The notes under the pieces: model-generated
Database searches by the model: none
What the model saw: the letters and a program-made list of their open reading frames with translations, nothing else
What the model was told of the DNA's origin: nothing
DNA from: Dehalococcoidia bacterium
GTDB lineage: Bacteria; Chloroflexota; Dehalococcoidia; Bin125
Reading direction: 5' to 3'
NCBI GenBank assembly: GCA_965217625.1
Contig: OZ244557.1
Coordinates: 1,601,422-1,665,421, forward strand
DNA length: 64,000 nucleotides
Program-made: the position numbers and the translations under genes
Shown here: piece by piece, positions 1 through 64,000 of the stretch
Layout of the letters: each line of letters begins with the position of its first letter
How positions within the stretch are numbered: the first letter of the stretch is position 1

Positions 1-1
1 G

Positions 2-517
2 TCGCTGGAGAGCGGACTCGAGGTCTGGAAGCCCACGATCGCGGCGGTGAACGGGTACTGCCTGGGCTTCGGCTGCACCCTGGTCGCGGCCTGCGACTTC
101 GTCATCGCCAGCGAGCGGGCGCAGTTCGGCTTCCCGGAGGTGCGCCTGGGCGTGCCCACGATTCAGGGCGCGATCCGCATGCCCAAGCGGATCGGCTGGC
201 AGAACGCGATGGAACTGCTGCTGATCGGGGAGCGCGTCGACGCGGCGCGGGCGAAGGAGATGGGCCTGGTCTGGAAGATCACGCCGCACGAGGAGTTGAT
301 GGCGGAGGCGCACCGGCTGGCCGAGCGGCTACTGCTGTCGGCGCCGTTGGCCGTGCGCGCGACGAAGGAGGTCGCCCATCGCGGCCAGGAGTTCGACTTC
401 ATGAACGCGGTCCGCTTCGGCGAGACGATGCGCAAGGTCGCGGGCGCCACCGCGGATGCCAAGTCGGGCCCGGCGGCGTATCGGGAGAAGCGTCGGCCGG
501 AGTGGGAAGGTCGGTAG
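2..517 (+). CDS. Enoyl-CoA hydratase/isomerase (crotonase) family protein, 5'-truncated by window edge
   Basis: Frame is open from position 2 (SLESGLEVWKPTIAAVNGYCLGFG). Motifs CDFVIAS and FGFPEVRLG; C-terminal EKRRPEW. Confidence 0.9.
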   Translation, partial: SLESGLEVWKPTIAAVNGYCLGFGCTLVAACDFVIASERAQFGFPEVRLGVPTIQGAIRMPKRIGWQNAMELLLIGERVDAARAKEMGLVWKITPHEELMAEAHRLAERLLLSAPLAVRATKEVAHRGQEFDFMNAVRFGETMRKVAGATADAKSGPAAYREKRRPEWEGR

Positions 518-526
518 GGGGCGAAC

Positions 527-982
527 TCAGTCCTCCTGCCCGGCCCGCCTTCCCAGCACGAAGACGGATGAGATGCCCGCGATATTCGCAATCCCAAGCA
601 GGGCGCCGACTTCCTCATGCCCTGAGACGGTCAGACCGATCGCTCCGCCCAGGACCGCGAGCGCGACCACGGTTCCGGCGCCTAGTCCGGCCCACGAGCG
701 CCAGGACTCGTGATTAACGACTTGCGCCTCGATGCCCATACGATGAGCCGATTGCTTCTCGGCCAGCGTGATGATTCGCTCCGCAGCCCCAGGGAGCACG
801 TCCTCGTATCCCTGCAAGATGGCAGGGTGCGGAAGGGGGCCGATAAACGCAGAGAACTGCGCCTCCAGCGTCGCGGGAGACTGGGGCGTGGGCTCACGAT
901 GCGGATCCTCGGGGCGGTCACCCTCGATCGCCCCGCTGCCCACGTTCGACGGATCGAGTTGGGACGCTTCCTCAGGTGTCAC
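527..982 (-). CDS. DUF2335-family predicted membrane protein
   Basis: FIGPLPHPAILQGYEDVLPGAAERIITLAEKQSAHR motif followed by two TM helices. GTG start at 982 overlaps the TGA stop of the upstream ORF (GTGA). Confidence 0.8.
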   Translation of the reverse strand: MTPEEASQLDPSNVGSGAIEGDRPEDPHREPTPQSPATLEAQFSAFIGPLPHPAILQGYEDVLPGAAERIITLAEKQSAHRMGIEAQVVNHESWRSWAGLGAGTVVALAVLGGAIGLTVSGHEEVGALLGIANIAGISSVFVLGRRAGQED

Positions 983-1338
983 AGCGGCAAGCGCCCTTGA
1001 AGCGGGGACGTCAGTTCGCCCGCAGTTGGCTCCGCTCTGGTGTCCGATGTATCCAGCGCGAGGGACCGATCGATCTCCGGGGCTGACATCCCGGACTCCG
1101 TCGCGAACTCGTTGATCGCCCACCACAGATCGCCCGCGACGGCCTCCCAATCCGCGCGAAGAGCGTCCAGGTCCGACCGCCTCGTGAATCGCAATTTCCT
1201 CGTCGTGATTGAGCCAGAGAAGTCGAAGATCCTCGCCGCGCCATCAACCACAGAAGGACGCCCGGTCTCGTCGCAGGTCCTGCAGCGATGCTGGGAACGT
1301 GAAGCTTGACGTGGTCTCATTGCCCGTACCTTGATCAT
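979..1338 (-). CDS. Small hypothetical protein coupled to the DUF2335 gene
   Basis: Motif GAARIFDFSG...DLDALRADWEAVAGDL. TATACT -10-like hexamer near 1358-1363. GTGA overlap with the downstream gene. Start is 1338 or 1320. Confidence 0.65.
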   Translation of the reverse strand: MIKVRAMRPRQASRSQHRCRTCDETGRPSVVDGAARIFDFSGSITTRKLRFTRRSDLDALRADWEAVAGDLWWAINEFATESGMSAPEIDRSLALDTSDTRAEPTAGELTSPLQGRLPL

Positions 1339-1472
1339 TGAACCACCCTGCGGACCCAGTATAGAGAGTACGACGCCCCGCACCGAGGCAATCGCACAGC
1401 TTCGGCTCGGGCGCACTGCGATCGTCGATCTTATCGGTCCAGCCCTGGCCGGTGAACGGAGGCAACCCCCAC

Positions 1473-4400
1473 TCACCCCGGCGCGATCACGACCAACAGA
1501 TCCTTCGCCTGCACCTGCTGCCCCGGCTCGACGAGCACCTCCGCCACCCGACCGTCGCAGGGGGTGTAGATCGTCGATTGGATCTTCATCGCCTCCAGGT
1601 CCAGCAGCTTCTCGTTGCGGGCGACGGCGGCCCCGGCCTTGACGTAGACGCCGGTGATCAGGCCCGGCGTCGGCGCGCCCACGTGGCCCGGCTCGCCCGG
1701 CGTGACCTTGGGCTGGCTGCGGGTCTCGGCCTTGAGCGACTGATCGCGCACGGTGACCTGACGCGGTTCGCCGTTGAGCTCGAAGAAGACGGGCCGCGTC
1801 CCGTCGAGGTGCGCGGCGCCGACGGTCAGGAACTTCACGATTGCGGTACGCCCGGGGGCAAGCTCCACCGGCATCTCCTCGCCGACGGGCATGCCGTAGA
1901 AGAAGGCCGGCGTGGGCAGGACGCTGACGTCGCCAAACTCGCGCCGGACGCTGTCGAACCGGGCGTAGACCTCGGGATAGAGCAGGGCGCTGAGCACGTC
2001 GCGATGCTCCGGCGCGCGACCCGCGGTGGCTTCCAGCTCCGCCGCCACGGCGGGCAGGTCGGCGGGGGGCAGGTTCGCGCCGGGCCGGCCGGCGAGCGGG
2101 GGCGCGCCGCGCAGGATGATGCGCTGCACGTCCGGGGGCCAGCCGCCGGGCGGCGTGCCCAGCGACCCGGCCAGCATCTCGCGTACGGAGTCGGGGAAGT
2201 TGACGTCGTGGTCGTCGGGCAGGGCCAGGACGTCCTCGGGCGTCATGCCGCCGACGAGCAGGAACATCGCCATGTCGCCCACGACTTTGCTCGACGGTGT
2301 GACCTTGACGATGTCGCCGAAGAGCTGGTTGACCCGCGCGTACATTTCCTCGACTTCCGGCCAGCGATGGCCCAGCCCCAGCCCCTGCGCCTGCTGCTGC
2401 AGGTTGGTGAACTGGCCGCCCGGGATCTCGTGGCGGTAGACGTCGGCGTTGCCGGAGCGCGGGCCGATGTCGAAGGGGCCGTAGAAGTCGCGCACCCGAG
2501 TCCAGTAGCGGGCGATGTCGCTGAGGGCGTGTTCGTCGAGGCCGGTGGCGCGCGGCGTGTGCGCCAGGGCGGCGACCATGGAGTTCAGGTTGGGCTGGCT
2601 CGTACCGCCGCTGAGCGGCGAGACGGCCGCATCGACGATGTCCACGCCGGCCTCGGCCGCCTTGAGGATGGTGTTGGCATTGATGCCGCTCGTGTCGTGG
2701 GTGTGGAGATGGATCGGGATGTCGATCTCCTTGCGCAGCTCCCGAACCAGCATCTCCGCGGCGTAGGGGCGCGCCAGCCCCGCCATGTCCTTGATGCCCA
2801 GGATGTGCGCGCCCATGTCGCGCAACTGGCGCGCCATCGTGAGGTAGTAGTCGAGGTCGTACTTCGGGCGCGAGGGGTCCAGCAGGTCGCCCGTGTAGCA
2901 GATGGCGGGTTCGCAGACGGCGTCCGTCTCAAGCACGGCTTGCATCGAGACAACCATGTTGTCGACGCTGTTGAGGGAGTCGAAGATGCGAAAGATGTCG
3001 ATGCCCTGGCGCGCGGCCTCCAGCACGAACTCCCGCACGACGTTGTCCGGATAGCTGGTGTAGCCCACGGCGTTGGAGGCGCGCAGCAACATCTGGAAGC
3101 AGATGTTGGGGATGCGCGCGCGCAGTTCGCGCAGCCGCTCCCAGGGATCCTCGTGCAGGAAGCGCATCGAGGCGTCGAAGGTGGCGCCGCCCCACATCTC
3201 GAGGCTGAAGAGGTTGGGCAGGCGCTGCGCGATCGCCTCCGCGGGCTGGAGCAGGTCGTGCGTGCGCATGCGCGTCGCCAGCAGCGACTGATGGGCGTCG
3301 CGCATGGTGGTGTCGGTGATCAGCAGGCGCTCCTGCGATCGCGCCCAGGCGGCGAAGCCGGCCGGGCCCAGCTGCAGCAGCCGCTGCCGGCTGCCGGGCG
3401 GGGGTGGCTCGCCCAGCGTGTAGGGCACGACGGGGGCGTCGCCGAGCGTGTCCGGGGTGGCGCGGTCCTGCACCGCGGGGTTGCCGTTGACGATGATGTC
3501 GCCCAGGTAGCGCAGCAGGCCGTGGGCGGTCTCCTCGTCCTGCGGGAAGACGGTCAACTCCGGCGACGTGTCGAGGAAGCTGGTCGTGGCCTCCCCGGCC
3601 TGGAAGGTGGGGTGGTTCACGACGTTGAGCAGGAAGGGGATGTTCGACTTCACGCCGCGGATGCGGAACTCGCGCAGGGCCCGGTCGGCGCGACGGCAGG
3701 CGCGGTCCAGCGTGCGATCGGTGGTCGTCATCTTGACGAGCAGCGAGTCGTAGTAGGGGCTGAGCTCGGCCCCGCTGTAGGCGGTCGCGCCGTCGAGGCG
3801 GATGCCGGGGCCGGCCGGCGAGCGGTAGTTCGACAGCCGCCCATAGTCGGGCGCGAAGTTGTCCTCTGGATCCTCGGTCGTGACGCGGCACTGCACGGCG
3901 AAGCCGCGCGGGACCAGTTGCTCGTCCGGGGGCAGCGCCAGGGGCTCGTCGTCGAGGGCGATGCCCTGCGCGACGAGGATCTGGGATCGCACTAGGTCCA
4001 GGCCCAGGACGGCCTCCGTGACCGTGTGCTCCACTTGGATGCGCGGATTGACCTCGATGAAGAACCACTCGTTGCTGTCGGCGTCGAGCAGGAATTCGAC
4101 CGTGCCCGCGTTGACGTAGCCGCTGGCGCGGGCCAGCGTGAGCGCCGCCTCGTGCAGTTGCCGTCGGACGCCATCGTCGAGATTGGGCGCGGGGGCGACC
4201 TCGACGACCTTCTGGTGGCGGCGCTGCACGGAGCAGTCGCGCTCGTGCAGGTGGCGGACGTTGCCGTGGGCGTCGGCGAAGATCTGGACTTCGATGTGCC
4301 GGGCCCGGCGGATGTAGCGCTCCAGGAAGACGGCGCCGTTCCCGAATGCCCCCTGCGCTTCCTTCTGTGCCTCTTCGATCTGCGATGACAGATCCTCCGG

Positions 4401-4919
4401 GCGGTGCACGACCCGCAGCCCCCGGCCGCCGCCGCCGAAGGCCGCCTTGACCATCAGCGGGAATCCGATCGCCGCGGCGGCCGTCTGCGCGGCGGCCACG
4501 TCGGTGATGGGGGCGTCGTGGCCGGGGATGACGGGGATGCCGGCCTCCTGGGCCAGCTTGCGGGCGGCGACCTTGTCGCCGAGCGCGTCCAGGATTTCCG
4601 CCGGCGGTCCCACGAAGACGATGCCGGCGTCGGCGCAGGCGCGGGCCATGGCGCTGTTCTCGGCCAGGAAGCCGTAGCCCGGGTGGATGGCGTCGACGCC
4701 GTGCTCCTTGGCCTGGCCAATGATGCCCGCGATGTCCAGGTAGGCGGCGACGGGTCCCTGATCGGCGCCCACCAGGTAGGCCTCGTCGGCCTTGAAGCGG
4801 TGCAGGCTCAGGCGGTCCTCCTGGGAGTAGATCGTGGCGGTGCGGAGCCCCAGCTCCGCCGCGGCGCGCATGATGCGGATGGCGATCTCGCCCCGGTTGG
4901 CGGCCAGCAGTTTCTGCAT
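1473..4919 (-). CDS. pyc: Pyruvate carboxylase
   Basis: 1148 aa. Biotin carboxylase N-terminus (ANRGEIA, HPGYGFL), carboxyltransferase (RDAHQSLLATR, EMWGGATFD, HLHTHDT) and C-terminal biotinyl domain (EAMK). Confidence 0.97.
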   Translation of the reverse strand: MQKLLAANRGEIAIRIMRAAAELGLRTATIYSQEDRLSLHRFKADEAYLVGADQGPVAAYLDIAGIIGQAKEHGVDAIHPGYGFLAENSAMARACADAGIVFVGPPAEILDALGDKVAARKLAQEAGIPVIPGHDAPITDVAAAQTAAAAIGFPLMVKAAFGGGGRGLRVVHRPEDLSSQIEEAQKEAQGAFGNGAVFLERYIRRARHIEVQIFADAHGNVRHLHERDCSVQRRHQKVVEVAPAPNLDDGVRRQLHEAALTLARASGYVNAGTVEFLLDADSNEWFFIEVNPRIQVEHTVTEAVLGLDLVRSQILVAQGIALDDEPLALPPDEQLVPRGFAVQCRVTTEDPEDNFAPDYGRLSNYRSPAGPGIRLDGATAYSGAELSPYYDSLLVKMTTTDRTLDRACRRADRALREFRIRGVKSNIPFLLNVVNHPTFQAGEATTSFLDTSPELTVFPQDEETAHGLLRYLGDIIVNGNPAVQDRATPDTLGDAPVVPYTLGEPPPPGSRQRLLQLGPAGFAAWARSQERLLITDTTMRDAHQSLLATRMRTHDLLQPAEAIAQRLPNLFSLEMWGGATFDASMRFLHEDPWERLRELRARIPNICFQMLLRASNAVGYTSYPDNVVREFVLEAARQGIDIFRIFDSLNSVDNMVVSMQAVLETDAVCEPAICYTGDLLDPSRPKYDLDYYLTMARQLRDMGAHILGIKDMAGLARPYAAEMLVRELRKEIDIPIHLHTHDTSGINANTILKAAEAGVDIVDAAVSPLSGGTSQPNLNSMVAALAHTPRATGLDEHALSDIARYWTRVRDFYGPFDIGPRSGNADVYRHEIPGGQFTNLQQQAQGLGLGHRWPEVEEMYARVNQLFGDIVKVTPSSKVVGDMAMFLLVGGMTPEDVLALPDDHDVNFPDSVREMLAGSLGTPPGGWPPDVQRIILRGAPPLAGRPGANLPPADLPAVAAELEATAGRAPEHRDVLSALLYPEVYARFDSVRREFGDVSVLPTPAFFYGMPVGEEMPVELAPGRTAIVKFLTVGAAHLDGTRPVFFELNGEPRQVTVRDQSLKAETRSQPKVTPGEPGHVGAPTPGLITGVYVKAGAAVARNEKLLDLEAMKIQSTIYTPCDGRVAEVLVEPGQQVQAKDLLVVIAPG

Positions 4920-5271
4920 AGAGGCACGATAGCGGCCCGGCGCGGCTGGATCGCTATCGCCCCTGCGGATGTCGGGGGTGGTTGGGTGGCGCCTGAGGGA
5001 GTGGTCGACGGCGGGAAACCATGCTCCGGGTCCTCCCCCGCGCGCTGCGACGATGTCCTGGCCGAGTCACACGTTCCGGATCAGCGGACCGATCGCGGTC
5101 GCTGCATTCGCCGACTTAGGGTCTCACCGGACATACTTAGACATTCTCTAACTCGTCCTCTCGGTGAGGAACCCGAGCAAATGATGACCCACTTTCCTCG
5201 TTTGAGTCTTAAGGGATAAACTTAGAGAAACTTTAGGACGATTCTCCAAGGTCCGCATCCAAGGCCAGCAG

Positions 5272-6540
5272 ATGACTCAAGACGAAGCCCCTCACGATGC
5301 CCAGGAAGTCTCGGAAGTGACGGATGAGGAGCGGGTGTATCTGCTCGGACAGTTCTTCAGTCCCCGATCTCCGATCAACTCCCGGGAGCTGTTCGCCGGC
5401 CGAGAGGGGCAGGTCAGTCAACTCCTTGATGCAATCGGCCAACAAGGAACCCATGCGGTCCTGTTCGGAGAGCGCGGCGTTGGGAAGACATCTTTGGCGA
5501 CCGTCATTGTCGAGATTCTTCAGGCCGTCATGGGGGAGTCTTCCTGCCCCAAGGCGAACTGCGACAGCACGGACACCTTCACGACGATGTGGAGAAAGGT
5601 CTTCAACCGGATCGCCATGGTTGAGGAACGGGTGTCTGCCGGGTTCGCATCGGATGTCGTGAGATCCGTGCGCCGCCTCGGGGACGATATCGGGGGCGAT
5701 ATTTCTCCGGAAGCCGTCCGGGAAGCTCTGACTGCGGTTGGCAAGAAGATCCCACTCGTCATCTTCCTCGACGAGTACGACCGGGCGCCGGAGAGCGTCA
5801 GCACGGCCATGGCCGACACGATCAAGACGCTCTCTGACGAAAGTGTCCCAGCAACAGTGGTGCTTGTGGGAGTCGCGGACAACGTGGAGGAGTTGGTTCG
5901 GGAGCATCGGTCTGTGGAAAGAGCCGTGGTCCAGATCCGCATGCCACGAATGTCGGATGCCGAAGTTGAGGAGATCATGAGAAACGCTCTTGGCAAGGTC
6001 GGTATGAGGATCGAGCCTGCCGCGCTGGGGCGGATCGTCGCGATCTCGCGAGGTCTCCCACACTACACGCATCTTGTGGGGCTGGACTCGGCCCGCGTGG
6101 CTGCCCGGCGGCACAGCGCTGTTGTGGGGGAAGCGGATGTCGATCGCGGGATCGAATTGGCGGTGGAGAGTGCGAACGAAAGCATCAGGGTGGCATGTGT
6201 GCAGGCCGTCGATAGCCGACACCCCGCCGCACGGCTGCGAGAAACGCTGACGGCCGCCGCCCTTGCGAGAACTGACGAGCGCGGCTACTTCCGCGCGGCG
6301 CACGTGCAGGGTCCCCTGGCGGATATCCGCAGGCGGCCCGTTGCGATCGCGCAGATCACCCCACACTTGGATGCGTTCACGACGCCGGGACGTGGTTCAG
6401 TGATCGAAAAGAGCGGACCCCGGCACAACGTCACCTGGAGATTCGCGAATCCACTGCTACAGCCCTATGTCCTCATGGACGGGATCAAGCGGGGCCTCAT
6501 CTCGAAGGATCAACTGCTGAGCTTCGGCGCGCAGTCCTAG
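5272..6540 (+). CDS. Stand-alone AAA+/STAND-like ATPase (Orc1/Cdc6-like layout) with probable C-terminal winged helix
   Basis: LFAGRE, Walker A GERGVGKTS, Walker B VIFLDEYD, GLPHYTH (GxP motif). Codon usage is more AT-rich than the neighbours. Confidence 0.8.
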   Translation: MTQDEAPHDAQEVSEVTDEERVYLLGQFFSPRSPINSRELFAGREGQVSQLLDAIGQQGTHAVLFGERGVGKTSLATVIVEILQAVMGESSCPKANCDSTDTFTTMWRKVFNRIAMVEERVSAGFASDVVRSVRRLGDDIGGDISPEAVREALTAVGKKIPLVIFLDEYDRAPESVSTAMADTIKTLSDESVPATVVLVGVADNVEELVREHRSVERAVVQIRMPRMSDAEVEEIMRNALGKVGMRIEPAALGRIVAISRGLPHYTHLVGLDSARVAARRHSAVVGEADVDRGIELAVESANESIRVACVQAVDSRHPAARLRETLTAAALARTDERGYFRAAHVQGPLADIRRRPVAIAQITPHLDAFTTPGRGSVIEKSGPRHNVTWRFANPLLQPYVLMDGIKRGLISKDQLLSFGAQS

Positions 6541-6673
6541 CCTCGCTCCCCTGGCGCAGCCCTGCCCCGACGTATACTCCGCCGCCGGATGGCCCGATGG
6601 CGCACACTCGGATTGGACTGCTTGGCGCTGCCTGGAGAACGTCGATCACGCTGTCGGCACTGCCCGCTGCGGG

Positions 6674-8011
6674 TCAGCCCGCGCCGAGGGCGCGCAGCGC
6701 GATCGCTTCCGCCAGACAGGCGCGCTCCAGGTCGGCGAGATCCTGGCTCTCGTCGGGGCCGTGAATTTGGCTGGTTGGGTCGCCGGCGCCGGTGAGCAGG
6801 ATCGTCGCCCCCGGCGACGCGGCCTGAAACGCGCCGACGAAGGGGATCGAGCCGCCGATCCCGATCTCCACGGCGGGACGCCCCCAGGCCTCCGCGAAGC
6901 CGGCACGGAAGGCGTCGTAGGCGGGGCCGTCCGTCTCGAGCGCGACGGGCGCCGCGCTGGCGCCCGGCCTGACCGATACGGTCGCGCCCCACGGGCGCTG
7001 CGCCGCCAGGTGCGCGACCAGCGCCGCCATCGCGCGAGCGGGGTCGTCGCCCGGGGCCAGGCGTACGCTGACCTTGGCGCGTGCGACGGGCACAAGCTGA
7101 TTGATCGCTTCGGCGACGGGCGGCGCGTCGATGGCGAGCACGGAGATCGCGGGCTGGCTCCACGTCCGCGACGTCAGCGGGCCGTCGCCGATCAGGCGGG
7201 TCTCCTCCGCCGCGCCCGCCTGTTCGCGCAGCTCCGCCTCGGCGAGGTTCAGCCCGTCCGATTGGCGGGAGACCAGCCCGGCGACGGCGGGCCGTCCGGC
7301 GTCGTCGTGGAGCGAGGCGAGCACGCGGGCGAGGGCCATCAGCGCGTCCGGGAGCACGCCGCCGAAGAGTCCGCTGTGGACGCCCTGCCGCAGCGTGCGT
7401 ATCTCGACTTCGCAATCGACGAGGCCCCGCAGCGTTGTCGTGAGGGCGGGCTCGCCGACGCGCCAGTTGGCCGAATCGGCGATCACGATGACGTCGGCGG
7501 TGAGGTCGGCGGCGTAGCGCGTGAGGAAGTCCGCCAGGTGCGCCGAGCCGATCTCCTCCTCGCCCTCGACGAACAGCTTGACGTTGACCGGCAACTCGTC
7601 GCCCAGCGCGCGCAGCGCGCCGAGGTGGACGGCGATGCCGGCCTTGTCGTCGGAGGCGCCCCGGCCGAACAGGCGTCCGCCGCGCTCGACCGGCTGGAAG
7701 GGGTCCGACGTCCATTGCGCAAGGTCGCCGGGCGGCTGTACATCGTGGTGGGCGTAGAGCAGCACGGTGGCCCGGTCGTCGCCGCTGTGGCGCTCTCCCA
7801 GGACGGCGGGGTGCGCGCCCTCGACCTCGAGCAGGTGCACGTCGCGGAGGCCCGAATCGCGCATGAGTTGAGCGGTGGCCAGCGCCGAGCGACGCACGTC
7901 CGCGGGATCGAAGCCACCAGCGCTGACCGAGGGGATGCGGACGAGGCTCTCCAACTCCGCCCGCGTGCGGGGGAAGCCGGCGGCGATGCGGGCGCGAAGG
8001 TCGTCGTGCAT
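6674..8011 (-). CDS. M20/M25/M40 family metallopeptidase (dipeptidase)
   Basis: YAHHDVQP, GRGASDDK, EGEEEIGS and HGPDES metal-binding motifs. Confidence 0.92.
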   Translation of the reverse strand: MHDDLRARIAAGFPRTRAELESLVRIPSVSAGGFDPADVRRSALATAQLMRDSGLRDVHLLEVEGAHPAVLGERHSGDDRATVLLYAHHDVQPPGDLAQWTSDPFQPVERGGRLFGRGASDDKAGIAVHLGALRALGDELPVNVKLFVEGEEEIGSAHLADFLTRYAADLTADVIVIADSANWRVGEPALTTTLRGLVDCEVEIRTLRQGVHSGLFGGVLPDALMALARVLASLHDDAGRPAVAGLVSRQSDGLNLAEAELREQAGAAEETRLIGDGPLTSRTWSQPAISVLAIDAPPVAEAINQLVPVARAKVSVRLAPGDDPARAMAALVAHLAAQRPWGATVSVRPGASAAPVALETDGPAYDAFRAGFAEAWGRPAVEIGIGGSIPFVGAFQAASPGATILLTGAGDPTSQIHGPDESQDLADLERACLAEAIALRALGAG

Positions 8012-8109
8012 GGGGACTCCGGAGCTGGCGTCAGATCAGATCGGCCCGCTGGGGGGCGGGCCGCTGCTGCTGCCTGACTGGTGAGGCCAGCGACCTCATG
8101 GCGGCGCGC

Positions 8110-8403
8110 CTAGACCTCCACGCGGTCCTTGAGGCCCTTGGCGGGCCGAAAGGCGACGGCCCGCTTGGCCACGATCTGGATCGCCTCGCCGGTGGCCGGG
8201 TTGCGCCCCTCGCGGGCCTTGCGCCGGCGGGTCTCGAACTTGCCGAAGCCGGCGATGGAGACCTCGCGGTTCGCATCCAGCTCGACGGCGATGATGCCCT
8301 TGCCGTCCGCGGAGCTGAAGATCGAGTCAACGACCTCCAGTGACTTGGCCTGGCTGAGATCGGTCTGCTTCGCCAACTTCGCCGCCAGTTCGGTCTTGTT
8401 CAC
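8110..8403 (-). CDS. hup: HU family DNA-binding protein
   Basis: MNKTEL...GFGKF...GRNPATGE. GAGGAGG RBS before the GTG start. Confidence 0.95.
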   Translation of the reverse strand: MNKTELAAKLAKQTDLSQAKSLEVVDSIFSSADGKGIIAVELDANREVSIAGFGKFETRRRKAREGRNPATGEAIQIVAKRAVAFRPAKGLKDRVEV

Positions 8404-8468
8404 GTGTGTGTCCTCCTCATTCGCTCTGCCCGCCTGGGTCTGCCCGGGCTCTGTCCGAATTTCAAGTC

Positions 8469-8496
8469 AAGATACGCGGCGCGCCGGGTCGGTCAA
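8469..8496 (-). promoter_or_regulatory. Sigma70-type promoter of hup
   Basis: TTGACC-N16-TATCTT on the minus strand upstream of hup. Confidence 0.6.
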
Positions 8497-8565
8497 GACA
8501 CGATGTGTCACGCCTCATGGCCGCATCCAAGCGCCGGAGATGATTCCCAGTCTCGGCGTGACGCG

Positions 8566-9507
8566 TCAGCGACCGTGCATCAGCCGCTCGACGGCGGCGC
8601 GCTGGGGCATCGCTTCCTGGACGCCGGGCTGCGTCACGGACAGCGCGGCGGCCGCGTTGGCGAAGGCGGCGGCCGCGCCGATCGGGCGGCCCTCGCCCAG
8701 CGCGACCGCGAGCGCCCCGTTGAAGGCGTCGCCCGCGCCCACGCTGGCGACCGGCCGCACGCGGTGACCGGGCACGGTCGTGACCGGGCCCCCGCCCGCA
8801 TCGGCGAGGACGGCCCCGTCCGCGGCCAGCGTGACGATGACGTTGGCGATCCCGCGATCGCGCAGCGCGGCGGCCACCTCCGGCGCGCTGGACGCTGGGC
8901 CGCCGCCCGGGCCGCGGATCAGCGCCTCGGCCTCGCCCTGGTTGGGCGTGAGGATGTCGGCGAGGGCGTGGAAACCCTCGGGCAGCTCGGGCCGGACCGG
9001 CGCCGGGTCCAGCACGACGCGCACGCCCTGCGCCCGGGCGAGGCGCATCGCGGCGGCCGTCAGGGACAGCGGGATCTCCTGCTGTACCAACAGCACGGCG
9101 GCGCGCGGCAGCGCCCGTTCGAGCGCCACGAGCTCCGCCTCGCCGCAGCGCGCGTTGGCTCCGTACACCGCCAGCACGGTGTTCTCGCCCTCCGCGTCGA
9201 GCACGATCATCGCGACGCCGGAGCGCGCCGCGGGGTCGGTCGCGACGCCGGCGCAGTCGACTCCGTCGCCGTCGAGCAGGGCGAGCAGGGCGCGCCCTTC
9301 GGCGTCGTCGCCCACGCGGCCGATGAGGCGCACCGCCGTCCCGGGGTCCGCCAGCCGCGCCGCCGCGACGGCCTGGTTCGCGCCCTTGCCGCCGCCGGAG
9401 GTGTAGAAGCGACGCCCCTCCATCGTCTCGCCGGGCCGGGGCAGCCGGTCGGCCTGCAGGACGAAGTCGTAGTTCAATCCGCCCAGCACCACGATCGCGT
9501 TGGCCAT
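8566..9507 (-). CDS. rbsK: Ribokinase (PfkB family)
   Basis: GGKGANQAVAAARL, ILTPNQGE and VGAGDAF PfkB signatures. Confidence 0.85.
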   Translation of the reverse strand: MANAIVVLGGLNYDFVLQADRLPRPGETMEGRRFYTSGGGKGANQAVAAARLADPGTAVRLIGRVGDDAEGRALLALLDGDGVDCAGVATDPAARSGVAMIVLDAEGENTVLAVYGANARCGEAELVALERALPRAAVLLVQQEIPLSLTAAAMRLARAQGVRVVLDPAPVRPELPEGFHALADILTPNQGEAEALIRGPGGGPASSAPEVAAALRDRGIANVIVTLAADGAVLADAGGGPVTTVPGHRVRPVASVGAGDAFNGALAVALGEGRPIGAAAAFANAAAALSVTQPGVQEAMPQRAAVERLMHGR

Positions 9508-9525
9508 CGCGTTCTCCTCGTGTCT

Positions 9526-9555
9526 ATCGTAGGAAGGGCGTCCATCGTAGGAAGG
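9526..9555. repeat. 12-bp direct repeat ATCGTAGGAAGG x2 in the divergent rbsK/phosphotriesterase promoter region
   Basis: Copies at 9526-9537 and 9544-9555. Each contains a minus-strand TACGAT -10-like hexamer. Confidence 0.6.
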
Positions 9556-9596
9556 CCGGCGCGGACGCAGCGGCTATCCTCGTTCGGGAGGACGAT

Positions 9597-10535
9597 ATGC
9601 CCCACATCCAAACCGCGCTTGGTCCCATCGACGCCGCCGATCTGGGCTTCACGCTGAGTCACGAACACGCCGGGATGCGTGTGCCGCTGACGCGGCACTA
9701 CTACCCCTGGCTCGACGCCCTTGAGTTGCAGCGGGAGGGATCGATCCGGGAGTTGCGGGAAGCGAAGGCGGGCGGCGTCGACGCGATCATCGAACTGTCG
9801 ACGCCCGACCTCGGCCGCGATGCGGCGCTGCTGGCGGAGATATCGCGAGCGTCGGGCGTGCACATGGTCGTCGCGACGGGGCTGTGGCGGGATCTGCCCA
9901 CCGCCCTGGACGGCATGGACCCGGACGAGATCGCGGACATCTTCGTGCGGGAGATCGAGGTGGGCATCGAGGAGACCGGCGTGCGCGCGGGCGTGATCAA
10001 GGTCGCGAACGACGCCGAGGGCGTGACCGCGCGGGGCGAGCGCGTGCTGCGGGCCGCCGGCCGGGCGGCCAAGCGCACGAACGTGCCCATCAGCACCCAC
10101 CACTGGGCGCCGCTGGAGGTGGGTCGTCGGCAGTGGGAGATCTTCGATGACGAGGGCGTGCCGCCGCATCTGGTCTGCATCGGCCACAGCGCCGACTCGA
10201 CGGACGTGGACTACCTGGAGGACCTGCTGAAGACGGGCGTGTACGTGTCGATGGACCGCTACCCGGGCGTCCCCCCGCGGCCCGAATGGCGTGATCGCAA
10301 CCGCACCGTGGAGGCCCTGCTCGACCGGGGCTGGGCGCACCAACTCATGCTGGGCCACGACTACGCGCGCGACTACCGCAAGCCCCCCACGCCCGTCCAG
10401 GAACAGCACTACCTGTTCCTCTCGACGACGGCGCTGCCGGCGATGCTGGCGGACGGCGTCCCCCAGGAGACGATCGACGTGATGATGCGCGAGGTTCCGC
10501 GCCGCTTCCTGTCGGCGGAAACGCCGGCGGGATAG
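9597..10535 (+). CDS. Phosphotriesterase-like lactonase (PHP family amidohydrolase)
   Basis: LGFTLSHEH, GVIKVA (carboxylated Lys position), ISTH, IGHS, LGHD. Confidence 0.9.
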   Translation: MPHIQTALGPIDAADLGFTLSHEHAGMRVPLTRHYYPWLDALELQREGSIRELREAKAGGVDAIIELSTPDLGRDAALLAEISRASGVHMVVATGLWRDLPTALDGMDPDEIADIFVREIEVGIEETGVRAGVIKVANDAEGVTARGERVLRAAGRAAKRTNVPISTHHWAPLEVGRRQWEIFDDEGVPPHLVCIGHSADSTDVDYLEDLLKTGVYVSMDRYPGVPPRPEWRDRNRTVEALLDRGWAHQLMLGHDYARDYRKPPTPVQEQHYLFLSTTALPAMLADGVPQETIDVMMREVPRRFLSAETPAG

Positions 10536-10552
10536 GGCGCGCGCGGCTCGGC

Positions 10553-12277
<1,725 letters not shown>

Positions 12278-12442
12278 GGAACTGCCCTCTCGTCTGATGG
12301 AGCCGATCCCCGGCGGCGGGCGCCGCCGGGAGGTGGGTGCAGGATAGCGCCGCGCGCGTCACCCGTCGCGGGGCGGTAGGCTGCGGGGCGGGCGCGGAAC
12401 GATGCCGGTGGGCCGCGGCCGGCGGAGAGCGGGAGGTGCGGG

Positions 12443-13258
12443 ATGTCCGAACAGCGAGTGACGATCGCGGTGTGCGACGGCGTGGCCGATGTGCGGCTCA
12501 ATCGCCCCGAGAAGATGAACGCGCTGGACCCGGCCATGTTCAGTTCGATCGGGGAGGCGGCCGACGCCGTGGCGGCGGATGCGTCGATCCGCGCGGTCGT
12601 GCTCTCCGGTGAGGGGCGCGCCTTCTGCGCGGGGCTGGACTTCGCGTCGTTCCAGGCGATGGGGGATGCGGGCGAGCGCCGGCCCGCCGCCGAGCGCCTG
12701 CTCTCCCGCGAAGCGGAGTCCCGCGCCAACGCGGCGCAGCGGGTCGCGTGGGCCTGGCACGAAGCGCCGATGCCGGTCATCGCGGCGGTGCACGGCGTCG
12801 CCTTCGGGGGTGGGCTGCAACTCGCCCTCGGCGCCGACGTGCGCTTCGTCGCCCCCGACGCGCGGCTGTCGATCATGGAGGGGCGCTGGGGGCTCGTGCC
12901 GGACATGGCGGGCCCGCAGCTCCTGCGACGGCTGGCGCGGCTCGACATCGTCAAGGAACTCACCTACACGGCACGGATCGTGCAGGGGGCGGAGGCGGTG
13001 GAGCTGGGCCTGGCGACGCACGTCTCGCCGCAGCCCAAGGAGGCCGCGATGGCCCTGGCGCGGGAGATCGCGGGGCAGTCGCCGGACGCGGTGCGGGCGG
13101 CGAAGCGGCTGCTCAATCAGTCGGTGGAGCTGGACGTGGCCGCGGGGCTGGCGCTGGAGGAGTCGACCCAGCGGTCGCTGATCGGCGGCGCCAACCAGTT
13201 GGAGGCCGTGCGGGCCAACCTGGAGAAGCGGCCCCCGGTCTACGCGGACCCGGCCTGA
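12443..13258 (+). CDS. Crotonase/enoyl-CoA hydratase family protein
   Basis: LNRPEKMNAL, AFCAGLD, AFGGGLQLALGAD, WGLVPDM. Confidence 0.93.
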   Translation: MSEQRVTIAVCDGVADVRLNRPEKMNALDPAMFSSIGEAADAVAADASIRAVVLSGEGRAFCAGLDFASFQAMGDAGERRPAAERLLSREAESRANAAQRVAWAWHEAPMPVIAAVHGVAFGGGLQLALGADVRFVAPDARLSIMEGRWGLVPDMAGPQLLRRLARLDIVKELTYTARIVQGAEAVELGLATHVSPQPKEAAMALAREIAGQSPDAVRAAKRLLNQSVELDVAAGLALEESTQRSLIGGANQLEAVRANLEKRPPVYADPA

Positions 13259-13343
13259 CGATCGCGCTGGGGCGCCCGGGGCTGCGCATCGAGCCGGGGG
13301 GCGGGCCTGCCAGGACCCGGGATGCCGGCGACCGCCCGGCCGC

Positions 13344-13460
13344 TTAGCCCTGGCGCTGCTTGTTGCGCGGGTTCTTCTTGTTGATCACGTACAAGCGCCC
13401 CTTGCGACGGACGATCTGGTCGTCCTGCGAGCGCTTCTTGACCGAGGCTTGCACCTTCAT
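13344..13460 (-). CDS. rpmJ: 50S ribosomal protein L36, zinc-independent (C-) type; not in the ORF track
   Basis: Hand translation [38 protein letters not shown] (38 aa). GGAGG RBS and TGTGGTAGGGT extended -10 upstream. Confidence 0.95.
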
Positions 13461-13529
13461 CGCGGCCCTCCGGCTGGCTGCAAACCCTACCACAGCCCCG
13501 CCGTCGCTTCTGTCCACCCCGGCCGCCGT

Positions 13530-14525
13530 CTAGCGCAGCAGCGACTCCAGGTACGCGCCGACTGTCGCCGTGTCGCCCGGGGGCAGTTGCACCATCTGCA
13601 ACTCCGCGCCCAGGGTGGCGCGCTCCTGCAGCTGCTCGCGCACCGACTCGATGGGTCCGATGACCTGGATCTCGCGCACCATCGCGTCCGTGATCGCGGC
13701 GATCGAGCCGGCCTTGTCGCGCTGCGCCCAGGCGTCGCGGGAGGCCTTGACCTCGGCCGCGAAGCCCTCCCGCGCGAGCATCTGCCAGTAGAACGTGCCC
13801 ATCCGGTTGACGTAGAAGTGCAGCGGCGCGCGGGCCGCCTGCCACTGGACATCGTCGTTGCGGCCGTCCGTCACGTACACGTTCGTGGACGGCGCGATGG
13901 TGACGCAGCCGGCCTCGCGGCCGGCCCCGGTCGCGGCGTCGTCCAGCCGCTCACGCAGGCGGGCGAACTGCCCCTTGGGCCAGTGGATGGGGTAGATGCC
14001 GTCGGCGATCTCGCCCGTCTGCACGATCGACTTCGGCGTGATCGCGGCGATGTAGACGGGGATCTTGCTGCGCGGCCGCGGGTAGTCGAGCCGGAAGCCG
14101 CCCGCCAGCTTGAAGATCTCGCCTTCGTAGTGCAGCGCCTCGCCGGCGATCAGCAGGTTGAAGATCTCCGTGTACTCCCGCAGCCGCTGCAGCGGCCGCT
14201 CGAAGGGGACGCCGTGGAAGTGCTCGATGACCTGCGCGCCGGAGGAGCCCAGGCCCATGACCATGCGCCCGCCCGAGATCTGGTCGAGCAGGGCGATCTC
14301 CTGCGCCGTCACCGCCGGAGAGCGGGAGAAGCAGTTGAGGATGGTGGGGCCCAGCTTGATCTTCTCGGTGTTGGCCGCCAGGAGCGTCAGCCAGGGCAGC
14401 ACCGACGTGCCCCAGGCCTCGCCGCGGCCGGCCAGCTCATAGCCCAGATCCTCGGCGATGCGGACCTTCGCCACCGAGTCCTGCCAGTCGGCGGAATCCA
14501 GTCCCGCGAGTACGCCCAGACGCAT
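13530..14525 (-). CDS. LLM-class oxidoreductase, probably F420-dependent
   Basis: EAWG, RSPAVTAQ, LDQISGGRMVMGLGSSG...VIEHFHG, GEIADG. Resembles Mer-like F420 LLM subfamilies. Confidence 0.85.
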   Translation of the reverse strand: MRLGVLAGLDSADWQDSVAKVRIAEDLGYELAGRGEAWGTSVLPWLTLLAANTEKIKLGPTILNCFSRSPAVTAQEIALLDQISGGRMVMGLGSSGAQVIEHFHGVPFERPLQRLREYTEIFNLLIAGEALHYEGEIFKLAGGFRLDYPRPRSKIPVYIAAITPKSIVQTGEIADGIYPIHWPKGQFARLRERLDDAATGAGREAGCVTIAPSTNVYVTDGRNDDVQWQAARAPLHFYVNRMGTFYWQMLAREGFAAEVKASRDAWAQRDKAGSIAAITDAMVREIQVIGPIESVREQLQERATLGAELQMVQLPPGDTATVGAYLESLLR

Positions 14526-14602
14526 CGTGACCTCCGCTTCGGTTGTCGACGGCGCTCGGTCGGCACCGTGGCCGCGAGCCTATCACGGGGTCGCCTTCGG
14601 GC

Positions 14603-15655
14603 TCACGCCTTCTCGGCGCGCCACGGGCGCGACAGCGCCCAATCCTTGATCAGATGGTGGGCGATGGCCAGTGGAGGCGGGATGTGCAGGCGGGGCGTGC
14701 CGGCGGCGCGGTCGGCGCCGGGGTCGTCGCCGGGCTCGAACAGGCGGCGCGCCTGCGCACGGCTGAACCAGTACGCCTGACCGATCTCGTCCCCATCGAC
14801 CGTGATGTCGGTGGTCTCGGCGCGCGCGCGGCAGCCCAGCATCAGCGAGCTGGGGAAGGGCCAGGGCTGCGAGTGGTCGTAGCGCACGTCGGTGACGCGG
14901 ACGCCGACCTCCTCCCAGGCCTCGCGACGCACGGCCGCCTCGACCGTCTCGCCCTGATCGATGAACCCGGCGATGCAGGTGAACATCGGCGGCGGCTGGT
15001 CCGCCATCGCACCCGTGGCGGGGGCGCGGGCGGCGAGCAGGCAGCGGTCGCCGCCGTCGTGGATCAGCGTGATCACGACGGGGTCGGTGCGGGGGAAGTG
15101 CTGCACCTCGCAGCGGGTGCAGACGCGCTGCGCGCCGCCCTGGCGCGACGCCGTGGCCGCGCCGCAGGCGGGACAGAAGCCGTGCCGGGCGTGCCAATCG
15201 ACCAGCGACCGCGCTTGGGCGGCGAGGCCGGAGTCGGCCGGGGGCAGGCTGGCCGCGACGCTGCGCAGGTCGCGGTAGGACACGCCCGCCGTGAGACCGA
15301 GGGCCACCGCCGGGTCGTCGAGCGCGCCGACGTCCAGGGCACTGATGTCTTGAGCAAAGTGCGGGACGCCGTCACGCAGCCCCAGCAGCACGGGATCCGG
15401 CATCGGATCGGCCGGGAGCGCCGCGATCGCCGGCGGCAGCAGCCAGAGCAACTCCGGCCCCGCCTCGGACCGCCAGGCGGCGTCGTGGCCGACGGGGAAG
15501 CGCAGGCGCCAGACCGGCAGGATGCGGCGCGCCGGGTCGTCGTACTGGGCCTGCAGCCAAGTGGGATCCTTGCGCTCGTTGGCGACCCGATCGAGTGGGT
15601 TGCCGGCGAACACGTTGTGGTCGGCCGCGGCGGTCGAGAGCGGTGGTCGGGTCAT
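14603..15655 (-). CDS. nudC: NAD(+)/NADH diphosphatase NudC
   Basis: FAGNPLDR, Zn ribbon FCPACG...CTRC, Nudix box GETVEAAVRREAWEEVG, SQPWPFPSSLM. True ATG at 15655 lies inside the longer track ORF. Confidence 0.93.
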   Translation of the reverse strand: MTRPPLSTAAADHNVFAGNPLDRVANERKDPTWLQAQYDDPARRILPVWRLRFPVGHDAAWRSEAGPELLWLLPPAIAALPADPMPDPVLLGLRDGVPHFAQDISALDVGALDDPAVALGLTAGVSYRDLRSVAASLPPADSGLAAQARSLVDWHARHGFCPACGAATASRQGGAQRVCTRCEVQHFPRTDPVVITLIHDGGDRCLLAARAPATGAMADQPPPMFTCIAGFIDQGETVEAAVRREAWEEVGVRVTDVRYDHSQPWPFPSSLMLGCRARAETTDITVDGDEIGQAYWFSRAQARRLFEPGDDPGADRAAGTPRLHIPPPLAIAHHLIKDWALSRPWRAEKA

Positions 15656-15775
15656 AGGGGGCTGAGTGTAGCCGGGCCCGGGATGCCCGGCGTGCGGGAG
15701 CGCGAAGGGGGAGGGCTGGCCTAGACTACGCGCCGATCGCCGGCCGCCCGGGGCGCCCGGAGGAGGAGGGCTGCG

Positions 15776-16978
15776 ATGACGGCGCCATTGGCCGGGATCC
15801 GTGTGGTGGAGGCGGCGAACTGGCTGGCGGCCCCGAGCGCCGCGGCGATGATGCGCGACCTGGGCGCCGACGTGATCAAGGTGGAACCACCCGAGGGCGA
15901 CGCCTGGCGGCACAATGTGCTGGGGCTGGAGATCAAGCACAACTACCCGTTCGAGTTGGACAATCGGGGCAAGCGCTCGATCGCGCTGGCGCTCGACAAG
16001 CCGGGCGCGCCCGCGCTCCTGCGCCGCCTCGTCGCCACGGCGGACATCTTCATCACGAACCTCGTGCAGCCCCGCCGGGAGCGCTTCGGCCTGACCGCGC
16101 CGGAGTTGCGGGCGGCGGACCCGGGGCTCATTTACGTCTCGTTCTCCGGCTATGGAACGTCGGGGCCGGACGCCGGCCGGCCCGGCTTCGACTTCACGGC
16201 CTTTTGGGCCCGCTCCGGCATCTGGGCGCTCATGGGCGACGTCTCCGGTCCCCCGGCGATGCCGCGCGGCGGCCAGGGGGACCATGCGACGGCGCTCAAC
16301 TTGCTGGCCGCCACGCTGGTCGCGCTGCGGCTTCGGGAGCAGACGGGCGAGGGGCAGACCGTGGAGGTGACGCTCCAGCGCACCGGCGTCTGGACGATCG
16401 GCGTGGACGTGTCGCACGCGGTGGTGACGAAGCAGCAGCCCGATCGCTTCGACTATCTCCACGCGCGGAACCCGATCACCAACAACTACGAGACGCGCGA
16501 TGGCCGCTGGCTGATGCTGATGATGCCCGCGGCGGACATGTACTGGGAGCGGTTCTGCCGGCTGATCGGGCGGGAGGAGTGGATCGCCGACCCGCGCTAC
16601 GCCGACACCCTGAGGCGGCGGGAGCACGGTGCGACCCTGACGCCGCAAGTGCGGGAGGTCTTCCTCGGGGCGGACCTGGCGACGTGGGGGGAGCGTCTGG
16701 ACGCGGCGGGGCTGATCTGGGGTCCCGGCGTGGAGTTGCCCGAGGTGCTGGAGGACCCCCAACTGCGCGAGGTGGGGGCCTTCGAGACGATCCACCATCC
16801 CGACCCCGCCGTGGGCGACTTCGAGACGCTGGCGACGCCCTTCAGCGTGGACGGCGCCGATATCGCCGTGCGGGGCCCGGCGCCGGAGATCGGGCAGCAC
16901 ACGCAGGAGGTCCTGGAGGAGCTGGGCGTCGATGTGGAGGAGATCGCGGACCTCGCCGCCGACGGCGTCTTCGGCTGA
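15776..16978 (+). CDS. CaiB/BaiF family III CoA-transferase
   Basis: PLAGIRVVE, LGADVIKVEPPEGD, NRGKRS, catalytic Asp in GQGDH. Confidence 0.93.
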   Translation: MTAPLAGIRVVEAANWLAAPSAAAMMRDLGADVIKVEPPEGDAWRHNVLGLEIKHNYPFELDNRGKRSIALALDKPGAPALLRRLVATADIFITNLVQPRRERFGLTAPELRAADPGLIYVSFSGYGTSGPDAGRPGFDFTAFWARSGIWALMGDVSGPPAMPRGGQGDHATALNLLAATLVALRLREQTGEGQTVEVTLQRTGVWTIGVDVSHAVVTKQQPDRFDYLHARNPITNNYETRDGRWLMLMMPAADMYWERFCRLIGREEWIADPRYADTLRRREHGATLTPQVREVFLGADLATWGERLDAAGLIWGPGVELPEVLEDPQLREVGAFETIHHPDPAVGDFETLATPFSVDGADIAVRGPAPEIGQHTQEVLEELGVDVEEIADLAADGVFG

Positions 16979-17030
16979 TCGGCGTCGTGGCGGGCGTGCG
17001 ATTCCGGCCTGGGATGGACGCCACGGGACT

Positions 17031-17519
17031 TCATCGAGACCGGCGGCTTCTGCCCGTCGGCTTGCGGCCGGCAACCCGCACGTCCCCGGATGATCGAAGC
17101 ACTGGCCGCCCGTTCGCCGAGTAGCTGAGGGTGAAGTACCGCGGGCCGCGCGCATCGCGCACTTGCCGCGCGACTGCCGACAGGCGGTCCGTCAGCATGC
17201 GGTGGAGTTCAAATGCGTCGATGTTGTTCTTGGCCGGATGCTTCAAGCCGCGCACCCAAACCACGGACACGCCGGTCTCTCGCAACACGATCTCGTGTTC
17301 CGAGCGCGCGGCGTGGTCTTTGGTGATCCAGACCATCGACCGATCGGATGCGTGCTGAATCACGTCCGGATCGGGGGCGCCGCGCAGCCCGGCGTCTTCA
17401 GCCGCCACGATCTGGTACCCGACGAGGGCAAGCGCGTGCGCGACCTGCTTGGGCAGGCCCTCGTCCAGCAGGAATGAGACTTCCCTAAGCGGCTCGCTCG
17501 AGCCGGCGCTCCCAGGCAA
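17031..17519 (-). CDS. PIN-like toxin (DUF5615/VapC45-like)
   Basis: FLLDEGLP, GAPDPDV, WITKD. TTG start overlaps the antitoxin 3' end. Confidence 0.82.
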   Translation of the reverse strand: MPGSAGSSEPLREVSFLLDEGLPKQVAHALALVGYQIVAAEDAGLRGAPDPDVIQHASDRSMVWITKDHAARSEHEIVLRETGVSVVWVRGLKHPAKNNIDAFELHRMLTDRLSAVARQVRDARGPRYFTLSYSANGRPVLRSSGDVRVAGRKPTGRSRRSR

Positions 17520-18216
17520 GTGCTGCCTCCACGTCGGCCCTCGTCAGTCCGTAGAGCCTCACCATGTTCCCGGGGGTCTCTCCCGCCTCGCACAGGGAGG
17601 CGATCGTTTCGGCTGGTACCCGCGTGTCTTTGATGCACGGCTCCCCGAACCGAACCTCTGGATCGATAGTGATCCGGGGCTCTGGTCGCCAAAGCGACGC
17701 GGCATCGTCGACGCCGAACTCCATCCGGTGATGCGCGGGCTCGAGGAATTCGCGCAGCAGCGGCAGGGCGACTTGGCCTGCGCGCGTGGCCGCGATGAAT
17801 CGTTCCTGGACCGCAAGGAAGATGTCGGACGAGTGCGTCCACATTGCTTCCGTCACGAACGGCTGCCGATGGCCCGTCAACTCGCGGGCGTATTGCTCGG
17901 CTTCCCTGATTCCTGCGTAGCGAATCCCTCGCGACCGGAGCAGTGCGATCATTCGCAGCCGCACCAAATCCGTGAACGTCACGACCCGGTCACGCTGCGA
18001 AACCCGACGTGGCCCATCCCAGTCCAGGCCATGCCGAATCCAGGCCGCGAGTGCGCTTGTGCTCGCGGCGAAGGTCGTGGGATCCCGCTCCCAGTCTGAG
18101 AGCGGGATCAGCGGATTCGGCGTCGTCGCGCGCAGGAGGACCGCGGCGTCCCGCAGTGGGAATGCACCGGCCCAGCACGTGCCGGGAGACTCGAGAACCG
18201 GGCTGCTGGTCGTCAG
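17485..18216 (-). CDS. DUF433 antitoxin with N-terminal HTH (VapB45-like); probable CTG start
   Basis: TFTDLVRLRMI and IDPEVRFGEPCIKDTRVP. Frame is open to 18249 and encodes GAFPLRDAAVLL (HTH-like). AAGGGGG SD sits 6 nt before the CTG at 18216. Confidence 0.8.
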   Translation of the reverse strand: MTTSSPVLESPGTCWAGAFPLRDAAVLLRATTPNPLIPLSDWERDPTTFAASTSALAAWIRHGLDWDGPRRVSQRDRVVTFTDLVRLRMIALLRSRGIRYAGIREAEQYARELTGHRQPFVTEAMWTHSSDIFLAVQERFIAATRAGQVALPLLREFLEPAHHRMEFGVDDAASLWRPEPRITIDPEVRFGEPCIKDTRVPAETIASLCEAGETPGNMVRLYGLTRADVEAALAWERRLERAA

Positions 18217-18288
18217 TGGAATCCCCCTTTGCCTTGGCGAACGTCCAAGTCAAGCGTAGCCCACGTGCGACCGGCCTGGGAGTGGACG

Positions 18289-19044
18289 CTACCGGTTGAA
18301 GCGCGGCTCCCGCTTCGCGAGGAAGGCGCTGACGGCCTCCTCATGGTCGGGGCCCCGCCGCGCTTCCGCGATCGCCGCCGTCTCGCGCTCGAGGGCCGTG
18401 TCCCAGGGCAGGTGGCGGTGGTCCTGGAGCGCCCGCTCGATCAGCATGGCGACACGCGTCGGCCCGTCGGCGATCTCGGTGGCGAGGGCGATCGCGGCGG
18501 GCAGGAGTTCGTCGGGCGGGTAGAGGCGATTGACGAGGCCCATCGCGAGCGCCTCGTCGGCGCTGACGAAGCGGCCCGTGAGGCACAGTTCGTTGGCCCA
18601 GCCCAGCCCCACGATCGCCGGCAGCAGCGTCGTCGAGGCCCCCTCGGGCACGAGGCCCACGCGCACGAAGCGCATCGACATGCGCGCGCTCGTGGAGGCG
18701 ATGCGCACCGCGCAGGGCAGCGTGACGCTCAGCCCCATGCCGACGGCGAATCCGTTGAAGGCGACGACGATGGGCTTCGTGCGCCGCACCGCCTCGACCC
18801 ACCTCAGCGGGACGGTGTCGTCGTCGCCTTGGGCGAGTTCGGCGAAGTCGGCGCCGGCGCAGAAGGCGCGGCCCTCCCCGGTGAGCACGATGGCGCCGAT
18901 GGCCGGGTCGTCCGTCCAGGCGTCGAGGCAGGCGATCGTCTCCGCGGTCATGGCGGCGTTCCAGGCGTTGAGCTTCTCGGGCCGGTTGAGGGTCAGGATG
19001 CCCACGCGACCCTGGGTGTCGGCGCGGATGGCTTCGTAGTGCAT
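18289..19044 (-). CDS. Enoyl-CoA hydratase/isomerase family protein
   Basis: LNRPEKLNA, AFCAGAD, FVRVGLVPE, FLAKREPRF. Confidence 0.93.
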   Translation of the reverse strand: MHYEAIRADTQGRVGILTLNRPEKLNAWNAAMTAETIACLDAWTDDPAIGAIVLTGEGRAFCAGADFAELAQGDDDTVPLRWVEAVRRTKPIVVAFNGFAVGMGLSVTLPCAVRIASTSARMSMRFVRVGLVPEGASTTLLPAIVGLGWANELCLTGRFVSADEALAMGLVNRLYPPDELLPAAIALATEIADGPTRVAMLIERALQDHRHLPWDTALERETAAIAEARRGPDHEEAVSAFLAKREPRFNR

Positions 19045-19075
19045 GGGGCCTCCGGAAGGCGAGGGTCTCGAGCCG

Positions 19076-20044
19076 CTAGTCCACGTGGATGACGGCCTTG
19101 CCGGGGATCTCGCGGTTCCACAGCGCGTGCGCCGTGGGGACGAAGTCGGACCAGGGCGCCTCGTGCTCGATGGGCGCGACGAGCGTGCCCCGCTGCACGA
19201 GATCGACCAGCCGGGCGAGCCCCTGCGCAGCGGGCCAGCGGTGGAGCTCGTGGAAGAGGATGAAGCCGTACAGGCGCACCCCGCCGATGCCGAAGACCGG
19301 TGAGATGTCGAAGGTCGTCTCTTCGCCGGAGGAGTTGCCGTAGTTCACGCAGATCCCCTCCGGGCCCAGCAGCGTCAGCGCCTGGGCCAGCGGCGTGCCG
19401 CCGATCGACTCCAGGATGACGTCGTAGGGGCCGAAGGCGGGCGCGTCCCGGAGGTCCTCGCCGACGACGACTTCGTGCGCGCCGGCCTCCCGGACGATGG
19501 CTTCGCGCTCCGGGCGGCGCACGGAGGCGACGACGCGCGCGCCGCCCTGCCGGGCCATCTGCACCGCCAGGTGCCCAACGCCCCCGGATGCGCCGTCGAC
19601 GAGGACGTTGCGCCCCAGCAGGTGGCCGCAGATGTCCAGGGCGTAGAGGGCGGTGAGCCCGGCGACCGGCAGCGTGGCGGCCTGCGCGAAGCTGACGTCG
19701 TCGGGCAGGGGAGCGATGGCGTGGGTGGGGACCGCGACCTGCCGCGCCCAGGCGCCGGAGGGCAGGAAGCCGACGACGCGGCTGCCCCGCGGCGGCCCCG
19801 ATCCGCCGGCCGCGGCCTGCGCGACGACGCCGGCCAGGTCCCAGCCCGGGCGATGGCCGTGGCGAGCGCCGGTCAGGGCGCCGCGCACCTCGCCCAGGTT
19901 GAGCGACGTGGCCCGCACGTCGATCAGGGCTTCGCCGGGCGCCGGCTGCGGCGCGGCGACGGCCTGAATGCTGAGTCGTGCGTCCACGCCGGTGTCGACG
20001 ACGATGGCTTCGTTGGCAGTCTGATTGGGATCGGCGCTGGACAT
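19076..20044 (-). CDS. MDR family (quinone oxidoreductase-like, Zn-independent) dehydrogenase
   Basis: PGWDLAGVV, AATLPVAGLTA, GASGGVG nucleotide-binding motif. GGAGG RBS before the ATG at 20044. Confidence 0.88.
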   Translation of the reverse strand: MSSADPNQTANEAIVVDTGVDARLSIQAVAAPQPAPGEALIDVRATSLNLGEVRGALTGARHGHRPGWDLAGVVAQAAAGGSGPPRGSRVVGFLPSGAWARQVAVPTHAIAPLPDDVSFAQAATLPVAGLTALYALDICGHLLGRNVLVDGASGGVGHLAVQMARQGGARVVASVRRPEREAIVREAGAHEVVVGEDLRDAPAFGPYDVILESIGGTPLAQALTLLGPEGICVNYGNSSGEETTFDISPVFGIGGVRLYGFILFHELHRWPAAQGLARLVDLVQRGTLVAPIEHEAPWSDFVPTAHALWNREIPGKAVIHVD

Positions 20045-20245
20045 GGGAAACCTCCGCGAGTGCACTTTGAGCTACAGCTTGATGGCCGCAGGATAGCGAG
20101 CCACGGCGCCCAGATGCGGGCCGCGGCCGCCCGCTGGTTGTCCGGGCGCTTGACGGGCGGCCCCGGAATCCTGAGCATGGGCGCGGCGGGCCGTCGGCCG
20201 AGGGCCCAGCGGACATGACCAGTGGACATGATCGGAGAAGGATTC

Positions 20246-20779
20246 ATGAGTGATGAGATGACCTTGGGAGCCGAACTCGCGGGGTTGACGTCCGACGTGC
20301 TGGAGCAGTCGGCGGCGGCGATTGACGATCTCAGCCTGGAGCAGTTGCACTACCGGGCGGGCGACGATTGCAACTCGATCGCCTTCGACGCGTGGCACGT
20401 CGCGCGCACGGCCGACAACCTGATCCACTTCGCCTTCGCGCGCGAGATGCCCGTCTGGTTGCAGCAGGGGCTGAACGAGGCCTGGAGTCTGCCCAAGGCC
20501 GACCAGGGCACGCTCATGTCGCCCGAGGACGCGCATGCGCTGCGCTTCCCGGAGGCGGACAAGCTGGCCAAGTACTGCCGCGACGTGAAGGACGTCGTCG
20601 TGCCCAAGATCGCCGCCATGAGCGACGAGTACCTGGCCGGCACGATCTTCATCAAGCCGCAGGGCGAGATGCGGCGCGGGCGGATCATCGGGCAGGTGAT
20701 CGTCATGCACGGGTCGGGGCACAACGGGATGATCAACACCCAGCGCACGGTGCTGGGCGTGGGCGGCATCGGCATCTAG
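20246..20779 (+). CDS. DinB superfamily protein
   Basis: NSIAFDAWHVARTAD and C-terminal MHGSGHNG His motif. Confidence 0.8.
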   Translation: MSDEMTLGAELAGLTSDVLEQSAAAIDDLSLEQLHYRAGDDCNSIAFDAWHVARTADNLIHFAFAREMPVWLQQGLNEAWSLPKADQGTLMSPEDAHALRFPEADKLAKYCRDVKDVVVPKIAAMSDEYLAGTIFIKPQGEMRRGRIIGQVIVMHGSGHNGMINTQRTVLGVGGIGI

Positions 20780-20811
20780 CGCCGCCGCACCGTCGCACGA
20801 GCGCGGCCCCG

Positions 20812-21663
20812 ATGACGCATCCCACGATCAGCCCCCTGCTCGACGACCTCGTGTTCCCGGAGGGACCGCGCTGGCGCGACGGGCGCCTGTGGTTCTCCGA
20901 CATGCACGCGCAGGAGGTCGTGGCGGTCACGCCCGGCGGCGAGCGCGAGGTCGTCGCGCGGGTGCCCAAGAACCCCTCCGGCCTGGGCTGGCTGCCCGAC
21001 GGCCGCCTGCTGATCGTCTCGATGGAGGACCGCCGCCTGCTGCGACAGGAAGCCGACGGCTCGCTGGTGGAGCACGCCGACCTCTCGGCGCTGGCCACGG
21101 GACGCTGCAACGACATGATCGTCGACGCCTCGGGCCGGGCCTACGTGGGGCACTTCGGCTTCGACCTGCACGCGCGGGCCGAGTTCGCGGAGGCGTCGCT
21201 GCTGGCCGCCACGCCCGACGGCCAAGTGACGCTGGCGGCCCCCGCGCTGCGCTTCCCCAACGGCGCCGTGATCACCCCCGACGGCGGCACGTTGGTGGTC
21301 GCGGAGACGTTCGGCAGGCGGCTGACCGCGTTCGACATTGGGGACGATGGGGCGCTGAGCAATCGGCGCGTGTGGGCGGAGCTGGGCGTGCCCCCGGACG
21401 GCATCTGCCTCGACGCCGAGGGCTGCATCTGGGTCGCCGTGCCGCGGCCGGGTGCCTTCCTGCGGGTCGCCGAGGGCGGCGACGTGCGGGCGCGCGTCGA
21501 TCTGGAGGGCTGGGGCGGCTACGCCTGCATGCTGGGCGGCGACGAGGGTCGCACGCTCTTCCTGCTCGAGGCGCTGACCGCGACCCCTGAAGAGATGGCC
21601 GGCCGCGGCAACGGGCGCATCCGCACGATGGAGGTCGATGCGCCCCGATCGGGGCTTCCCTAG
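20812..21663 (+). CDS. SMP-30/gluconolactonase/LRE family protein
   Basis: FPEGPRW, CNDMIVD, FPNG, PDGICLDAEG. Confidence 0.92.
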   Translation: MTHPTISPLLDDLVFPEGPRWRDGRLWFSDMHAQEVVAVTPGGEREVVARVPKNPSGLGWLPDGRLLIVSMEDRRLLRQEADGSLVEHADLSALATGRCNDMIVDASGRAYVGHFGFDLHARAEFAEASLLAATPDGQVTLAAPALRFPNGAVITPDGGTLVVAETFGRRLTAFDIGDDGALSNRRVWAELGVPPDGICLDAEGCIWVAVPRPGAFLRVAEGGDVRARVDLEGWGGYACMLGGDEGRTLFLLEALTATPEEMAGRGNGRIRTMEVDAPRSGLP

Positions 21664-21804
21664 ATCGCGGCGGCGCCTCCCCTGCCCCGGCGGATCCGCA
21701 GGGGCATGACAGGGCGGGGCGGCAGTGCCAGAATGCCGACACGTGCCCCGTCCCGGGGGACGCGCGCTCAGTGATCGCAGGCAAGAGTTTCGGAGGATGG
21801 GTGT

Positions 21805-23385
21805 ATGTCAGACGTAGCGATGAAGACCCCAGCGATGAAAACCAACGTGGGCCAGTTCCTCACCCGGCGGGCGGCGCTTTCGCCCGATCAAGACGGCCTG
21901 GTCGACGCCGACACCGGCCGCCGGTTCAGCTTCCGGGAGTGGAATCAACGCTCGAACCGGACGGCCAACGCGTTGACCGGGCTGGGCATTGGGCCCGGCG
22001 ACCGGGTGGCGCTGCTGGTGATGAACAGCGTCGAATACGCGGAGAGCTTCTTCGCGATCGCCAAGCTCGGCGCGATCTGCGTGCCGCTCAACCTGCGGCT
22101 CATGCCCGCGGAGGTGGCCTACATCCTGCGCGACGCCGGCGCGCGGACGCTCCTCTTCAGCGCGGAGTTGACGCCGATCGCGACGGCGCTGCATGCGATG
22201 GGCGGCGGCGACGCCGGCACCCCCATCGAAAGCTGGATCGGCGTCGGGCTGCCGGAACGCCCCGAGTGGGTGCAGAGCTATGAGGCGCTGCACGAGGCCG
22301 CTCCGGACACGGAGCCGGAGGCGGGGGCCTCGGAGGACGACGTCCTCTACATCATGTACACGTCGGGCACGACGGGGCTGCCCAAGGGCGCGGTGCACAC
22401 GCACAACAGCGCGACCTGGGGCGTCCTGACGATCCAGGCGACGTCCGACTCCCGCCAGGGTGACCGCTACCTGCTGTCGCTGCCGCTGTTCCACGTGGGC
22501 GCGCTGACGCCGATGACGGCGAACGTCGTGGGTGGCGTGACGAACGTCGTCATGCGCATGTTCAACCCGCAGCGCGCCTGGCAGCTGATCAACGACGAGC
22601 AGATCACGATCATGCTGAAGGTCCCGGCGATGCTGAACTTCATGCTGCAGGTCTACGAGCCGGGCAAGTACAAGCACGACCAGCTGCGCTTCTGCTGGAG
22701 CGGCGCGGCGCCGCTGCCGGTGGCGCTGATCGAGGCCTACGCCAAGCTCAACATCCCCGTCCACCAGGTCTACGGCCTGACGGAGACCTGTGGCCCCGGC
22801 TGCCTGATCAGCGGCGAGGACGCGCTGCGCAAGGCGGGCTCCACGGGCCTGGCCTTCTTCCACACCGACGTCCGCGTGGTCGACCCGTCCGGCGCCGACG
22901 CCGCGCCGGGCGAGTCGGGCGAGGTGATCGTGCGTGGCAAGCACGTCATGCGCGAGTACTGGAACAACCCCGAGGCGACGGCGGAGACGATCCGCGACGG
23001 CTGGCTCTACACTGGCGACGGCGCGACCGTCGATGAGGACGGCTACGTCTACATCCAGGACCGCATCAAGGACATGATCATCTCGGGCGGGGAGAACGTG
23101 TACCCGGCCGAGGTCGAGGGCGTGCTGATGCAGCACCCGGGCATCGGCGACGCGGCGGTGATCGGGCAGGAGAGCGCCAGGTGGGGCGAGTCGGCCGTCG
23201 CGATCGTCGTGCGCAAGGATCCGGCGCTGGACACGGCGGGCGTGCTGGCCTTCGTCTCCGACAAGCTGGCGCGCTACAAGCAGCCGGTGGCCGTCGAGTT
23301 CGTCGACGAGGTGCCGCGCAACCCGTCGGGCAAGGTGCTCAAGCGCGTGCTGCGCGAGCAGTTCCCGGGGCCGGCCGCGGAGTAG
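21805..23385 (+). CDS. Long-chain fatty-acid--CoA ligase
   Basis: YTSGTTGLPKG, YGLTE, WLYTGD, DRIKDMIISGGENVYPAE, PRNPSGK. Confidence 0.93.
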   Translation: MSDVAMKTPAMKTNVGQFLTRRAALSPDQDGLVDADTGRRFSFREWNQRSNRTANALTGLGIGPGDRVALLVMNSVEYAESFFAIAKLGAICVPLNLRLMPAEVAYILRDAGARTLLFSAELTPIATALHAMGGGDAGTPIESWIGVGLPERPEWVQSYEALHEAAPDTEPEAGASEDDVLYIMYTSGTTGLPKGAVHTHNSATWGVLTIQATSDSRQGDRYLLSLPLFHVGALTPMTANVVGGVTNVVMRMFNPQRAWQLINDEQITIMLKVPAMLNFMLQVYEPGKYKHDQLRFCWSGAAPLPVALIEAYAKLNIPVHQVYGLTETCGPGCLISGEDALRKAGSTGLAFFHTDVRVVDPSGADAAPGESGEVIVRGKHVMREYWNNPEATAETIRDGWLYTGDGATVDEDGYVYIQDRIKDMIISGGENVYPAEVEGVLMQHPGIGDAAVIGQESARWGESAVAIVVRKDPALDTAGVLAFVSDKLARYKQPVAVEFVDEVPRNPSGKVLKRVLREQFPGPAAE

Positions 23386-23387
23386 GG

Positions 23388-24509
23388 CTAGCCCGGCCCG
23401 ATCGCGACGACGCGCCCCGTCCGGGACGACTCTCGGGCGGCGTCCAGGACGAGTTGCGAGCGCAGGGCGTCGTCGAAGTTGGGCGCCGGCGACGTGCCCT
23501 CCGCGATGCCGCGCTCGAAGTCGCGCAGCAGGCGGCGCGATCCCGCGATGATACTCACGTCCGGCAGCGGCTCGATGTCGGCCGGGCGGGGCAGCGGCGG
23601 ACCCTCATCGTTGCTGCCGAGCGCGCGGCCTGAGGCCTGCGCATCCATGGGCGGCGTGTGCGTGACGGGGCCGTCGGAGAAGAGGCCGCTGGCCCCGTGA
23701 TGGGCGATCGTGCCCCCCGGCCCCGTGATGTAGAGGTCGCCGAAGCCCGGGATGCGCGAGCTCCAGACCATTGAGACGTTCGCCGCAGCGCCGGACTCGA
23801 ACGTGAGCGTGGCGGAGAAGTAGTCGTCGGCGTCCGACGCGAGGTGCTCGCCCGTCTCGGGGTCGATGCGCAGCGGCTCGTGGACGGCGATGTGCGCAGA
23901 CACGCTCGTGATCTCGCCCATCCAGACGCGCAGCGCGTCGAAGTAGTGGGAGCCCTGTTCGTTGAGCGCGCCGCCCCCCATCGCCTTCTGCGAGCGCCAG
24001 TCCAGGCCGCCGCCGGCCATGTCGCGGGCGAAGTAGAGGCTGGCTGTGGCGGACTGCGGCCGGCCGATGCGTCCCTCCTCGATCAGGCGGGTGATGTGCA
24101 GGCGGTGATCGGTGTAGCGGAACTCGAAGTTCACCATCGTGGTGCGGTCCGTGGCTGCGGCGGCGGCGATCATCTCCCGCGCCTCCGCCTCGGTCATCGT
24201 GAAGGGCTTCTCGCAGAGCACGTGCTTGCCCGCGTCGAGCGCGGCGAGCACGTGCTCGCGGTGCGTGGACGTGGGGGTGGAGACGACGACGGCGTCGATG
24301 TCGTCCCGGCTCACGACGGCCCGGAAGTCGTCGCTGTGGTGGGGGATGTCGAGCTTCCTCGCGATCTCCTCGGCGCGATGTGCGCGGCGCGAGAAGAGCG
24401 CGACGATCTCCCAGCCCTCGGCGCGCAGGGCCGGGGCCGTGACGCGGGTCCCAAAGCTGGACCCGAGGATGGCGACTCTCTTACTGAACGGGCGGCTGTT
24501 GTTCGACAT
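23388..24509 (-). CDS. Gfo/Idh/MocA family oxidoreductase
   Basis: VAILGSSFG, GKHVLCEKP, GGGALNEQGSHYFD. ATG at 24509. Confidence 0.9.
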   Translation of the reverse strand: MSNNSRPFSKRVAILGSSFGTRVTAPALRAEGWEIVALFSRRAHRAEEIARKLDIPHHSDDFRAVVSRDDIDAVVVSTPTSTHREHVLAALDAGKHVLCEKPFTMTEAEAREMIAAAAATDRTTMVNFEFRYTDHRLHITRLIEEGRIGRPQSATASLYFARDMAGGGLDWRSQKAMGGGALNEQGSHYFDALRVWMGEITSVSAHIAVHEPLRIDPETGEHLASDADDYFSATLTFESGAAANVSMVWSSRIPGFGDLYITGPGGTIAHHGASGLFSDGPVTHTPPMDAQASGRALGSNDEGPPLPRPADIEPLPDVSIIAGSRRLLRDFERGIAEGTSPAPNFDDALRSQLVLDAARESSRTGRVVAIGPG

Positions 24510-24538
24510 GGCGTCTCTCCACTGCTGCGCGCGGGCGA

Positions 24539-25507
24539 TCAGTCCCGGACCCAGGGCGCGCGCTGCCCGGGCGGGGGGCGGAAATCGGGTGCGACGGGGA
24601 GCGAGGGCGGCGGCGTCTCGACCGGACCGGCGTCTGTGGGGGCGCGGTCGCCCCCATCGTCGGCGGGGGTGGCGGGAGGCAGGGCGCCGCCGATCGCGAC
24701 GCCGGCGGGCGCCGCCGGTCGCGCGGGGCCCCGGGCGCCGGGCGCGATCTCGGCGCGCACGTCGGCCGTGAGGTCGCGCTCGTGGTGCTCCAGGATGCGA
24801 CCGTCGGCCATCTCCTCCACCCGCTCGGCGTAGTCCAGGACGGTGCGGTCGTGCGTGGCGGTGACGATCGTGACGCCGCTCTGCCGCACGAGATCCTGCA
24901 TCAGTTGGAAGATGGCGCGGGCGTTGGCGTGGTCGAGTTCGCCCGTGGGTTCGTCGGCGACGACGAGCGCGGGGCGGTTGGCCAGCGCCCGCGCGATGGC
25001 GACGCGCTGCTGCTCCCCGCCGGACAGCTCGTAGGGCCGATGGTCGCTGCGGGCGTGCAGGTCGACCATGCGCAGCAGTTCCTGCGTGCGCTCCCGGCGC
25101 TCCCCGAGCCCGACGCCGGCGATTCGCAGCGCGACCTCCACGTTCTCGAAGGCCGAGAGCAGCGGCAGCAGCCCGAAGGATTGGAAGACGAAGCCGATCG
25201 TGTGGCGCCGGACCTCCAGCAGTTGCGGCTCGGAGGCGCTGGTGATGTCCTGCCCGGCGAGGCGGATGGTCCCGCGGTCGGGGTGGTCCAGGCCGGCCAT
25301 GAGGTTGAGCAGCGTCGTCTTGCCGGAGCCGGAGCGCCCCATCAGCGCGACGAAGGTGCCCCGGCCGATGTGCAGCGAGACGTCGCGCACGGCCCAGACG
25401 TCCTCGTCGCCGACGCGGAAGCGCCGCGTGACGCCTCGCACATCGACGATCGTCTCCAGCTCGTCGCCAGACGGAGTGACCAGCGTGAGGGGGCGCTCGA
25501 TGGTCAT
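24539..25507 (-). CDS. ABC transporter ATP-binding protein (LolD/MacB-like) with Pro/Ala-rich tail
   Basis: GRSGSGKT, LSGGEQQR, ADEPTGELD. Confidence 0.93.
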   Translation of the reverse strand: MTIERPLTLVTPSGDELETIVDVRGVTRRFRVGDEDVWAVRDVSLHIGRGTFVALMGRSGSGKTTLLNLMAGLDHPDRGTIRLAGQDITSASEPQLLEVRRHTIGFVFQSFGLLPLLSAFENVEVALRIAGVGLGERRERTQELLRMVDLHARSDHRPYELSGGEQQRVAIARALANRPALVVADEPTGELDHANARAIFQLMQDLVRQSGVTIVTATHDRTVLDYAERVEEMADGRILEHHERDLTADVRAEIAPGARGPARPAAPAGVAIGGALPPATPADDGGDRAPTDAGPVETPPPSLPVAPDFRPPPGQRAPWVRD

Positions 25508-25520
25508 GTGGAATCACCAG

Positions 25521-26483
25521 TCATGGGGGGTTGCCATCCTCGCCGCTGCTCTCCCGTTGCAGGGTATCCCGCGAGATCACGACCTGGTCGTCGTCGAGCG
25601 CCACGACGACGTGGGCGCCCAGCCGGGCGGCCTCGCGCAGCTCCCGGGGGATCTGCAGCCGCCCGCTGCGGTCCACGACCGCGAACTCGTGCCGCACGGT
25701 GCGGGGGGCGCCGCTGACCGGCGTCTCCACGCGGTTGAAGGTCTCCGTCGAGATGCGCCCGTCGCGGATGGTGACGACGCGCGGGACGCGCTCGGCGATG
25801 TGGTCGTCGTGCGTGACGACCACGATCGTCACCCCGAATTGGCGGTTGAGGTCGGCGAAGAGGTCGAAGATCTGGTCGCCGGTGTGGGAGTCGAGTTCGC
25901 CGGTCGGCTCGTCGGCGAGCAGCAGCGGCGGGTTGTTGGCCAGCGCCACGGCGATGGAGACGCGCTGCTGCTCGCCGCCGGAGAGCTGCTCCGGCCGGGA
26001 TTGCGCGCGGTGGGTCAGGCCCACCGCCTCGAGCAGGGCGGCCGTGCGGGTGCGGATCTCCCCGCGCGAGAGCCCGGTGACGACCATGGGCAGCTCGATG
26101 TTCTGGGCGGCGGTCAGGTAGGGGATCAGGTTGCGCCCCGTCTGCTGCCAGACGAAGCCCACCTCGCTGCGCCGGTAGTGGACCAGGTCCGCCTCCTCCA
26201 TCGTGAGCAGGTCGCGCTCGTCGACGCGGACGGCGCCGGCGCTGGGCAACTCGAGCCCGGCCAGGATGCTGAGCAGCGTGGACTTGCCCGAGCCCGACGC
26301 TCCCACCAGCGCCAGCAGCTCGCCGCGCTCGATGCGCAGGTCGAGCCCGCGCAGCGCCACGACCTCGAGCGTGGCGACTTTGTAGATCTTGAAGACGTCC
26401 TCGCAGACCACGTGCCAGTCCGGCGGGGGCGGCGCGCCCGGCGTGGCGAGGGGACTCGGGCGGGCCTGGGGTGGTGTGGTCAT
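25521..26483 (-). CDS. ABC transporter ATP-binding protein (LolD-like) with C-terminal AbrB-like extension
   Basis: GASGSGKS, LSGGEQQR, ADEPTGELD. C-terminal AVVDRSGRLQIPRELRE. Confidence 0.93.
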   Translation of the reverse strand: MTTPPQARPSPLATPGAPPPPDWHVVCEDVFKIYKVATLEVVALRGLDLRIERGELLALVGASGSGKSTLLSILAGLELPSAGAVRVDERDLLTMEEADLVHYRRSEVGFVWQQTGRNLIPYLTAAQNIELPMVVTGLSRGEIRTRTAALLEAVGLTHRAQSRPEQLSGGEQQRVSIAVALANNPPLLLADEPTGELDSHTGDQIFDLFADLNRQFGVTIVVVTHDDHIAERVPRVVTIRDGRISTETFNRVETPVSGAPRTVRHEFAVVDRSGRLQIPRELREAARLGAHVVVALDDDQVVISRDTLQRESSGEDGNPP

Positions 26484-26486
26484 GAG

Positions 26487-29400
26487 CTATTCGCCGAGGC
26501 GCAGGACGCGGTAGAGGGCGAGGTGGGCGTGCAGTGCGACGACCACCCCGATCGCCAGCAGGAAGACGAGGCCGAGAATGCCGTACGCGACGCTGATGGT
26601 ACTCCAGTCGGTCACGAGGACGAAGGGCGGCACGACCTCCTCGCCGCGTTCGGTGACGCCCAGGAACTCGAGCATCAGGATACCCAGCCGCGATCCGACC
26701 AGCGTGCCGGCCGCCATCGCCAGCACGACGATGAAGATCTGCTCAAACGAGACGACCGCCAGGATCTGGCGCATCGAGAAGCCCATCGTGCGCAGGATGG
26801 CAAACTCGAGCGCGCGCGTGCGCGCCGCCGCCAGCGACGAGACGAGCACGCCCAGCGCGCTCAGCAGCAGCACCGCGATGAAGGAGAGCAGGAGCAGGCC
26901 GTCCCAGCCCGCCGCCGTGAGCGGGTCCTGATCCTGCGCCTCGCGCAGGGCGGCGGTATCGAAGACGGTGGGCTCGCCGAAGTCGCCCGCCGCGATCGCC
27001 TCGCGCAGACTCGCGAGACCGGCGTCTCCGCTGGGCGCGATCCACACCTCGTTGGGCGCGATATTCCCGGTGCGGCTCCCGTGGCGGTTCAGGAAGAAGC
27101 CGAGCCGCCCGATGTCGGCGATGAGCACGCCCGTGCCCGACCGCGGATCGTGGGTGGGGAAGAGCTCGAAGACGCCCACGATGCGCATGGGGATCGTGCC
27201 GTTGCTCGCATACGGGCGGATCTCGTCGCCGATCGCCAGATCGCCCTCTGCGAGGAAGGCCGCGTTGGCCAGCACGCTGAGCGGCGTCCCGTCGCCGCCG
27301 ACGCGGATGCCGCGCGCGGCCGACGAGAAGCCGCGGTCCCAGATGTAGCGGGCGGCCGAGGGGCCGGAGATGACGTCCTCCCGCTCGGCGCTGAAGCGCT
27401 CGAAGCGGCCCCGCGTGTTGATCTCCAGGACCGGCTCCCAGTGATCGACCGCTGCGAAGTCCTCGATCACCACGCCGTCCTCAAACGGCTCGCCCAGCCG
27501 GCCCGGCGTGGGGCTGTATTGCAGGTCGTCCCACAGCGCCTGCCCGGCGAACGCGCCGGCGCGGCCCGCCCGGCGGACCAGGATCGCGGTGACGAGTTTC
27601 TCGCCGGCCGGCAAGCCATCCAATGACGTGCTGACCAGCTGCCAGCCGGCATCCTGACGCAGCGCGTCCTGCATCCGCATGTCGTGGTAGCTCCCGCCCG
27701 CGTCCAGGATGCGCAAGAAGACGACCGCGGCCTCGCTGCGGCCGATCCGGCTCCAGATGCCGATGCGCCGCGCCTCCGCGGGCACCGCGATGCCGGGCAC
27801 GGCGCCCGTGCGCCCGGTCAGCGGGGCGACCAGCGTGGCCAGCGATCCGTCCGCCAGGTCGTCGCGGAACCAGGCGATGTCCGGGAGGCGCGACGGATCC
27901 ACGCCCAGCAGCTCGGCCTCAAGCGCGTTACGGCCGCCGGCAGACCGCACCCTGGTGCGCAGCACGGCGGCGGCGGCCTCGACGTCGTCGCGGTCCTCGA
28001 ACTCGGCGGTGAGCGCCCGCGGCCCCAGTTGTTCGTCCTCGTTGACATCGGCCAGGCGCAGCGGCGCGCCCGCCAGATAGGCCGCGCGATCGTCGAAGGA
28101 GCGATCGAGCGTGGAGCCGAAGGTCGCCGCGAACATGCCGATCGCCGTGGCGAGCAGCAGCAGCAGCACCAGCCGGGAGTGCCCCAGCGGGGCGCGCATG
28201 AGCTGCCAGATGCCCAGCTGCACGGCGGTCCCGCTGAAGCGGGACGTCAGGGCGTCGGCCGCGCGCAGCAGCAGCGGGAACAGGCGCAGGAAGACGACCG
28301 CCACCGTGACCAGGAAGACCGCCGGGGCGAGCAGCAGCAGCGGGTCGTAGTTGATGTCGCCGAACAATTCCTCGGTGACCAGCGAGTCGGACTGTTGCAG
28401 CTGGAAGAAGAGCAGCGCCGCCACGACGACGACGACCAGGTCGAGGTAGTAGCGGTGGAAGGCCGACTCGGTCTCGGGCCGGGAGAGCGACTGTTTGTAC
28501 TGCACGATGCTGCGCCGCCCGGCGCGGATGGCGGGGATGAGCAGGGCGAAGAAGGCCAGCACGGCGCCCAGGCCGGCCCAGGCGTAGACGGTGGTCGTCA
28601 GGCGGACGTCGAGCAGCGCGCCGCCGCTGAGCCCGTCGAAGGCGGGCGTCAGCCCCAGCAGCGCCACCGCGCCCAGCGCCAGTGGGGGTCCCAGCCCGAA
28701 GCCCAGCGCGGCGAGCAGGAAGCCCTCGACCCCGTAGATGCCGAGGATGTGCTTCGCGCCGGCGCCGCGGCTCTTGAGCAGCGCCACTTCGCCCGCCTGC
28801 CGGTCGACCAGCAGGGCCGCCACCATGACGAGGTAGTAGAGCACGATGGCGACGATCTGTAGGGTCAGAACGAGCAGCGGCACCTGCGCGAAGAACTCCT
28901 TCTGCGAGAAGGCGGCCAGCGTGTCGGGCATCTCCGTGGTCACGCGGGTGCGATCGACGCTGGACCCGACCGCCCGCTCGAGCACGCGCAGGCTGTGGGC
29001 GAGCGGCTCGGCGTCGGCGGCGTCGATCGTCTCCAGGTCGAAGAAGGCCAGGTCGTCGATGCGGCCGTCGATGTCGGCGATGTGACGGGGCAGCAGGTCG
29101 ATCAGCGTCTCCTGCGTCGTGAAGAAGAGGTACGAGGGCCAGTTCTGCGTGTCGAGGAAGAACTGGTCGCTGCGACGGCCCCAGTACTCGGCGCTGGCGT
29201 CGCGGGGGCTGATGATTCCCACGACCTGGACGCGGACGGGCGGCACGTCCTCGCGCCAGAACGGGTGCAGGTCGAAGCGGTCGCCCAGGCCGACGCCGTG
29301 CCGGCGCGCGGTCTCGCCGCTGATCGCGACCTCTATGAGCACCCCGCCGGCCGGAGTGGCGCCGGCCTGCGCCGTGGGGAAGCGCCCGGCGTCGATGCTG

Positions 29401-29849
29401 ATCTGCGGGGCGAGGTCGGTGAAGAACTGCAGGTTGGAGCGCGGCCGGGCGGGGTCCTCGGTGCGCGGCGCGTCGAGGTCGGTGAGGAAGAACGTCGAGG
29501 AGATCGTGCGCTGCGTCTGCCCGCTGAGGTACTCCCCGATGCGGTCCAGCCGTTCGTCGACCAGCTCCTGGCGTTGGGCGTATGAGGCCGGCGTGAAGGG
29601 GTGGGTGCTGGAGGAGACCGAGAGGTCGAGCTCGACCTTGTCCGCGCGCGACAGGTCCACATCGACGCCGAGCTCCCGCAGGGCGTTGCGGTAGATCTCC
29701 GTCGCCGACATCAGCCCGACGGCCAGCACGACGCCGATGATGACTGCCGCGAGCAACCGCCGATGCCCCGAGGCGCGCCGCAGGACCAGCCCCAAGACCG
29801 TGCGGGTGAGGACTGCGGTCGCGCTGGGGGAGACGCTGGGGAGTTGCAT
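26487..29849 (-). CDS. Large FtsX/MacB-like ABC permease (two FtsX halves)
   Basis: EVALLKSRGA and EFAILRTMG FtsX motifs, multiple TM helices, large extracytoplasmic domains. ATG at 29849. Confidence 0.88.
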   Translation of the reverse strand: MQLPSVSPSATAVLTRTVLGLVLRRASGHRRLLAAVIIGVVLAVGLMSATEIYRNALRELGVDVDLSRADKVELDLSVSSSTHPFTPASYAQRQELVDERLDRIGEYLSGQTQRTISSTFFLTDLDAPRTEDPARPRSNLQFFTDLAPQISIDAGRFPTAQAGATPAGGVLIEVAISGETARRHGVGLGDRFDLHPFWREDVPPVRVQVVGIISPRDASAEYWGRRSDQFFLDTQNWPSYLFFTTQETLIDLLPRHIADIDGRIDDLAFFDLETIDAADAEPLAHSLRVLERAVGSSVDRTRVTTEMPDTLAAFSQKEFFAQVPLLVLTLQIVAIVLYYLVMVAALLVDRQAGEVALLKSRGAGAKHILGIYGVEGFLLAALGFGLGPPLALGAVALLGLTPAFDGLSGGALLDVRLTTTVYAWAGLGAVLAFFALLIPAIRAGRRSIVQYKQSLSRPETESAFHRYYLDLVVVVVAALLFFQLQQSDSLVTEELFGDINYDPLLLLAPAVFLVTVAVVFLRLFPLLLRAADALTSRFSGTAVQLGIWQLMRAPLGHSRLVLLLLLATAIGMFAATFGSTLDRSFDDRAAYLAGAPLRLADVNEDEQLGPRALTAEFEDRDDVEAAAAVLRTRVRSAGGRNALEAELLGVDPSRLPDIAWFRDDLADGSLATLVAPLTGRTGAVPGIAVPAEARRIGIWSRIGRSEAAVVFLRILDAGGSYHDMRMQDALRQDAGWQLVSTSLDGLPAGEKLVTAILVRRAGRAGAFAGQALWDDLQYSPTPGRLGEPFEDGVVIEDFAAVDHWEPVLEINTRGRFERFSAEREDVISGPSAARYIWDRGFSSAARGIRVGGDGTPLSVLANAAFLAEGDLAIGDEIRPYASNGTIPMRIVGVFELFPTHDPRSGTGVLIADIGRLGFFLNRHGSRTGNIAPNEVWIAPSGDAGLASLREAIAAGDFGEPTVFDTAALREAQDQDPLTAAGWDGLLLLSFIAVLLLSALGVLVSSLAAARTRALEFAILRTMGFSMRQILAVVSFEQIFIVVLAMAAGTLVGSRLGILMLEFLGVTERGEEVVPPFVLVTDWSTISVAYGILGLVFLLAIGVVVALHAHLALYRVLRLGE

Positions 29850-30001
29850 CAGCGTGATCCTGCGCGCAGGCCGCGGCCCGATAGACTCAACGTCGCGACT
29901 CCGGCCGGCGCGGACATCCGATCGACGGGCGCTGCGTCCTCCCGGGGCGCCGGCGGCGAGCAGGAACGCGGGGCAGCGAGGGATACGTGGAGCATGCGGG
30001 C

Positions 30002-30424
30002 ATGATCGCACGGATCGGCGTCATGGGGCCGTTCGGGATACTGCTGGCGGGACTGGCCGTCCTGGTCTTCGTCTCGACGCTGCTGCTGGGCTGGCAGATC
30101 GCGGACGAGCCCAACCCCGCGGCCAATCGCATCTTCGCGAGTGCGACCCTGCAGGACGACACGCCGCGCGCGGACATCGCCGGCACGGTCAGCGACGTCG
30201 ACGGGGAGGTCATCTCCGTCCGGGTGGGGGAGGACCTCGTACGGGTCCGCGTGGGGGCCGGCGCGGTGATTCAACGCCTCACCCCGATCACGCCCGACAG
30301 CGTGGCGCCCGGCGACTGGATCATCCTGGGCGGCATCGATGACAACGTGCACACGCTGATCCTGCGCGCCGCGATCGTGGCGGGGCCGGACGAGGTGGTG
30401 GGGCCGGCGGGGGGCGCGCCATGA
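30002..30424 (+). CDS. Small membrane-anchored protein with DUF5666-like beta domain
   Basis: N-terminal TM helix, then GTVSDVDGEVISVR...VAPGDWIILGG. ATGA overlap with the next gene. Confidence 0.65.
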   Translation: MIARIGVMGPFGILLAGLAVLVFVSTLLLGWQIADEPNPAANRIFASATLQDDTPRADIAGTVSDVDGEVISVRVGEDLVRVRVGAGAVIQRLTPITPDSVAPGDWIILGGIDDNVHTLILRAAIVAGPDEVVGPAGGAP

Positions 30425-30957
30425 AGGGGCGCGGCTGGCGGGGTCTGGTGGTCTGGCTCATCGTCCTGGTGGGCGTGGGCATCGCCGGCTGGTTGGTGGG
30501 GACGGACGTCGTGGCGAACAAGGCGCAGCGACCGCCGCCGATCATCGTCGAGGCCCCCGATGTCGCGCCACCGGCGCCGGACGAGAGCGGCGTTGGGGCG
30601 GGCGTGATCGTCCCGCGCGGCGGCCTGAGCCCCTTCGGCCATCCCGACGGGTTGCGCGGCCGGCAGGTGCTGGTGGGCCGCGTCGTGACCGCGGATCGAC
30701 TCACGATCACGCTCGATTGGGCGGGCGGTCGCACGATGCTGCGCTTCACCGAGGACTCCGACCTGCTGTTGCGCCTGGCCGTCGACGCGGCCCAACCGAT
30801 CGAGCCCGGCTCGGCGATCGCGCTGCTCGTCTCCGAGGAGGCGGGCGAGATCGTCGCGCGGTCCGGCGTGCTGCTGCCCGAGGCGAGCCGCCCCATCAAC
30901 AACGCCGAACGCTTCCCCGAGCGGCTCTTCCCCGAGCCGGAGCCGGACTCCTCCTAG
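30421..30957 (+). CDS. Membrane-anchored protein with DUF5666-like beta domain
   Basis: N-terminal TM helix, Pro-rich linker, GRVVTADRLTITLD...IEPGSAIALLV. Confidence 0.65.
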   Translation: MKGRGWRGLVVWLIVLVGVGIAGWLVGTDVVANKAQRPPPIIVEAPDVAPPAPDESGVGAGVIVPRGGLSPFGHPDGLRGRQVLVGRVVTADRLTITLDWAGGRTMLRFTEDSDLLLRLAVDAAQPIEPGSAIALLVSEEAGEIVARSGVLLPEASRPINNAERFPERLFPEPEPDSS

Positions 30958-31022
30958 TCCGGCTTGGGCGAATCCGGCCAGGGCGGCGCCGGCGCGCCAT
31001 CGGCGGGTGGGCCGGGCGGCCA

Positions 31023-34000
31023 TCAGACCGCGAGCCGCAGGGAGCGGGTGATCGACTCGCGGATGTAGAGCCGCCAGGCGATGGCGACGCCCACCGCCAG
31101 CATGGCGATGAGCACCAGGTAGGACGCCCCCACGGTGGTCCAATCCGTCGTCAGCAGGAATGGCGGCAGGACGCGGTCGCCCGCCTCGTCGACTTCCAGG
31201 AAGCGCAGCATGAGCCGGGCGATCCGATCGCCCAGGAAGGTGCCCAGGCCCAGCCCCACCACGGCCACGATCGTGTACTCGACGATCAACTGGCCCAGCA
31301 GCGTGCGCCGCCCGATGCCCAGCGTGCGCAGCACGGCCATCTCCAGCATGCGCGCGTGCGCCGTGAAGATGACGCTGACCAGGAAGGCCACGATCACCAG
31401 CAGGCCGACGGCGATGAACGAGACCAGCAGGATGCCGCTGCCGCCCGCCGCGACCAGTGGATCGTCGCCGGCGGTGGCCACCTGAAGCCGCTGATCGATC
31501 GGTTCCCCGCCCTCGCTCAACTCGGTCAGCGCCAGGATCGTGCGCTCGCGCAGGCCCGGGTCGCTGGGGCCGCTGACCCAGGCCTCGTTGATGGCGATGG
31601 GCCGGCGCAGGCTCAGCATGGTGCCGAGGTGGTAGAGGTCGAAGACATCGGCGATGAGGAAGCCGCCCTCCACCAGCGGGTCGAGTGTGGGGAAGAACTC
31701 GACGGAGTCGATGATGCGGACGTCGATGCTGTACCCGGTAAAGCGGAAGGGCGCGCGGCTGCCCACCACGAGCCCGTGCGTGCGCAGGAAGCTGTTGCTG
31801 GCGACGACGTTGAGCGCGCAGACGCCCGCGGGGTCGCAGAGGTTCGGGGCCGGCAGATAGACGCCGCGGCGGCCGGGCGAAACGCCGGCCGTCCAGCGGT
31901 ATTCCATCGCGCCGTCGCCGCTGCGCGCCAGACCGTCGGTGCGGCGCGCCGCCTCATCGGTGGCCTCCGCGCGGGAGAGCGGCTGCATGCGCCACAGGTG
32001 GGCGGCCGACTCGAAGCCTTCCAGCAGCACGGCCTCCCCGTCGCGGGTGATCGCCGTAATGTCGTCGAAGCGGATCGTGCCGGGCTCCGTGATGCTGCGG
32101 TTTTCCGCCTCCGTGTACGCGACTGCGTGCAGCGTGTAGGGCGGCTCGGTGCGGTCCGCCTGAGCCGTGCCGAAGGCGGGCACGCGGAGCTCCTCCCACG
32201 TCCCACTGAGCGCCGGCGTGCCCATCAGAACCCGGAAAAAGCGCCCCGCGCCGTCGCGCACTTGCAGCCAGATGCTGATGTCGTCGCGGACTGCGCTGAG
32301 GTGCACGGCGACGCTGAACTCCGCCACGTCGTCCGGCACGGCGATGCCGCCCAGGCTGGGCCCCGGGGCGAGCGCGGACAGGATCTCCGCCGGCGGCGTC
32401 TCGGTGAAGTCGTCGCGGAACCACAGGAAGCCGGCCGCGCGCTGACTCTCGACGCCCAGCATTTGCACGCTGCCACCCGCGGCGGCGCCGGTGCGGGAGA
32501 TGCTGCCGGTGCGCCGGATCGCGATCGCGGTGGGGCTGTCCCCCGGCAGACCGTCGAGCCGCTCCTGGAGCACGCCGGGCGCGGCCGGCTCGATCGGGGC
32601 GCGCAGATCGGCGCCCACGGCGTAGCGCTCGCGCTCCTCAAAGGAGCGCACCACGGTGCCGCCGTAGGACGCCGCAAAGGTGCCCAGCGCCGCGGCCAGC
32701 ATCAGCAGCAGGCTGAGCCGCGCGAGCGGCCCCGGGTTGCGCACGGCCTGTCGCAGCCCCGCCGCGATGGGCATCGCCAGGCGGTCGCGCCCCAGCCAGG
32801 CGAGCGCGCGCAGGCCGACCGGCAGCAGGCGCAGGACGAGGATGACCGCGACCAGCCCCACCAAGGCCGGCGCGATCATCACCAGGGGGTCGGTGGCGAG
32901 CCCGCCCACCGTGTTGCGGGTGAACACGGCGTCGCGCGCGGAGACGGCCCAGACCAGGAACCCGGCGACGGCGAGGAAGGCGATGTCCAGGTAGTAGCGC
33001 TGCACCACGTTCGCGCCGGCGGGCCGGGCGGCCACGTAGCGCGCCGCGCCGGGCCGCACGTGCGCCGCCACGATGACCGGGATCAGCACCGCGACGACGG
33101 CCAGCGCCGCGCCGGCCAGCGCCAGCGCCCAGGCTTGCGGCGTGAGCGGCGTGGCGATCCACGTGGCGCCGGTCACGTCGCGGAACGCGCCCACGAATCC
33201 CAGCGCGCTGATCGCGCCGAACGCGACCAGCGGCGCGATCAGCGCCGCGACGAACACGATCGGCGTCAGTTGGACGACGTAGAGGCCCAGCACCTGCAGC
33301 AGTGACGCGCCGCGCCCGCGCAGCAGGATCAACTCCTCGGTCTCGCGGCCCACCAGCAGCCGCGCCATGACCACGATGAAGAAGAAGACGATCGCGACGA
33401 CCTGGATCAGGATGATCAGGATCGGCACGACGCTGAAGTCCCGCTCGGCCTGGAAGCGGCGCAGGACGTCATCGATCCGGCTCTGGGTGAAGGCGTTGGC
33501 GGTAGTCACGTCCTCGCGCAGCGCGTCGAAGCGGGCCAGGTCGGCCGGCACGTCGTGGCTGTCGAACGCGGCGACCGGCACGGCGTCCTGGATGCGGCTG
33601 CGCACGTGGTAGCCGGGGAGGATCTGCGCTAGCGGCCCGGCCAGCGCGTCGGAGTGGACGAAGAGGGGCAGGGTGCCGAAGAGGCTGGGGTTCAGCGTGC
33701 CCCCCATGCTCCGCAGGCTGTGCAAGCCGGCGCGCCAGAGGGGCAGGGCCGGGTCGTTGGCCTCGAAGATGCCGACGACCTCGACCGGGATGCGCAGCGA
33801 GACGATGGCGCTCGTCTGGCAGGGCACCGCGTTGGGCGGCGGCGACCCGTCCGGCAGCGGCGGCTCGCGGTCGCACTCGTCGTAGACGTCGGCGATGGGG
33901 AACGCATCGCCGACCTCGATGCGCAGCAGGTCGGCGTGGAAGCGCGGGATCGCGACCTCCACCGGGCCGTCCAGCACCGGGAAGCCGAGGCCAGGGTCGA

Positions 34001-34448
34001 GGCGCAGCGCCGGCAGCCGTGGGGCGCGGCCTTCGAACACTGCCTCCGATTCCCAGCCCTCCACGCTGGTGATCTGCGCGCCGAAGTTGGCGTTGGAGAC
34101 CAGGCCGCTGTCGAACAGCATGTGCAGGGCGCCCACCTGCTGGGCCCGCAGGTGGCCGGGCAGGGCGAGGTCGCCGAAGTGCGCCTCGAGGCTGCCCTCC
34201 ACGAACGCCGTCACGTCGGCGCTGCGCTGCCCGCCGAGCAGCGTCTCGTAGGGGGTGACGTCCACGGCGCCGGTCTCGCCGGTGGCGCGCCGCAGGTCGT
34301 AGTTGAGCCCCAGGTCGGTGAGGGCGCGCGTGTAGAGCGTCGTCGAGGCCATCAGCACGCTGGCGATGAGGATGCCGAAGCCGACGACGCTGAGCAGTCG
34401 CCAGTTCGCACGCGCCCGCAGATAGAGGAGTCGGAGGGTGGTCTTCAC
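31023..34448 (-). CDS. Large FtsX/MacB-like ABC permease, paralog of 26487-29849
   Basis: ELILLRGRGA, QRYYLD, EMAVLRTLG, shared C-terminal PPF(L/V)LxTDW. Confidence 0.88.
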   Translation of the reverse strand: MKTTLRLLYLRARANWRLLSVVGFGILIASVLMASTTLYTRALTDLGLNYDLRRATGETGAVDVTPYETLLGGQRSADVTAFVEGSLEAHFGDLALPGHLRAQQVGALHMLFDSGLVSNANFGAQITSVEGWESEAVFEGRAPRLPALRLDPGLGFPVLDGPVEVAIPRFHADLLRIEVGDAFPIADVYDECDREPPLPDGSPPPNAVPCQTSAIVSLRIPVEVVGIFEANDPALPLWRAGLHSLRSMGGTLNPSLFGTLPLFVHSDALAGPLAQILPGYHVRSRIQDAVPVAAFDSHDVPADLARFDALREDVTTANAFTQSRIDDVLRRFQAERDFSVVPILIILIQVVAIVFFFIVVMARLLVGRETEELILLRGRGASLLQVLGLYVVQLTPIVFVAALIAPLVAFGAISALGFVGAFRDVTGATWIATPLTPQAWALALAGAALAVVAVLIPVIVAAHVRPGAARYVAARPAGANVVQRYYLDIAFLAVAGFLVWAVSARDAVFTRNTVGGLATDPLVMIAPALVGLVAVILVLRLLPVGLRALAWLGRDRLAMPIAAGLRQAVRNPGPLARLSLLLMLAAALGTFAASYGGTVVRSFEERERYAVGADLRAPIEPAAPGVLQERLDGLPGDSPTAIAIRRTGSISRTGAAAGGSVQMLGVESQRAAGFLWFRDDFTETPPAEILSALAPGPSLGGIAVPDDVAEFSVAVHLSAVRDDISIWLQVRDGAGRFFRVLMGTPALSGTWEELRVPAFGTAQADRTEPPYTLHAVAYTEAENRSITEPGTIRFDDITAITRDGEAVLLEGFESAAHLWRMQPLSRAEATDEAARRTDGLARSGDGAMEYRWTAGVSPGRRGVYLPAPNLCDPAGVCALNVVASNSFLRTHGLVVGSRAPFRFTGYSIDVRIIDSVEFFPTLDPLVEGGFLIADVFDLYHLGTMLSLRRPIAINEAWVSGPSDPGLRERTILALTELSEGGEPIDQRLQVATAGDDPLVAAGGSGILLVSFIAVGLLVIVAFLVSVIFTAHARMLEMAVLRTLGIGRRTLLGQLIVEYTIVAVVGLGLGTFLGDRIARLMLRFLEVDEAGDRVLPPFLLTTDWTTVGASYLVLIAMLAVGVAIAWRLYIRESITRSLRLAV

Positions 34449-34560
34449 ATCGGCCCCGTGTCGGGGGCTGAGTGTAGCTGGCGGTCGCCGCTGGGGGGTG
34501 GGGGGTTAGCCCTGCGGGATCAAGTCGACTCAGGGTCCGGTGGCCTAGACTGGCGAGACA

Positions 34561-35586
34561 GTGAACTACTTCGGTTCATATCGACGGCTGCGGGACAACG
34601 CGAAGTCAGCGATCACGGCTGCGATTGAGGTCTACAACAAGCCGCGGTTTCCCTATCGCGATGAAGTGTTCATCATCCTTCTTCTCAACGGATGGGAGCT
34701 GTTGATCAAGGCGCTTCTTTCGAAGAAGCGTGTATCCATCTACTACCCAAAGAAACGTAGGCAGCCCTACCGGACGCTTGGGCTCACTCAGGCCTGCAAT
34801 CGCGCAGTCGCGAATGGGGCGTGGCCGGCCACGATCCGATCCGAGGCAGTCCTTGCGAATCTTCAGCAGCTGACGGTGTATCGAGACGGGGCAGTCCACT
34901 TCTACAACGCGCCGGGGTTCGAGATCTTGATCTACAGCCTCTCCCAGACTGCGATCACCAACTTCCGTGACGTGCTTCGCGATTCGTTTGGGTACGAGCT
35001 TGCGGATGAGATCGGCTGGCGAATCCTACCGCTTGGGACCGAGCCGCCTGTCGATCCGATCGCATATCTGAGTGGAGCCCGAAAGGGGGGACGGGCGACC
35101 CAGACCGCGGTCAATCGCTTCTTGACGGGATTGCAGGCGAGGATGCGGCAACTCGACGCCGTCGGCGTGTCGACTCAGCGCCTTCTCACCATCCACGACG
35201 TGGCGCTCCAGTCGGTGAAGAAGGTGGAGCATGCAGACGTAGTCATAGGTGTTGACGCCTCAGTCGGCGGTGGGAACCCGGTCCTCATCGAACGCCCAAC
35301 CGATCCGAAGCTGTCGCATCCCCTCCGCCAGAATCAACTGCTCAAGGAGGTGGGAGAGCTGCACGGGAAACTCTTCACGTCGTGGGACTTCTACGCGGTC
35401 CGCGAGCACTTGGGCCTGGGGACGCAGCAGCATCTGTGCTACCGGGACGAGGAGGTCGGATTGACGCGGTGGTCGAGGGCAGCGGTCTCCGTCATCAAGC
35501 GACTACCGCGAACTGAACTGGGGGCGGCGCGAGAGGCACACCGCTCACACCTCCGCGAACGACGACGGCAAAGGAACGCGAACTAG
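34561..35586 (+). CDS. DUF3644-domain (HEPN-like) protein
   Basis: AAIEVYNKP...NGWELLIKA signature and R-x4-H motif RDGAVH. More AT-rich codon usage. Confidence 0.8.
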   Translation: MNYFGSYRRLRDNAKSAITAAIEVYNKPRFPYRDEVFIILLLNGWELLIKALLSKKRVSIYYPKKRRQPYRTLGLTQACNRAVANGAWPATIRSEAVLANLQQLTVYRDGAVHFYNAPGFEILIYSLSQTAITNFRDVLRDSFGYELADEIGWRILPLGTEPPVDPIAYLSGARKGGRATQTAVNRFLTGLQARMRQLDAVGVSTQRLLTIHDVALQSVKKVEHADVVIGVDASVGGGNPVLIERPTDPKLSHPLRQNQLLKEVGELHGKLFTSWDFYAVREHLGLGTQQHLCYRDEEVGLTRWSRAAVSVIKRLPRTELGAAREAHRSHLRERRRQRNAN

Positions 35587-35625
35587 ACCGGGTAGCGCGC
35601 CCACGCCGCCGACGACCCCGACCCT

Positions 35626-36501
35626 CTACGCCTGGAACGACGCCAGGACCTTCCGATACGCCTCCAGGTTCGACGACGGCGCGACATCCTGCTGGGCGGG
35701 ACCGGCGGCATCGGCGAGGGGCGCGTCTTCGTTGACGAAGAGCAGGCCCGTGGGCACGTGCCCCTCCTGGTCGAGGGCCAGCAGACGCGTGAAGACGCCG
35801 CCCCGGTCGTGGGGGTCGTAGCCGGGCATGCGCTCAACATCGACGAGGTGCGAGGGCCACTCGTGGTAGCGGTCGTTGTACGCCACGCAGGGCGAGATGA
35901 CCTCGAGGAAGGCGAAGCCGCGACCGCTGTTGGCGTGGACGATGGCGGCGTCGGTGAGCCGCTCCAGCTGGTCACCGTCGCCCGAGTAGCTGCGCGCCAG
36001 GAAGGTCGTGGCGGGGATGCTGAGCCCCAGCATCACCGGGTCGACCTGCTCGCGGGCCGCGAAGCCCTTGAACCCGCCCTGGCTCGTGGGCGAGGCCTGG
36101 CCCTTGGTGAGCCCGTAGGTGCTGTTGTTCATGATGATGTAGGCGATCGACGGGTTGTTGCGGAACGTGTGCATCAGGTGCCCGCCGCCGATGGCGAGGC
36201 CGTCGCCGTCGCCGCCGGCCGCGATGACGGTCAGCTCCGGGTTGGCCATCTTGGCCCCCGCGGCGCTGGGCAGGGCGCGGCCGTGCAGCGCGTGGTAGCC
36301 GTAGGCCCGCACGTGATTCTGGACGGTGCCCGAGCAGCCGATGCCGGCGACGATGAGCGCGTCCTTGCCGTCGATGCCGAGCCGCCCGAAGGCGCCATCG
36401 AGGGCGTTGAGCACGCTGAAGTGGCCGCAGCCGGCGCACCAGATGGTGTCCTTGATGGGGAAGGTCTGCGTCACACCGGGCTCGGTCGTCAGAGTGGTCA
36501 T
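35626..36501 (-). CDS. korB: 2-oxoacid:ferredoxin oxidoreductase beta subunit
   Basis: WCAGCG, GIGCS, LHGRALP, TPP motif GGDGDG, NNSTYGLTKGQASPT, SPCV. Confidence 0.92.
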   Translation of the reverse strand: MTTLTTEPGVTQTFPIKDTIWCAGCGHFSVLNALDGAFGRLGIDGKDALIVAGIGCSGTVQNHVRAYGYHALHGRALPSAAGAKMANPELTVIAAGGDGDGLAIGGGHLMHTFRNNPSIAYIIMNNSTYGLTKGQASPTSQGGFKGFAAREQVDPVMLGLSIPATTFLARSYSGDGDQLERLTDAAIVHANSGRGFAFLEVISPCVAYNDRYHEWPSHLVDVERMPGYDPHDRGGVFTRLLALDQEGHVPTGLLFVNEDAPLADAAGPAQQDVAPSSNLEAYRKVLASFQA

Positions 36502-36545
36502 GCGGCTTCCGTTCTCCGTCGCTGGGCGATGGCCGGCCCCGTGCC

Positions 36546-38330
36546 CTACTGCTGCCCGCAGTAGGCGGCGATGGGCCCCACGACATCGTTGGGGCGCATG
36601 GGCTCTCCGTCGAAGCGGAGCACATTCTCGATCTTGGACGCGTCGGCGCCCTCGCGGATGAAGAGCTTGGCCATCTGACCGCTGGAGTTCAACTCCACGA
36701 CGAAGACCCGGCGATGGCTGTTGATGAACTCGACCGTGTCCGGCATCACGGGCCAGAGGGTGCGCGGCTGGTGGTAGGCGACGCCGATGCCCCGCGCCGC
36801 CAGCCGCTCCAGCGCCTCCAGGATGGGGCCGAACGCCCCGCCGACGCCGATCACGCCGATCTCGGCGTCGGCGTCGCCCCAGAGGACAGACGAGGGCAGG
36901 TGGCCCTCGCGCAGCGCGGTCTCGATCTTGCGGTCGCGCTTGGCGACCATCGTCAAGCGGTTGCCCGGGTGCGTCGTGACGGTGCCGTCGGGGTAGCGCT
37001 CGTTGCCGGTGACCAGCGACATGCCGTGGGCGGTGCCGGGCACGGTGTAGGGCGAGACGCCGTCGGCGGTGACGGCGTAGCGGTCGTAGCGGTCGAGGGC
37101 GTCCACTTCTTCCTGACTGAGGCGCTTGCCCCGGTCGATCTGGATGGCGTCCAGGTTGAAGGGCTCGATCGTGGCGAGGTTCTGGCAGGTGCCCTGGTCC
37201 ATCGCGACGTAGACGGGGATCTGGAACTGCTCGGCGAGGTTCGTCGCCTGGATGCCGATCTCGAAGCAGTCCTGCACGCTGCCGGGCGCGACCACGACGC
37301 GGGGGAAGTCGCCGTTGCCGCCGAAGCACATCAGGTTGATGTCGGACTGCTCGGGCTTGGTGGGCATGCCGGTGGAGGGGCCGCCGCGCTGGGTATCGAC
37401 GATGACGAGCGGGATCTCGCCGCTGCCCGCCTGGCTGACGCCCTCCTGCATGAGCGCGAGGCCGGGGCCGGAGGTCGCGGTCATGGAGCGCACGCCGGTG
37501 AGTGCGGCGCCGATCGCCATGTTGATCGCTGCCAGCTCGTCCTCGGCCTGCCGGGCGATGCCGCCGAACTGGGGCAGCCACTTCTGCAGCCAGTCCAGGA
37601 TGTCGGTGGCCGGCGTGATGGGGTAGCCGGTGAAGAAGCGCCCCCCGGCGACGAGGAAGCCGAAGGCCAGCGCGTCGTTGCCGGTGAGCTGGATGCGCTC
37701 GCTGCCGTGCCGCTGCGTGACGTTGTAGAGGCCCTCGCCCACCTGCATCGCTTCGGCGGCCCCGAAGCCCAGGTCCAGCGCGCGCAGGTTGTAGCCCAGG
37801 ATGGGCTGGCCCAGGCGATTGAAGCGGGTGCGCACGGCGTCGCGGACTTCGTCATCGGGGATGCCGAGCGCGCGCGTGACGATGCCGGTGGCGACCATGT
37901 TCTTGTAGAGCGTGCGGCCCAGGTCGCGGACGGCGTAGCGGCCCATGGGCGCGGCGAGCAGGCGTGCGCCGTCGGGCAGCAGGCCCGCCGGCAGATCCCC
38001 CTCGGAGCTGTCGAAGACGACGACGGCGTCGTGCGCGAGGCGGGGGGCGGCGCGGCGGACGCCCTGCTCCTCGAACGCCACGACGATCTCCAGGTGGTCG
38101 CCCATGGCGTGGCGCTCGGGGGCGGAGGCGCGCAGCGAGGCGGCGGCGTAGCCGCCCTTGATCCGGGAGAGCACGTCGCGCTCGGTGTAGACGTGCAGGC
38201 CGTCGCGACGCAGCAGGTCGGCCAGGACCGTGGTGACGGTGAGCGAACCGTCGCCGCCCTGGCCGGAGCAGATCACGTTCAGGTCGTCGATGTGGCGGGC
38301 CGTGAAACGGGGCGCGTCGATGGTGGTCAT
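36546..38330 (-). CDS. korA: 2-oxoacid:acceptor oxidoreductase alpha subunit (gamma-alpha fusion)
   Basis: GQGGDG, YPITPAT, AEDELAA, TSGPGL, QRGGPSTGMPT. Confidence 0.92.
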   Translation of the reverse strand: MTTIDAPRFTARHIDDLNVICSGQGGDGSLTVTTVLADLLRRDGLHVYTERDVLSRIKGGYAAASLRASAPERHAMGDHLEIVVAFEEQGVRRAAPRLAHDAVVVFDSSEGDLPAGLLPDGARLLAAPMGRYAVRDLGRTLYKNMVATGIVTRALGIPDDEVRDAVRTRFNRLGQPILGYNLRALDLGFGAAEAMQVGEGLYNVTQRHGSERIQLTGNDALAFGFLVAGGRFFTGYPITPATDILDWLQKWLPQFGGIARQAEDELAAINMAIGAALTGVRSMTATSGPGLALMQEGVSQAGSGEIPLVIVDTQRGGPSTGMPTKPEQSDINLMCFGGNGDFPRVVVAPGSVQDCFEIGIQATNLAEQFQIPVYVAMDQGTCQNLATIEPFNLDAIQIDRGKRLSQEEVDALDRYDRYAVTADGVSPYTVPGTAHGMSLVTGNERYPDGTVTTHPGNRLTMVAKRDRKIETALREGHLPSSVLWGDADAEIGVIGVGGAFGPILEALERLAARGIGVAYHQPRTLWPVMPDTVEFINSHRRVFVVELNSSGQMAKLFIREGADASKIENVLRFDGEPMRPNDVVGPIAAYCGQQ

Positions 38331-39631
38331 ACGATGCTCCCATTGCCGTTCCCGGCGGCGGCGGCGCGGGCGGCGGCTTCCTCTTCCGCCTTCTTCTTCA
38401 TCTTCGACAGGCGGAAGCCCTTGGGGTCCATCTGACCGGTCTCGCGGCGCTCCTGCACGGTGGGCAGCAGCGGCGGCGGCAGCTTGTCGCGCTTGTAGCC
38501 CGACAGGCGCTGCAGCAGCGGCTTGCTGCGCGGCGCGTCCGAGACGGGGCGGGTCTCCAGCCAGCCGTCGTCGAGGCAGGCCTGGAAGGCCTCGTGCCCG
38601 GCCTCGGTGCGCACGACGGTGTAGGTCCAGCCGTCCAGCCCGATGCCCCCGGCGCCGATGTCGGCCTGATCGGTGGCGTAGTCCTGGCAGTAGAGGCAGG
38701 CCGGGCGGGCGTACTGCTGGAACTCCTTCAGCGACCGCTGCTCGACCACGCCGTCGGTGAAGCGGATGATCACCTTGCCCTTGATGTTGATGTTGTCGAT
38801 CTCTTTGCGGTCGCGGCCGTAGTCGCGCGCCAAGGCGGCGATCGACTCGTGCGTGAAGGCCTCCGAGCAGAACAGCCCCAGCACGAGCTTGATGTTCTCG
38901 CGGTACCACTTGTTCATCGCCAGGCGGATGCCGGAGTGCTGCTGCTGCCGCACGCCGTCGACCTGGCAGGGCACGCCGACCACGGCGATCGGCTTGATGT
39001 CCTTCTCGATCGCCTCGCTCAGGGCCACGGTGTTGGGCGAGTAGGTGTAGCGCGATCCGCGCGCGTTCAGGATCTCGTCCGGCGTGGTGGCCAGCAGCTG
39101 TGTTCCCACTTGGGGGTCGTGCGGGAGGATGTCGCCGATGACGGCGCCCTTGATGCCGCCCTGCTCCAGTTGGTGCAGCAGGATGGCGCTGATAAGCCCC
39201 CCGTCCTGGGCGCGGGCCGCGATCTCGGGCTTGGTCGCGCGGACCAGGCACTCGTAGGCGTAGACGCCGTAGCCCTCGTCGAGCTTGGGCTCGCGGTAGT
39301 GCATGACGTCGGCGATCGTGTGGTCGGGCGGGCTGAGCACCGGGCAGACGTCGGCGCAGAGCACGCAGTGCACGCAGGCATCGGGGCGGGTGTCCACCGG
39401 CTCCTCGCCCACGTAATCGAAGACGTCGGTGGGGCAGATCGTGACGCAGGCGGCGCAGCCGACGCACTTGCCCGTGTCGACGACCTCGCGCATGAGGAAG
39501 TCGTAGGCGTCGAAGCCGCCGCGGTTGATCTCCGTGCGCCAGGCGAAGGCCCACTCGGAGGGGGGCGTGCCGCCGTCGACGAGGGATCGGTAGCGAGCGA
39601 GCACCGCGTCGGAGCGTGCCAGATCGACCAT
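38327..39631 (-). CDS. FrhB/FpoF-family (F420 hydrogenase/dehydrogenase beta-type) flavoprotein with N-terminal 2x[4Fe-4S] ferredoxin domain
   Basis: CVGCAACVTICP and CVHCVLCADVCP; QDGG, GSRYT, VGVPCQ, GLFC, ACLYCQD, ADIGAG. ATGA overlap with korA. Confidence 0.9.
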   Translation of the reverse strand: MVDLARSDAVLARYRSLVDGGTPPSEWAFAWRTEINRGGFDAYDFLMREVVDTGKCVGCAACVTICPTDVFDYVGEEPVDTRPDACVHCVLCADVCPVLSPPDHTIADVMHYREPKLDEGYGVYAYECLVRATKPEIAARAQDGGLISAILLHQLEQGGIKGAVIGDILPHDPQVGTQLLATTPDEILNARGSRYTYSPNTVALSEAIEKDIKPIAVVGVPCQVDGVRQQQHSGIRLAMNKWYRENIKLVLGLFCSEAFTHESIAALARDYGRDRKEIDNINIKGKVIIRFTDGVVEQRSLKEFQQYARPACLYCQDYATDQADIGAGGIGLDGWTYTVVRTEAGHEAFQACLDDGWLETRPVSDAPRSKPLLQRLSGYKRDKLPPPLLPTVQERRETGQMDPKGFRLSKMKKKAEEEAAARAAAAGNGNGSIV

Positions 39632-39723
39632 CGTCATCTCCCCGTCACGACGCCGCGCCGCGCATTCCAGTGCCCCACGGGCGTGCAGCACCGGCCAGTC
39701 GCGCCGCGCGCAATTCTGGCACA

Positions 39724-39744
39724 GTGGCGAAACGGTATCGCCAC
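39724..39744. promoter_or_regulatory. Palindrome GTGGCGA-N7-TCGCCAC in the divergent promoter region (candidate operator)
   Basis: Perfect 7-bp inverted repeat between the FrhB-kor operon and uppP. Confidence 0.4.
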
Positions 39745-39872
39745 GCTGGGGTTTTGTCACGTACTCCGGCGACTTCCGCCCCGCGCGGCGGCGGTGGTCC
39801 CAGCGCGCCGCGCGCGAGACGATGGACGCGCGCCGCGTCCGCCGGTGCGAGGGAAGGGCGGCCGTACAGCCG

Positions 39873-40703
39873 ATGTCGATTCTGGAGGTCGTCGTTCTCG
39901 CCATCGTGCAGGGGGTGACGGAGTTCCTGCCGGTGAGCAGCAGCGGGCACCTGGTCCTGGGGGCCTGGATCCTGGGCGCCGACGATCCCGGCGTCGCCTT
40001 CGACGTCGCAGTGCACGTGGGCACGCTGCTGGCGCTGCTGGTCGTGTTCCGGGCGGAGTGGTGGGCGATCGCACTGGGTCTCGTGGGACGGGGAGCGGCC
40101 GGGGCGGGGGGCGCGGGGAGCAGCGGGCTGCCCCCGTCGCGACTGCTGACGCTGGTCATCCTGGGGACGCTGCCCCTGGCCGTCGTGGGCCTGGCCGTGC
40201 GCGACGCGCTGGACGGCCCGCTGCGCGACCCGACCTGGGTGGGCGCGTTCCTGATCGGCACGGGCGTGATGCTGTGGGCCGCCGACCGCTTCGGCCGCCG
40301 CACGCGGGCGCTGGCGACGATCGGGGCGCGCGACAGCCTGCGCATCGGCGTCGCGCAGGCGGTGGCGGTGCTGCCGGGCGTCTCGCGATCGGGCATGTGC
40401 ATGGCCGCGGGGATGCTGCACGACGTGACGCGGGAGGGGGCGGCGCTGTTTGCCCTGTACCTGGCGGCGCCGGCGATCGGCGGGGCGGGGCTGTGGGCCG
40501 CCTACCAACTGGCGGCGGACGGCGCGGAGGCGGGCGTCGGCCTGGGCGAGATGGCGCTGGGGGCGGCGGTGTCGTTCGCGGTGGCGGTCGTGGCCATCCG
40601 GGGGCTGTTGGCGCTGGTGCGGGCGCACTCGCTGCGGGTGTTCGTCGTCTACTGCCTGGTGGCGGGCCTGGCGGTGCTCGTCGCGCGGGCGTCGGGCTTG
40701 TAG
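39873..40703 (+). CDS. uppP: Undecaprenyl-diphosphate phosphatase
   Basis: VQGVTEFLPVSSSGHL and PGVSRSG; multi-TM. Confidence 0.95.
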   Translation: MSILEVVVLAIVQGVTEFLPVSSSGHLVLGAWILGADDPGVAFDVAVHVGTLLALLVVFRAEWWAIALGLVGRGAAGAGGAGSSGLPPSRLLTLVILGTLPLAVVGLAVRDALDGPLRDPTWVGAFLIGTGVMLWAADRFGRRTRALATIGARDSLRIGVAQAVAVLPGVSRSGMCMAAGMLHDVTREGAALFALYLAAPAIGGAGLWAAYQLAADGAEAGVGLGEMALGAAVSFAVAVVAIRGLLALVRAHSLRVFVVYCLVAGLAVLVARASGL

Positions 40704-40728
40704 GCGGGCCCGCGTCGGTCGGCGGCGC

Positions 40729-42081
40729 TCAGGGCAGGATCAGCTGCGACGGCCGCTCGAGGATGCCCTTCACGTCGCGCAGGAACTCCGCCGCCGGCGC
40801 CCCGTCGACGACGCGGTGGTCGATGGTGAGGCTGAGCGTCATGAACGAGCGCCGCTCCACGTCGTTGCTCTCGCCACGGAAGACGGGCCGCTCGCTGATC
40901 CGCCCCACGCCCAGGATCGCGGCCTGGGGCGGGTTGATGATCGGCGTGAAGACGTCGATGCCGTACATCCCCAGCGACGTCACCGTGAACGTGCCGCCCG
41001 TGAGGTCGTCGGGGCCCAGGCGGCGCTCGCGGGCCCGCAGCGCGAGGTCGGCGCTGATCGGCGCGAGTTCGTCGAGCGGCAGGGCGTCGGTGTCGCGGGT
41101 GACCGGGACGATGAGCCCCTCGTCGAGCGCGACCGCGAACCCGACGTGGATCTGCGGATGCAGCACGATCACGTCGTCGCGGAGTTCGGCGTTGAGGCGC
41201 GGATGCCCGCGCAGGGCCAGGGCGGCGGCCTTGATCACGAAGTCGGTGTAGGTGGGACGCAGCCCGCGGTCGGCCCAGAGGTCGAGCAGCTCGCGGCGCA
41301 GGGCCACCGCGCGCGTCATGTCGACGTCCGTCGCCATGGTCAGTTGCGCCATCTCCTGCAGCGAGGCGTGCATGCGGCCGCCGATGGTGCGTCGCATGCC
41401 GCGGTAGGGGAACGTCTCGGCGTCGGCCGGGGCCGCCGCCGCCGCCGCCAGCGCCGCCTCGACGTCCTCGACCACGATGCGCCCGCCGGGGCCGCTGCCG
41501 GTCACGGTCGCGAGGTCCAGGTCGTGCTCGCGGGCCAGCCGCTTGGCGGCGGGGGAGGCCTTCACGGGGCCCGCCGGCGCCGGGGGCGCTGCCGGCGCTG
41601 CCGCCGCCGCCTCGACGTCCGTCCGCAGGATGCGGCCGCCGACGCCGCTGCCGCGGATCGTCGCCAGGTCCAGGCCGTGCGAGGCGGCCAGCCGCTTGAC
41701 GGCGGGGGAGGCGCGTCCGGGCTCGCTGGGGGCGTCACCGGCTGCGCCGCCATCGGGAGCGGGGGCGGCGGCGGGCGCGGGGGCGCTCGCTGCGGCGGCG
41801 GGGGCTGGGGCAGTCGCCGGGGCGGCCACGGGGGCCGGCTCTTCGCCGGCGGCGAGGATCTGCGCGACGACGGCCCCGGCGTCCACGGTCTCGGTGGCGG
41901 CGACGAGGACGTGCAGCGTGCCCTCCGCCTCGGCCTGGACCTCGTAGTTGACCTTCTCCGTCTCGAAGGCGAAGAGCAGGTCGCCCGTCTGCACGGCGTC
42001 GCCCGATTGCTGGTACCACTCGGTGATCGTGCCCTCGACCATGGTCATGCCGAGCTTGGGAAGGATGACTGAGGTGGGCAT
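40729..42081 (-). CDS. acoC: Dihydrolipoamide acyltransferase E2 with two subunit-binding domains
   Basis: Lipoyl domain ETEKV, two ASPAxKRLA...GSGxGGRI repeats, catalytic DHRVVDGA. Confidence 0.9.
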   Translation of the reverse strand: MPTSVILPKLGMTMVEGTITEWYQQSGDAVQTGDLLFAFETEKVNYEVQAEAEGTLHVLVAATETVDAGAVVAQILAAGEEPAPVAAPATAPAPAAAASAPAPAAAPAPDGGAAGDAPSEPGRASPAVKRLAASHGLDLATIRGSGVGGRILRTDVEAAAAAPAAPPAPAGPVKASPAAKRLAREHDLDLATVTGSGPGGRIVVEDVEAALAAAAAAPADAETFPYRGMRRTIGGRMHASLQEMAQLTMATDVDMTRAVALRRELLDLWADRGLRPTYTDFVIKAAALALRGHPRLNAELRDDVIVLHPQIHVGFAVALDEGLIVPVTRDTDALPLDELAPISADLALRARERRLGPDDLTGGTFTVTSLGMYGIDVFTPIINPPQAAILGVGRISERPVFRGESNDVERRSFMTLSLTIDHRVVDGAPAAEFLRDVKGILERPSQLILP

Positions 42082-42085
42082 GGCG

Positions 42086-43066
42086 CTACTCCACGAAGAA
42101 TCCGGCCTCCCGCGCGGCGCGGAGGCAGGCGTCGATATCGACGACGGGCGGCCCCGCGCGGGTGAGCCGCAGTTGCGCGGTCTGTCCGTCGGCCAGGAAC
42201 ACCTCGCGCTCGCCGTCGAAGGCGAGCAGCGCGGGCCCGGTCAGGGGGACGATAGCAGCGATATCGAGTTGCCGGACCGCGTCGATCGGGACGGCGCGCA
42301 GCAGGCCCGGGGCGAGCGCCACGCGGACCGTGCCCGCGCCGCCGTCCCCGCCGATGCGGAGGTGCAGGCCGGCGTCGTCGCTCGGGCCGATCGACGTGAT
42401 CGACCCACCGATCGCGGCCAGGCCGACGGCCGCCGGATCGGCGCGGGTGAGGATGATCTCGCGCAGCGTGGCCGGGTCCCAGATCGCGCGGCTGCCCACG
42501 ATCGAGCCCGCCAGCACCGCCACGTCGATCAGCGCGACCTCCTGCCCGCCCGGCAGGCCGACCTCGATCAGCTTGCTGCGCGGCGCGACGGCGTCCGCAT
42601 CGACCCGGCCGGTCGCGATCGCGGCCGCGGCGAGCCCCGCGACGGTGCTCTCGCGCGCGCTGGGGAAGACGTTGTTCGTGCCCGTGGAGAGCGGGATGAG
42701 CGGGACGGCCGTCGTGCCCAGGGCGATGGCGCGGTTCGTGCCGTCGCCGCCCAGGCTGACGAGGCAGGCGGCCCCCTCCTCGGCCATGCGCCGTGCGGCG
42801 AGGGTGGTGTCCGATGCGACGCCCCGGAACGCGCCGCAGAGCGGCTCGAGCCGCAGCCGCAGTCCCTGGTCGCGGGCCGCGCGGGGCACCAGGTGCGACG
42901 TGTCGGGCATGTAGGGGACGCGCTCGACGCCGGCCGCGTCGAGCGCCCGCAGCAGCCGCCGGACGATGCGCACCTTCTCGTTGGTGCTGATGACCGAGGC
43001 GTGCGCGACCAGGCGCCGGATGTCGCGGCCGGCGGCGGGGTTCGCGATCAGGCCGACGCTGCCCAC
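42086..43066 (-). CDS. acoX: AcoX-like / NAD kinase-fold protein
   Basis: GLIANPAAGRDIRRLVA, LGGDGTNR, STGTNNVFP, DGERE. Confidence 0.85.
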   Translation of the reverse strand: MGSVGLIANPAAGRDIRRLVAHASVISTNEKVRIVRRLLRALDAAGVERVPYMPDTSHLVPRAARDQGLRLRLEPLCGAFRGVASDTTLAARRMAEEGAACLVSLGGDGTNRAIALGTTAVPLIPLSTGTNNVFPSARESTVAGLAAAAIATGRVDADAVAPRSKLIEVGLPGGQEVALIDVAVLAGSIVGSRAIWDPATLREIILTRADPAAVGLAAIGGSITSIGPSDDAGLHLRIGGDGGAGTVRVALAPGLLRAVPIDAVRQLDIAAIVPLTGPALLAFDGEREVFLADGQTAQLRLTRAGPPVVDIDACLRAAREAGFFVE

Positions 43067-43082
43067 GCGGCCGGCGACCCCG

Positions 43083-44060
43083 CTAGACGCGGGCAGGGAG
43101 GATCTCGTCAACGGCCGCGACGATGTCCTCCGCGCCGGGCAGCCAGACCTTCTCCAGGGCAGGGCTGAACGGGACCGGGCTGAACGGCGCGCCCACACGC
43201 TTGACGGGCGCGTCGAGGTAGTCGAAGGCCTGCTCCTGGATCGCGGCGGCGATCTCCGCGCCGAAGCCGCAGAACTGGACGCCCTCCTGCGCGACGACGG
43301 CCCGGCTCGTCTTCTGCACCGAGGCGATGATCGTATCCATGTCGAGCGGCGAGAGGGTGCGGGGATCGACGACCTCCACGCTGACGCCGCGCTCGGCCAG
43401 TTGGTCGGCGGCGCGCTGCGCCTGCGAAACCATGTGGCCCGTGGCGACGACCGTGACGTCGCTGCCCTCGCGCTTGACCTCGGCCACTCCCAGGGGGATG
43501 GCGTAGGGCTCGTCGGGGACTTCGTCCCGTAGGGCCAAGTTGCGCTTGATCACGATGAAGATCACGGGGTTGTCGTCGCGGATCGCGCTGATCAGGAGGC
43601 CCTTGGTGTCGTAGGCGCTCGACGGCATGACGACCTTGAGGCCGGGGATGTGGCAGAACCACGCCTCCAGGCTCTGGCTGTGCTGGGCGGCCATGCTGAA
43701 GCCCGCCCCGGCGGCGGTCGTGACGACGATGGGCAGCGTGGCCTTGCCGCCGAACATGTACTTCATCTTGGCCATCTGATTGACGATCTCGTCCATGCAG
43801 ACGCCCACGAAGTCCATGAACATGATCTCGATCACGGGGCGCAGGCCGGCCGCCGCCGCCCCCACCGCGAGCCCCGCGATGGCCGACTCGGAGATGGGCG
43901 TGTCGATGACGCGGTCGCCGTAGGACTTCTTCAGCCCCTGCGAGGTGCCGAAGGCGCCGCCCACGCTGAGATCCTCGCCGGCGAAGAAGATGTCGGGGTC
44001 GCGGGTCATCTCCTGGCTCAGCGCCTCGGGGACGGCCTGCGTGACGGATTTGATAGGCAT
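43083..44060 (-). CDS. acoB: TPP-dependent dehydrogenase E1 beta subunit (acetoin type)
   Basis: DTPISE, EIMFMDF, AAQHSQSLE. TGATG overlap with the alpha gene. Confidence 0.9.
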   Translation of the reverse strand: MPIKSVTQAVPEALSQEMTRDPDIFFAGEDLSVGGAFGTSQGLKKSYGDRVIDTPISESAIAGLAVGAAAAGLRPVIEIMFMDFVGVCMDEIVNQMAKMKYMFGGKATLPIVVTTAAGAGFSMAAQHSQSLEAWFCHIPGLKVVMPSSAYDTKGLLISAIRDDNPVIFIVIKRNLALRDEVPDEPYAIPLGVAEVKREGSDVTVVATGHMVSQAQRAADQLAERGVSVEVVDPRTLSPLDMDTIIASVQKTSRAVVAQEGVQFCGFGAEIAAAIQEQAFDYLDAPVKRVGAPFSPVPFSPALEKVWLPGAEDIVAAVDEILPARV

Positions 44061-45049
44061 CAGGCGTACGCTCCTTCCGCAGTTGGCTTGGTGTAGACAT
44101 CGTCGAGGAGGAAGGCGGGATCCGCGTGTGGGCTCGCTTCGGCGAAGTCCACGGCCTCCTCGATCCGCGCGCGCGTCTCCGACGTGATGCGGTCGATATC
44201 GGCCTGCGTGAGCACGCCCATCTCCACGAGCCGGCGGGGGAACTGCTCGAGCGGGTCGCGCGCCTTCCACGAGGCGACCTCGTCCGGGTCGCGGACCAGC
44301 TTGCCGAAGTCCACGCCGACGTGGTCGTAGTAGCGATAGGTCTTGCATTCGAGCAGCGTGGGGCCCTCGCCGCGGCGCGCGCGGGCGATGGCCTCGCCGG
44401 CCGCTTCGTAGACCGCGAAGGCGTCCATGCCGTCGACGGTCACGCCGGGCATGTCGTACGAGGCGGCGCGGTCGGCGATGTCGTCGATCGGTTGGTGGTC
44501 GGCCTGCCGGGTCCACTCGCCGTAGAGGTTGTTCTCGCAGACCAGGACGAGCGGCAGCCGGAAGAGCCCGGCCATGTTGGCCGCCTCGTGGAAGGTGCCC
44601 TCATTCGAGGCCCCGTCGCCGAAGAAGCAGACGGCGACGTTGCCGTCCTGGCGGTAGTGGCAGGCGAAGGCGGCGCCCAGCGCGATGGGCGGGCCGGCGC
44701 CGACGATGCCGTTGGCCCCCAGCATGCCCAGGTCGAGGTCGGCGATATGCATCGAGCCGCCCTTGCCCTTGCAGTAGCCGGTCGACCGGCCGAACAGTTC
44801 GGCGTACATGAACTTGGGGTCGCCCCCCTTGGCGAGCAAGTGTCCATGGCCGCGGTGCGTGGAGGTGATGAAGTCGTCGTTCGTGAGGTGGGTGCAGAGG
44901 CCCACCGCCACGGCCTCCTCGCCGCAGTAGAGATGGACCGCACCCTTCGTGCGGTTCTCCTGCATCAGCCGCCCGCAGCGCTCGTCGAACTCGCGGAGCA
45001 GGACCATGCGTTCGTACATCTGGCGGAGCGTGTCGGGGGCGATGTCCAT
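44060..45049 (-). CDS. acoA: TPP-dependent dehydrogenase E1 alpha subunit (acetoin type)
   Basis: HLYCGEEA, STHRGHGH, GKGGSMH, GDGASNEG...ENN. Confidence 0.9.
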   Translation of the reverse strand: MDIAPDTLRQMYERMVLLREFDERCGRLMQENRTKGAVHLYCGEEAVAVGLCTHLTNDDFITSTHRGHGHLLAKGGDPKFMYAELFGRSTGYCKGKGGSMHIADLDLGMLGANGIVGAGPPIALGAAFACHYRQDGNVAVCFFGDGASNEGTFHEAANMAGLFRLPLVLVCENNLYGEWTRQADHQPIDDIADRAASYDMPGVTVDGMDAFAVYEAAGEAIARARRGEGPTLLECKTYRYYDHVGVDFGKLVRDPDEVASWKARDPLEQFPRRLVEMGVLTQADIDRITSETRARIEEAVDFAEASPHADPAFLLDDVYTKPTAEGAYA

Positions 45050-45186
45050 GCTGTCTTTCCCAATCGGCGTCTGCCGAGAATCGGCGCCTCTGCGGCGCCT
45101 GGGGGTGGGCCATCGAAGGCTAGGCCGCGAGGCGGGCGGGCGTCAACGGGAAGCGTGGCCCGGCGAGCCCGCTGCCGGTCCCGACG

Positions 45187-46224
45187 CTACGGCAGCCCCA
45201 GCAGCACCTCCTCGGCGAACAGCCGCATCGACGCCAGGACGCGGTCGTGCGGGATGCGCCCGCCGAAGCTGAACCAGCCCATGATGTGCCCGCAGCGATA
45301 GCGCGCATGCAGATCGGTCAGGCGGCGCAGCACCGTCTCCGGCGTGCCGACCACCGTGTCCGTGGCGACGGCCTCCTCGAACGTCATCGAGGCGAAGCGG
45401 TCGATGCGGGCCGCGATCGGCGATCCCCCCGGCGGTCCCTCCGGCGAGTCCGCGCGGGCGAGGCGGGCCACCTCGTGGTAATAGCTCAGGTGCGACGCTT
45501 CGGCGTCGCGGCGCGCCAGCGCCTCGGTCTCCGCGACGTGGATCGGAACCAGCAGCGCGATGTCGCGTTCGGGTGCGTCGGGCAGGGCCGAGCGGTAGCG
45601 GCGGCTGCGCGCCTCGATCTGCTCCGGCGTGGCGGTGACGGTCGCCATCATCACGGGGATCTGCAGCGCGATGGCGGTCTCCACCGACTCATCGCTGTTC
45701 GCGGCCATGAGCAGCGGCGGGTGGGGCTGCTGCAGCGGCTTCGGCACGACGCTGACGCCGTCGTAGTGGAAGTGCCGCCCCCGGAAGCGCAGCGGCTCCG
45801 GTCCCCAGGCGCGCCGCATCACCTCCAGCGCCTCGGCGAAGCGGCTGCCCCGCTCCGCGACGTCGACACCGAAGCCGGCGTGGTGCTGTTGGCCGTGTCC
45901 CCGGCCGATGCCCAGCCGCAGCCGGCCCCCCGACAGGTGATCGAGCATCGCCGTCTCCTCGGCGAGGCGCAGGGGATTGTGCAGCGGCAGCAGCACGACG
46001 GCCGTGCCCAGGCCGATGCGCTGCGTGCGCTGCGACGCGGCGGCGGCGACCAGGAACGGCGAGGGCATGACGCCTCGCGTGGACTCGAAGTGCAGTTCCG
46101 CCAGCCAGGCCACGGAGAAGCCGAGCGTGTCGCCCAGCTCGATCTGGCGCAGCGTGTCCTCATAGCGGTCGCCGGGGCGCTGGTCGGGCCAGGCGGGCAG
46201 CTGGAAGAAGAGGCCGATCTCCAT
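45187..46224 (-). CDS. LLM-class flavin-dependent oxidoreductase (luciferase-like)
   Basis: WLAELHF, HNPLRLAEE, LDHLSGGRLRLGIGRG, PKPLQQPHPP. Confidence 0.9.
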   Translation of the reverse strand: MEIGLFFQLPAWPDQRPGDRYEDTLRQIELGDTLGFSVAWLAELHFESTRGVMPSPFLVAAAASQRTQRIGLGTAVVLLPLHNPLRLAEETAMLDHLSGGRLRLGIGRGHGQQHHAGFGVDVAERGSRFAEALEVMRRAWGPEPLRFRGRHFHYDGVSVVPKPLQQPHPPLLMAANSDESVETAIALQIPVMMATVTATPEQIEARSRRYRSALPDAPERDIALLVPIHVAETEALARRDAEASHLSYYHEVARLARADSPEGPPGGSPIAARIDRFASMTFEEAVATDTVVGTPETVLRRLTDLHARYRCGHIMGWFSFGGRIPHDRVLASMRLFAEEVLLGLP

Positions 46225-46286
46225 GCGCCGGAGTCTAGACTGCCGTCCGCGCCGCCCGCGCGCCCGGCCCGCGGGCGCCCGCCCGC

Positions 46287-47561
46287 CTACTTCAGCCCCG
46301 GTCCCGCCCCCGCGCCCGGCGTCCGCTGCGCTTCGACCTCGGCGATCGCGGCGTCGTCGAAGCCGAGGGCGCGCATGATCTCCGCGGTGTGCTCCCCCTG
46401 CTCGGCGAAGAGCGCTTTCGGCGACCCGGGCGTCTCGCTCAGCTGCACGGGGTTGCCGACCAGCTTGCGACGCCCCACGTGGGGGATCTCCTTCTCCACG
46501 ATGTAGCCGTTGGCCCGCGCCTGCTCGTCCGCCAGGACGTCCGCGTAATCGAAGACGCGCTGCGCGATGATCCCGTCGGGGTGGATCTCGAAGAAGTCCG
46601 CCCATTCGTCCGTGCGGCGGCGGCGCATGACCGCGGCGATCGCAGGTCGCAGCCGCAGGCGGATATCGTCGAGCTCCTCTTCGCTCGCATGCGGCAGGCC
46701 ATCCGCCGGATTGCGCTTCCGGGCGGTGTCCCAGCGCGGATCGTCGGCCAACTCCGGAGTGCGGCCGAACTCGCAAAAGGCCCGCCAGCTCTCGTCATCA
46801 CGGATCCCGAGGCAGAAGGCGCCGCCGTCGGCGGTCTCATAGATGCCCGTCATCTGGGGAGAGCCGGCGTGGTAGGCGCCCTCGCGCCGCAGCACGTGCC
46901 CCGTCACCGATGAGTGATTGATCTCCCAGCTCTGCATCCAGAGCAGCGCCCCGTAGGCGGACGTCGATACCTTCTGACCGGCGCCGGTCCGCTCCCGCGC
47001 GAGCAAGGCCGTGACGATGCCGAGGGCGAGCGCCATGGCGCCGCCGGTATCCCCGACGATCGCGCCGGGGATCAGGGGGGCGTCGCCGGGATGGCCGGTC
47101 ACGCTCGAGATGCCGCTGCGCGCCTGGGCGAACGAGTCGCTCATGCGGTTCTGGCGCGCCGGTCCGAGTTGCCCGAAGCCATTGGCGACGGCGTAGATCA
47201 GCCGCGGATGTCGTTCGTGCAGCGCTTCATACCCCACCCCCATGCGCTCGAGCGCCGGCTCGCGAAAGTTGCTGAGAAACACGTCGGCGCCGGCGATCAA
47301 GCGATCGACCACCTCGCGTCCGACCGCGGTGTGGATGTCCAGCGAGATCGACCGCTTGCCGGCGTTCACGCCGAGGAACTGGGTGCCGACGGCGGCCTCG
47401 GGCAGGCGATTCCCCACGCTGCGGTACCAACGGTTCGACTCGCCGCCCGGCGGCTCCACCTTGATCACGTCGGCGCCCAGGCCGGCCAGGAGCCCGCCCG
47501 CCGCCGGCCCCTGCACGGCCACCGACAGCTCCACCACGCGAATCCCCTCGAACGGCTCCAT
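46287..47561 (-). CDS. CaiB/BaiF family III CoA-transferase
   Basis: LGADVIKVEPPGGE, NAGKRS, catalytic Asp in IVGDTGG. Confidence 0.92.
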   Translation of the reverse strand: MEPFEGIRVVELSVAVQGPAAGGLLAGLGADVIKVEPPGGESNRWYRSVGNRLPEAAVGTQFLGVNAGKRSISLDIHTAVGREVVDRLIAGADVFLSNFREPALERMGVGYEALHERHPRLIYAVANGFGQLGPARQNRMSDSFAQARSGISSVTGHPGDAPLIPGAIVGDTGGAMALALGIVTALLARERTGAGQKVSTSAYGALLWMQSWEINHSSVTGHVLRREGAYHAGSPQMTGIYETADGGAFCLGIRDDESWRAFCEFGRTPELADDPRWDTARKRNPADGLPHASEEELDDIRLRLRPAIAAVMRRRRTDEWADFFEIHPDGIIAQRVFDYADVLADEQARANGYIVEKEIPHVGRRKLVGNPVQLSETPGSPKALFAEQGEHTAEIMRALGFDDAAIAEVEAQRTPGAGAGPGLK

Positions 47562-47646
47562 CGGCTCCCGCTCCAAACGCCCCTCCAAACGAAAGTTAGG
47601 TGAACGAACGCGCCCTCAGGTGGGGGTGGAGACCACAGCGCCCGCG

Positions 47647-49227
47647 CTACGGACGCACGCCCGCCTTCCACACGATGCCGAGCTGGCTCGAGAGGCTCTC
47701 GTAGGCGAGCTCCAGGAAGCGATGGATGTAGGAGCGCGTCTGGCGCGGGTCGATGAGGTCCTCGATGCCGAAGGCCTCCGCGGTGCGGAAGGGGTCCCGG
47801 AACTGGCGCAGGAACGCCTCGATCTCGGCTCGCCGCTTGTCCGGGTCCGGCGCGTTGGCGATGTCCCGCTTGAAGGCGGCGTCGACGCCGCCCTCGATGG
47901 GGATCGATCCCCAGTCCCCGGAGGGCCAGCCGACGCGGTAGTTGAGCGCGCTGGGGTTGGCCGTGGCCTGCCCGGCCATGCCGTAGTTCTTGCGCGTGAT
48001 CACCGTGAAGATCGGCACCTTGGCCATCTGCATGGCCCAGAAGGCGCGCATCCCGTGCCGCAGCGTGCCCGTGCGCTCGGCCTGGACGCCCAGCATGAAG
48101 CCGGGCACGTCGGCCAGGAAGACGACGGGCATGTGGAAGTGGTCGCACAACTCGATGAAGTGGCCCTGCTTGTCGGCCGACGCGGCGGTCATCGCCCCGG
48201 CCAGCATGCGCGGGTTGTTGGCCACGATGCCCACCGGGTAGCCGCCCACCCGGGCGAGCATGGTGTGCACGGTGACCCCGTGCTCCGGCTTGATCTCGAA
48301 GTAGTCGCCGTCGTCGACGAGCAGCTCCACGACGCGCCGCATGTTGTAGGGGCGCGTGCGCTCGCGCGGCACGATCGAGAGCAGTTCCTGCTCCTCGCGG
48401 TCGGGCGGGTCGCTGCTGGGCAGGACGGGGGGTTGCGAGTAGACGTTTTGGGGGAAGTAGGAGAGGAACTTCTTCATCAGGGCGATGGCGTCGTACTCGT
48501 CGGTCGCGCGATTGTCGACCGCGCCCGAGGTCTTGACGTGCACGTCGGTCCCGCCCAGATCCTCCTTCGTCACGTCCGTGCCCAGCGCGCGCTTCACCAG
48601 CGGCGGCCCGCCGGCGAACATCGACCCCTGCTCGGTCATGACCACGAAGTGCCCCACCATGGCCAGCGCGCCCACCGCGCCCGCCGACGCGCCGGACATG
48701 CTGTAGATGACGGGCACCTCGATGCCCGCGCGGATGTCGGGCCCGAAGGCGTCGAACGAACTCGGCAGGTGGGCGTGTCCCTCCATGCCCGCGGCCGCCA
48801 CGTTGGCCCCCGCGCCCTCGTGGAACAGGATCAGCGGGATGCGGTACTCCTTCGCCAGCTCGGCGATGAAGACGCTCTTGAACCGCTCCTGCTTAATGGA
48901 GTCCGCAGCGCCGCCGCCGACCGTGAAGTCGTGCCCGCCGACGGCGACGGGGCGGCCGTCGACCTTGACCAGCCCGCCGACGTAGGGCATCGGCTTGAAG
49001 TCCTGGAACTCACCGTCCTCGTAGATGCCGGCTCCCGCCAGGCCGCCGATCTCGTGGAAGCTGCCCGGGTCGGCGAGCGCGTCGATGCGCTCCCGGACGG
49101 TGAGCTTGCCCAGCGCGTGCTGGCGGTTGACGCGCTCCTCGCCGCCGAGCTTGAGCGCCAGGCGGCGTCGCAGATTGAGTTCATCGACTTCGGGCTGCCA
49201 GTCGGTTGGGCGTGGGGTGTTGGGCAT
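47647..49227 (-). CDS. Acyl-CoA carboxylase carboxyltransferase (beta) subunit, copy 1
   Basis: GKLTVRERI, HDFTVGGG, FAGGPPLV, LADVPGF, ITRKNYG. Confidence 0.92.
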   Translation of the reverse strand: MPNTPRPTDWQPEVDELNLRRRLALKLGGEERVNRQHALGKLTVRERIDALADPGSFHEIGGLAGAGIYEDGEFQDFKPMPYVGGLVKVDGRPVAVGGHDFTVGGGAADSIKQERFKSVFIAELAKEYRIPLILFHEGAGANVAAAGMEGHAHLPSSFDAFGPDIRAGIEVPVIYSMSGASAGAVGALAMVGHFVVMTEQGSMFAGGPPLVKRALGTDVTKEDLGGTDVHVKTSGAVDNRATDEYDAIALMKKFLSYFPQNVYSQPPVLPSSDPPDREEQELLSIVPRERTRPYNMRRVVELLVDDGDYFEIKPEHGVTVHTMLARVGGYPVGIVANNPRMLAGAMTAASADKQGHFIELCDHFHMPVVFLADVPGFMLGVQAERTGTLRHGMRAFWAMQMAKVPIFTVITRKNYGMAGQATANPSALNYRVGWPSGDWGSIPIEGGVDAAFKRDIANAPDPDKRRAEIEAFLRQFRDPFRTAEAFGIEDLIDPRQTRSYIHRFLELAYESLSSQLGIVWKAGVRP

Positions 49228-49308
49228 GTCGGCTCCATCCGTGAAGGGGGATGCCCAGGATAGCGCGCGCGCGAATCGCTCGCGTCCGCGCCGCCCCGCG
49301 CGCCCGGC

Positions 49309-50886
49309 CTACGGGCGCACGCCCCCCTTGCGCACGATGCCGAGCTGGCTCGACAGGCTCTCGTAGGAGAGTTCCAGGAAGCGATGGATGTAGGAGCGCG
49401 TCTGGCGGGGGTCGATGATGTCCTCGATGCCGAAGGCCTCCGCCGTGCGGAAGGGGTTGCGGAACTGCAGCAGGTGATCCTCGATCTCTTTGCGGCGCTT
49501 GTCGGGGTCGGGCGCGGCGGCGATCTCGCGCTTGTAGGCCGCCGCGACGCCGCCCTCAATGGGGATCGATCCCCAGTCGCCGGAGGGCCAGCCGACGCGG
49601 TAGTTGAGTGCGCCGGAGTTGGCCGTGGCCTGCCCCGCCATGCCGAAGTTCTTGCGCGTGATGATGGTGAAGACCGGCACCGAGGCCATGTACATCGCCC
49701 AGTAGGCGCGCATCCCGTGCCGCAGCGTGCCCGTGCGCTCGGCCTGGACGCCCAGCATGAAGCCGGGCACGTCGGCCAGGAACACGACCGGCATGTGGAA
49801 GTGGTCGCACAACTCGATGAAGTGGCCCTGCTTGCCGGCCGACGCGGCCGTCATCGCGCCGGCCAGCATGCGCGGGTTGTTGGCCACGATGCCCACCGGG
49901 TAGCCGCCCACCCGCGCGAGGATCGTGTGCACGGTGGTCGCGAATTCCGGCTGGATCTCGAAGTAGTCGCCGTCGTCGACGATCAGCTCCACCACGCGCC
50001 GCATGTTGTAGGGCCGCGTGCGCTCGCGCGGCACGATCGAGAGCAGCTCCTGCTCCTCCCGGTCGGGCGGGTCGTTGGTGGGCCAGACCGGGGGTTGCGC
50101 GTAGACGTTGTCGGGGAAGTAGGAGAGGAACTTCTTCATCTGCGCGATGGCGTCGTACTCGTCGCTCGCGCGATTGTCGACCGCGCCCGAGACCTTGACG
50201 TGCACGTCGGGCCCGCCCAGCTCGTCCTTCGTCACGTCGGCGCCCAGGGCGCGCTTGACCAGCGGCGGCCCGCCGGCGAAGAGCGACCCCTGCGGCGTCA
50301 TCACGACGAAGTGCCCCAGCATGGCGTGCGCGGCCACGCCGCCCGCCGCCGCGCCGCCGACGTCGTAGATCACGGGCACCTCGACCCCCGCGAGGATGTC
50401 GGGCCCGAAGACGTCGTAGGAACTCGGCAGGTGGCCGTGTCCGTCGCCCTCGGCGGCCACGTTGGCCCCGGCGCCCTCGTGGAACACCATCAGCGGGATG
50501 CGGTACTCCCGCGCCATGTCGGCCAGGAAGAGGTTCTTGAACCGCTCCTGCGTGCTGATGTCCGCCGCGCCGCCGGAGATCGTGAAGTCGTGCCCCCCGA
50601 CGACGACGCGGCGGCCGTCGACCTTGGCCAGCCCGCCGATGTAGGGCAGCGGCGTGAAGTCCTGGAACGCGCCGTCCTCGTAGATGCCGTACCCCGCCAG
50701 CCCGCCGATCTCGTGGAACGTGCCGGGGTCGGCGAGCGCGTCGATGCGCTCCCGGATGGTGAGCTTGCCCATCTCGTGCTGGCGGGTGACGCGCTCTTCC
50801 CCGCCGAGCTTGAGCGCCAGGCGGCGGCGCATGTTGAGTTCATCGACTTCGGGCTGCCAGTCGGTGGGACGGGGGGAGGTGGGCAT
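49309..50886 (-). CDS. Acyl-CoA carboxylase carboxyltransferase (beta) subunit, copy 2 (tandem paralog)
   Basis: Same motifs as copy 1; collinear with it and shares long identical DNA stretches. Confidence 0.92.
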   Translation of the reverse strand: MPTSPRPTDWQPEVDELNMRRRLALKLGGEERVTRQHEMGKLTIRERIDALADPGTFHEIGGLAGYGIYEDGAFQDFTPLPYIGGLAKVDGRRVVVGGHDFTISGGAADISTQERFKNLFLADMAREYRIPLMVFHEGAGANVAAEGDGHGHLPSSYDVFGPDILAGVEVPVIYDVGGAAAGGVAAHAMLGHFVVMTPQGSLFAGGPPLVKRALGADVTKDELGGPDVHVKVSGAVDNRASDEYDAIAQMKKFLSYFPDNVYAQPPVWPTNDPPDREEQELLSIVPRERTRPYNMRRVVELIVDDGDYFEIQPEFATTVHTILARVGGYPVGIVANNPRMLAGAMTAASAGKQGHFIELCDHFHMPVVFLADVPGFMLGVQAERTGTLRHGMRAYWAMYMASVPVFTIITRKNFGMAGQATANSGALNYRVGWPSGDWGSIPIEGGVAAAYKREIAAAPDPDKRRKEIEDHLLQFRNPFRTAEAFGIEDIIDPRQTRSYIHRFLELSYESLSSQLGIVRKGGVRP

Positions 50887-50986
50887 GTCGGCTCCGTTCT
50901 AGAAGAGGGATCGCCATGGTAGCGGGCGCGCGCGACTCGCTCGCGCCCGCGCCGGGACCGGGGGGGTCGCGCTGGCCCGCGAACGG

Positions 50987-51796
50987 CTATTCCTCGACCA
51001 CCCGCTCCTCGAACATCGACGTGCGCCCGCCATCGACGACCAGATCGTGGGCGTTCACGAAGCGGCCGGCGTCGCTGGCCAGGTACAGCGCGGCCTCGGC
51101 GATGTCGTCGGCCAGGCCCGACCTGCGCATCGGGCTCGCCTTGGCGAGGTTGCGCTGCAGCTTCGCCATCTTGCGCGCGTTCTCCTCGTCGCTGAGGGTG
51201 TTCGCGCGCTCCGAGCCGCCCCAGAAGATCGGCGTGGCGATGGCGCCGGGCGAGATCACGTTGACGCGGATGCCGTACGGCCCCAGCTCGACGCCGGCCA
51301 GCTTGGAGTAGTGCGTCACGGCGGCCTTGATCGCCGAGTAGAGCAGGTCCCCCTGCCGGTAGCGCAGCCCCGCGATGCTGGAGTTGTTGATGATCGCCCC
51401 GCCGCCGTTGGCCTTCATCGGCTCGACGGCGTAGCGAATCCCCAGCATCACGCTCGACAGCAGCAGCCGCACGCCCTCCTCGATCTGCTCTGCGCTGATC
51501 GTGTCCAGCGTCGTGCGCACGCCGGCCCCGGCGTTGTTGAACAGCACGTCGAGCTTGCCGAAGCGCTCGAGCGTGGTGTCGACCGAGGCGGCGATGTCGG
51601 CCTCCCGGGTCACGTCGGCGCGCACGTAGACGCAGTGCTCGCCCAGGCGATCGGCGATGCCCGCGCCCTTCGCCTCGGAGCGGCCGGTGATCACCACCCG
51701 CGCCCCCTCGGCGACGAACAACGCCGCCGTCGCCTCGCCGATGCCGCTCGTCCCGCCCGTGATCAGCGCGACCTTGTCTTGCAGTCGATTGCCCAT
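50987..51796 (-). CDS. SDR family NAD(P)-dependent oxidoreductase
   Basis: TGGTSGIG, NNAG, YSAIK, VNVISPG. Confidence 0.93.
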   Translation of the reverse strand: MGNRLQDKVALITGGTSGIGEATAALFVAEGARVVITGRSEAKGAGIADRLGEHCVYVRADVTREADIAASVDTTLERFGKLDVLFNNAGAGVRTTLDTISAEQIEEGVRLLLSSVMLGIRYAVEPMKANGGGAIINNSSIAGLRYRQGDLLYSAIKAAVTHYSKLAGVELGPYGIRVNVISPGAIATPIFWGGSERANTLSDEENARKMAKLQRNLAKASPMRRSGLADDIAEAALYLASDAGRFVNAHDLVVDGGRTSMFEERVVEE

Positions 51797-51860
51797 GCCG
51801 ATGCTCCTCCTGAACGCCGTTCCTGGATACCGCGTCGAGTGTACCGGTGCGGGCGCGGGC

Positions 51861-51995
51861 CCTCACCCCCTCACCCTCTCTCCAATGCGTGGAGAGGGGG
51901 GACCAGAAGCGCATGCGATCAACCCGCCCCTCTGCGAGTTCCCCCTCTCCATTGCTCTGCAATGGAGAGGGGGACAGGGGGTGAGGTTCCTACCG
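51861..51995. repeat. REP-like inverted doublet (CCTCACCCCC...CTCTCC-loop-GGAGAGGGGG family)
   Basis: Two hairpin units in inverted orientation, at 51861-51901 and 51938-51995. Confidence 0.75.
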
Positions 51996-52928
51996 GATAT
52001 TCCGCAGGCGTGGATCGAAGGCGTCGCGGACGCCGTCGCCCACGAAGTTGAAGGCCACCACCATCAGGATAATCGCGGCCGCCGGCCCGAGCATCGGCCA
52101 GCCGTTCCGACGGATCAGCGTCTCGTAGCCGCTCGACACCATGCTGCCCCAGGCGGGCGTGGGCTCTTGCACGCCCGCGCCGATGAAGCTGAGCCCCGCT
52201 TCGACGAGGATGACGCTCGCGGCCGAGAGCGAGGCCAGCACCAGGATCGGCGCGACCACGTTGGGCAGCAGGTGCCGCCGCATGATCCGCGCCGGCGTGG
52301 CGCCCACCGCCCGCGCCGCCTCGACGTACACCTCCCCCTTGATCGACAGCACCACGCCCCGCGTCAGCCGGGCGTAGGCTGGCGACCAGACGATCCCGAT
52401 GATGATCATCGAGTTGGTGATCGACGGCCCCAGCGCGCCGGTCACGGCCAGGATCAGGATCAGCCCGGGCAGCGCCATCACCGCATCGACCATGCGCATG
52501 ATCACCAGCTCGTCCAGCTTGCCGCCGATGTAGCCCGAGATCAGTCCCAGGGGGACGCCGACCGCGATCGAGATGCCGATCGCCGCGAGCACGATCTGCC
52601 AAGCGATTCGGGCGCCGAAGATCGTACGGCTGAGCACATCGCGGCCCTGCGCATCGGTGCCGAGGAGGTGATCCCAGCTCGGCGGCTGGAAGAGCGCTTC
52701 GCGCGTCAGCTCGATTTGCAGCGGATCGGCCGGCGCGATCCACGGCGCGAAGGCCGCCACGATGCCGAAGCCGAACAGCAGCAGCGCGCCCACGACGGCG
52801 GGCCGGTTGCGCACGTAGACCCGCACGATCGGCGCCGCCTCCCGGACCACCCCCGACGTGCGCAGGCGATGCAGCAGACCCGGCCATCCCGCCGGTTCGC
52901 CGCCCGGCGTCTTGACGATCGCGGTCAT
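51990..52928 (-). CDS. Peptide/nickel ABC permease (DppC/OppC family)
   Basis: HLLGTDAQGRD, YVEAARAVGA (EAA loop), HLLPN. Confidence 0.93.
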   Translation of the reverse strand: MTAIVKTPGGEPAGWPGLLHRLRTSGVVREAAPIVRVYVRNRPAVVGALLLFGFGIVAAFAPWIAPADPLQIELTREALFQPPSWDHLLGTDAQGRDVLSRTIFGARIAWQIVLAAIGISIAVGVPLGLISGYIGGKLDELVIMRMVDAVMALPGLILILAVTGALGPSITNSMIIIGIVWSPAYARLTRGVVLSIKGEVYVEAARAVGATPARIMRRHLLPNVVAPILVLASLSAASVILVEAGLSFIGAGVQEPTPAWGSMVSSGYETLIRRNGWPMLGPAAAIILMVVAFNFVGDGVRDAFDPRLRNIR

Positions 52929-53887
52929 GTGCCGCCATCCGCCCCGAGCCGGACGCGCGGATCGAACAGCGGGTAGGAGAGATCCACCAGGAGGTTGACC
53001 AGGATGACCGCGGCGGCGAAGAACATCGTCGTGTTTTGCACGATGGCGTAGTCCTGCGTCTCAACGACCGACTCGACGAACAGGCGTCCCATGCCCGGGA
53101 TGTTGAAGACGGTCTCGGTGATCACCGCGCCGCTGAAGATCAGCCCGGCCTGGAAGCCGAATACCGTGACGATTGGGATCAGCGCGTTACGCAGTCCGTG
53201 GCGGACGAGGACGACCCGCCCGGCCAGCCCCTTGGCCCGCGCCGTGCGGATGTAGTCGTCGTTGAGCACGTTGATCATCGCCGAGCGCGTCTGGCGCATC
53301 AGCAGCGTCGTCGCGGTCAGCGAGATGGCGATGACGGGCAGCGCCATGTGCTTCAGGTTGTCGACCGGATCCTCCCAGAGGGGGACGTAGCCGACGACCG
53401 GGAACCAGCCGAACTCCAGGCTCAACACGATCACCAACGCGATGCCGGTGAGAAACTCGGGAATCGAACTGCCGACGATCATCATTGTACTGGCGGCGAC
53501 CTCCGTCCTCGAGCCCGGCCGCAATGCGGCCAGCACCCCCACCGGGATCGCGACCCCGATGACCACCATCAGGCTGAGGATGCCCAACTCCATCGTCGCC
53601 GGCGCCCGCCGCGCGAAGGTCTCGGTGATCGGGACATCGCCAATCAGCGACCCGCCCAGTTCGCCCTGCAGGGCGTTGAAGATCCAGTCGCCGTAGCGCT
53701 CCACTAACGGGCGATTCAGGCCCGTCCGCTCCCGGAACGCCTCAACCTGTTCGGGCGTCCCATACTGGCCGAAGACGCCCGCCGCCGGGTCGCCCGGCAG
53801 CACGTTCATCAGCCAGAAGACCAGCACGCTGATCACCCAGAGGATGACGAGCGACGAGATGATCCGCGTCGTGATGTAGCGCAGCAT
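52925..53887 (-). CDS. Peptide/nickel ABC permease (DppB/OppB family)
   Basis: LPGDPA, DYIRTARAKGL, HGLRNAL, ETVFNIPGMG. Confidence 0.93.
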   Translation of the reverse strand: MLRYITTRIISSLVILWVISVLVFWLMNVLPGDPAAGVFGQYGTPEQVEAFRERTGLNRPLVERYGDWIFNALQGELGGSLIGDVPITETFARRAPATMELGILSLMVVIGVAIPVGVLAALRPGSRTEVAASTMMIVGSSIPEFLTGIALVIVLSLEFGWFPVVGYVPLWEDPVDNLKHMALPVIAISLTATTLLMRQTRSAMINVLNDDYIRTARAKGLAGRVVLVRHGLRNALIPIVTVFGFQAGLIFSGAVITETVFNIPGMGRLFVESVVETQDYAIVQNTTMFFAAAVILVNLLVDLSYPLFDPRVRLGADGGT

Positions 53888-53933
53888 CGGTGACTAATGC
53901 CTCACTACAACGTTCCGTGACGCCCGCGCGAAG

Positions 53934-53993
53934 AGGGCAGCCACAAGGGCTGCCCCTACATGAATTCGTAGGGGCGACCCTTGTGGTCGCCCT
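53934..53993. repeat. GTAG-family REP inverted doublet
   Basis: GTAGGGGCAGCCCTTGTGGCTGCCCT (minus strand, 53934-53959) and GTAGGGGCGACCCTTGTGGTCGCCCT (plus strand, 53968-53993). Confidence 0.8.
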
Positions 53994-54010
53994 CCTTGGC
54001 ACGTCTCCAA

Positions 54011-56461
54011 TCAGACGTTGTTGAGCCAGACGTACTTGGAGCCACTTCCCCTGGGCAAGCCAAAGAAGGGAATGATCTCGAACCCTTCCATATGCCCCTG
54101 CGTCGCGTACGCGGAGGGCCACTGGAGCTTGTCGATCTGCAGCATGTTCTCCTCGAACGCCTCCCAGACCTTGGCATACAGCGGGATGCGGTCCTCCTGG
54201 GTGGCCGGCTTGGCGGCCGCCAAGACCAGTTCTTGGGTGCGGTGAAGCTCGGCCAGCACTTCGTCGTTGGGATTCTGGCTCAGATCGGCCGGGCCTGTCC
54301 CCGAGCCGTCGGTCGCGCCGTACATTGCCCCCAGGAACGTCTGGAACTGCGCACCGAGGGTCGGGTGGGGGTCGAACGGCGACTCCCACGAGAGCGTCGC
54401 GGTCGTCCAGGGTCCACTCCCCCCTCCTTCAATTTGGAAGTCGGGGATGATACGCGGGACGATTTCCGCAAAGCTGCCCGCGATGAACTGAAGGTCAATC
54501 CCGACTTCGCGCAACTGCGAGTTGAGCGGCTCGGTGACGATGCGCTGAGCCTGGTTGTCGTAGCTGAGCATGATGCCGGTGACCCCGTCGCCGTAGCCGG
54601 CGGCGTCCATCAGTTCGTGAGCCATCTGCTTGTCGTGCCCCGGGAAATAGCTCTTGTCCCCGGGCAACGCCCAACTCTCCGTCGACGTCGGCGCCCGGGA
54701 CGGCTTGCCCGCCCCATCAAAGGCGGCAACGTTCAGCGCGTCGCGGTCGATCGCCCGGTTGTACGCGTGGCGCATGCGCGGATCGCGGAAGACGTTGTAT
54801 CCCTCAGCAGCCGGATTCAGGTTGAACCACCCGTTCGACCAGATCTGATGCGTGTCCGTAATCACCTTGCGGCCGTCAGCTTCCAGCTCCGCCTTGAAGT
54901 CGGCGGGGATCCCCCCGGGCGGGGGGGTGAAGTCCAAGTCCCCATTGAGAAAGGCGTTCAGCGCCGTGTTGTCGTCGGCAAACAAGTGAACCTCGTAGCG
55001 GTCAATGTGGACGTTCTCGCTGTCCCAGTAACCGTCCCAGCGCTCCCCGGTCCAACTCTCGCCCGGCACTTCCTCCACCAACTTCATTGCGCCGGCGCCG
55101 ACCGGATTCGTCGCGACATCGTCGAAGTTCTGCGGCGAGATCAGCAGGCTCGTGCCCGGGTACGCCTGGAAGAAGGACACTGTCGGACCGAAGGGCTCGC
55201 TGTTGACCATCTGCCAGGTCCGGTCATCGGTCGCCGCCATGGTGGCTGCTCTGGCAATCCCTTCCGCGACGAGCCCGACGGCCTCTGTGGCTTGGATGCG
55301 TTCCATGTTGAGCTGCACCGCGTTGGCGTCGACCGGCGCGCCGTCTTGGAAGATCGCGCCGTCACGCATCGTGAAGAGGTAGGTGACGTCGTCGGGAATC
55401 TCGAGTGCGCTCGCCAGCTCCGGCCTCACCGCCGCCGAGTCGTCAAAGCCGAGCATCCGGTCGAAGATGTGGCTGTGGTGGTGCCACGCATGGCCGGAGG
55501 TTACCTGGTGCGTGTCCCAGCCAACGCCGCTTGTCGCCGGATGTACGTGCCGGTGCGTCCGCACTGTGCCGCCCCGGCGGGGGCCGGCGGTCGCCACCGC
55601 CTGCTCCTCCTCCTCTTCCGCCGCCATGGCGGCGCTCTCGGCGGCCTCCTGGGCCGCGTCGGCGGCCTCTTCGGCGGCCGCGACGGCCGCGGCGGCGGTC
55701 TCGGCCGCGGCTTCGGCGACGGCCTCGGCGGTGGCGGCGGTCTCCGCGGCGGTGGCGGCGGTCTCCGCGGCGGTGGCGGCGGCCTGGCCCGCGGCGGCGG
55801 ACGCCTCCCCGGCGGCGGCCGCGGCGGCCGCCGCCGCCTCAGCGGCCTCGTCGATGGCGGCCTGGGCGGCCTCCGCGGTGGCCGTGCCGGCCTCGACCGC
55901 GGCGGCCGCGTCGCGGGCGGCCTGGGCGGCGGCCTCGGCCGCCTCGGAGGCGGCAGCGGCGACGGCCGCGGCAGCCTGATCACCGGCCGCGGATGCGGCG
56001 GCGGCCGCGTCGGCGGCAGCCGCGGCGGCGGCTTCGGCGGCGGCGGCCGCGTTGGCGGCGTCCTCCGATTCGGCCGCCTCGGCGGCCAGGGCCGCAGCCG
56101 CATCGGCGGCGCTGGCCGCCTGCGCGGCGGCGTCGGAGGCTTCGCCGGCGGCGTCGGAGGCTTCGCCGGCGGCGGCGGCCGCGTCGGCCGCAGCGTCTGC
56201 CGCCTCGGCCGCGACCGCAGCTGCGGCCTCGGATTCGGCGGCGCGCGCATCCCCGGCGGCGACGGCCGCGGCGGCGGCCTCCTCCGCGGCCGCGGCGGCG
56301 CGTTCGGCGGCGGCGGCCCCAGCGTCGGGCTCGTCGTCGTCGCCGCAGCCGACGAGCGCCAGCCCGGCGGCTCCAACGCCCGCTTTGGCGCTGGCTCCCA
56401 ACATGGTGCGACGCGAGATCTTTCGCTGTCGCAGGGCGGTCCAATGGTTCCTGGCGCTCAT
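54011..56461 (-). CDS. Family 5 ABC substrate-binding lipoprotein with Tat-like signal and ~240-aa Ala/Glu-rich linker
   Basis: ISRRTMLG twin-Arg motif, LALVGC lipobox, Ala-rich tract, then RRGGT...PELA...F.MRDG..FQDG...NPVGAG...FRDPRMRHA. AAAGGA RBS before the ATG at 56461. Confidence 0.9.
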   Translation of the reverse strand: MSARNHWTALRQRKISRRTMLGASAKAGVGAAGLALVGCGDDDEPDAGAAAAERAAAAAEEAAAAAVAAGDARAAESEAAAAVAAEAADAAADAAAAAGEASDAAGEASDAAAQAASAADAAAALAAEAAESEDAANAAAAAEAAAAAAADAAAAASAAGDQAAAAVAAAASEAAEAAAQAARDAAAAVEAGTATAEAAQAAIDEAAEAAAAAAAAAGEASAAAGQAAATAAETAATAAETAATAEAVAEAAAETAAAAVAAAEEAADAAQEAAESAAMAAEEEEEQAVATAGPRRGGTVRTHRHVHPATSGVGWDTHQVTSGHAWHHHSHIFDRMLGFDDSAAVRPELASALEIPDDVTYLFTMRDGAIFQDGAPVDANAVQLNMERIQATEAVGLVAEGIARAATMAATDDRTWQMVNSEPFGPTVSFFQAYPGTSLLISPQNFDDVATNPVGAGAMKLVEEVPGESWTGERWDGYWDSENVHIDRYEVHLFADDNTALNAFLNGDLDFTPPPGGIPADFKAELEADGRKVITDTHQIWSNGWFNLNPAAEGYNVFRDPRMRHAYNRAIDRDALNVAAFDGAGKPSRAPTSTESWALPGDKSYFPGHDKQMAHELMDAAGYGDGVTGIMLSYDNQAQRIVTEPLNSQLREVGIDLQFIAGSFAEIVPRIIPDFQIEGGGSGPWTTATLSWESPFDPHPTLGAQFQTFLGAMYGATDGSGTGPADLSQNPNDEVLAELHRTQELVLAAAKPATQEDRIPLYAKVWEAFEENMLQIDKLQWPSAYATQGHMEGFEIIPFFGLPRGSGSKYVWLNNV

Positions 56462-56524
56462 GACATGTTCCTTTCCGGTACCCGGCTGTCCCTTTGTGGG
56501 ACCGCTCGGTGCACGAGCTTTCAT

Positions 56525-56584
56525 AGTATAGATCGGGGGGGGGGGGGGGGGGGGGCTAGTGTTTTTTGGTAAACTTTTGGTAAA
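56525..56584 (-). promoter_or_regulatory. Promoter region of the SBP gene: TATACT -10, 21-nt poly-C/G tract, TTTTGGTAAA direct repeat
   Basis: TATACT at 56525-56530 (minus strand); G21 at 56535-56555; repeats at 56564-56573 and 56575-56584. Confidence 0.55.
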
Positions 56585-56629
56585 ATCTTCCTATTTGCCT
56601 ATTGACATCGCGTTTTATGTCGCTTGGGG

Positions 56630-56688
56630 CGGTGGGAAACTCCCCTCCTGGCCCCCTCTCCATTGCAGAGCAACGGATGAGGGGGAAC
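56630..56688. repeat. Third, degenerate copy of the REP-like hairpin, inverted relative to 51938-51995
   Basis: CCCCCTCTCCATTGCAGAGCAAcGGAtGAGGGGGAAC matches the reverse complement of the 51938-51973 core. Confidence 0.7.
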
Positions 56689-56770
56689 CGGAAGGGAAGG
56701 GTCCGCCACCGCCGAGGATGAACGCGACGGCGCAGCGGTGTAGCCTCCTGCGGCGGAGGGCCCACGTACG

Positions 56771-59311
56771 ATGTCCGACTCAGCGCTGGAGAGCCCCGGC
56801 GGGCGCACGCCGGACGCGACCCCGTCCGATCTGCCCCTGTCCGGCGTGACGGTGCTGGACCTGAGCGACGAGGCCACCGCTCAGGGCGCGCGCATGCTGG
56901 CCGAACTCGGCGCCGGCGTCGTGCGCGTCGAGCACCGCGCCGGCGACGACCTGCGCACCCGCCCGCCCTTCCTCGCCGGCCCCGGCGGCCGCGAGCAGGA
57001 GGGGGTCGAGCGGGCGCTGGCGCACCTGCTGTTCAACGCCGGCAAGCGCTCGCTGGCGCTCGACCTCGATCGCGCGGCGGCGTGGGGCGTCGTCGCGCGG
57101 CTGCTGCCCGCCGTCGACGTCGTGATCGGGCCGCTCAGCGTGCGGCCGGCCGGCCGCGCCTTCTTCGCGGCGCTGCGCGACGCCGATGGCGGTCGGCCCG
57201 GCTTCGTCGAGACGGTCTTCCGCCGTGGCGCCCCCGGCCCGGTTGGAACAGATCAGGTGGCGACGGACCTCATCGCGATGGCGGCGGGCGGCCACATCAC
57301 GCTGAACGGCACGCCGGAGGAGCCGCCGCACTATCCGGCCGGGCAACTCGGCTACCGTCAGGCGTCGATGACGGCGGCCGAGGCCGCGCTGGCGCTGGTC
57401 CACGCCGCGCGGGCGGGACACCCGGGCGGGCACGTCGTCGTGAGCCTGCAGGAGGCGGTGAACTTCACGACACTGCAGACGGCCAACGCCAACTTCTGGC
57501 ACTGGCGCAAGGAGCTGCCCAGCCGCCACCGGCGCATCTCCAGCGGCGCGGGCTACCGCAGCCGCGACGGCAAGTGGACGTCGTTCACGGTCCATCCCCC
57601 CAACTGGTTCCACTTCACGCGGTGGGTCGAGGAGACCATCGGCGACACCTCGCTGCGGGACCCGAAGTGGGAGAGCTTGCAGTATCGGGCCGACCACCAC
57701 AAGGACGCCGCCGGGGTCGTGCGGCGGCTCTGCGCGGTGATCGACCAGGCGGAGCTGTGTCGCGAGGGGCAGGCGCGCGGCCTGCTCGTCATGCCGATCA
57801 ACGAACTCGCCGACCTCGCCGTCAACGAGCACCTCGCCGCGCGCCACTTCTTCCACGACGTCGAGGACCCCGTCGTCGGCGCGACGCTGCGCCTGCCGCG
57901 CACGCCGTTCCTGTCCGACCAGTGGGCGTCGCCCTCCCGCCGCGCGCCCGCGCTGGGCGAGCACACGGCCGAGGCCCTGGCGGAGCTCGGCGGGCTGAGC
58001 GCGTTCGAGATCGAGGCGCTGTTCGAGGACGGCATCGCGGCCGGGAGCCGCCCGGCGGCGGGCGTGCCGCTGCCGCCGCGTCGCAGCGTTCCGCCCGCCG
58101 TCGCGCGCAACGGCGTCGCCGATCCGCGGCAGCCGCTGGCCGGCGTGCGCATCGTCGATTTCACCTGGGCCATCGCCGGGACGCTCTGCACCCGCCTGCT
58201 GGCCGACCTGGGCGCCGACGTGATCAAGGTCGAGTCGGAGTACCGCACCGACCCGATCCGCTACATCGGCGTGCAGCCCGGCGAGGAGATGAGCTACGAC
58301 ACGAACGGCCAGTTCAACGACGTCAACGTCAACAAGCGCGCGGTCACGCTGAACCTGAACTCGGGCGAGGGCCTGGCCGCCGCGCGCGACCTGCTGGCCA
58401 CGGCCGACGTCGTGACGTGCAACTACACGCCGGACCGGCTCGACAAGTGGGGCATCGGCTACGCGGGGCTATGCGCCCTCAACCCCCGCGTGATCCTGGC
58501 CAACATGGCCGTGATGGGCACCTTCGGCCCGCTCAAGGACTGGCGCTCGTACGGCAACGGCATCGTGGGGATGTCGGGGCTGGCGGCGCTGACCGGCTTC
58601 CCGGGCGGCGCGCCGCGCGGCCTGGGCGCGCTGCACACCGACTTCACGGTGCCGTACTACGGGGCGCTGATGATCATGTCGGCGCTGCTGCAGCGGGAGC
58701 GCACGGGCCGGGGGCAGTCGCTGGAGCTGTCGCAGTTCGAGTCGGCGCTGCACCTGCTCGACACCGAGCTGGTGGAGTACCTCAACAACGGCGTCGCGGC
58801 GCCCCGGCAGGGCAATCGCTCGCGGCGCTTCGTGCCGCACGGGCTGTTCCCCGCGGCCGAGGACGATACCTGGGTCGCGATCGCCTGCCGGGACGACGCC
58901 GATTGGGCGCGCCTGGTCGAGACGATCCGGCGGCCCGAGCTGGCCGCGATCGCCGACCGGCGCGCCGAGGAGCCGCGCATCGAGGCGGCGCTGTCGGACT
59001 GGACGCGCGGTCGCGACCACTGGACCGCAGCCGCCGTGCTGCAGGCGTCGGGCGTGCCGGCCAGCCCCGTCGAGACGCTCAAGGACCTGCTGACCCGCGA
59101 CGCCGCGATGCGGTCCGACTATCGCGAGCTGGATCTCGAGGTGGGCGTCACGGCGATGGTCCAGGAGGAGCCGATCCTCTGGAACGACGCGCGGCTGCCG
59201 CTGCGTCGCGCCCCGAAGTGGGGCGAGCACACGATGCAGGTGCTGCAGGGCGAGCTGGGCTTCAGCGACGCGCGCATCGCCGCGCTCGCCGCCGACAACG
59301 CGCTCTTCTAG
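56771..59311 (+). CDS. Fused two-domain family III CoA-transferase
   Basis: Two CaiB repeats (PLSGVTVLDL...NAGKRS and PLAGVRIVDF...NVNKR). Catalytic Asp is apparent only in the second (LHTDF). Confidence 0.9.
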   Translation: MSDSALESPGGRTPDATPSDLPLSGVTVLDLSDEATAQGARMLAELGAGVVRVEHRAGDDLRTRPPFLAGPGGREQEGVERALAHLLFNAGKRSLALDLDRAAAWGVVARLLPAVDVVIGPLSVRPAGRAFFAALRDADGGRPGFVETVFRRGAPGPVGTDQVATDLIAMAAGGHITLNGTPEEPPHYPAGQLGYRQASMTAAEAALALVHAARAGHPGGHVVVSLQEAVNFTTLQTANANFWHWRKELPSRHRRISSGAGYRSRDGKWTSFTVHPPNWFHFTRWVEETIGDTSLRDPKWESLQYRADHHKDAAGVVRRLCAVIDQAELCREGQARGLLVMPINELADLAVNEHLAARHFFHDVEDPVVGATLRLPRTPFLSDQWASPSRRAPALGEHTAEALAELGGLSAFEIEALFEDGIAAGSRPAAGVPLPPRRSVPPAVARNGVADPRQPLAGVRIVDFTWAIAGTLCTRLLADLGADVIKVESEYRTDPIRYIGVQPGEEMSYDTNGQFNDVNVNKRAVTLNLNSGEGLAAARDLLATADVVTCNYTPDRLDKWGIGYAGLCALNPRVILANMAVMGTFGPLKDWRSYGNGIVGMSGLAALTGFPGGAPRGLGALHTDFTVPYYGALMIMSALLQRERTGRGQSLELSQFESALHLLDTELVEYLNNGVAAPRQGNRSRRFVPHGLFPAAEDDTWVAIACRDDADWARLVETIRRPELAAIADRRAEEPRIEAALSDWTRGRDHWTAAAVLQASGVPASPVETLKDLLTRDAAMRSDYRELDLEVGVTAMVQEEPILWNDARLPLRRAPKWGEHTMQVLQGELGFSDARIAALAADNALF

Positions 59312-59471
59312 CCCGCCATCCGTCCCCCGTCGGGCGGCCGCCCAGTGCGATCACCGCACAGTGCGATCACGGCGGCGTCGTTTTTACCCCGGCTTTTCGC
59401 GCCCCTGCTGACAGACCCGCGGGCATGTTGCACAGTGTGCCCCCGGTGCGGTGAGGGGTGCTGGAACACCT

Positions 59472-60920
59472 ATGCGTGATCGCTGGCAGTTTGCCCTGCG
59501 CCAACGTCTCCTCCTGATGAGCGCGATCGCGGTCATGGGCTTGGCCGTACTCCTCGGCGTCTCGCTGCTGGGCACGGACCTGCTGCGACGCACGCACGCC
59601 GATCAGTCGCCCGCCAACTGCTCGTCGAACGACTTCGTGCTGACGGTGCAGAAGAGCCTGACCTACTTCAGCGACACCGCGGCGGTCCACTACACCGTGC
59701 TGGCCGGCAACCCCAACACGAGCGGCGCCGGCTGCGACGTGGGCGGCGTGACGCTGTCGCTCACGACGCCCGACGGCACGGTTCACCCGCTGGGCGACGA
59801 CCTCGATTACCCCATCGGCACGGCCGAGGCGGTGATCGGCGGCGCGAGCTACGTGCCCTCCACGTCCGCGCCCGACTACAACGGCTGGTTCGGCTACAAC
59901 GGCGTCGCCTGGGTCGCGATGGCGGAGGCCACCGGTCGGCTGCTCAACAACCCGGTGCAGGACGATCCCTGGCAGGTGCGCAAGACCGTCAGCGTCGTGC
60001 CGGTGAGCATCGCCATGTCGGCGCTGGCGTCGCCGCCCGGCGAGGTGCCGGCCGGGACGGTCGTGACCGTCAGCTTCGTGCTCCACAACGACGGCATCGG
60101 CCCGCTGGAGAATCCGCAGGTCACGTCGCCGCAGTGCAATGTGGCGCCGGTTCCGCCGACCGGATCAAACCGGGGCGATGTCAACGGCAACGGCGTGGCC
60201 GACCCCGGCGAGACCTGGATCTTCACCTGCCCGCTCGTGGTGACCGAGTCGATCGATGTGACGGGCGTGGGGTCGGGCCGACTGGCCGGCAGCGAGTTGG
60301 TGATCGATCCGTCGAACGACCCCGACGCGACCGTCACGCTGCGGATCCCCGTGGCCTCGGCGGATGATCCGTCGGCCGGCGATGTGTCCCGCGAGGGCCG
60401 GTCCGGCGACGACCCGACCGCCGACGGCCGGTCCGCCCACGGCGGCTCCGGCGATGACTCGCCTACCGATGACTCCACCGGCGATGACCCGACCGGCGAC
60501 GACCCGACCGGCGATGACCCGACCGGCGATGACCCGACCGGCGATGACCCGACCGGCGACGACTCGTCGGCCGATGACACGTCCAGCGACGACACGCCTA
60601 CCGATGACCCGTCCAGCGACGACTCGTCGGCCGGCGATGGCCCCACCGGCGACCAGCCGGCCACCGACGATCCGGCGGGTGATGGACCCGCCGGCGATGA
60701 GTCCACGGCCGACGACCCGGCTGGCGATTCCTCGCGCGACGGTGCGGCGGCCACGCCGCCGTCCGGCCTCCCCGATGCCGGCAGTGGCGGGCTGCTCGGC
60801 ATGAGTGGCGCCGAGCCGGTCGCCTACGGGGCCATCGTGATGGGTCTGCTGACCCTTGGGTTCGCTTTCTTCCTCCGCCGGGTGGCGGGGAGGAGCGGGA
60901 TGCGGTGCGGTGAGGGATAG
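59472..60920 (+). CDS. Secreted surface protein with DUF11/DUF7507-like Ig domain, Asp-rich repeats and LPxTG-like sorting signal
   Basis: N-terminal signal/TM; VSFVLHNDG...GDVNGNGVADPGETWIFTC; GDDPT repeats; LPDAG + TM helix + RR tail. Confidence 0.8.
   Translation: MRDRWQFALRQRLLLMSAIAVMGLAVLLGVSLLGTDLLRRTHADQSPANCSSNDFVLTVQKSLTYFSDTAAVHYTVLAGNPNTSGAGCDVGGVTLSLTTPDGTVHPLGDDLDYPIGTAEAVIGGASYVPSTSAPDYNGWFGYNGVAWVAMAEATGRLLNNPVQDDPWQVRKTVSVVPVSIAMSALASPPGEVPAGTVVTVSFVLHNDGIGPLENPQVTSPQCNVAPVPPTGSNRGDVNGNGVADPGETWIFTCPLVVTESIDVTGVGSGRLAGSELVIDPSNDPDATVTLRIPVASADDPSAGDVSREGRSGDDPTADGRSAHGGSGDDSPTDDSTGDDPTGDDPTGDDPTGDDPTGDDPTGDDSSADDTSSDDTPTDDPSSDDSSAGDGPTGDQPATDDPAGDGPAGDESTADDPAGDSSRDGAAATPPSGLPDAGSGGLLGMSGAEPVAYGAIVMGLLTLGFAFFLRRVAGRSGMRCGEG
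60480..60560 (+). repeat. 15-bp tandem repeat GGCGA(T/C)GACCCGACC encoding GDDPT, with degenerate copies from ~60360 to 60730
   Basis: About five near-perfect consecutive units are visible. Confidence 0.85.
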
Positions 60921-60940
60921 CGCACACCCTCACCGCGCCG
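60903..60940 (+). terminator. Hairpin overlapping the stop codon of the surface-protein gene
   Basis: CGGTGCGGTGAGGG-N10-CCCTCACCGCGCCG; no U-tract. Confidence 0.5.
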
Positions 60941-61016
60941 CCCCGCTCCCCTCGCTCGCCCCGGGGAGTCCCCGCGCCGTGGGCGTGAACGGCTATCCTC
61001 CCACGACGGAGGCAGC

Positions 61017-62183
61017 ATGGACTTTGGACTGACGGAGACCCAGGAGGACGTGCGTCGCAACGTGAAGGCGGTCTGCGACCGCTTCGACGACGCGTATTGG
61101 AGCGCCCACGACGACAGCGGGGACTTCCCGGTCGAGTTCACCGACGCGATCGCGGCCGGCGGCTGGCTGGGCATCGCGATGCCGGAGGCCTACGGCGGAG
61201 CCGGGCTGGGCGTCGCCGAAGCGGCCGTGATGATGCACACCGTCGCCAACTCGTCCGGGGCGATGGCGGCCGCGTCGTCGCTGCACATCAACATCTTCGG
61301 GCCGCACCCTATCGTCGTGTTCGGAAGCGAGGAGCAGCGCGAGCGCTGGCTGCCCGACCTCATCCACGGCCGCACGCGGACGTGCTTCGGCGTGACCGAG
61401 CCGACGGCGGGCCTCAACACCACCCAGATCCAGACGCGCGCGGTGCGTGACGGCGACCAGTACGTCGTGCAGGGGCAGAAGATCTGGACGAGCACGGCGC
61501 AGGAGGCGGACAAGATCCTGCTGCTGGCGCGCACGTCCCCGCTGGAGGAGACGCCGCGCCCGATCGACGGGCTGAGCCTGTTCTTCACGGACCTCGACCG
61601 CGCGCACGCGGACGTGCGCGAGATCGCGAAGATGGGCCGGCACGCCGTCGATTCCAACGAGGTCTTCTTCGACGACATGCCGGTGCCCGCCGGCGACCGC
61701 ATCGGCGAGGAGGGCAAGGGCTTTCGCTACCTGCTGCATTCGCTCAACCCGGAGCGGGTGCTGGTGGCGGCCGAGTCGGTCGGGATCGGGCAGAACGCGC
61801 TCGCCCGGGCGGCCGCCTACGCGCGCGAGCGGGTCGTGTTCGGGCGGCCGATTGGGCAGAACCAGGGCATTCAGCATCCCCTGGCCGAGAGCTGGGCGGA
61901 GCTGGAGGCGGCCTGGCTGATGACGCAGCGCGCGGCCTGGCTCTACGACCAGGGCGAGCCCTGCGGCCCCGAGGCCAACGGCGCCAAGTTCCTCGCCGCC
62001 GAGGCCGGCAAGCGCGCCTGCGAGCGGGCGATCCTCACGCACGGCGGGCTGGGCTACGCCAAGGAGATGCAGGTGGAGCGGCTGTTCCGGGAGTCGCTGA
62101 TCAACTGGATCGCGCCGGTGAGCCCGCAGCTGGCGCTGTGCAACATCGCGGAGAAGGCGCTGGGGCTGCCGAAGTCGTACTAG
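61017..62183 (+). CDS. Acyl-CoA dehydrogenase
   Basis: FGVTEPTAG, GQKIWTS, LNPER, VFGRPIGQNQ, HGGLGY. Confidence 0.93.
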   Translation: MDFGLTETQEDVRRNVKAVCDRFDDAYWSAHDDSGDFPVEFTDAIAAGGWLGIAMPEAYGGAGLGVAEAAVMMHTVANSSGAMAAASSLHINIFGPHPIVVFGSEEQRERWLPDLIHGRTRTCFGVTEPTAGLNTTQIQTRAVRDGDQYVVQGQKIWTSTAQEADKILLLARTSPLEETPRPIDGLSLFFTDLDRAHADVREIAKMGRHAVDSNEVFFDDMPVPAGDRIGEEGKGFRYLLHSLNPERVLVAAESVGIGQNALARAAAYARERVVFGRPIGQNQGIQHPLAESWAELEAAWLMTQRAAWLYDQGEPCGPEANGAKFLAAEAGKRACERAILTHGGLGYAKEMQVERLFRESLINWIAPVSPQLALCNIAEKALGLPKSY

Positions 62184-62301
62184 CGCCGCCGCCCCGATCG
62201 CCGCGGCGGGCCGGGGCTCCCCGCCGACGCCCCATGCGGGTACGATGGGCGCTGGACTCGGCGCCGGCGCGCCCGACGCCCGGCGCAGCAAAGGAGACCC
62301 C

Positions 62302-63021
62302 ATGACCGACTGGACATCGCTCGACGGCCGGCTGCGCGACGCGCTCGGCCTCTCCGTACCGCCGATCGCCATCACCTTCCGCGCCGAGGGCGCGCCCGAC
62401 GTCGCCCCCGCCTACGGCGCGCCCATGCCCGACGCCGCGCCCGACGGCCGCACCGGGCGCGTGCCCGCGGGCTGCGTCTTTTGGATGGAAGGCGCCGCGT
62501 CGACGTTCTCGACCATCGCGGCCGACCACGGCAACTGCAGCGTGGGCAGCGTCACGCACGGCTTCAAGACGCTGGAGGACGTGGGCGGCAACGCCGACGT
62601 CGCGGCGCTCCTGGAGAGCAAGTGGGTCACGATGGACGTCGTGCCGCTGATCCCGGTCGTGCGCGAGCGGCCGGCGGCGGTGCTGTACGGGCCGCTAGTG
62701 GAGACGCCCGTCGACCCGGACGTCGTGCTGCTGCGGCTGACCGGCCGGCAGCTGATGGTGCTGCACGACGCCCTGCCCGGCCTGCGCATCGAGGGCAAGC
62801 CGCAGTGCCACATCGTGGCGGTGGCGAAGGAGCAGGGCGAGGTCGCGGCCAGCGTGGGCTGTCAGTTGAGCCGCGTGCGCACGGCGATGCCCAACAGCGA
62901 GGTGACCTGCGCGATCCCCTCGGCGCAACTGGGCGACGTGATCGATCGGGTGGAGGCCGCGGCGACCGCGGACCGCGCCGTCGCGGCCTACGCGTCGGCG
63001 GACATGGCCCGCTTCGGGTAG
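62302..63021 (+). CDS. DUF169-like Cys-containing protein
   Basis: PPIAITF, VPAGCVFW, HGNCSVG, YGPL...DPDVV, KPQC, SVGCQLSR. AAGGAG RBS. Confidence 0.75.
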   Translation: MTDWTSLDGRLRDALGLSVPPIAITFRAEGAPDVAPAYGAPMPDAAPDGRTGRVPAGCVFWMEGAASTFSTIAADHGNCSVGSVTHGFKTLEDVGGNADVAALLESKWVTMDVVPLIPVVRERPAAVLYGPLVETPVDPDVVLLRLTGRQLMVLHDALPGLRIEGKPQCHIVAVAKEQGEVAASVGCQLSRVRTAMPNSEVTCAIPSAQLGDVIDRVEAAATADRAVAAYASADMARFG

Positions 63022-63057
63022 CGCCCCGGCCCTCGCGGCGATCGCTGCGCCGCGGGT

Positions 63058-64000
63058 TCAGTTGCGCGGCAGGCCGAGCCCGCGCGTGGCGATGATGTTG
63101 CGCTGGATCTCGCTGGTGCCGCCCGCGATCGTCGAGGCCACCGTGCCGAGCGCCTTGTTGCCGGCGTAGCGTCGCACGGCGTTGGGCCAGCCCGGCGACG
63201 GCTCGGCCAGCATCGACTGGAAGCCGGCGATGCGCGTGACGGTAGTCACCAAGCGCTGCGACAGCTCCGAGCCGAACAGCTTGCAGGCCGACGCCTCGTG
63301 GTTGGGGATCAGCCCGCGCGCCTGCATCGTGACGACGTTGTAGCCCAGCAGGGTGAGGACGTTGGCCTCAACGGCGCGCTCCGCCAGCTCGTGGCGGACG
63401 GCGGGCCGGTCGCTCACGTCGATCTCCCGCGCGAAGCCGGTCAGCGCCTCGACCGACTGCGCCAGCTCGACGGCCGAGCCGATGCCCGAGCGCTCGAAGT
63501 CGAGCGTGGTCACGCCCACGTACCAGCCGCGATTCTCCTCGCCGATGCGGTTGCCCACCGGCACGCGCACGTCCTCGAAGAAGACCTCGTTGAAGCCGGA
63601 GCCGCCGCTCATCTGGTTGATCGGCCGCACGGTGATGCCCGGCGAGTCCATCGGCAGGACCAGATACGAGATGCCGCGGTGCTTGGGCGCGTCGGGGTCG
63701 GTGCGCACCAGGGCGAACATCCAATCGGCCAGCCGCGCGCCGGAGGTCCAGATCTTCTGGCCGTTGATCACGTAGTCATCGCCGTCGCGGACGGCGCGGG
63801 TCTGCAGCGAAGCCAGGTCGGAGCCGGAGCCGGGCTCGCTGAAGCCCTGGCACCAGATCGTCTCGCCGGTGAGGATGTTCGAGAGGTGCTCGCGCTGCTG
63901 CGGCTCGCTGCCGTGGGCGATGATCGTCGGCCCGGCCATCATCACGCCGGAGTCGGTGCCGACGCGCGGCACGCGGCGCTTGGCGAACTCCTCGTTGAGC
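63058..64000 (-). CDS. Acyl-CoA dehydrogenase, 5'-truncated by window edge
   Basis: WCQGFSEPGSGSDLASL, NGQKIWTS, FNEVFF, TIAGGTSEIQRNII. Confidence 0.93.
   Translation of the reverse strand, partial: LNEEFAKRRVPRVGTDSGVMMAGPTIIAHGSEPQQREHLSNILTGETIWCQGFSEPGSGSDLASLQTRAVRDGDDYVINGQKIWTSGARLADWMFALVRTDPDAPKHRGISYLVLPMDSPGITVRPINQMSGGSGFNEVFFEDVRVPVGNRIGEENRGWYVGVTTLDFERSGIGSAVELAQSVEALTGFAREIDVSDRPAVRHELAERAVEANVLTLLGYNVVTMQARGLIPNHEASACKLFGSELSQRLVTTVTRIAGFQSMLAEPSPGWPNAVRRYAGNKALGTVASTIAGGTSEIQRNIIATRGLGLPRN

Follow-up and report, generated by a model that had tools for sequence, protein, structure and literature searches.

A candidate bacterial 2-oxoacid:F420 oxidoreductase operon in a Dehalococcoidia genome

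Three adjoining genes in an uncultured Dehalococcoidia bacterium plausibly constitute, judging by their sequences, a bacterial 2-oxoacid:F420 oxidoreductase operon. The genes lie on the minus strand of a 64,000-nucleotide stretch of contig OZ244557.1 (hereafter the window) and encode, in this order, an FrhB-like iron-sulfur flavoprotein (38327..39637), KorA (36546..38330) and KorB (35626..36501). Our analysis makes it moderately probable that the three products form one complex, which would oxidize a 2-oxoacid, probably 2-oxoglutarate, and reduce F420; the formation of the complex, the acceptor and the substrate are all three things that we infer. The cofactor sites of the FrhB-like protein and of KorB, which are complete and invariant, support this explanation.

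Architecture of the operon and its products

The layout is that of the first-pass annotation of this DNA, which had placed the FrhB-like gene, korA and korB in that order on one strand. The FrhB-like ORF encodes 436 residues from an ATG at 39637 or 434 residues from an ATG at 39631, and the latter has the better Shine-Dalgarno spacing because GGGGAG sits 6 nt 5' of it. Its stop codon overlaps the start of korA (594 residues) in an ATGA, as annotated and as confirmed by direct reading of the sequence, while 44 nt separate korA from korB (291 residues). The operon is flanked by a DUF3644 gene (34561-35586, plus strand) and by the divergent uppP/BacA gene (39822-40703, plus strand), and the intergenic region between the operon and uppP (39638..39821) is presumed to be the promoter region; neither a sigma-70 consensus nor a terminator-like site was found within 35300-40000. 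Also as annotated, the operon itself contains neither a delta subunit nor a small ferredoxin gene, and the absence of hydrogenase, formate dehydrogenase and Nuo genes from the surroundings is borne out by individual scans of 10 flanking genes and by the 25 Pfam families listed, of 45 found, when 35 more ORFs of the window were scanned as a batch.

The FrhB-like protein contains the two cysteine clusters and the complete FrhB-type domain that had been read from its translation. The ferredoxin-like domain (aa 52-100; 39338..39484, minus strand) is matched by Fer4-type Pfam models and has two CxxCxxCxxxCP motifs (C58/C61/C64/C68-P69 and C88/C91/C94/C98-P99), whose eight cysteines are invariant in alignments of 20 and of 31 family members; we propose that it carries two [4Fe-4S] clusters. 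This domain weakly resembles delta subunits (TIGR02179 PorD_KorD, E 7e-6; OGOR_delta, E 4e-6). The FrhB core (38537..39244, minus strand) is defined by Pfam (FrhB_FdhB_N at aa 132-206, 60.3 bits against a cut-off of 22; FrhB_FdhB_C at aa 216-367, 121.1 bits against 23.3) and by a residue-by-residue alignment to FrhB chain 3zfs_C. It contains a motif for FAD (Q144-D-G-G147), a loop (S195-R-Y-T-Y-S-P-N202) and four cysteines (C224, C257, C314 and C317) predicted to be ligands of one [4Fe-4S] cluster, all of which are invariant in the family; what QDGG, the loop 71-77 and Cys134 do in FrhB is described in PMC3930138.

Two further segments surround these domains. The N-terminal segment (approximately aa 12-51; 39485..39604, minus strand) is family-specific, with invariant residues W29, A32-W33-R34, N38 and G40-G41-F42. 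It lies outside the stretches aligned to FrhB chains 3zfs_C, 6qgr_B and 6qii_B, and alignments to PDB chains begin at aa 124 (FrhB) or at aa 43-50 (8riu_B, 8rja_E and Fsr). This segment may be a docking element for KorAB. The C-terminal extension (38330..38536, minus strand) consists of a conserved part (aa 368-408, including L378, K382, P388, P392, R397 and P405) and, after it, a variable tail rich in Lys and Ala (aa 409-436). Pfam detected no NAD(P)-binding domain in the protein.

The best NCBIfam matches of the FrhB-like protein are FrhB models, both sub-threshold (198.7 bits against 269 and 170.2 against 331.5), and the curated cut-offs for FrhB and FpoF are not reached. Its closest PDB chains are 3zfs_C (1.2e-39), 8riu_B (2.4e-38), 8rja_E (8.8e-37) and 7np8_A (3.6e-34). 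The comparison of families recommended in the annotation thus places FrhB, Fsr and the F420-reducing CODH zeta subunit far nearer (E 1e-39 to 4e-34) than HCAR (4e-12) or FdhB (5e-11). We propose that the protein is an F420-reductase subunit that stands in for the delta subunit or the free ferredoxin of an OFOR.

KorA has the fused gamma and alpha layout (POR at aa 25-189 and POR_N at aa 228-402, with PFOR_II also matched) and scores 558.4 bits on TIGR03710, above the cut-off of 482.75; by these matches it is the alpha subunit of a two-subunit 2-oxoacid:acceptor oxidoreductase. KorB matches TPP_enzyme_C in Pfam and scores 222.6 bits on TIGR02177, below the cut-off of 261.9, and its PDB matches include 5b48_B (9.3e-49) and 6n2n_B (3.7e-46). 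In the family alignment the TPP-binding motif of KorB (G97-D-G-D100 ... N125-N126) is invariant, as are C22, C25, C56 and C205, the predicted ligands of one [4Fe-4S] cluster.

Conservation of the module and its link to F420 genes

The three genes are strictly co-inherited. Conservation of their order, a check suggested in the annotation, was found in 5/5 close relatives and also in metagenome loci that are just about 55-63% identical to the window: korA lies directly downstream of the FrhB-like gene in all 72 loci that offer 300 nt or more of sequence there, and korB is in place in all 49 that offer 2100 nt or more. Because the order recurs in all of these relatives and assessable loci, the shared arrangement goes far beyond what chance would give. 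Over 31 loci, the matrices of pairwise identity for the three proteins correlate (r = 0.89, 0.75 and 0.84), and no other universal neighbour of the module was found among the loci.

The family can be divided into clade A, the half that holds the window's gene, and clade B, of the Egibacter/Acidimicrobiia (actinobacterial) type; the two are 57-63% identical and have identical invariant cofactor residues. Judged by source names, the hosts of clade A include Dadabacteria, which are reported to encode F420 biosynthesis (PMC8498797), a further point in favour of the F420 explanation. The substrate of the complex is probably 2-oxoglutarate, since KorA is closest to the Magnetococcus marinus enzyme (6n2n_A, E 2.6e-99; 6N2O is described as a 2-oxoglutarate enzyme in PMC10176493), sucA comes after the module in 8 of the 16 clade-A loci that could be assessed, and a SucA-type E1 was not found in the host genome with the query used.

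Gene context also links the module family to F420 biosynthesis. The commonest neighbours of the module are CofE (16 loci), CofD (12) and a CofC-FbiC fusion (10), and at least one of them is present in 20 of 80 loci. Every locus with a cof neighbour belongs to clade B, in which such neighbours occur in 18 of 45 assessable loci and in at least four different arrangements, among them frhB-korA-korB-cofD-cofE on one strand (L101, L105 and L127). None of the 18 assessable clade-A loci has a cof neighbour, and when 82 neighbouring ORFs from clade A were scanned with Pfam as a batch, just two LLMs appeared.

The host genome encodes cofC, cofD, cofE and fno, each above its curated cut-off. The search for cof/fbi genes proposed in the annotation was thus successful for cofC, cofD and cofE, but the Fo synthase was not found: cofG and cofH give weak radical-SAM matches only, and tblastn of the host with the CofC-FbiC fusion returned cofC as the sole match. 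Similarly, of fgd and fno, which were to be looked for as well, fno is present but fgd does not reach its cut-off; the presence of fno means that the module is not the sole possible F420 reducer. The genome contains 24 LLM-type matches; one LLM adjoining the host's second korAB passes the F420-class model TIGR03619, and the LLM at 13530-14525, named in the annotation as a possible user of the F420H2, has F420-class LLM models as its best matches, below their cut-offs. Among the other genomes of the host's family, cofE occurs in 17/17 and the module in 0/17; the module is therefore dispensable for F420 metabolism in this family, which we count against the F420 explanation.

The electron acceptor

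A possible, though unlikely, alternative is that the complex and its wire are as proposed, with the FAD reducing NAD(P)+, free flavin, a rubredoxin-like protein or a quinone and not F420. In that case it would be similar to pyruvate:NADP+ oxidoreductase or to phenylglyoxylate:NAD+ oxidoreductase. In the Euglena/Cryptosporidium pyruvate:NADP+ oxidoreductase and the NAD+-dependent phenylglyoxylate dehydrogenase (PadEFGHI), the OFOR core carries an attached flavoprotein module, through which single electrons from the Fe-S clusters end up as a hydride on a two-electron cofactor that can diffuse; these modules come from families other than that of the window's protein, and they reduce NAD(P)+.

Evidence for such an acceptor comes from distant FrhB-like genes (25-30% identity): of 29 other Dehalococcoidia loci, 17 have one next to OFOR genes, and the two such OFOR neighbours inspected by Pfam are both IOR-type. 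Of 42 genomes with distant FrhB-like genes, only 9 have cofE and 33 have none, and cofD is missing in all five checked, each 97-100% complete. Domain logic alone is hence no proof of F420 use, because FrhB-like genes adjoin OFORs in F420-less relatives. Nor is similarity to FrhB, because F420-less proteins match as well or better: one scores 196.3 bits on the FrhB model, against 198.7 for the window's protein, and the same protein matches the proven F420 reductase 8riu_B with 6e-61, against a weaker 2.4e-38. In the structure papers the pocket is reported to be empty, and no set of residues defining the F420 pocket of FrhB is available (PMC3930138, PMC10229431). Rubredoxin reduction reported for Thermococcus FrhAGB (PMC13333549) also favours another acceptor, as do the lack of cof neighbours in clade A and of Fo synthase in the host, and we regard these two absences, together with the F420-less relatives, as caveats to the F420 explanation. 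Against another acceptor, cof genes are the commonest neighbours of clade-B modules in several arrangements, the two clades share the same invariant cofactor residues at 57-63% identity, cofC, cofD, cofE and fno are retained by the host genus, and the FrhB-like protein has no NAD(P)-binding domain detectable with Pfam.

Precedents and proposed mechanism

The annotation's claim that no bacterial complex of this kind has been described holds for bacteria in the literature searched, but there are archaeal precedents (PMC11493965, PMC9012536). In Ca. Ethanoperedens thermophilum, F420 reduction is reported as demonstrated for the CODH zeta subunit and FwdI (8RIU, 8RJA), which, like the window's protein, have a ferredoxin domain with two [4Fe-4S] clusters, an FrhB-type [4Fe-4S]/FAD domain and a C-terminal extension, the latter serving dimerisation in the CODH subunit (PMC11493965). 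This subunit replaces a (poly)ferredoxin on a ferredoxin-dependent enzyme and directs electrons to F420, the same role as is proposed here; the window's protein aligns to 8riu_B over aa 50-369 at about 30-35% identity (E 2.4e-38). The Ethanoperedens system differs in that it belongs to an archaeal anaerobic alkane oxidiser, its partner is CODH or Fwd and not a TPP-dependent OFOR, and its F420 reduction is shown biochemically and not only predicted (PMC11493965); the conserved N-terminal segment of about 50 residues is an extra of the window's family. By description, the ANME-1 FrhB6-pyruvate:ferredoxin oxidoreductase clusters also combine an FrhB paralog with OFOR genes, and their authors propose an oxidative decarboxylation of 2-oxoacids that reduces F420 and is one-way on thermodynamic grounds; these clusters are archaeal, PFOR-type and not of the two-subunit KorAB type, and a genomic prediction only (PMC9012536).

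FrhB from the [NiFe] hydrogenase that reduces F420 (3ZFS/4OMF/4CI0, 6QGR) and the N-terminal half of Fsr (7NP8) are of the same fold family as the window's protein. That protein shares with FrhB the FAD motif QDGG, the loop 71-77 and all four cysteines of the cluster, and with Fsr a ferredoxin domain at the N-terminus; the partner is a hydrogenase for FrhB, a sulfite reductase for Fsr and an OFOR in the window. As a precedent, the F420-reductase subunits of the Ethanoperedens CODH and Fwd, which are among the closest solved relatives, support the F420 explanation. The OFORs of Magnetococcus marinus (6N2N/6N2O) and Sulfolobus tokodaii (5B46-5B48) resemble KorAB in having a fused gamma-alpha subunit and a beta subunit with TPP and one [4Fe-4S] cluster, and in lacking a delta domain, but they reduce free ferredoxin, whereas the window's operon type always carries the FrhB-like flavoprotein gene.

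The FrhB-like protein could instead be a co-expressed soluble carrier or enzyme and no stable subunit, either taking electrons from KorAB transiently, like a large ferredoxin, or serving another pathway; this would fit the use of free ferredoxins by two-subunit OFORs like those of Sulfolobus, Halobacterium and Magnetococcus, reported also for haloarchaeal enzymes (PMC8305020). Such a role is improbable given the strict adjacency (72/72 and 49/49 loci), the ATGA overlap with korA, the correlated divergence of the three proteins, the conservation of N- and C-terminal segments that are missing from FrhB, and the stable incorporation of homologous modules, as subunits, into the CODH and Fwd complexes of Ethanoperedens (PMC11493965).

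In the 2-oxoacid:F420 oxidoreductase that we favour, KorAB would bind thiamine diphosphate and CoA and decarboxylate the 2-oxoacid to acyl-CoA and CO2, with two electrons leaving one by one into the single [4Fe-4S] cluster of KorB. The N-terminal domain of the FrhB-like subunit, with its two putative [4Fe-4S] clusters, would dock on KorAB in place of a free ferredoxin or delta subunit. From this domain the electrons would travel by way of the [4Fe-4S] cluster in the FrhB core to its FAD, which would gather two electrons and then transfer a hydride to F420. This wire is the one drawn in the first-pass annotation, and we adopt it with the qualifications given above. The F420/F420H2 couple (about -340 mV) is much more positive than that of the 2-oxoacid (about -500 mV), so the proposed reaction would in effect be irreversible in the oxidative direction. 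The reverse, an F420H2-driven reductive carboxylation of acyl-CoA by a 2-oxoacid synthase for carbon assimilation, is very improbable: OFORs are in principle reversible and the closest solved KorA (6n2n/6n2o) is presented as a reverse-TCA enzyme (PMC10176493), but F420H2 at about -340 mV would be too weak a reductant for a couple at about -500 mV, the same reasoning is applied to the FrhB-PFOR clusters of ANME archaea (PMC9012536), and the sucAB neighbours and the acyl-CoA catabolic context of the window suggest oxidative metabolism.

F420 reduction by a 2-oxoacid oxidoreductase has so far not been demonstrated in bacteria. If the operon functions as proposed, it would supply F420H2 to those LLM-type enzymes of the host that depend on F420 or, via Fno, reducing power to NADPH.

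The three-gene module and its conservation

The window (G+C about 70%) lies in a host genome of 2.82 Mb, a single contig that is 93.9% complete, and it encodes three genes arranged head to tail on the minus strand. The FrhB-like gene (38327-39637, -), for which an alternative ATG at 39631 has better Shine-Dalgarno spacing, overlaps with its stop codon the start of korA (36546-38330, -) in the sequence ATGA; korB (35626-36501, -) follows after 44 nt. The FrhB-like protein contains two 4Fe-4S ferredoxin motifs (aa 52-100, by Pfam and NCBIfam), and in a test for the FrhB/FdhB/FpoF superfamily (PF04422 + PF04432) both FrhB_FdhB_N (aa 132-206; 60.3 bits, cut-off 22) and FrhB_FdhB_C (aa 216-367; 121.1 bits, cut-off 23.3) exceed the gathering score. 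KorA is a fused gamma-alpha subunit (POR gamma domain at aa 25-189, POR_N at aa 228-402) that scores 558.4 bits on TIGR03710 (cut-off 482.75), as for the alpha subunit of a two-subunit 2-oxoacid:acceptor oxidoreductase (OAFO_sf). KorB, the TPP-binding beta subunit, matches Pfam TPP_enzyme_C at 82.4 bits and stays below the curated TIGR02177 cut-off (222.6 versus 261.9). The reading frames, the domains, the ATGA overlap and the lack of any delta subunit or ferredoxin gene within the operon bear out the arrangement described in the first-pass annotation. The operon is flanked by a DUF3644 gene on one side and by uppP on the opposite strand, and a promoter and terminator scan of the region found neither. 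The DUF3644 gene (34561-35586, +), directly downstream of korB, has a GC of 0.61 and a GC3 of 0.74, against about 0.95 in its neighbours, and from this atypical composition is possibly a foreign insertion.

The module order is kept in all five close relatives (92-98% identity) supplied by a genome-contig scan, which covers same-genus relatives only. A word-based search reveals a large, tight family of 410-450-aa proteins with about 56-69% identity to the FrhB-like protein, whose source names include Deltaproteobacteria, Dadabacteria, Myxococcota, Bipolaricaulota, Acidimicrobiia and the cultured Egibacter rhizosphaerae (homologue P0106, 56% identity). Scanning metagenome contigs with the family alignment yielded 80 loci at 55-63% identity. 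Directly downstream of the FrhB-like gene lies korA in 72 of the 72 loci with at least 300 nt available, and korB comes next in 49 of the 49 with at least 2100 nt available; clustering of neighbour ORFs identified no other universal neighbour among the 80. The divergence of the three proteins is also correlated, with pairwise-identity matrices for 31 loci giving r = 0.89 for FrhB-like versus KorA, 0.75 for FrhB-like versus KorB and 0.84 for KorA versus KorB. Across the same loci the three proteins differ in conservation: mean pairwise identity is highest, 65%, in the FrhB-like protein and 56% in each Kor subunit. Strict adjacency together with correlated divergence is what would be expected of genes inherited together as one functional unit. 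The gene order first noticed in the window thus holds in every assessable locus, and the module is, by prediction, a conserved three-subunit unit.

The module occurs in 6 of 7 genomes of the window's genus, the sole miss being a genome that is 84% complete, and in the class-level search none of 17 genomes of its family outside this genus had the FrhB-like gene. The module genes have a GC3 of 0.95-0.96, like their neighbours, and recent horizontal transfer was rejected since composition gives no sign of it. This distribution and the host-like codon composition point to an old acquisition by the ancestor of the genus. In a quick tree the nearest branch to the window's FrhB-like gene is of Myxococcota type (SH-aLRT 91). 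In one run recorded as RNA (label: sponge metagenome, metatranscriptomic; share of words 0.06), contigs about 91-98% identical cover stretches of all three genes, and gaps in this cover carry no meaning; such libraries can contain DNA and contigs cannot show transcription, so this is a weak hint that the module of a relative is expressed.

Cofactor sites and placement of the FrhB-like protein

We compared the FrhB-like protein with FrhB of Methanothermobacter (3zfs_C) and across two family alignments (20 and 31 sequences). Invariant in the family are the eight cysteines of the two CxxCxxCxxxCP motifs, the QDGG motif (Q144-D-G-G147), the loop S195-RYTYSPN-202 (counterpart of FrhB 71-77), and C224, C257, C314 and C317; QDGG and the loop align with 3zfs_C, and the last four residues align with its cysteines and would bind the [4Fe-4S] cluster beside FAD. 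According to the available text on the FrhB structure, FAD is surrounded by the QDGG motif and loops 71-77 and 131-138, and Cys134 is a ligand of the [4Fe-4S] cluster adjoining FAD (PMC3930138). KorB keeps GDGD..NN and C22, C25, C56 and C205, that is, a TPP motif and four cysteines for one [4Fe-4S] cluster, in 31 of 31 sequences. Counted from these motifs, the electron path would run from TPP through one KorB cluster, two ferredoxin-domain clusters and one FrhB-core cluster to FAD. Two conserved family segments beyond the aligned FrhB stretches, at the amino terminus (about aa 12-51) and towards the carboxy terminus (aa 368-408), are candidate docking elements. The tail that follows (aa 409-436; window 38330-38413) is Lys/Ala/Glu-rich (KMKKKAEEEAAARAAAAGNGNGSIV), is confined to the window's genus and is variable across the family.

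The FrhB-like protein scores 198.7 bits on the FrhB model PRK09325 (cut-off 269). On the NCBIfam equivalogs for FrhB proper and FpoF (TIGR03289 and NF040616) it reaches 170.2 bits (cut-off 331.5) and 107.2 bits (cut-off 475), respectively. Since these curated cut-offs are missed, the protein, initially called FpoF/FrhB-like, belongs to a separate subfamily and is neither FrhB nor FpoF itself. Its closest solved relatives are FrhB (3zfs_C, E 1.2e-39), the F420-reductase subunits of the Ca. Ethanoperedens CODH (8riu_B, E 2.4e-38 over aa 50-369) and Fwd (8rja_E, 8.8e-37), and Fsr (7np8_A, 3.6e-34). HCAR (4e-12) and FdhB (4.6e-11) are much more remote, and the PDB E-values thus place the protein far nearer to the F420-linked group than to these two. 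In a 50% clustered protein set the family has one full-length representative, at 58% identity, with further relatives at 37-49% identity (P0123-P0130); the search returned 214 proteins at E <= 1e-30, 1735 at <= 1e-10 and 4253 at <= 0.001. A separate atlas search with a homologue as query confirmed FrhB-like clusters in Actinomycetota, Pseudomonadota, Thermodesulfobacteriota and archaea. The available texts on the Frh, Fsr and Ethanoperedens structures, in which no bound F420 is reported, describe no more than an access channel or a surface of positive charge (PMC3930138, PMC10229431, PMC11493965). A residue-level test of the F420 pocket was therefore dropped, as structures without bound F420 define no discriminating residues.

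The Ethanoperedens CODH and Fwd subunits share with the FrhB-like protein a ferredoxin domain, an F420-reductase domain and a carboxy-terminal extension. In the portion of the report available, these subunits replace a polyferredoxin and F420 reduction is shown (PMC11493965). ANME-1 archaea have FrhB6 within gene clusters for PFOR, and FrhB7 together with CODH; the available text proposes F420 reduction by oxidative decarboxylation (PMC9012536). A bolt-on FrhB-type reductase is thus proven in two archaeal enzymes, CODH and Fwd, and predicted in a third, PFOR; here it would sit on a bacterial OFOR (2-oxoacid:acceptor oxidoreductase) core. Among bacterial F420-reducing dehydrogenases, the accessible part of a 2021 F420 review names Fno, Fgd and Adf homologues, states that none outside Actinobacteria had been studied experimentally, and mentions neither FrhB nor pyruvate nor oxoglutarate (PMC8498797). 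F420 and FrhB are likewise unmentioned in a November 2026 review of PFOR diversity (PMC13768988). A 2025 genome study of UBA5794 Acidimicrobiia reports that korAB replaces 2-oxoglutarate dehydrogenase, with no FrhB partner mentioned in the text available (PMC12008989). The view that no bacterial complex of this kind had been described agrees with the searches of openly accessible literature, which found no bacterial FrhB-OFOR complex described; the archaeal precedents do exist.

F420 or another electron acceptor

We consider it probable that the module is a bacterial 2-oxoacid:F420 oxidoreductase, with 2-oxoglutarate as the probable 2-oxoacid, much as in the 2-oxoacid-to-F420 wire first proposed from the window. 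The main rival, which we think rather unlikely, keeps the complex but has its hydride or electrons pass to an acceptor other than F420.

Relatives in genomes that lack F420 genes bear on this rival. Across 301 genomes of the class Dehalococcoidia, 42 other genomes carry homologues of the FrhB-like protein at 25-38% identity, and an OFOR gene lies within 1.5 kb of the homologue in 17 of the 29 loci fetched; by Pfam, two such loci (L134 in genome G153 and L135 in genome G078) each contain an IorA-like (about 640 aa) and IorB-like pair. Only 9 of the 42 genomes have cofE. For 13 of the 16 loci with a korA-like match the genome has no cofE match, and cofD is absent from all five high-quality genomes of that set checked. 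An F420-less IOR-linked homologue nonetheless scores 196.3 bits on the FrhB model, versus 198.7 for the window's protein, and the IOR-linked protein of G078 matches 8riu_B at 6e-61, more strongly than the window's own. We rejected similarity in HMM or PDB searches as a stand-in for F420 use, as the F420-less homologue scores equally well or better. Homologues of this kind make an FrhB domain beside an OFOR, or FrhB similarity, insufficient alone to indicate F420 use.

The OFOR-linked distant loci (L027, L029, L031, L033-L037, L039, L041-L043, L045, L049, L050, L052) represent a second FrhB-like subfamily, at 25-30% identity, which stands directly beside IOR-type genes in many other Dehalococcoidia. 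In another genome of the class, G002 (54% complete), two genes are FrhB-like, at 36-38% identity (L024, on G002:C111, and one on G002:C164); at L024 the FrhB-like gene is preceded by a korB-like gene, so that FrhB-OFOR pairings come in a third gene order.

Indirect evidence for F420 as the acceptor comes from the neighbours of the module itself. When neighbour ORFs of the 80 metagenome loci were clustered and cluster representatives named by Pfam, the commonest was CofE (F420-0:gamma-glutamyl ligase; 16 loci), followed by CofD (12 loci) and a CofC-radical-SAM-CofH_C fusion of Fo synthase type (10 loci); at least one of the three occurs in 20 of 80 loci. The arrangements differ: cofD-cofE divergent upstream with cofC-fbiC downstream of the module; frhB-korA-korB-cofD-cofE(-cofC-fbiC) on one strand (L101, L105, L127); cofE directly upstream on the same strand (L131); and a mixed form (L096). 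That the linkage outlives rearrangement argues for functional coupling of the module with F420 biosynthesis. This linkage is unevenly distributed. A quick maximum-likelihood tree of 95 FrhB-like sequences contains two clades, A (the window's genus, Myxococcota, Dadabacteria/Deltaproteobacteria and Bipolaricaulota) and B (with Egibacter and Acidimicrobiia), and all 20 cof-neighbour loci fall in clade B, where they make up 18 of 45 assessable loci. Clade A has cof neighbours in 0 of 18 assessable loci, and batch scanning of 82 ORFs from clade-A neighbourhoods by Pfam gave no more than two LLMs. The lack of cof neighbours in clade A is softened by Dadabacteria, which the available text of the 2021 review lists among phyla encoding F420 biosynthesis (PMC8498797).

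The host, a clade-A member, has cofD (302.7 bits), cofE (252.4) and cofC (158.5), all above curated cut-offs, and 24 LLM-type matches. Its fno also exceeds the curated cut-off, so the module is not the sole possible F420 reducer. Among the cof/fbi genes to be expected from the first-pass proposal, no Fo synthase was identified in this genome (one contig, 93.9% complete): cofG and cofH reach only 21.8 and 34.6 bits, and tblastn with the CofC-FbiC fusion finds no FbiC part. In the host's family cofH is above cut-off in 1 of 26 genomes and cofE is found in 17 of 17. Retention of cofC, cofD, cofE and fno with Fo synthase nearly absent suggests Fo salvage, or reliance on external Fo, in the host and nearly all its family. 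The LLM at 13530-14525 (-), which had been named as a consumer of the F420H2, has its best matches to F420-class models (TIGR04024, 210 bits; TIGR03559, 192 bits), below their curated cut-offs of 345.4 and 335. The host also encodes a second korAB (L133, G000:C1:2240000-2251000; korA2 at 5041-6924, -; korB2 at 3962-4993, -), 34% and 40% identical to the module subunits, which stands alone with no FrhB-like gene. The LLM adjoining it (2956-3894, +) passes the F420-class model TIGR03619 (171.1 bits versus 166.9).

Substrate and metabolic meaning

The closest PDB match of KorA is the Magnetococcus marinus enzyme (6n2n/6n2o, E 2.6e-99), and the host's second KorA paralog is less like 6n2n (1.7e-70); 6N2O is presented as a 2-ketoglutarate:ferredoxin oxidoreductase in the available text of a review (PMC10176493). 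In addition, of the 16 clade-A loci assessable for it, 8 have sucA downstream of the module, and 7 of these 8 also have sucB. The loci with sucA after korB on the same strand (L060, L067, L073, L080, L082, L121, L125, L128) belong to a Dadabacteria/Deltaproteobacteria-type subclade. Since sucA(B) encodes 2-oxoglutarate dehydrogenase, two enzymes for one TCA step would be encoded side by side. With the query used, the host yielded no SucA-type E1. From these matches and neighbours, 2-oxoglutarate is the favoured substrate.

Just upstream of the module, beyond uppP, lies a cluster (40729-45049, -) of E1-alpha, an E1-beta-position ORF, an NAD-kinase-like gene and E2. Over 40729-47588 (-) the gene order is 2-oxoacid dehydrogenase E2, NAD-kinase-like, E1-beta-position ORF (43108-44100; no NCBIfam match at E <= 1e-8), E1-alpha, an LLM (45190-46290, -) whose class, FMN or F420, is ambiguous, and a family III CoA-transferase. 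The window overall is rich in acyl-CoA metabolism, including enoyl-CoA hydratases, acyl-CoA dehydrogenases and carboxylases.

On a broader reading, which we hold to be evenly poised, the module would be a widespread bacterial 2-oxoglutarate:F420 oxidoreductase and as such a bacterial FrhB-type F420-reducing dehydrogenase, so that TCA-cycle electrons would feed straight into the F420H2 pool of marine and host-associated Acidimicrobiia, Nitriliruptoria, Dadabacteria, Myxococcota and one Dehalococcoidia genus. Genome surveys would have overlooked the module, labelling it 'KOR (ferredoxin)' and 'F420 hydrogenase beta subunit', and F420, not NADH or ferredoxin, would be a main carrier of TCA electrons in lineages without 2-oxoglutarate dehydrogenase. 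Should the complex reduce F420, bacterial F420 would gain a new physiological source of electrons in central carbon metabolism, acting via a TPP/Fe-S enzyme, and the principle of a bolt-on F420 reductase, until now demonstrated only in archaeal CODH and Fwd, would reach bacteria and the OFOR family. It would also offer cheap, 2-oxoacid-driven F420H2 regeneration for biocatalysis, and models of TCA redox balance would change for abundant uncultured marine groups, such as UBA5794, that have korAB instead of 2-oxoglutarate dehydrogenase.
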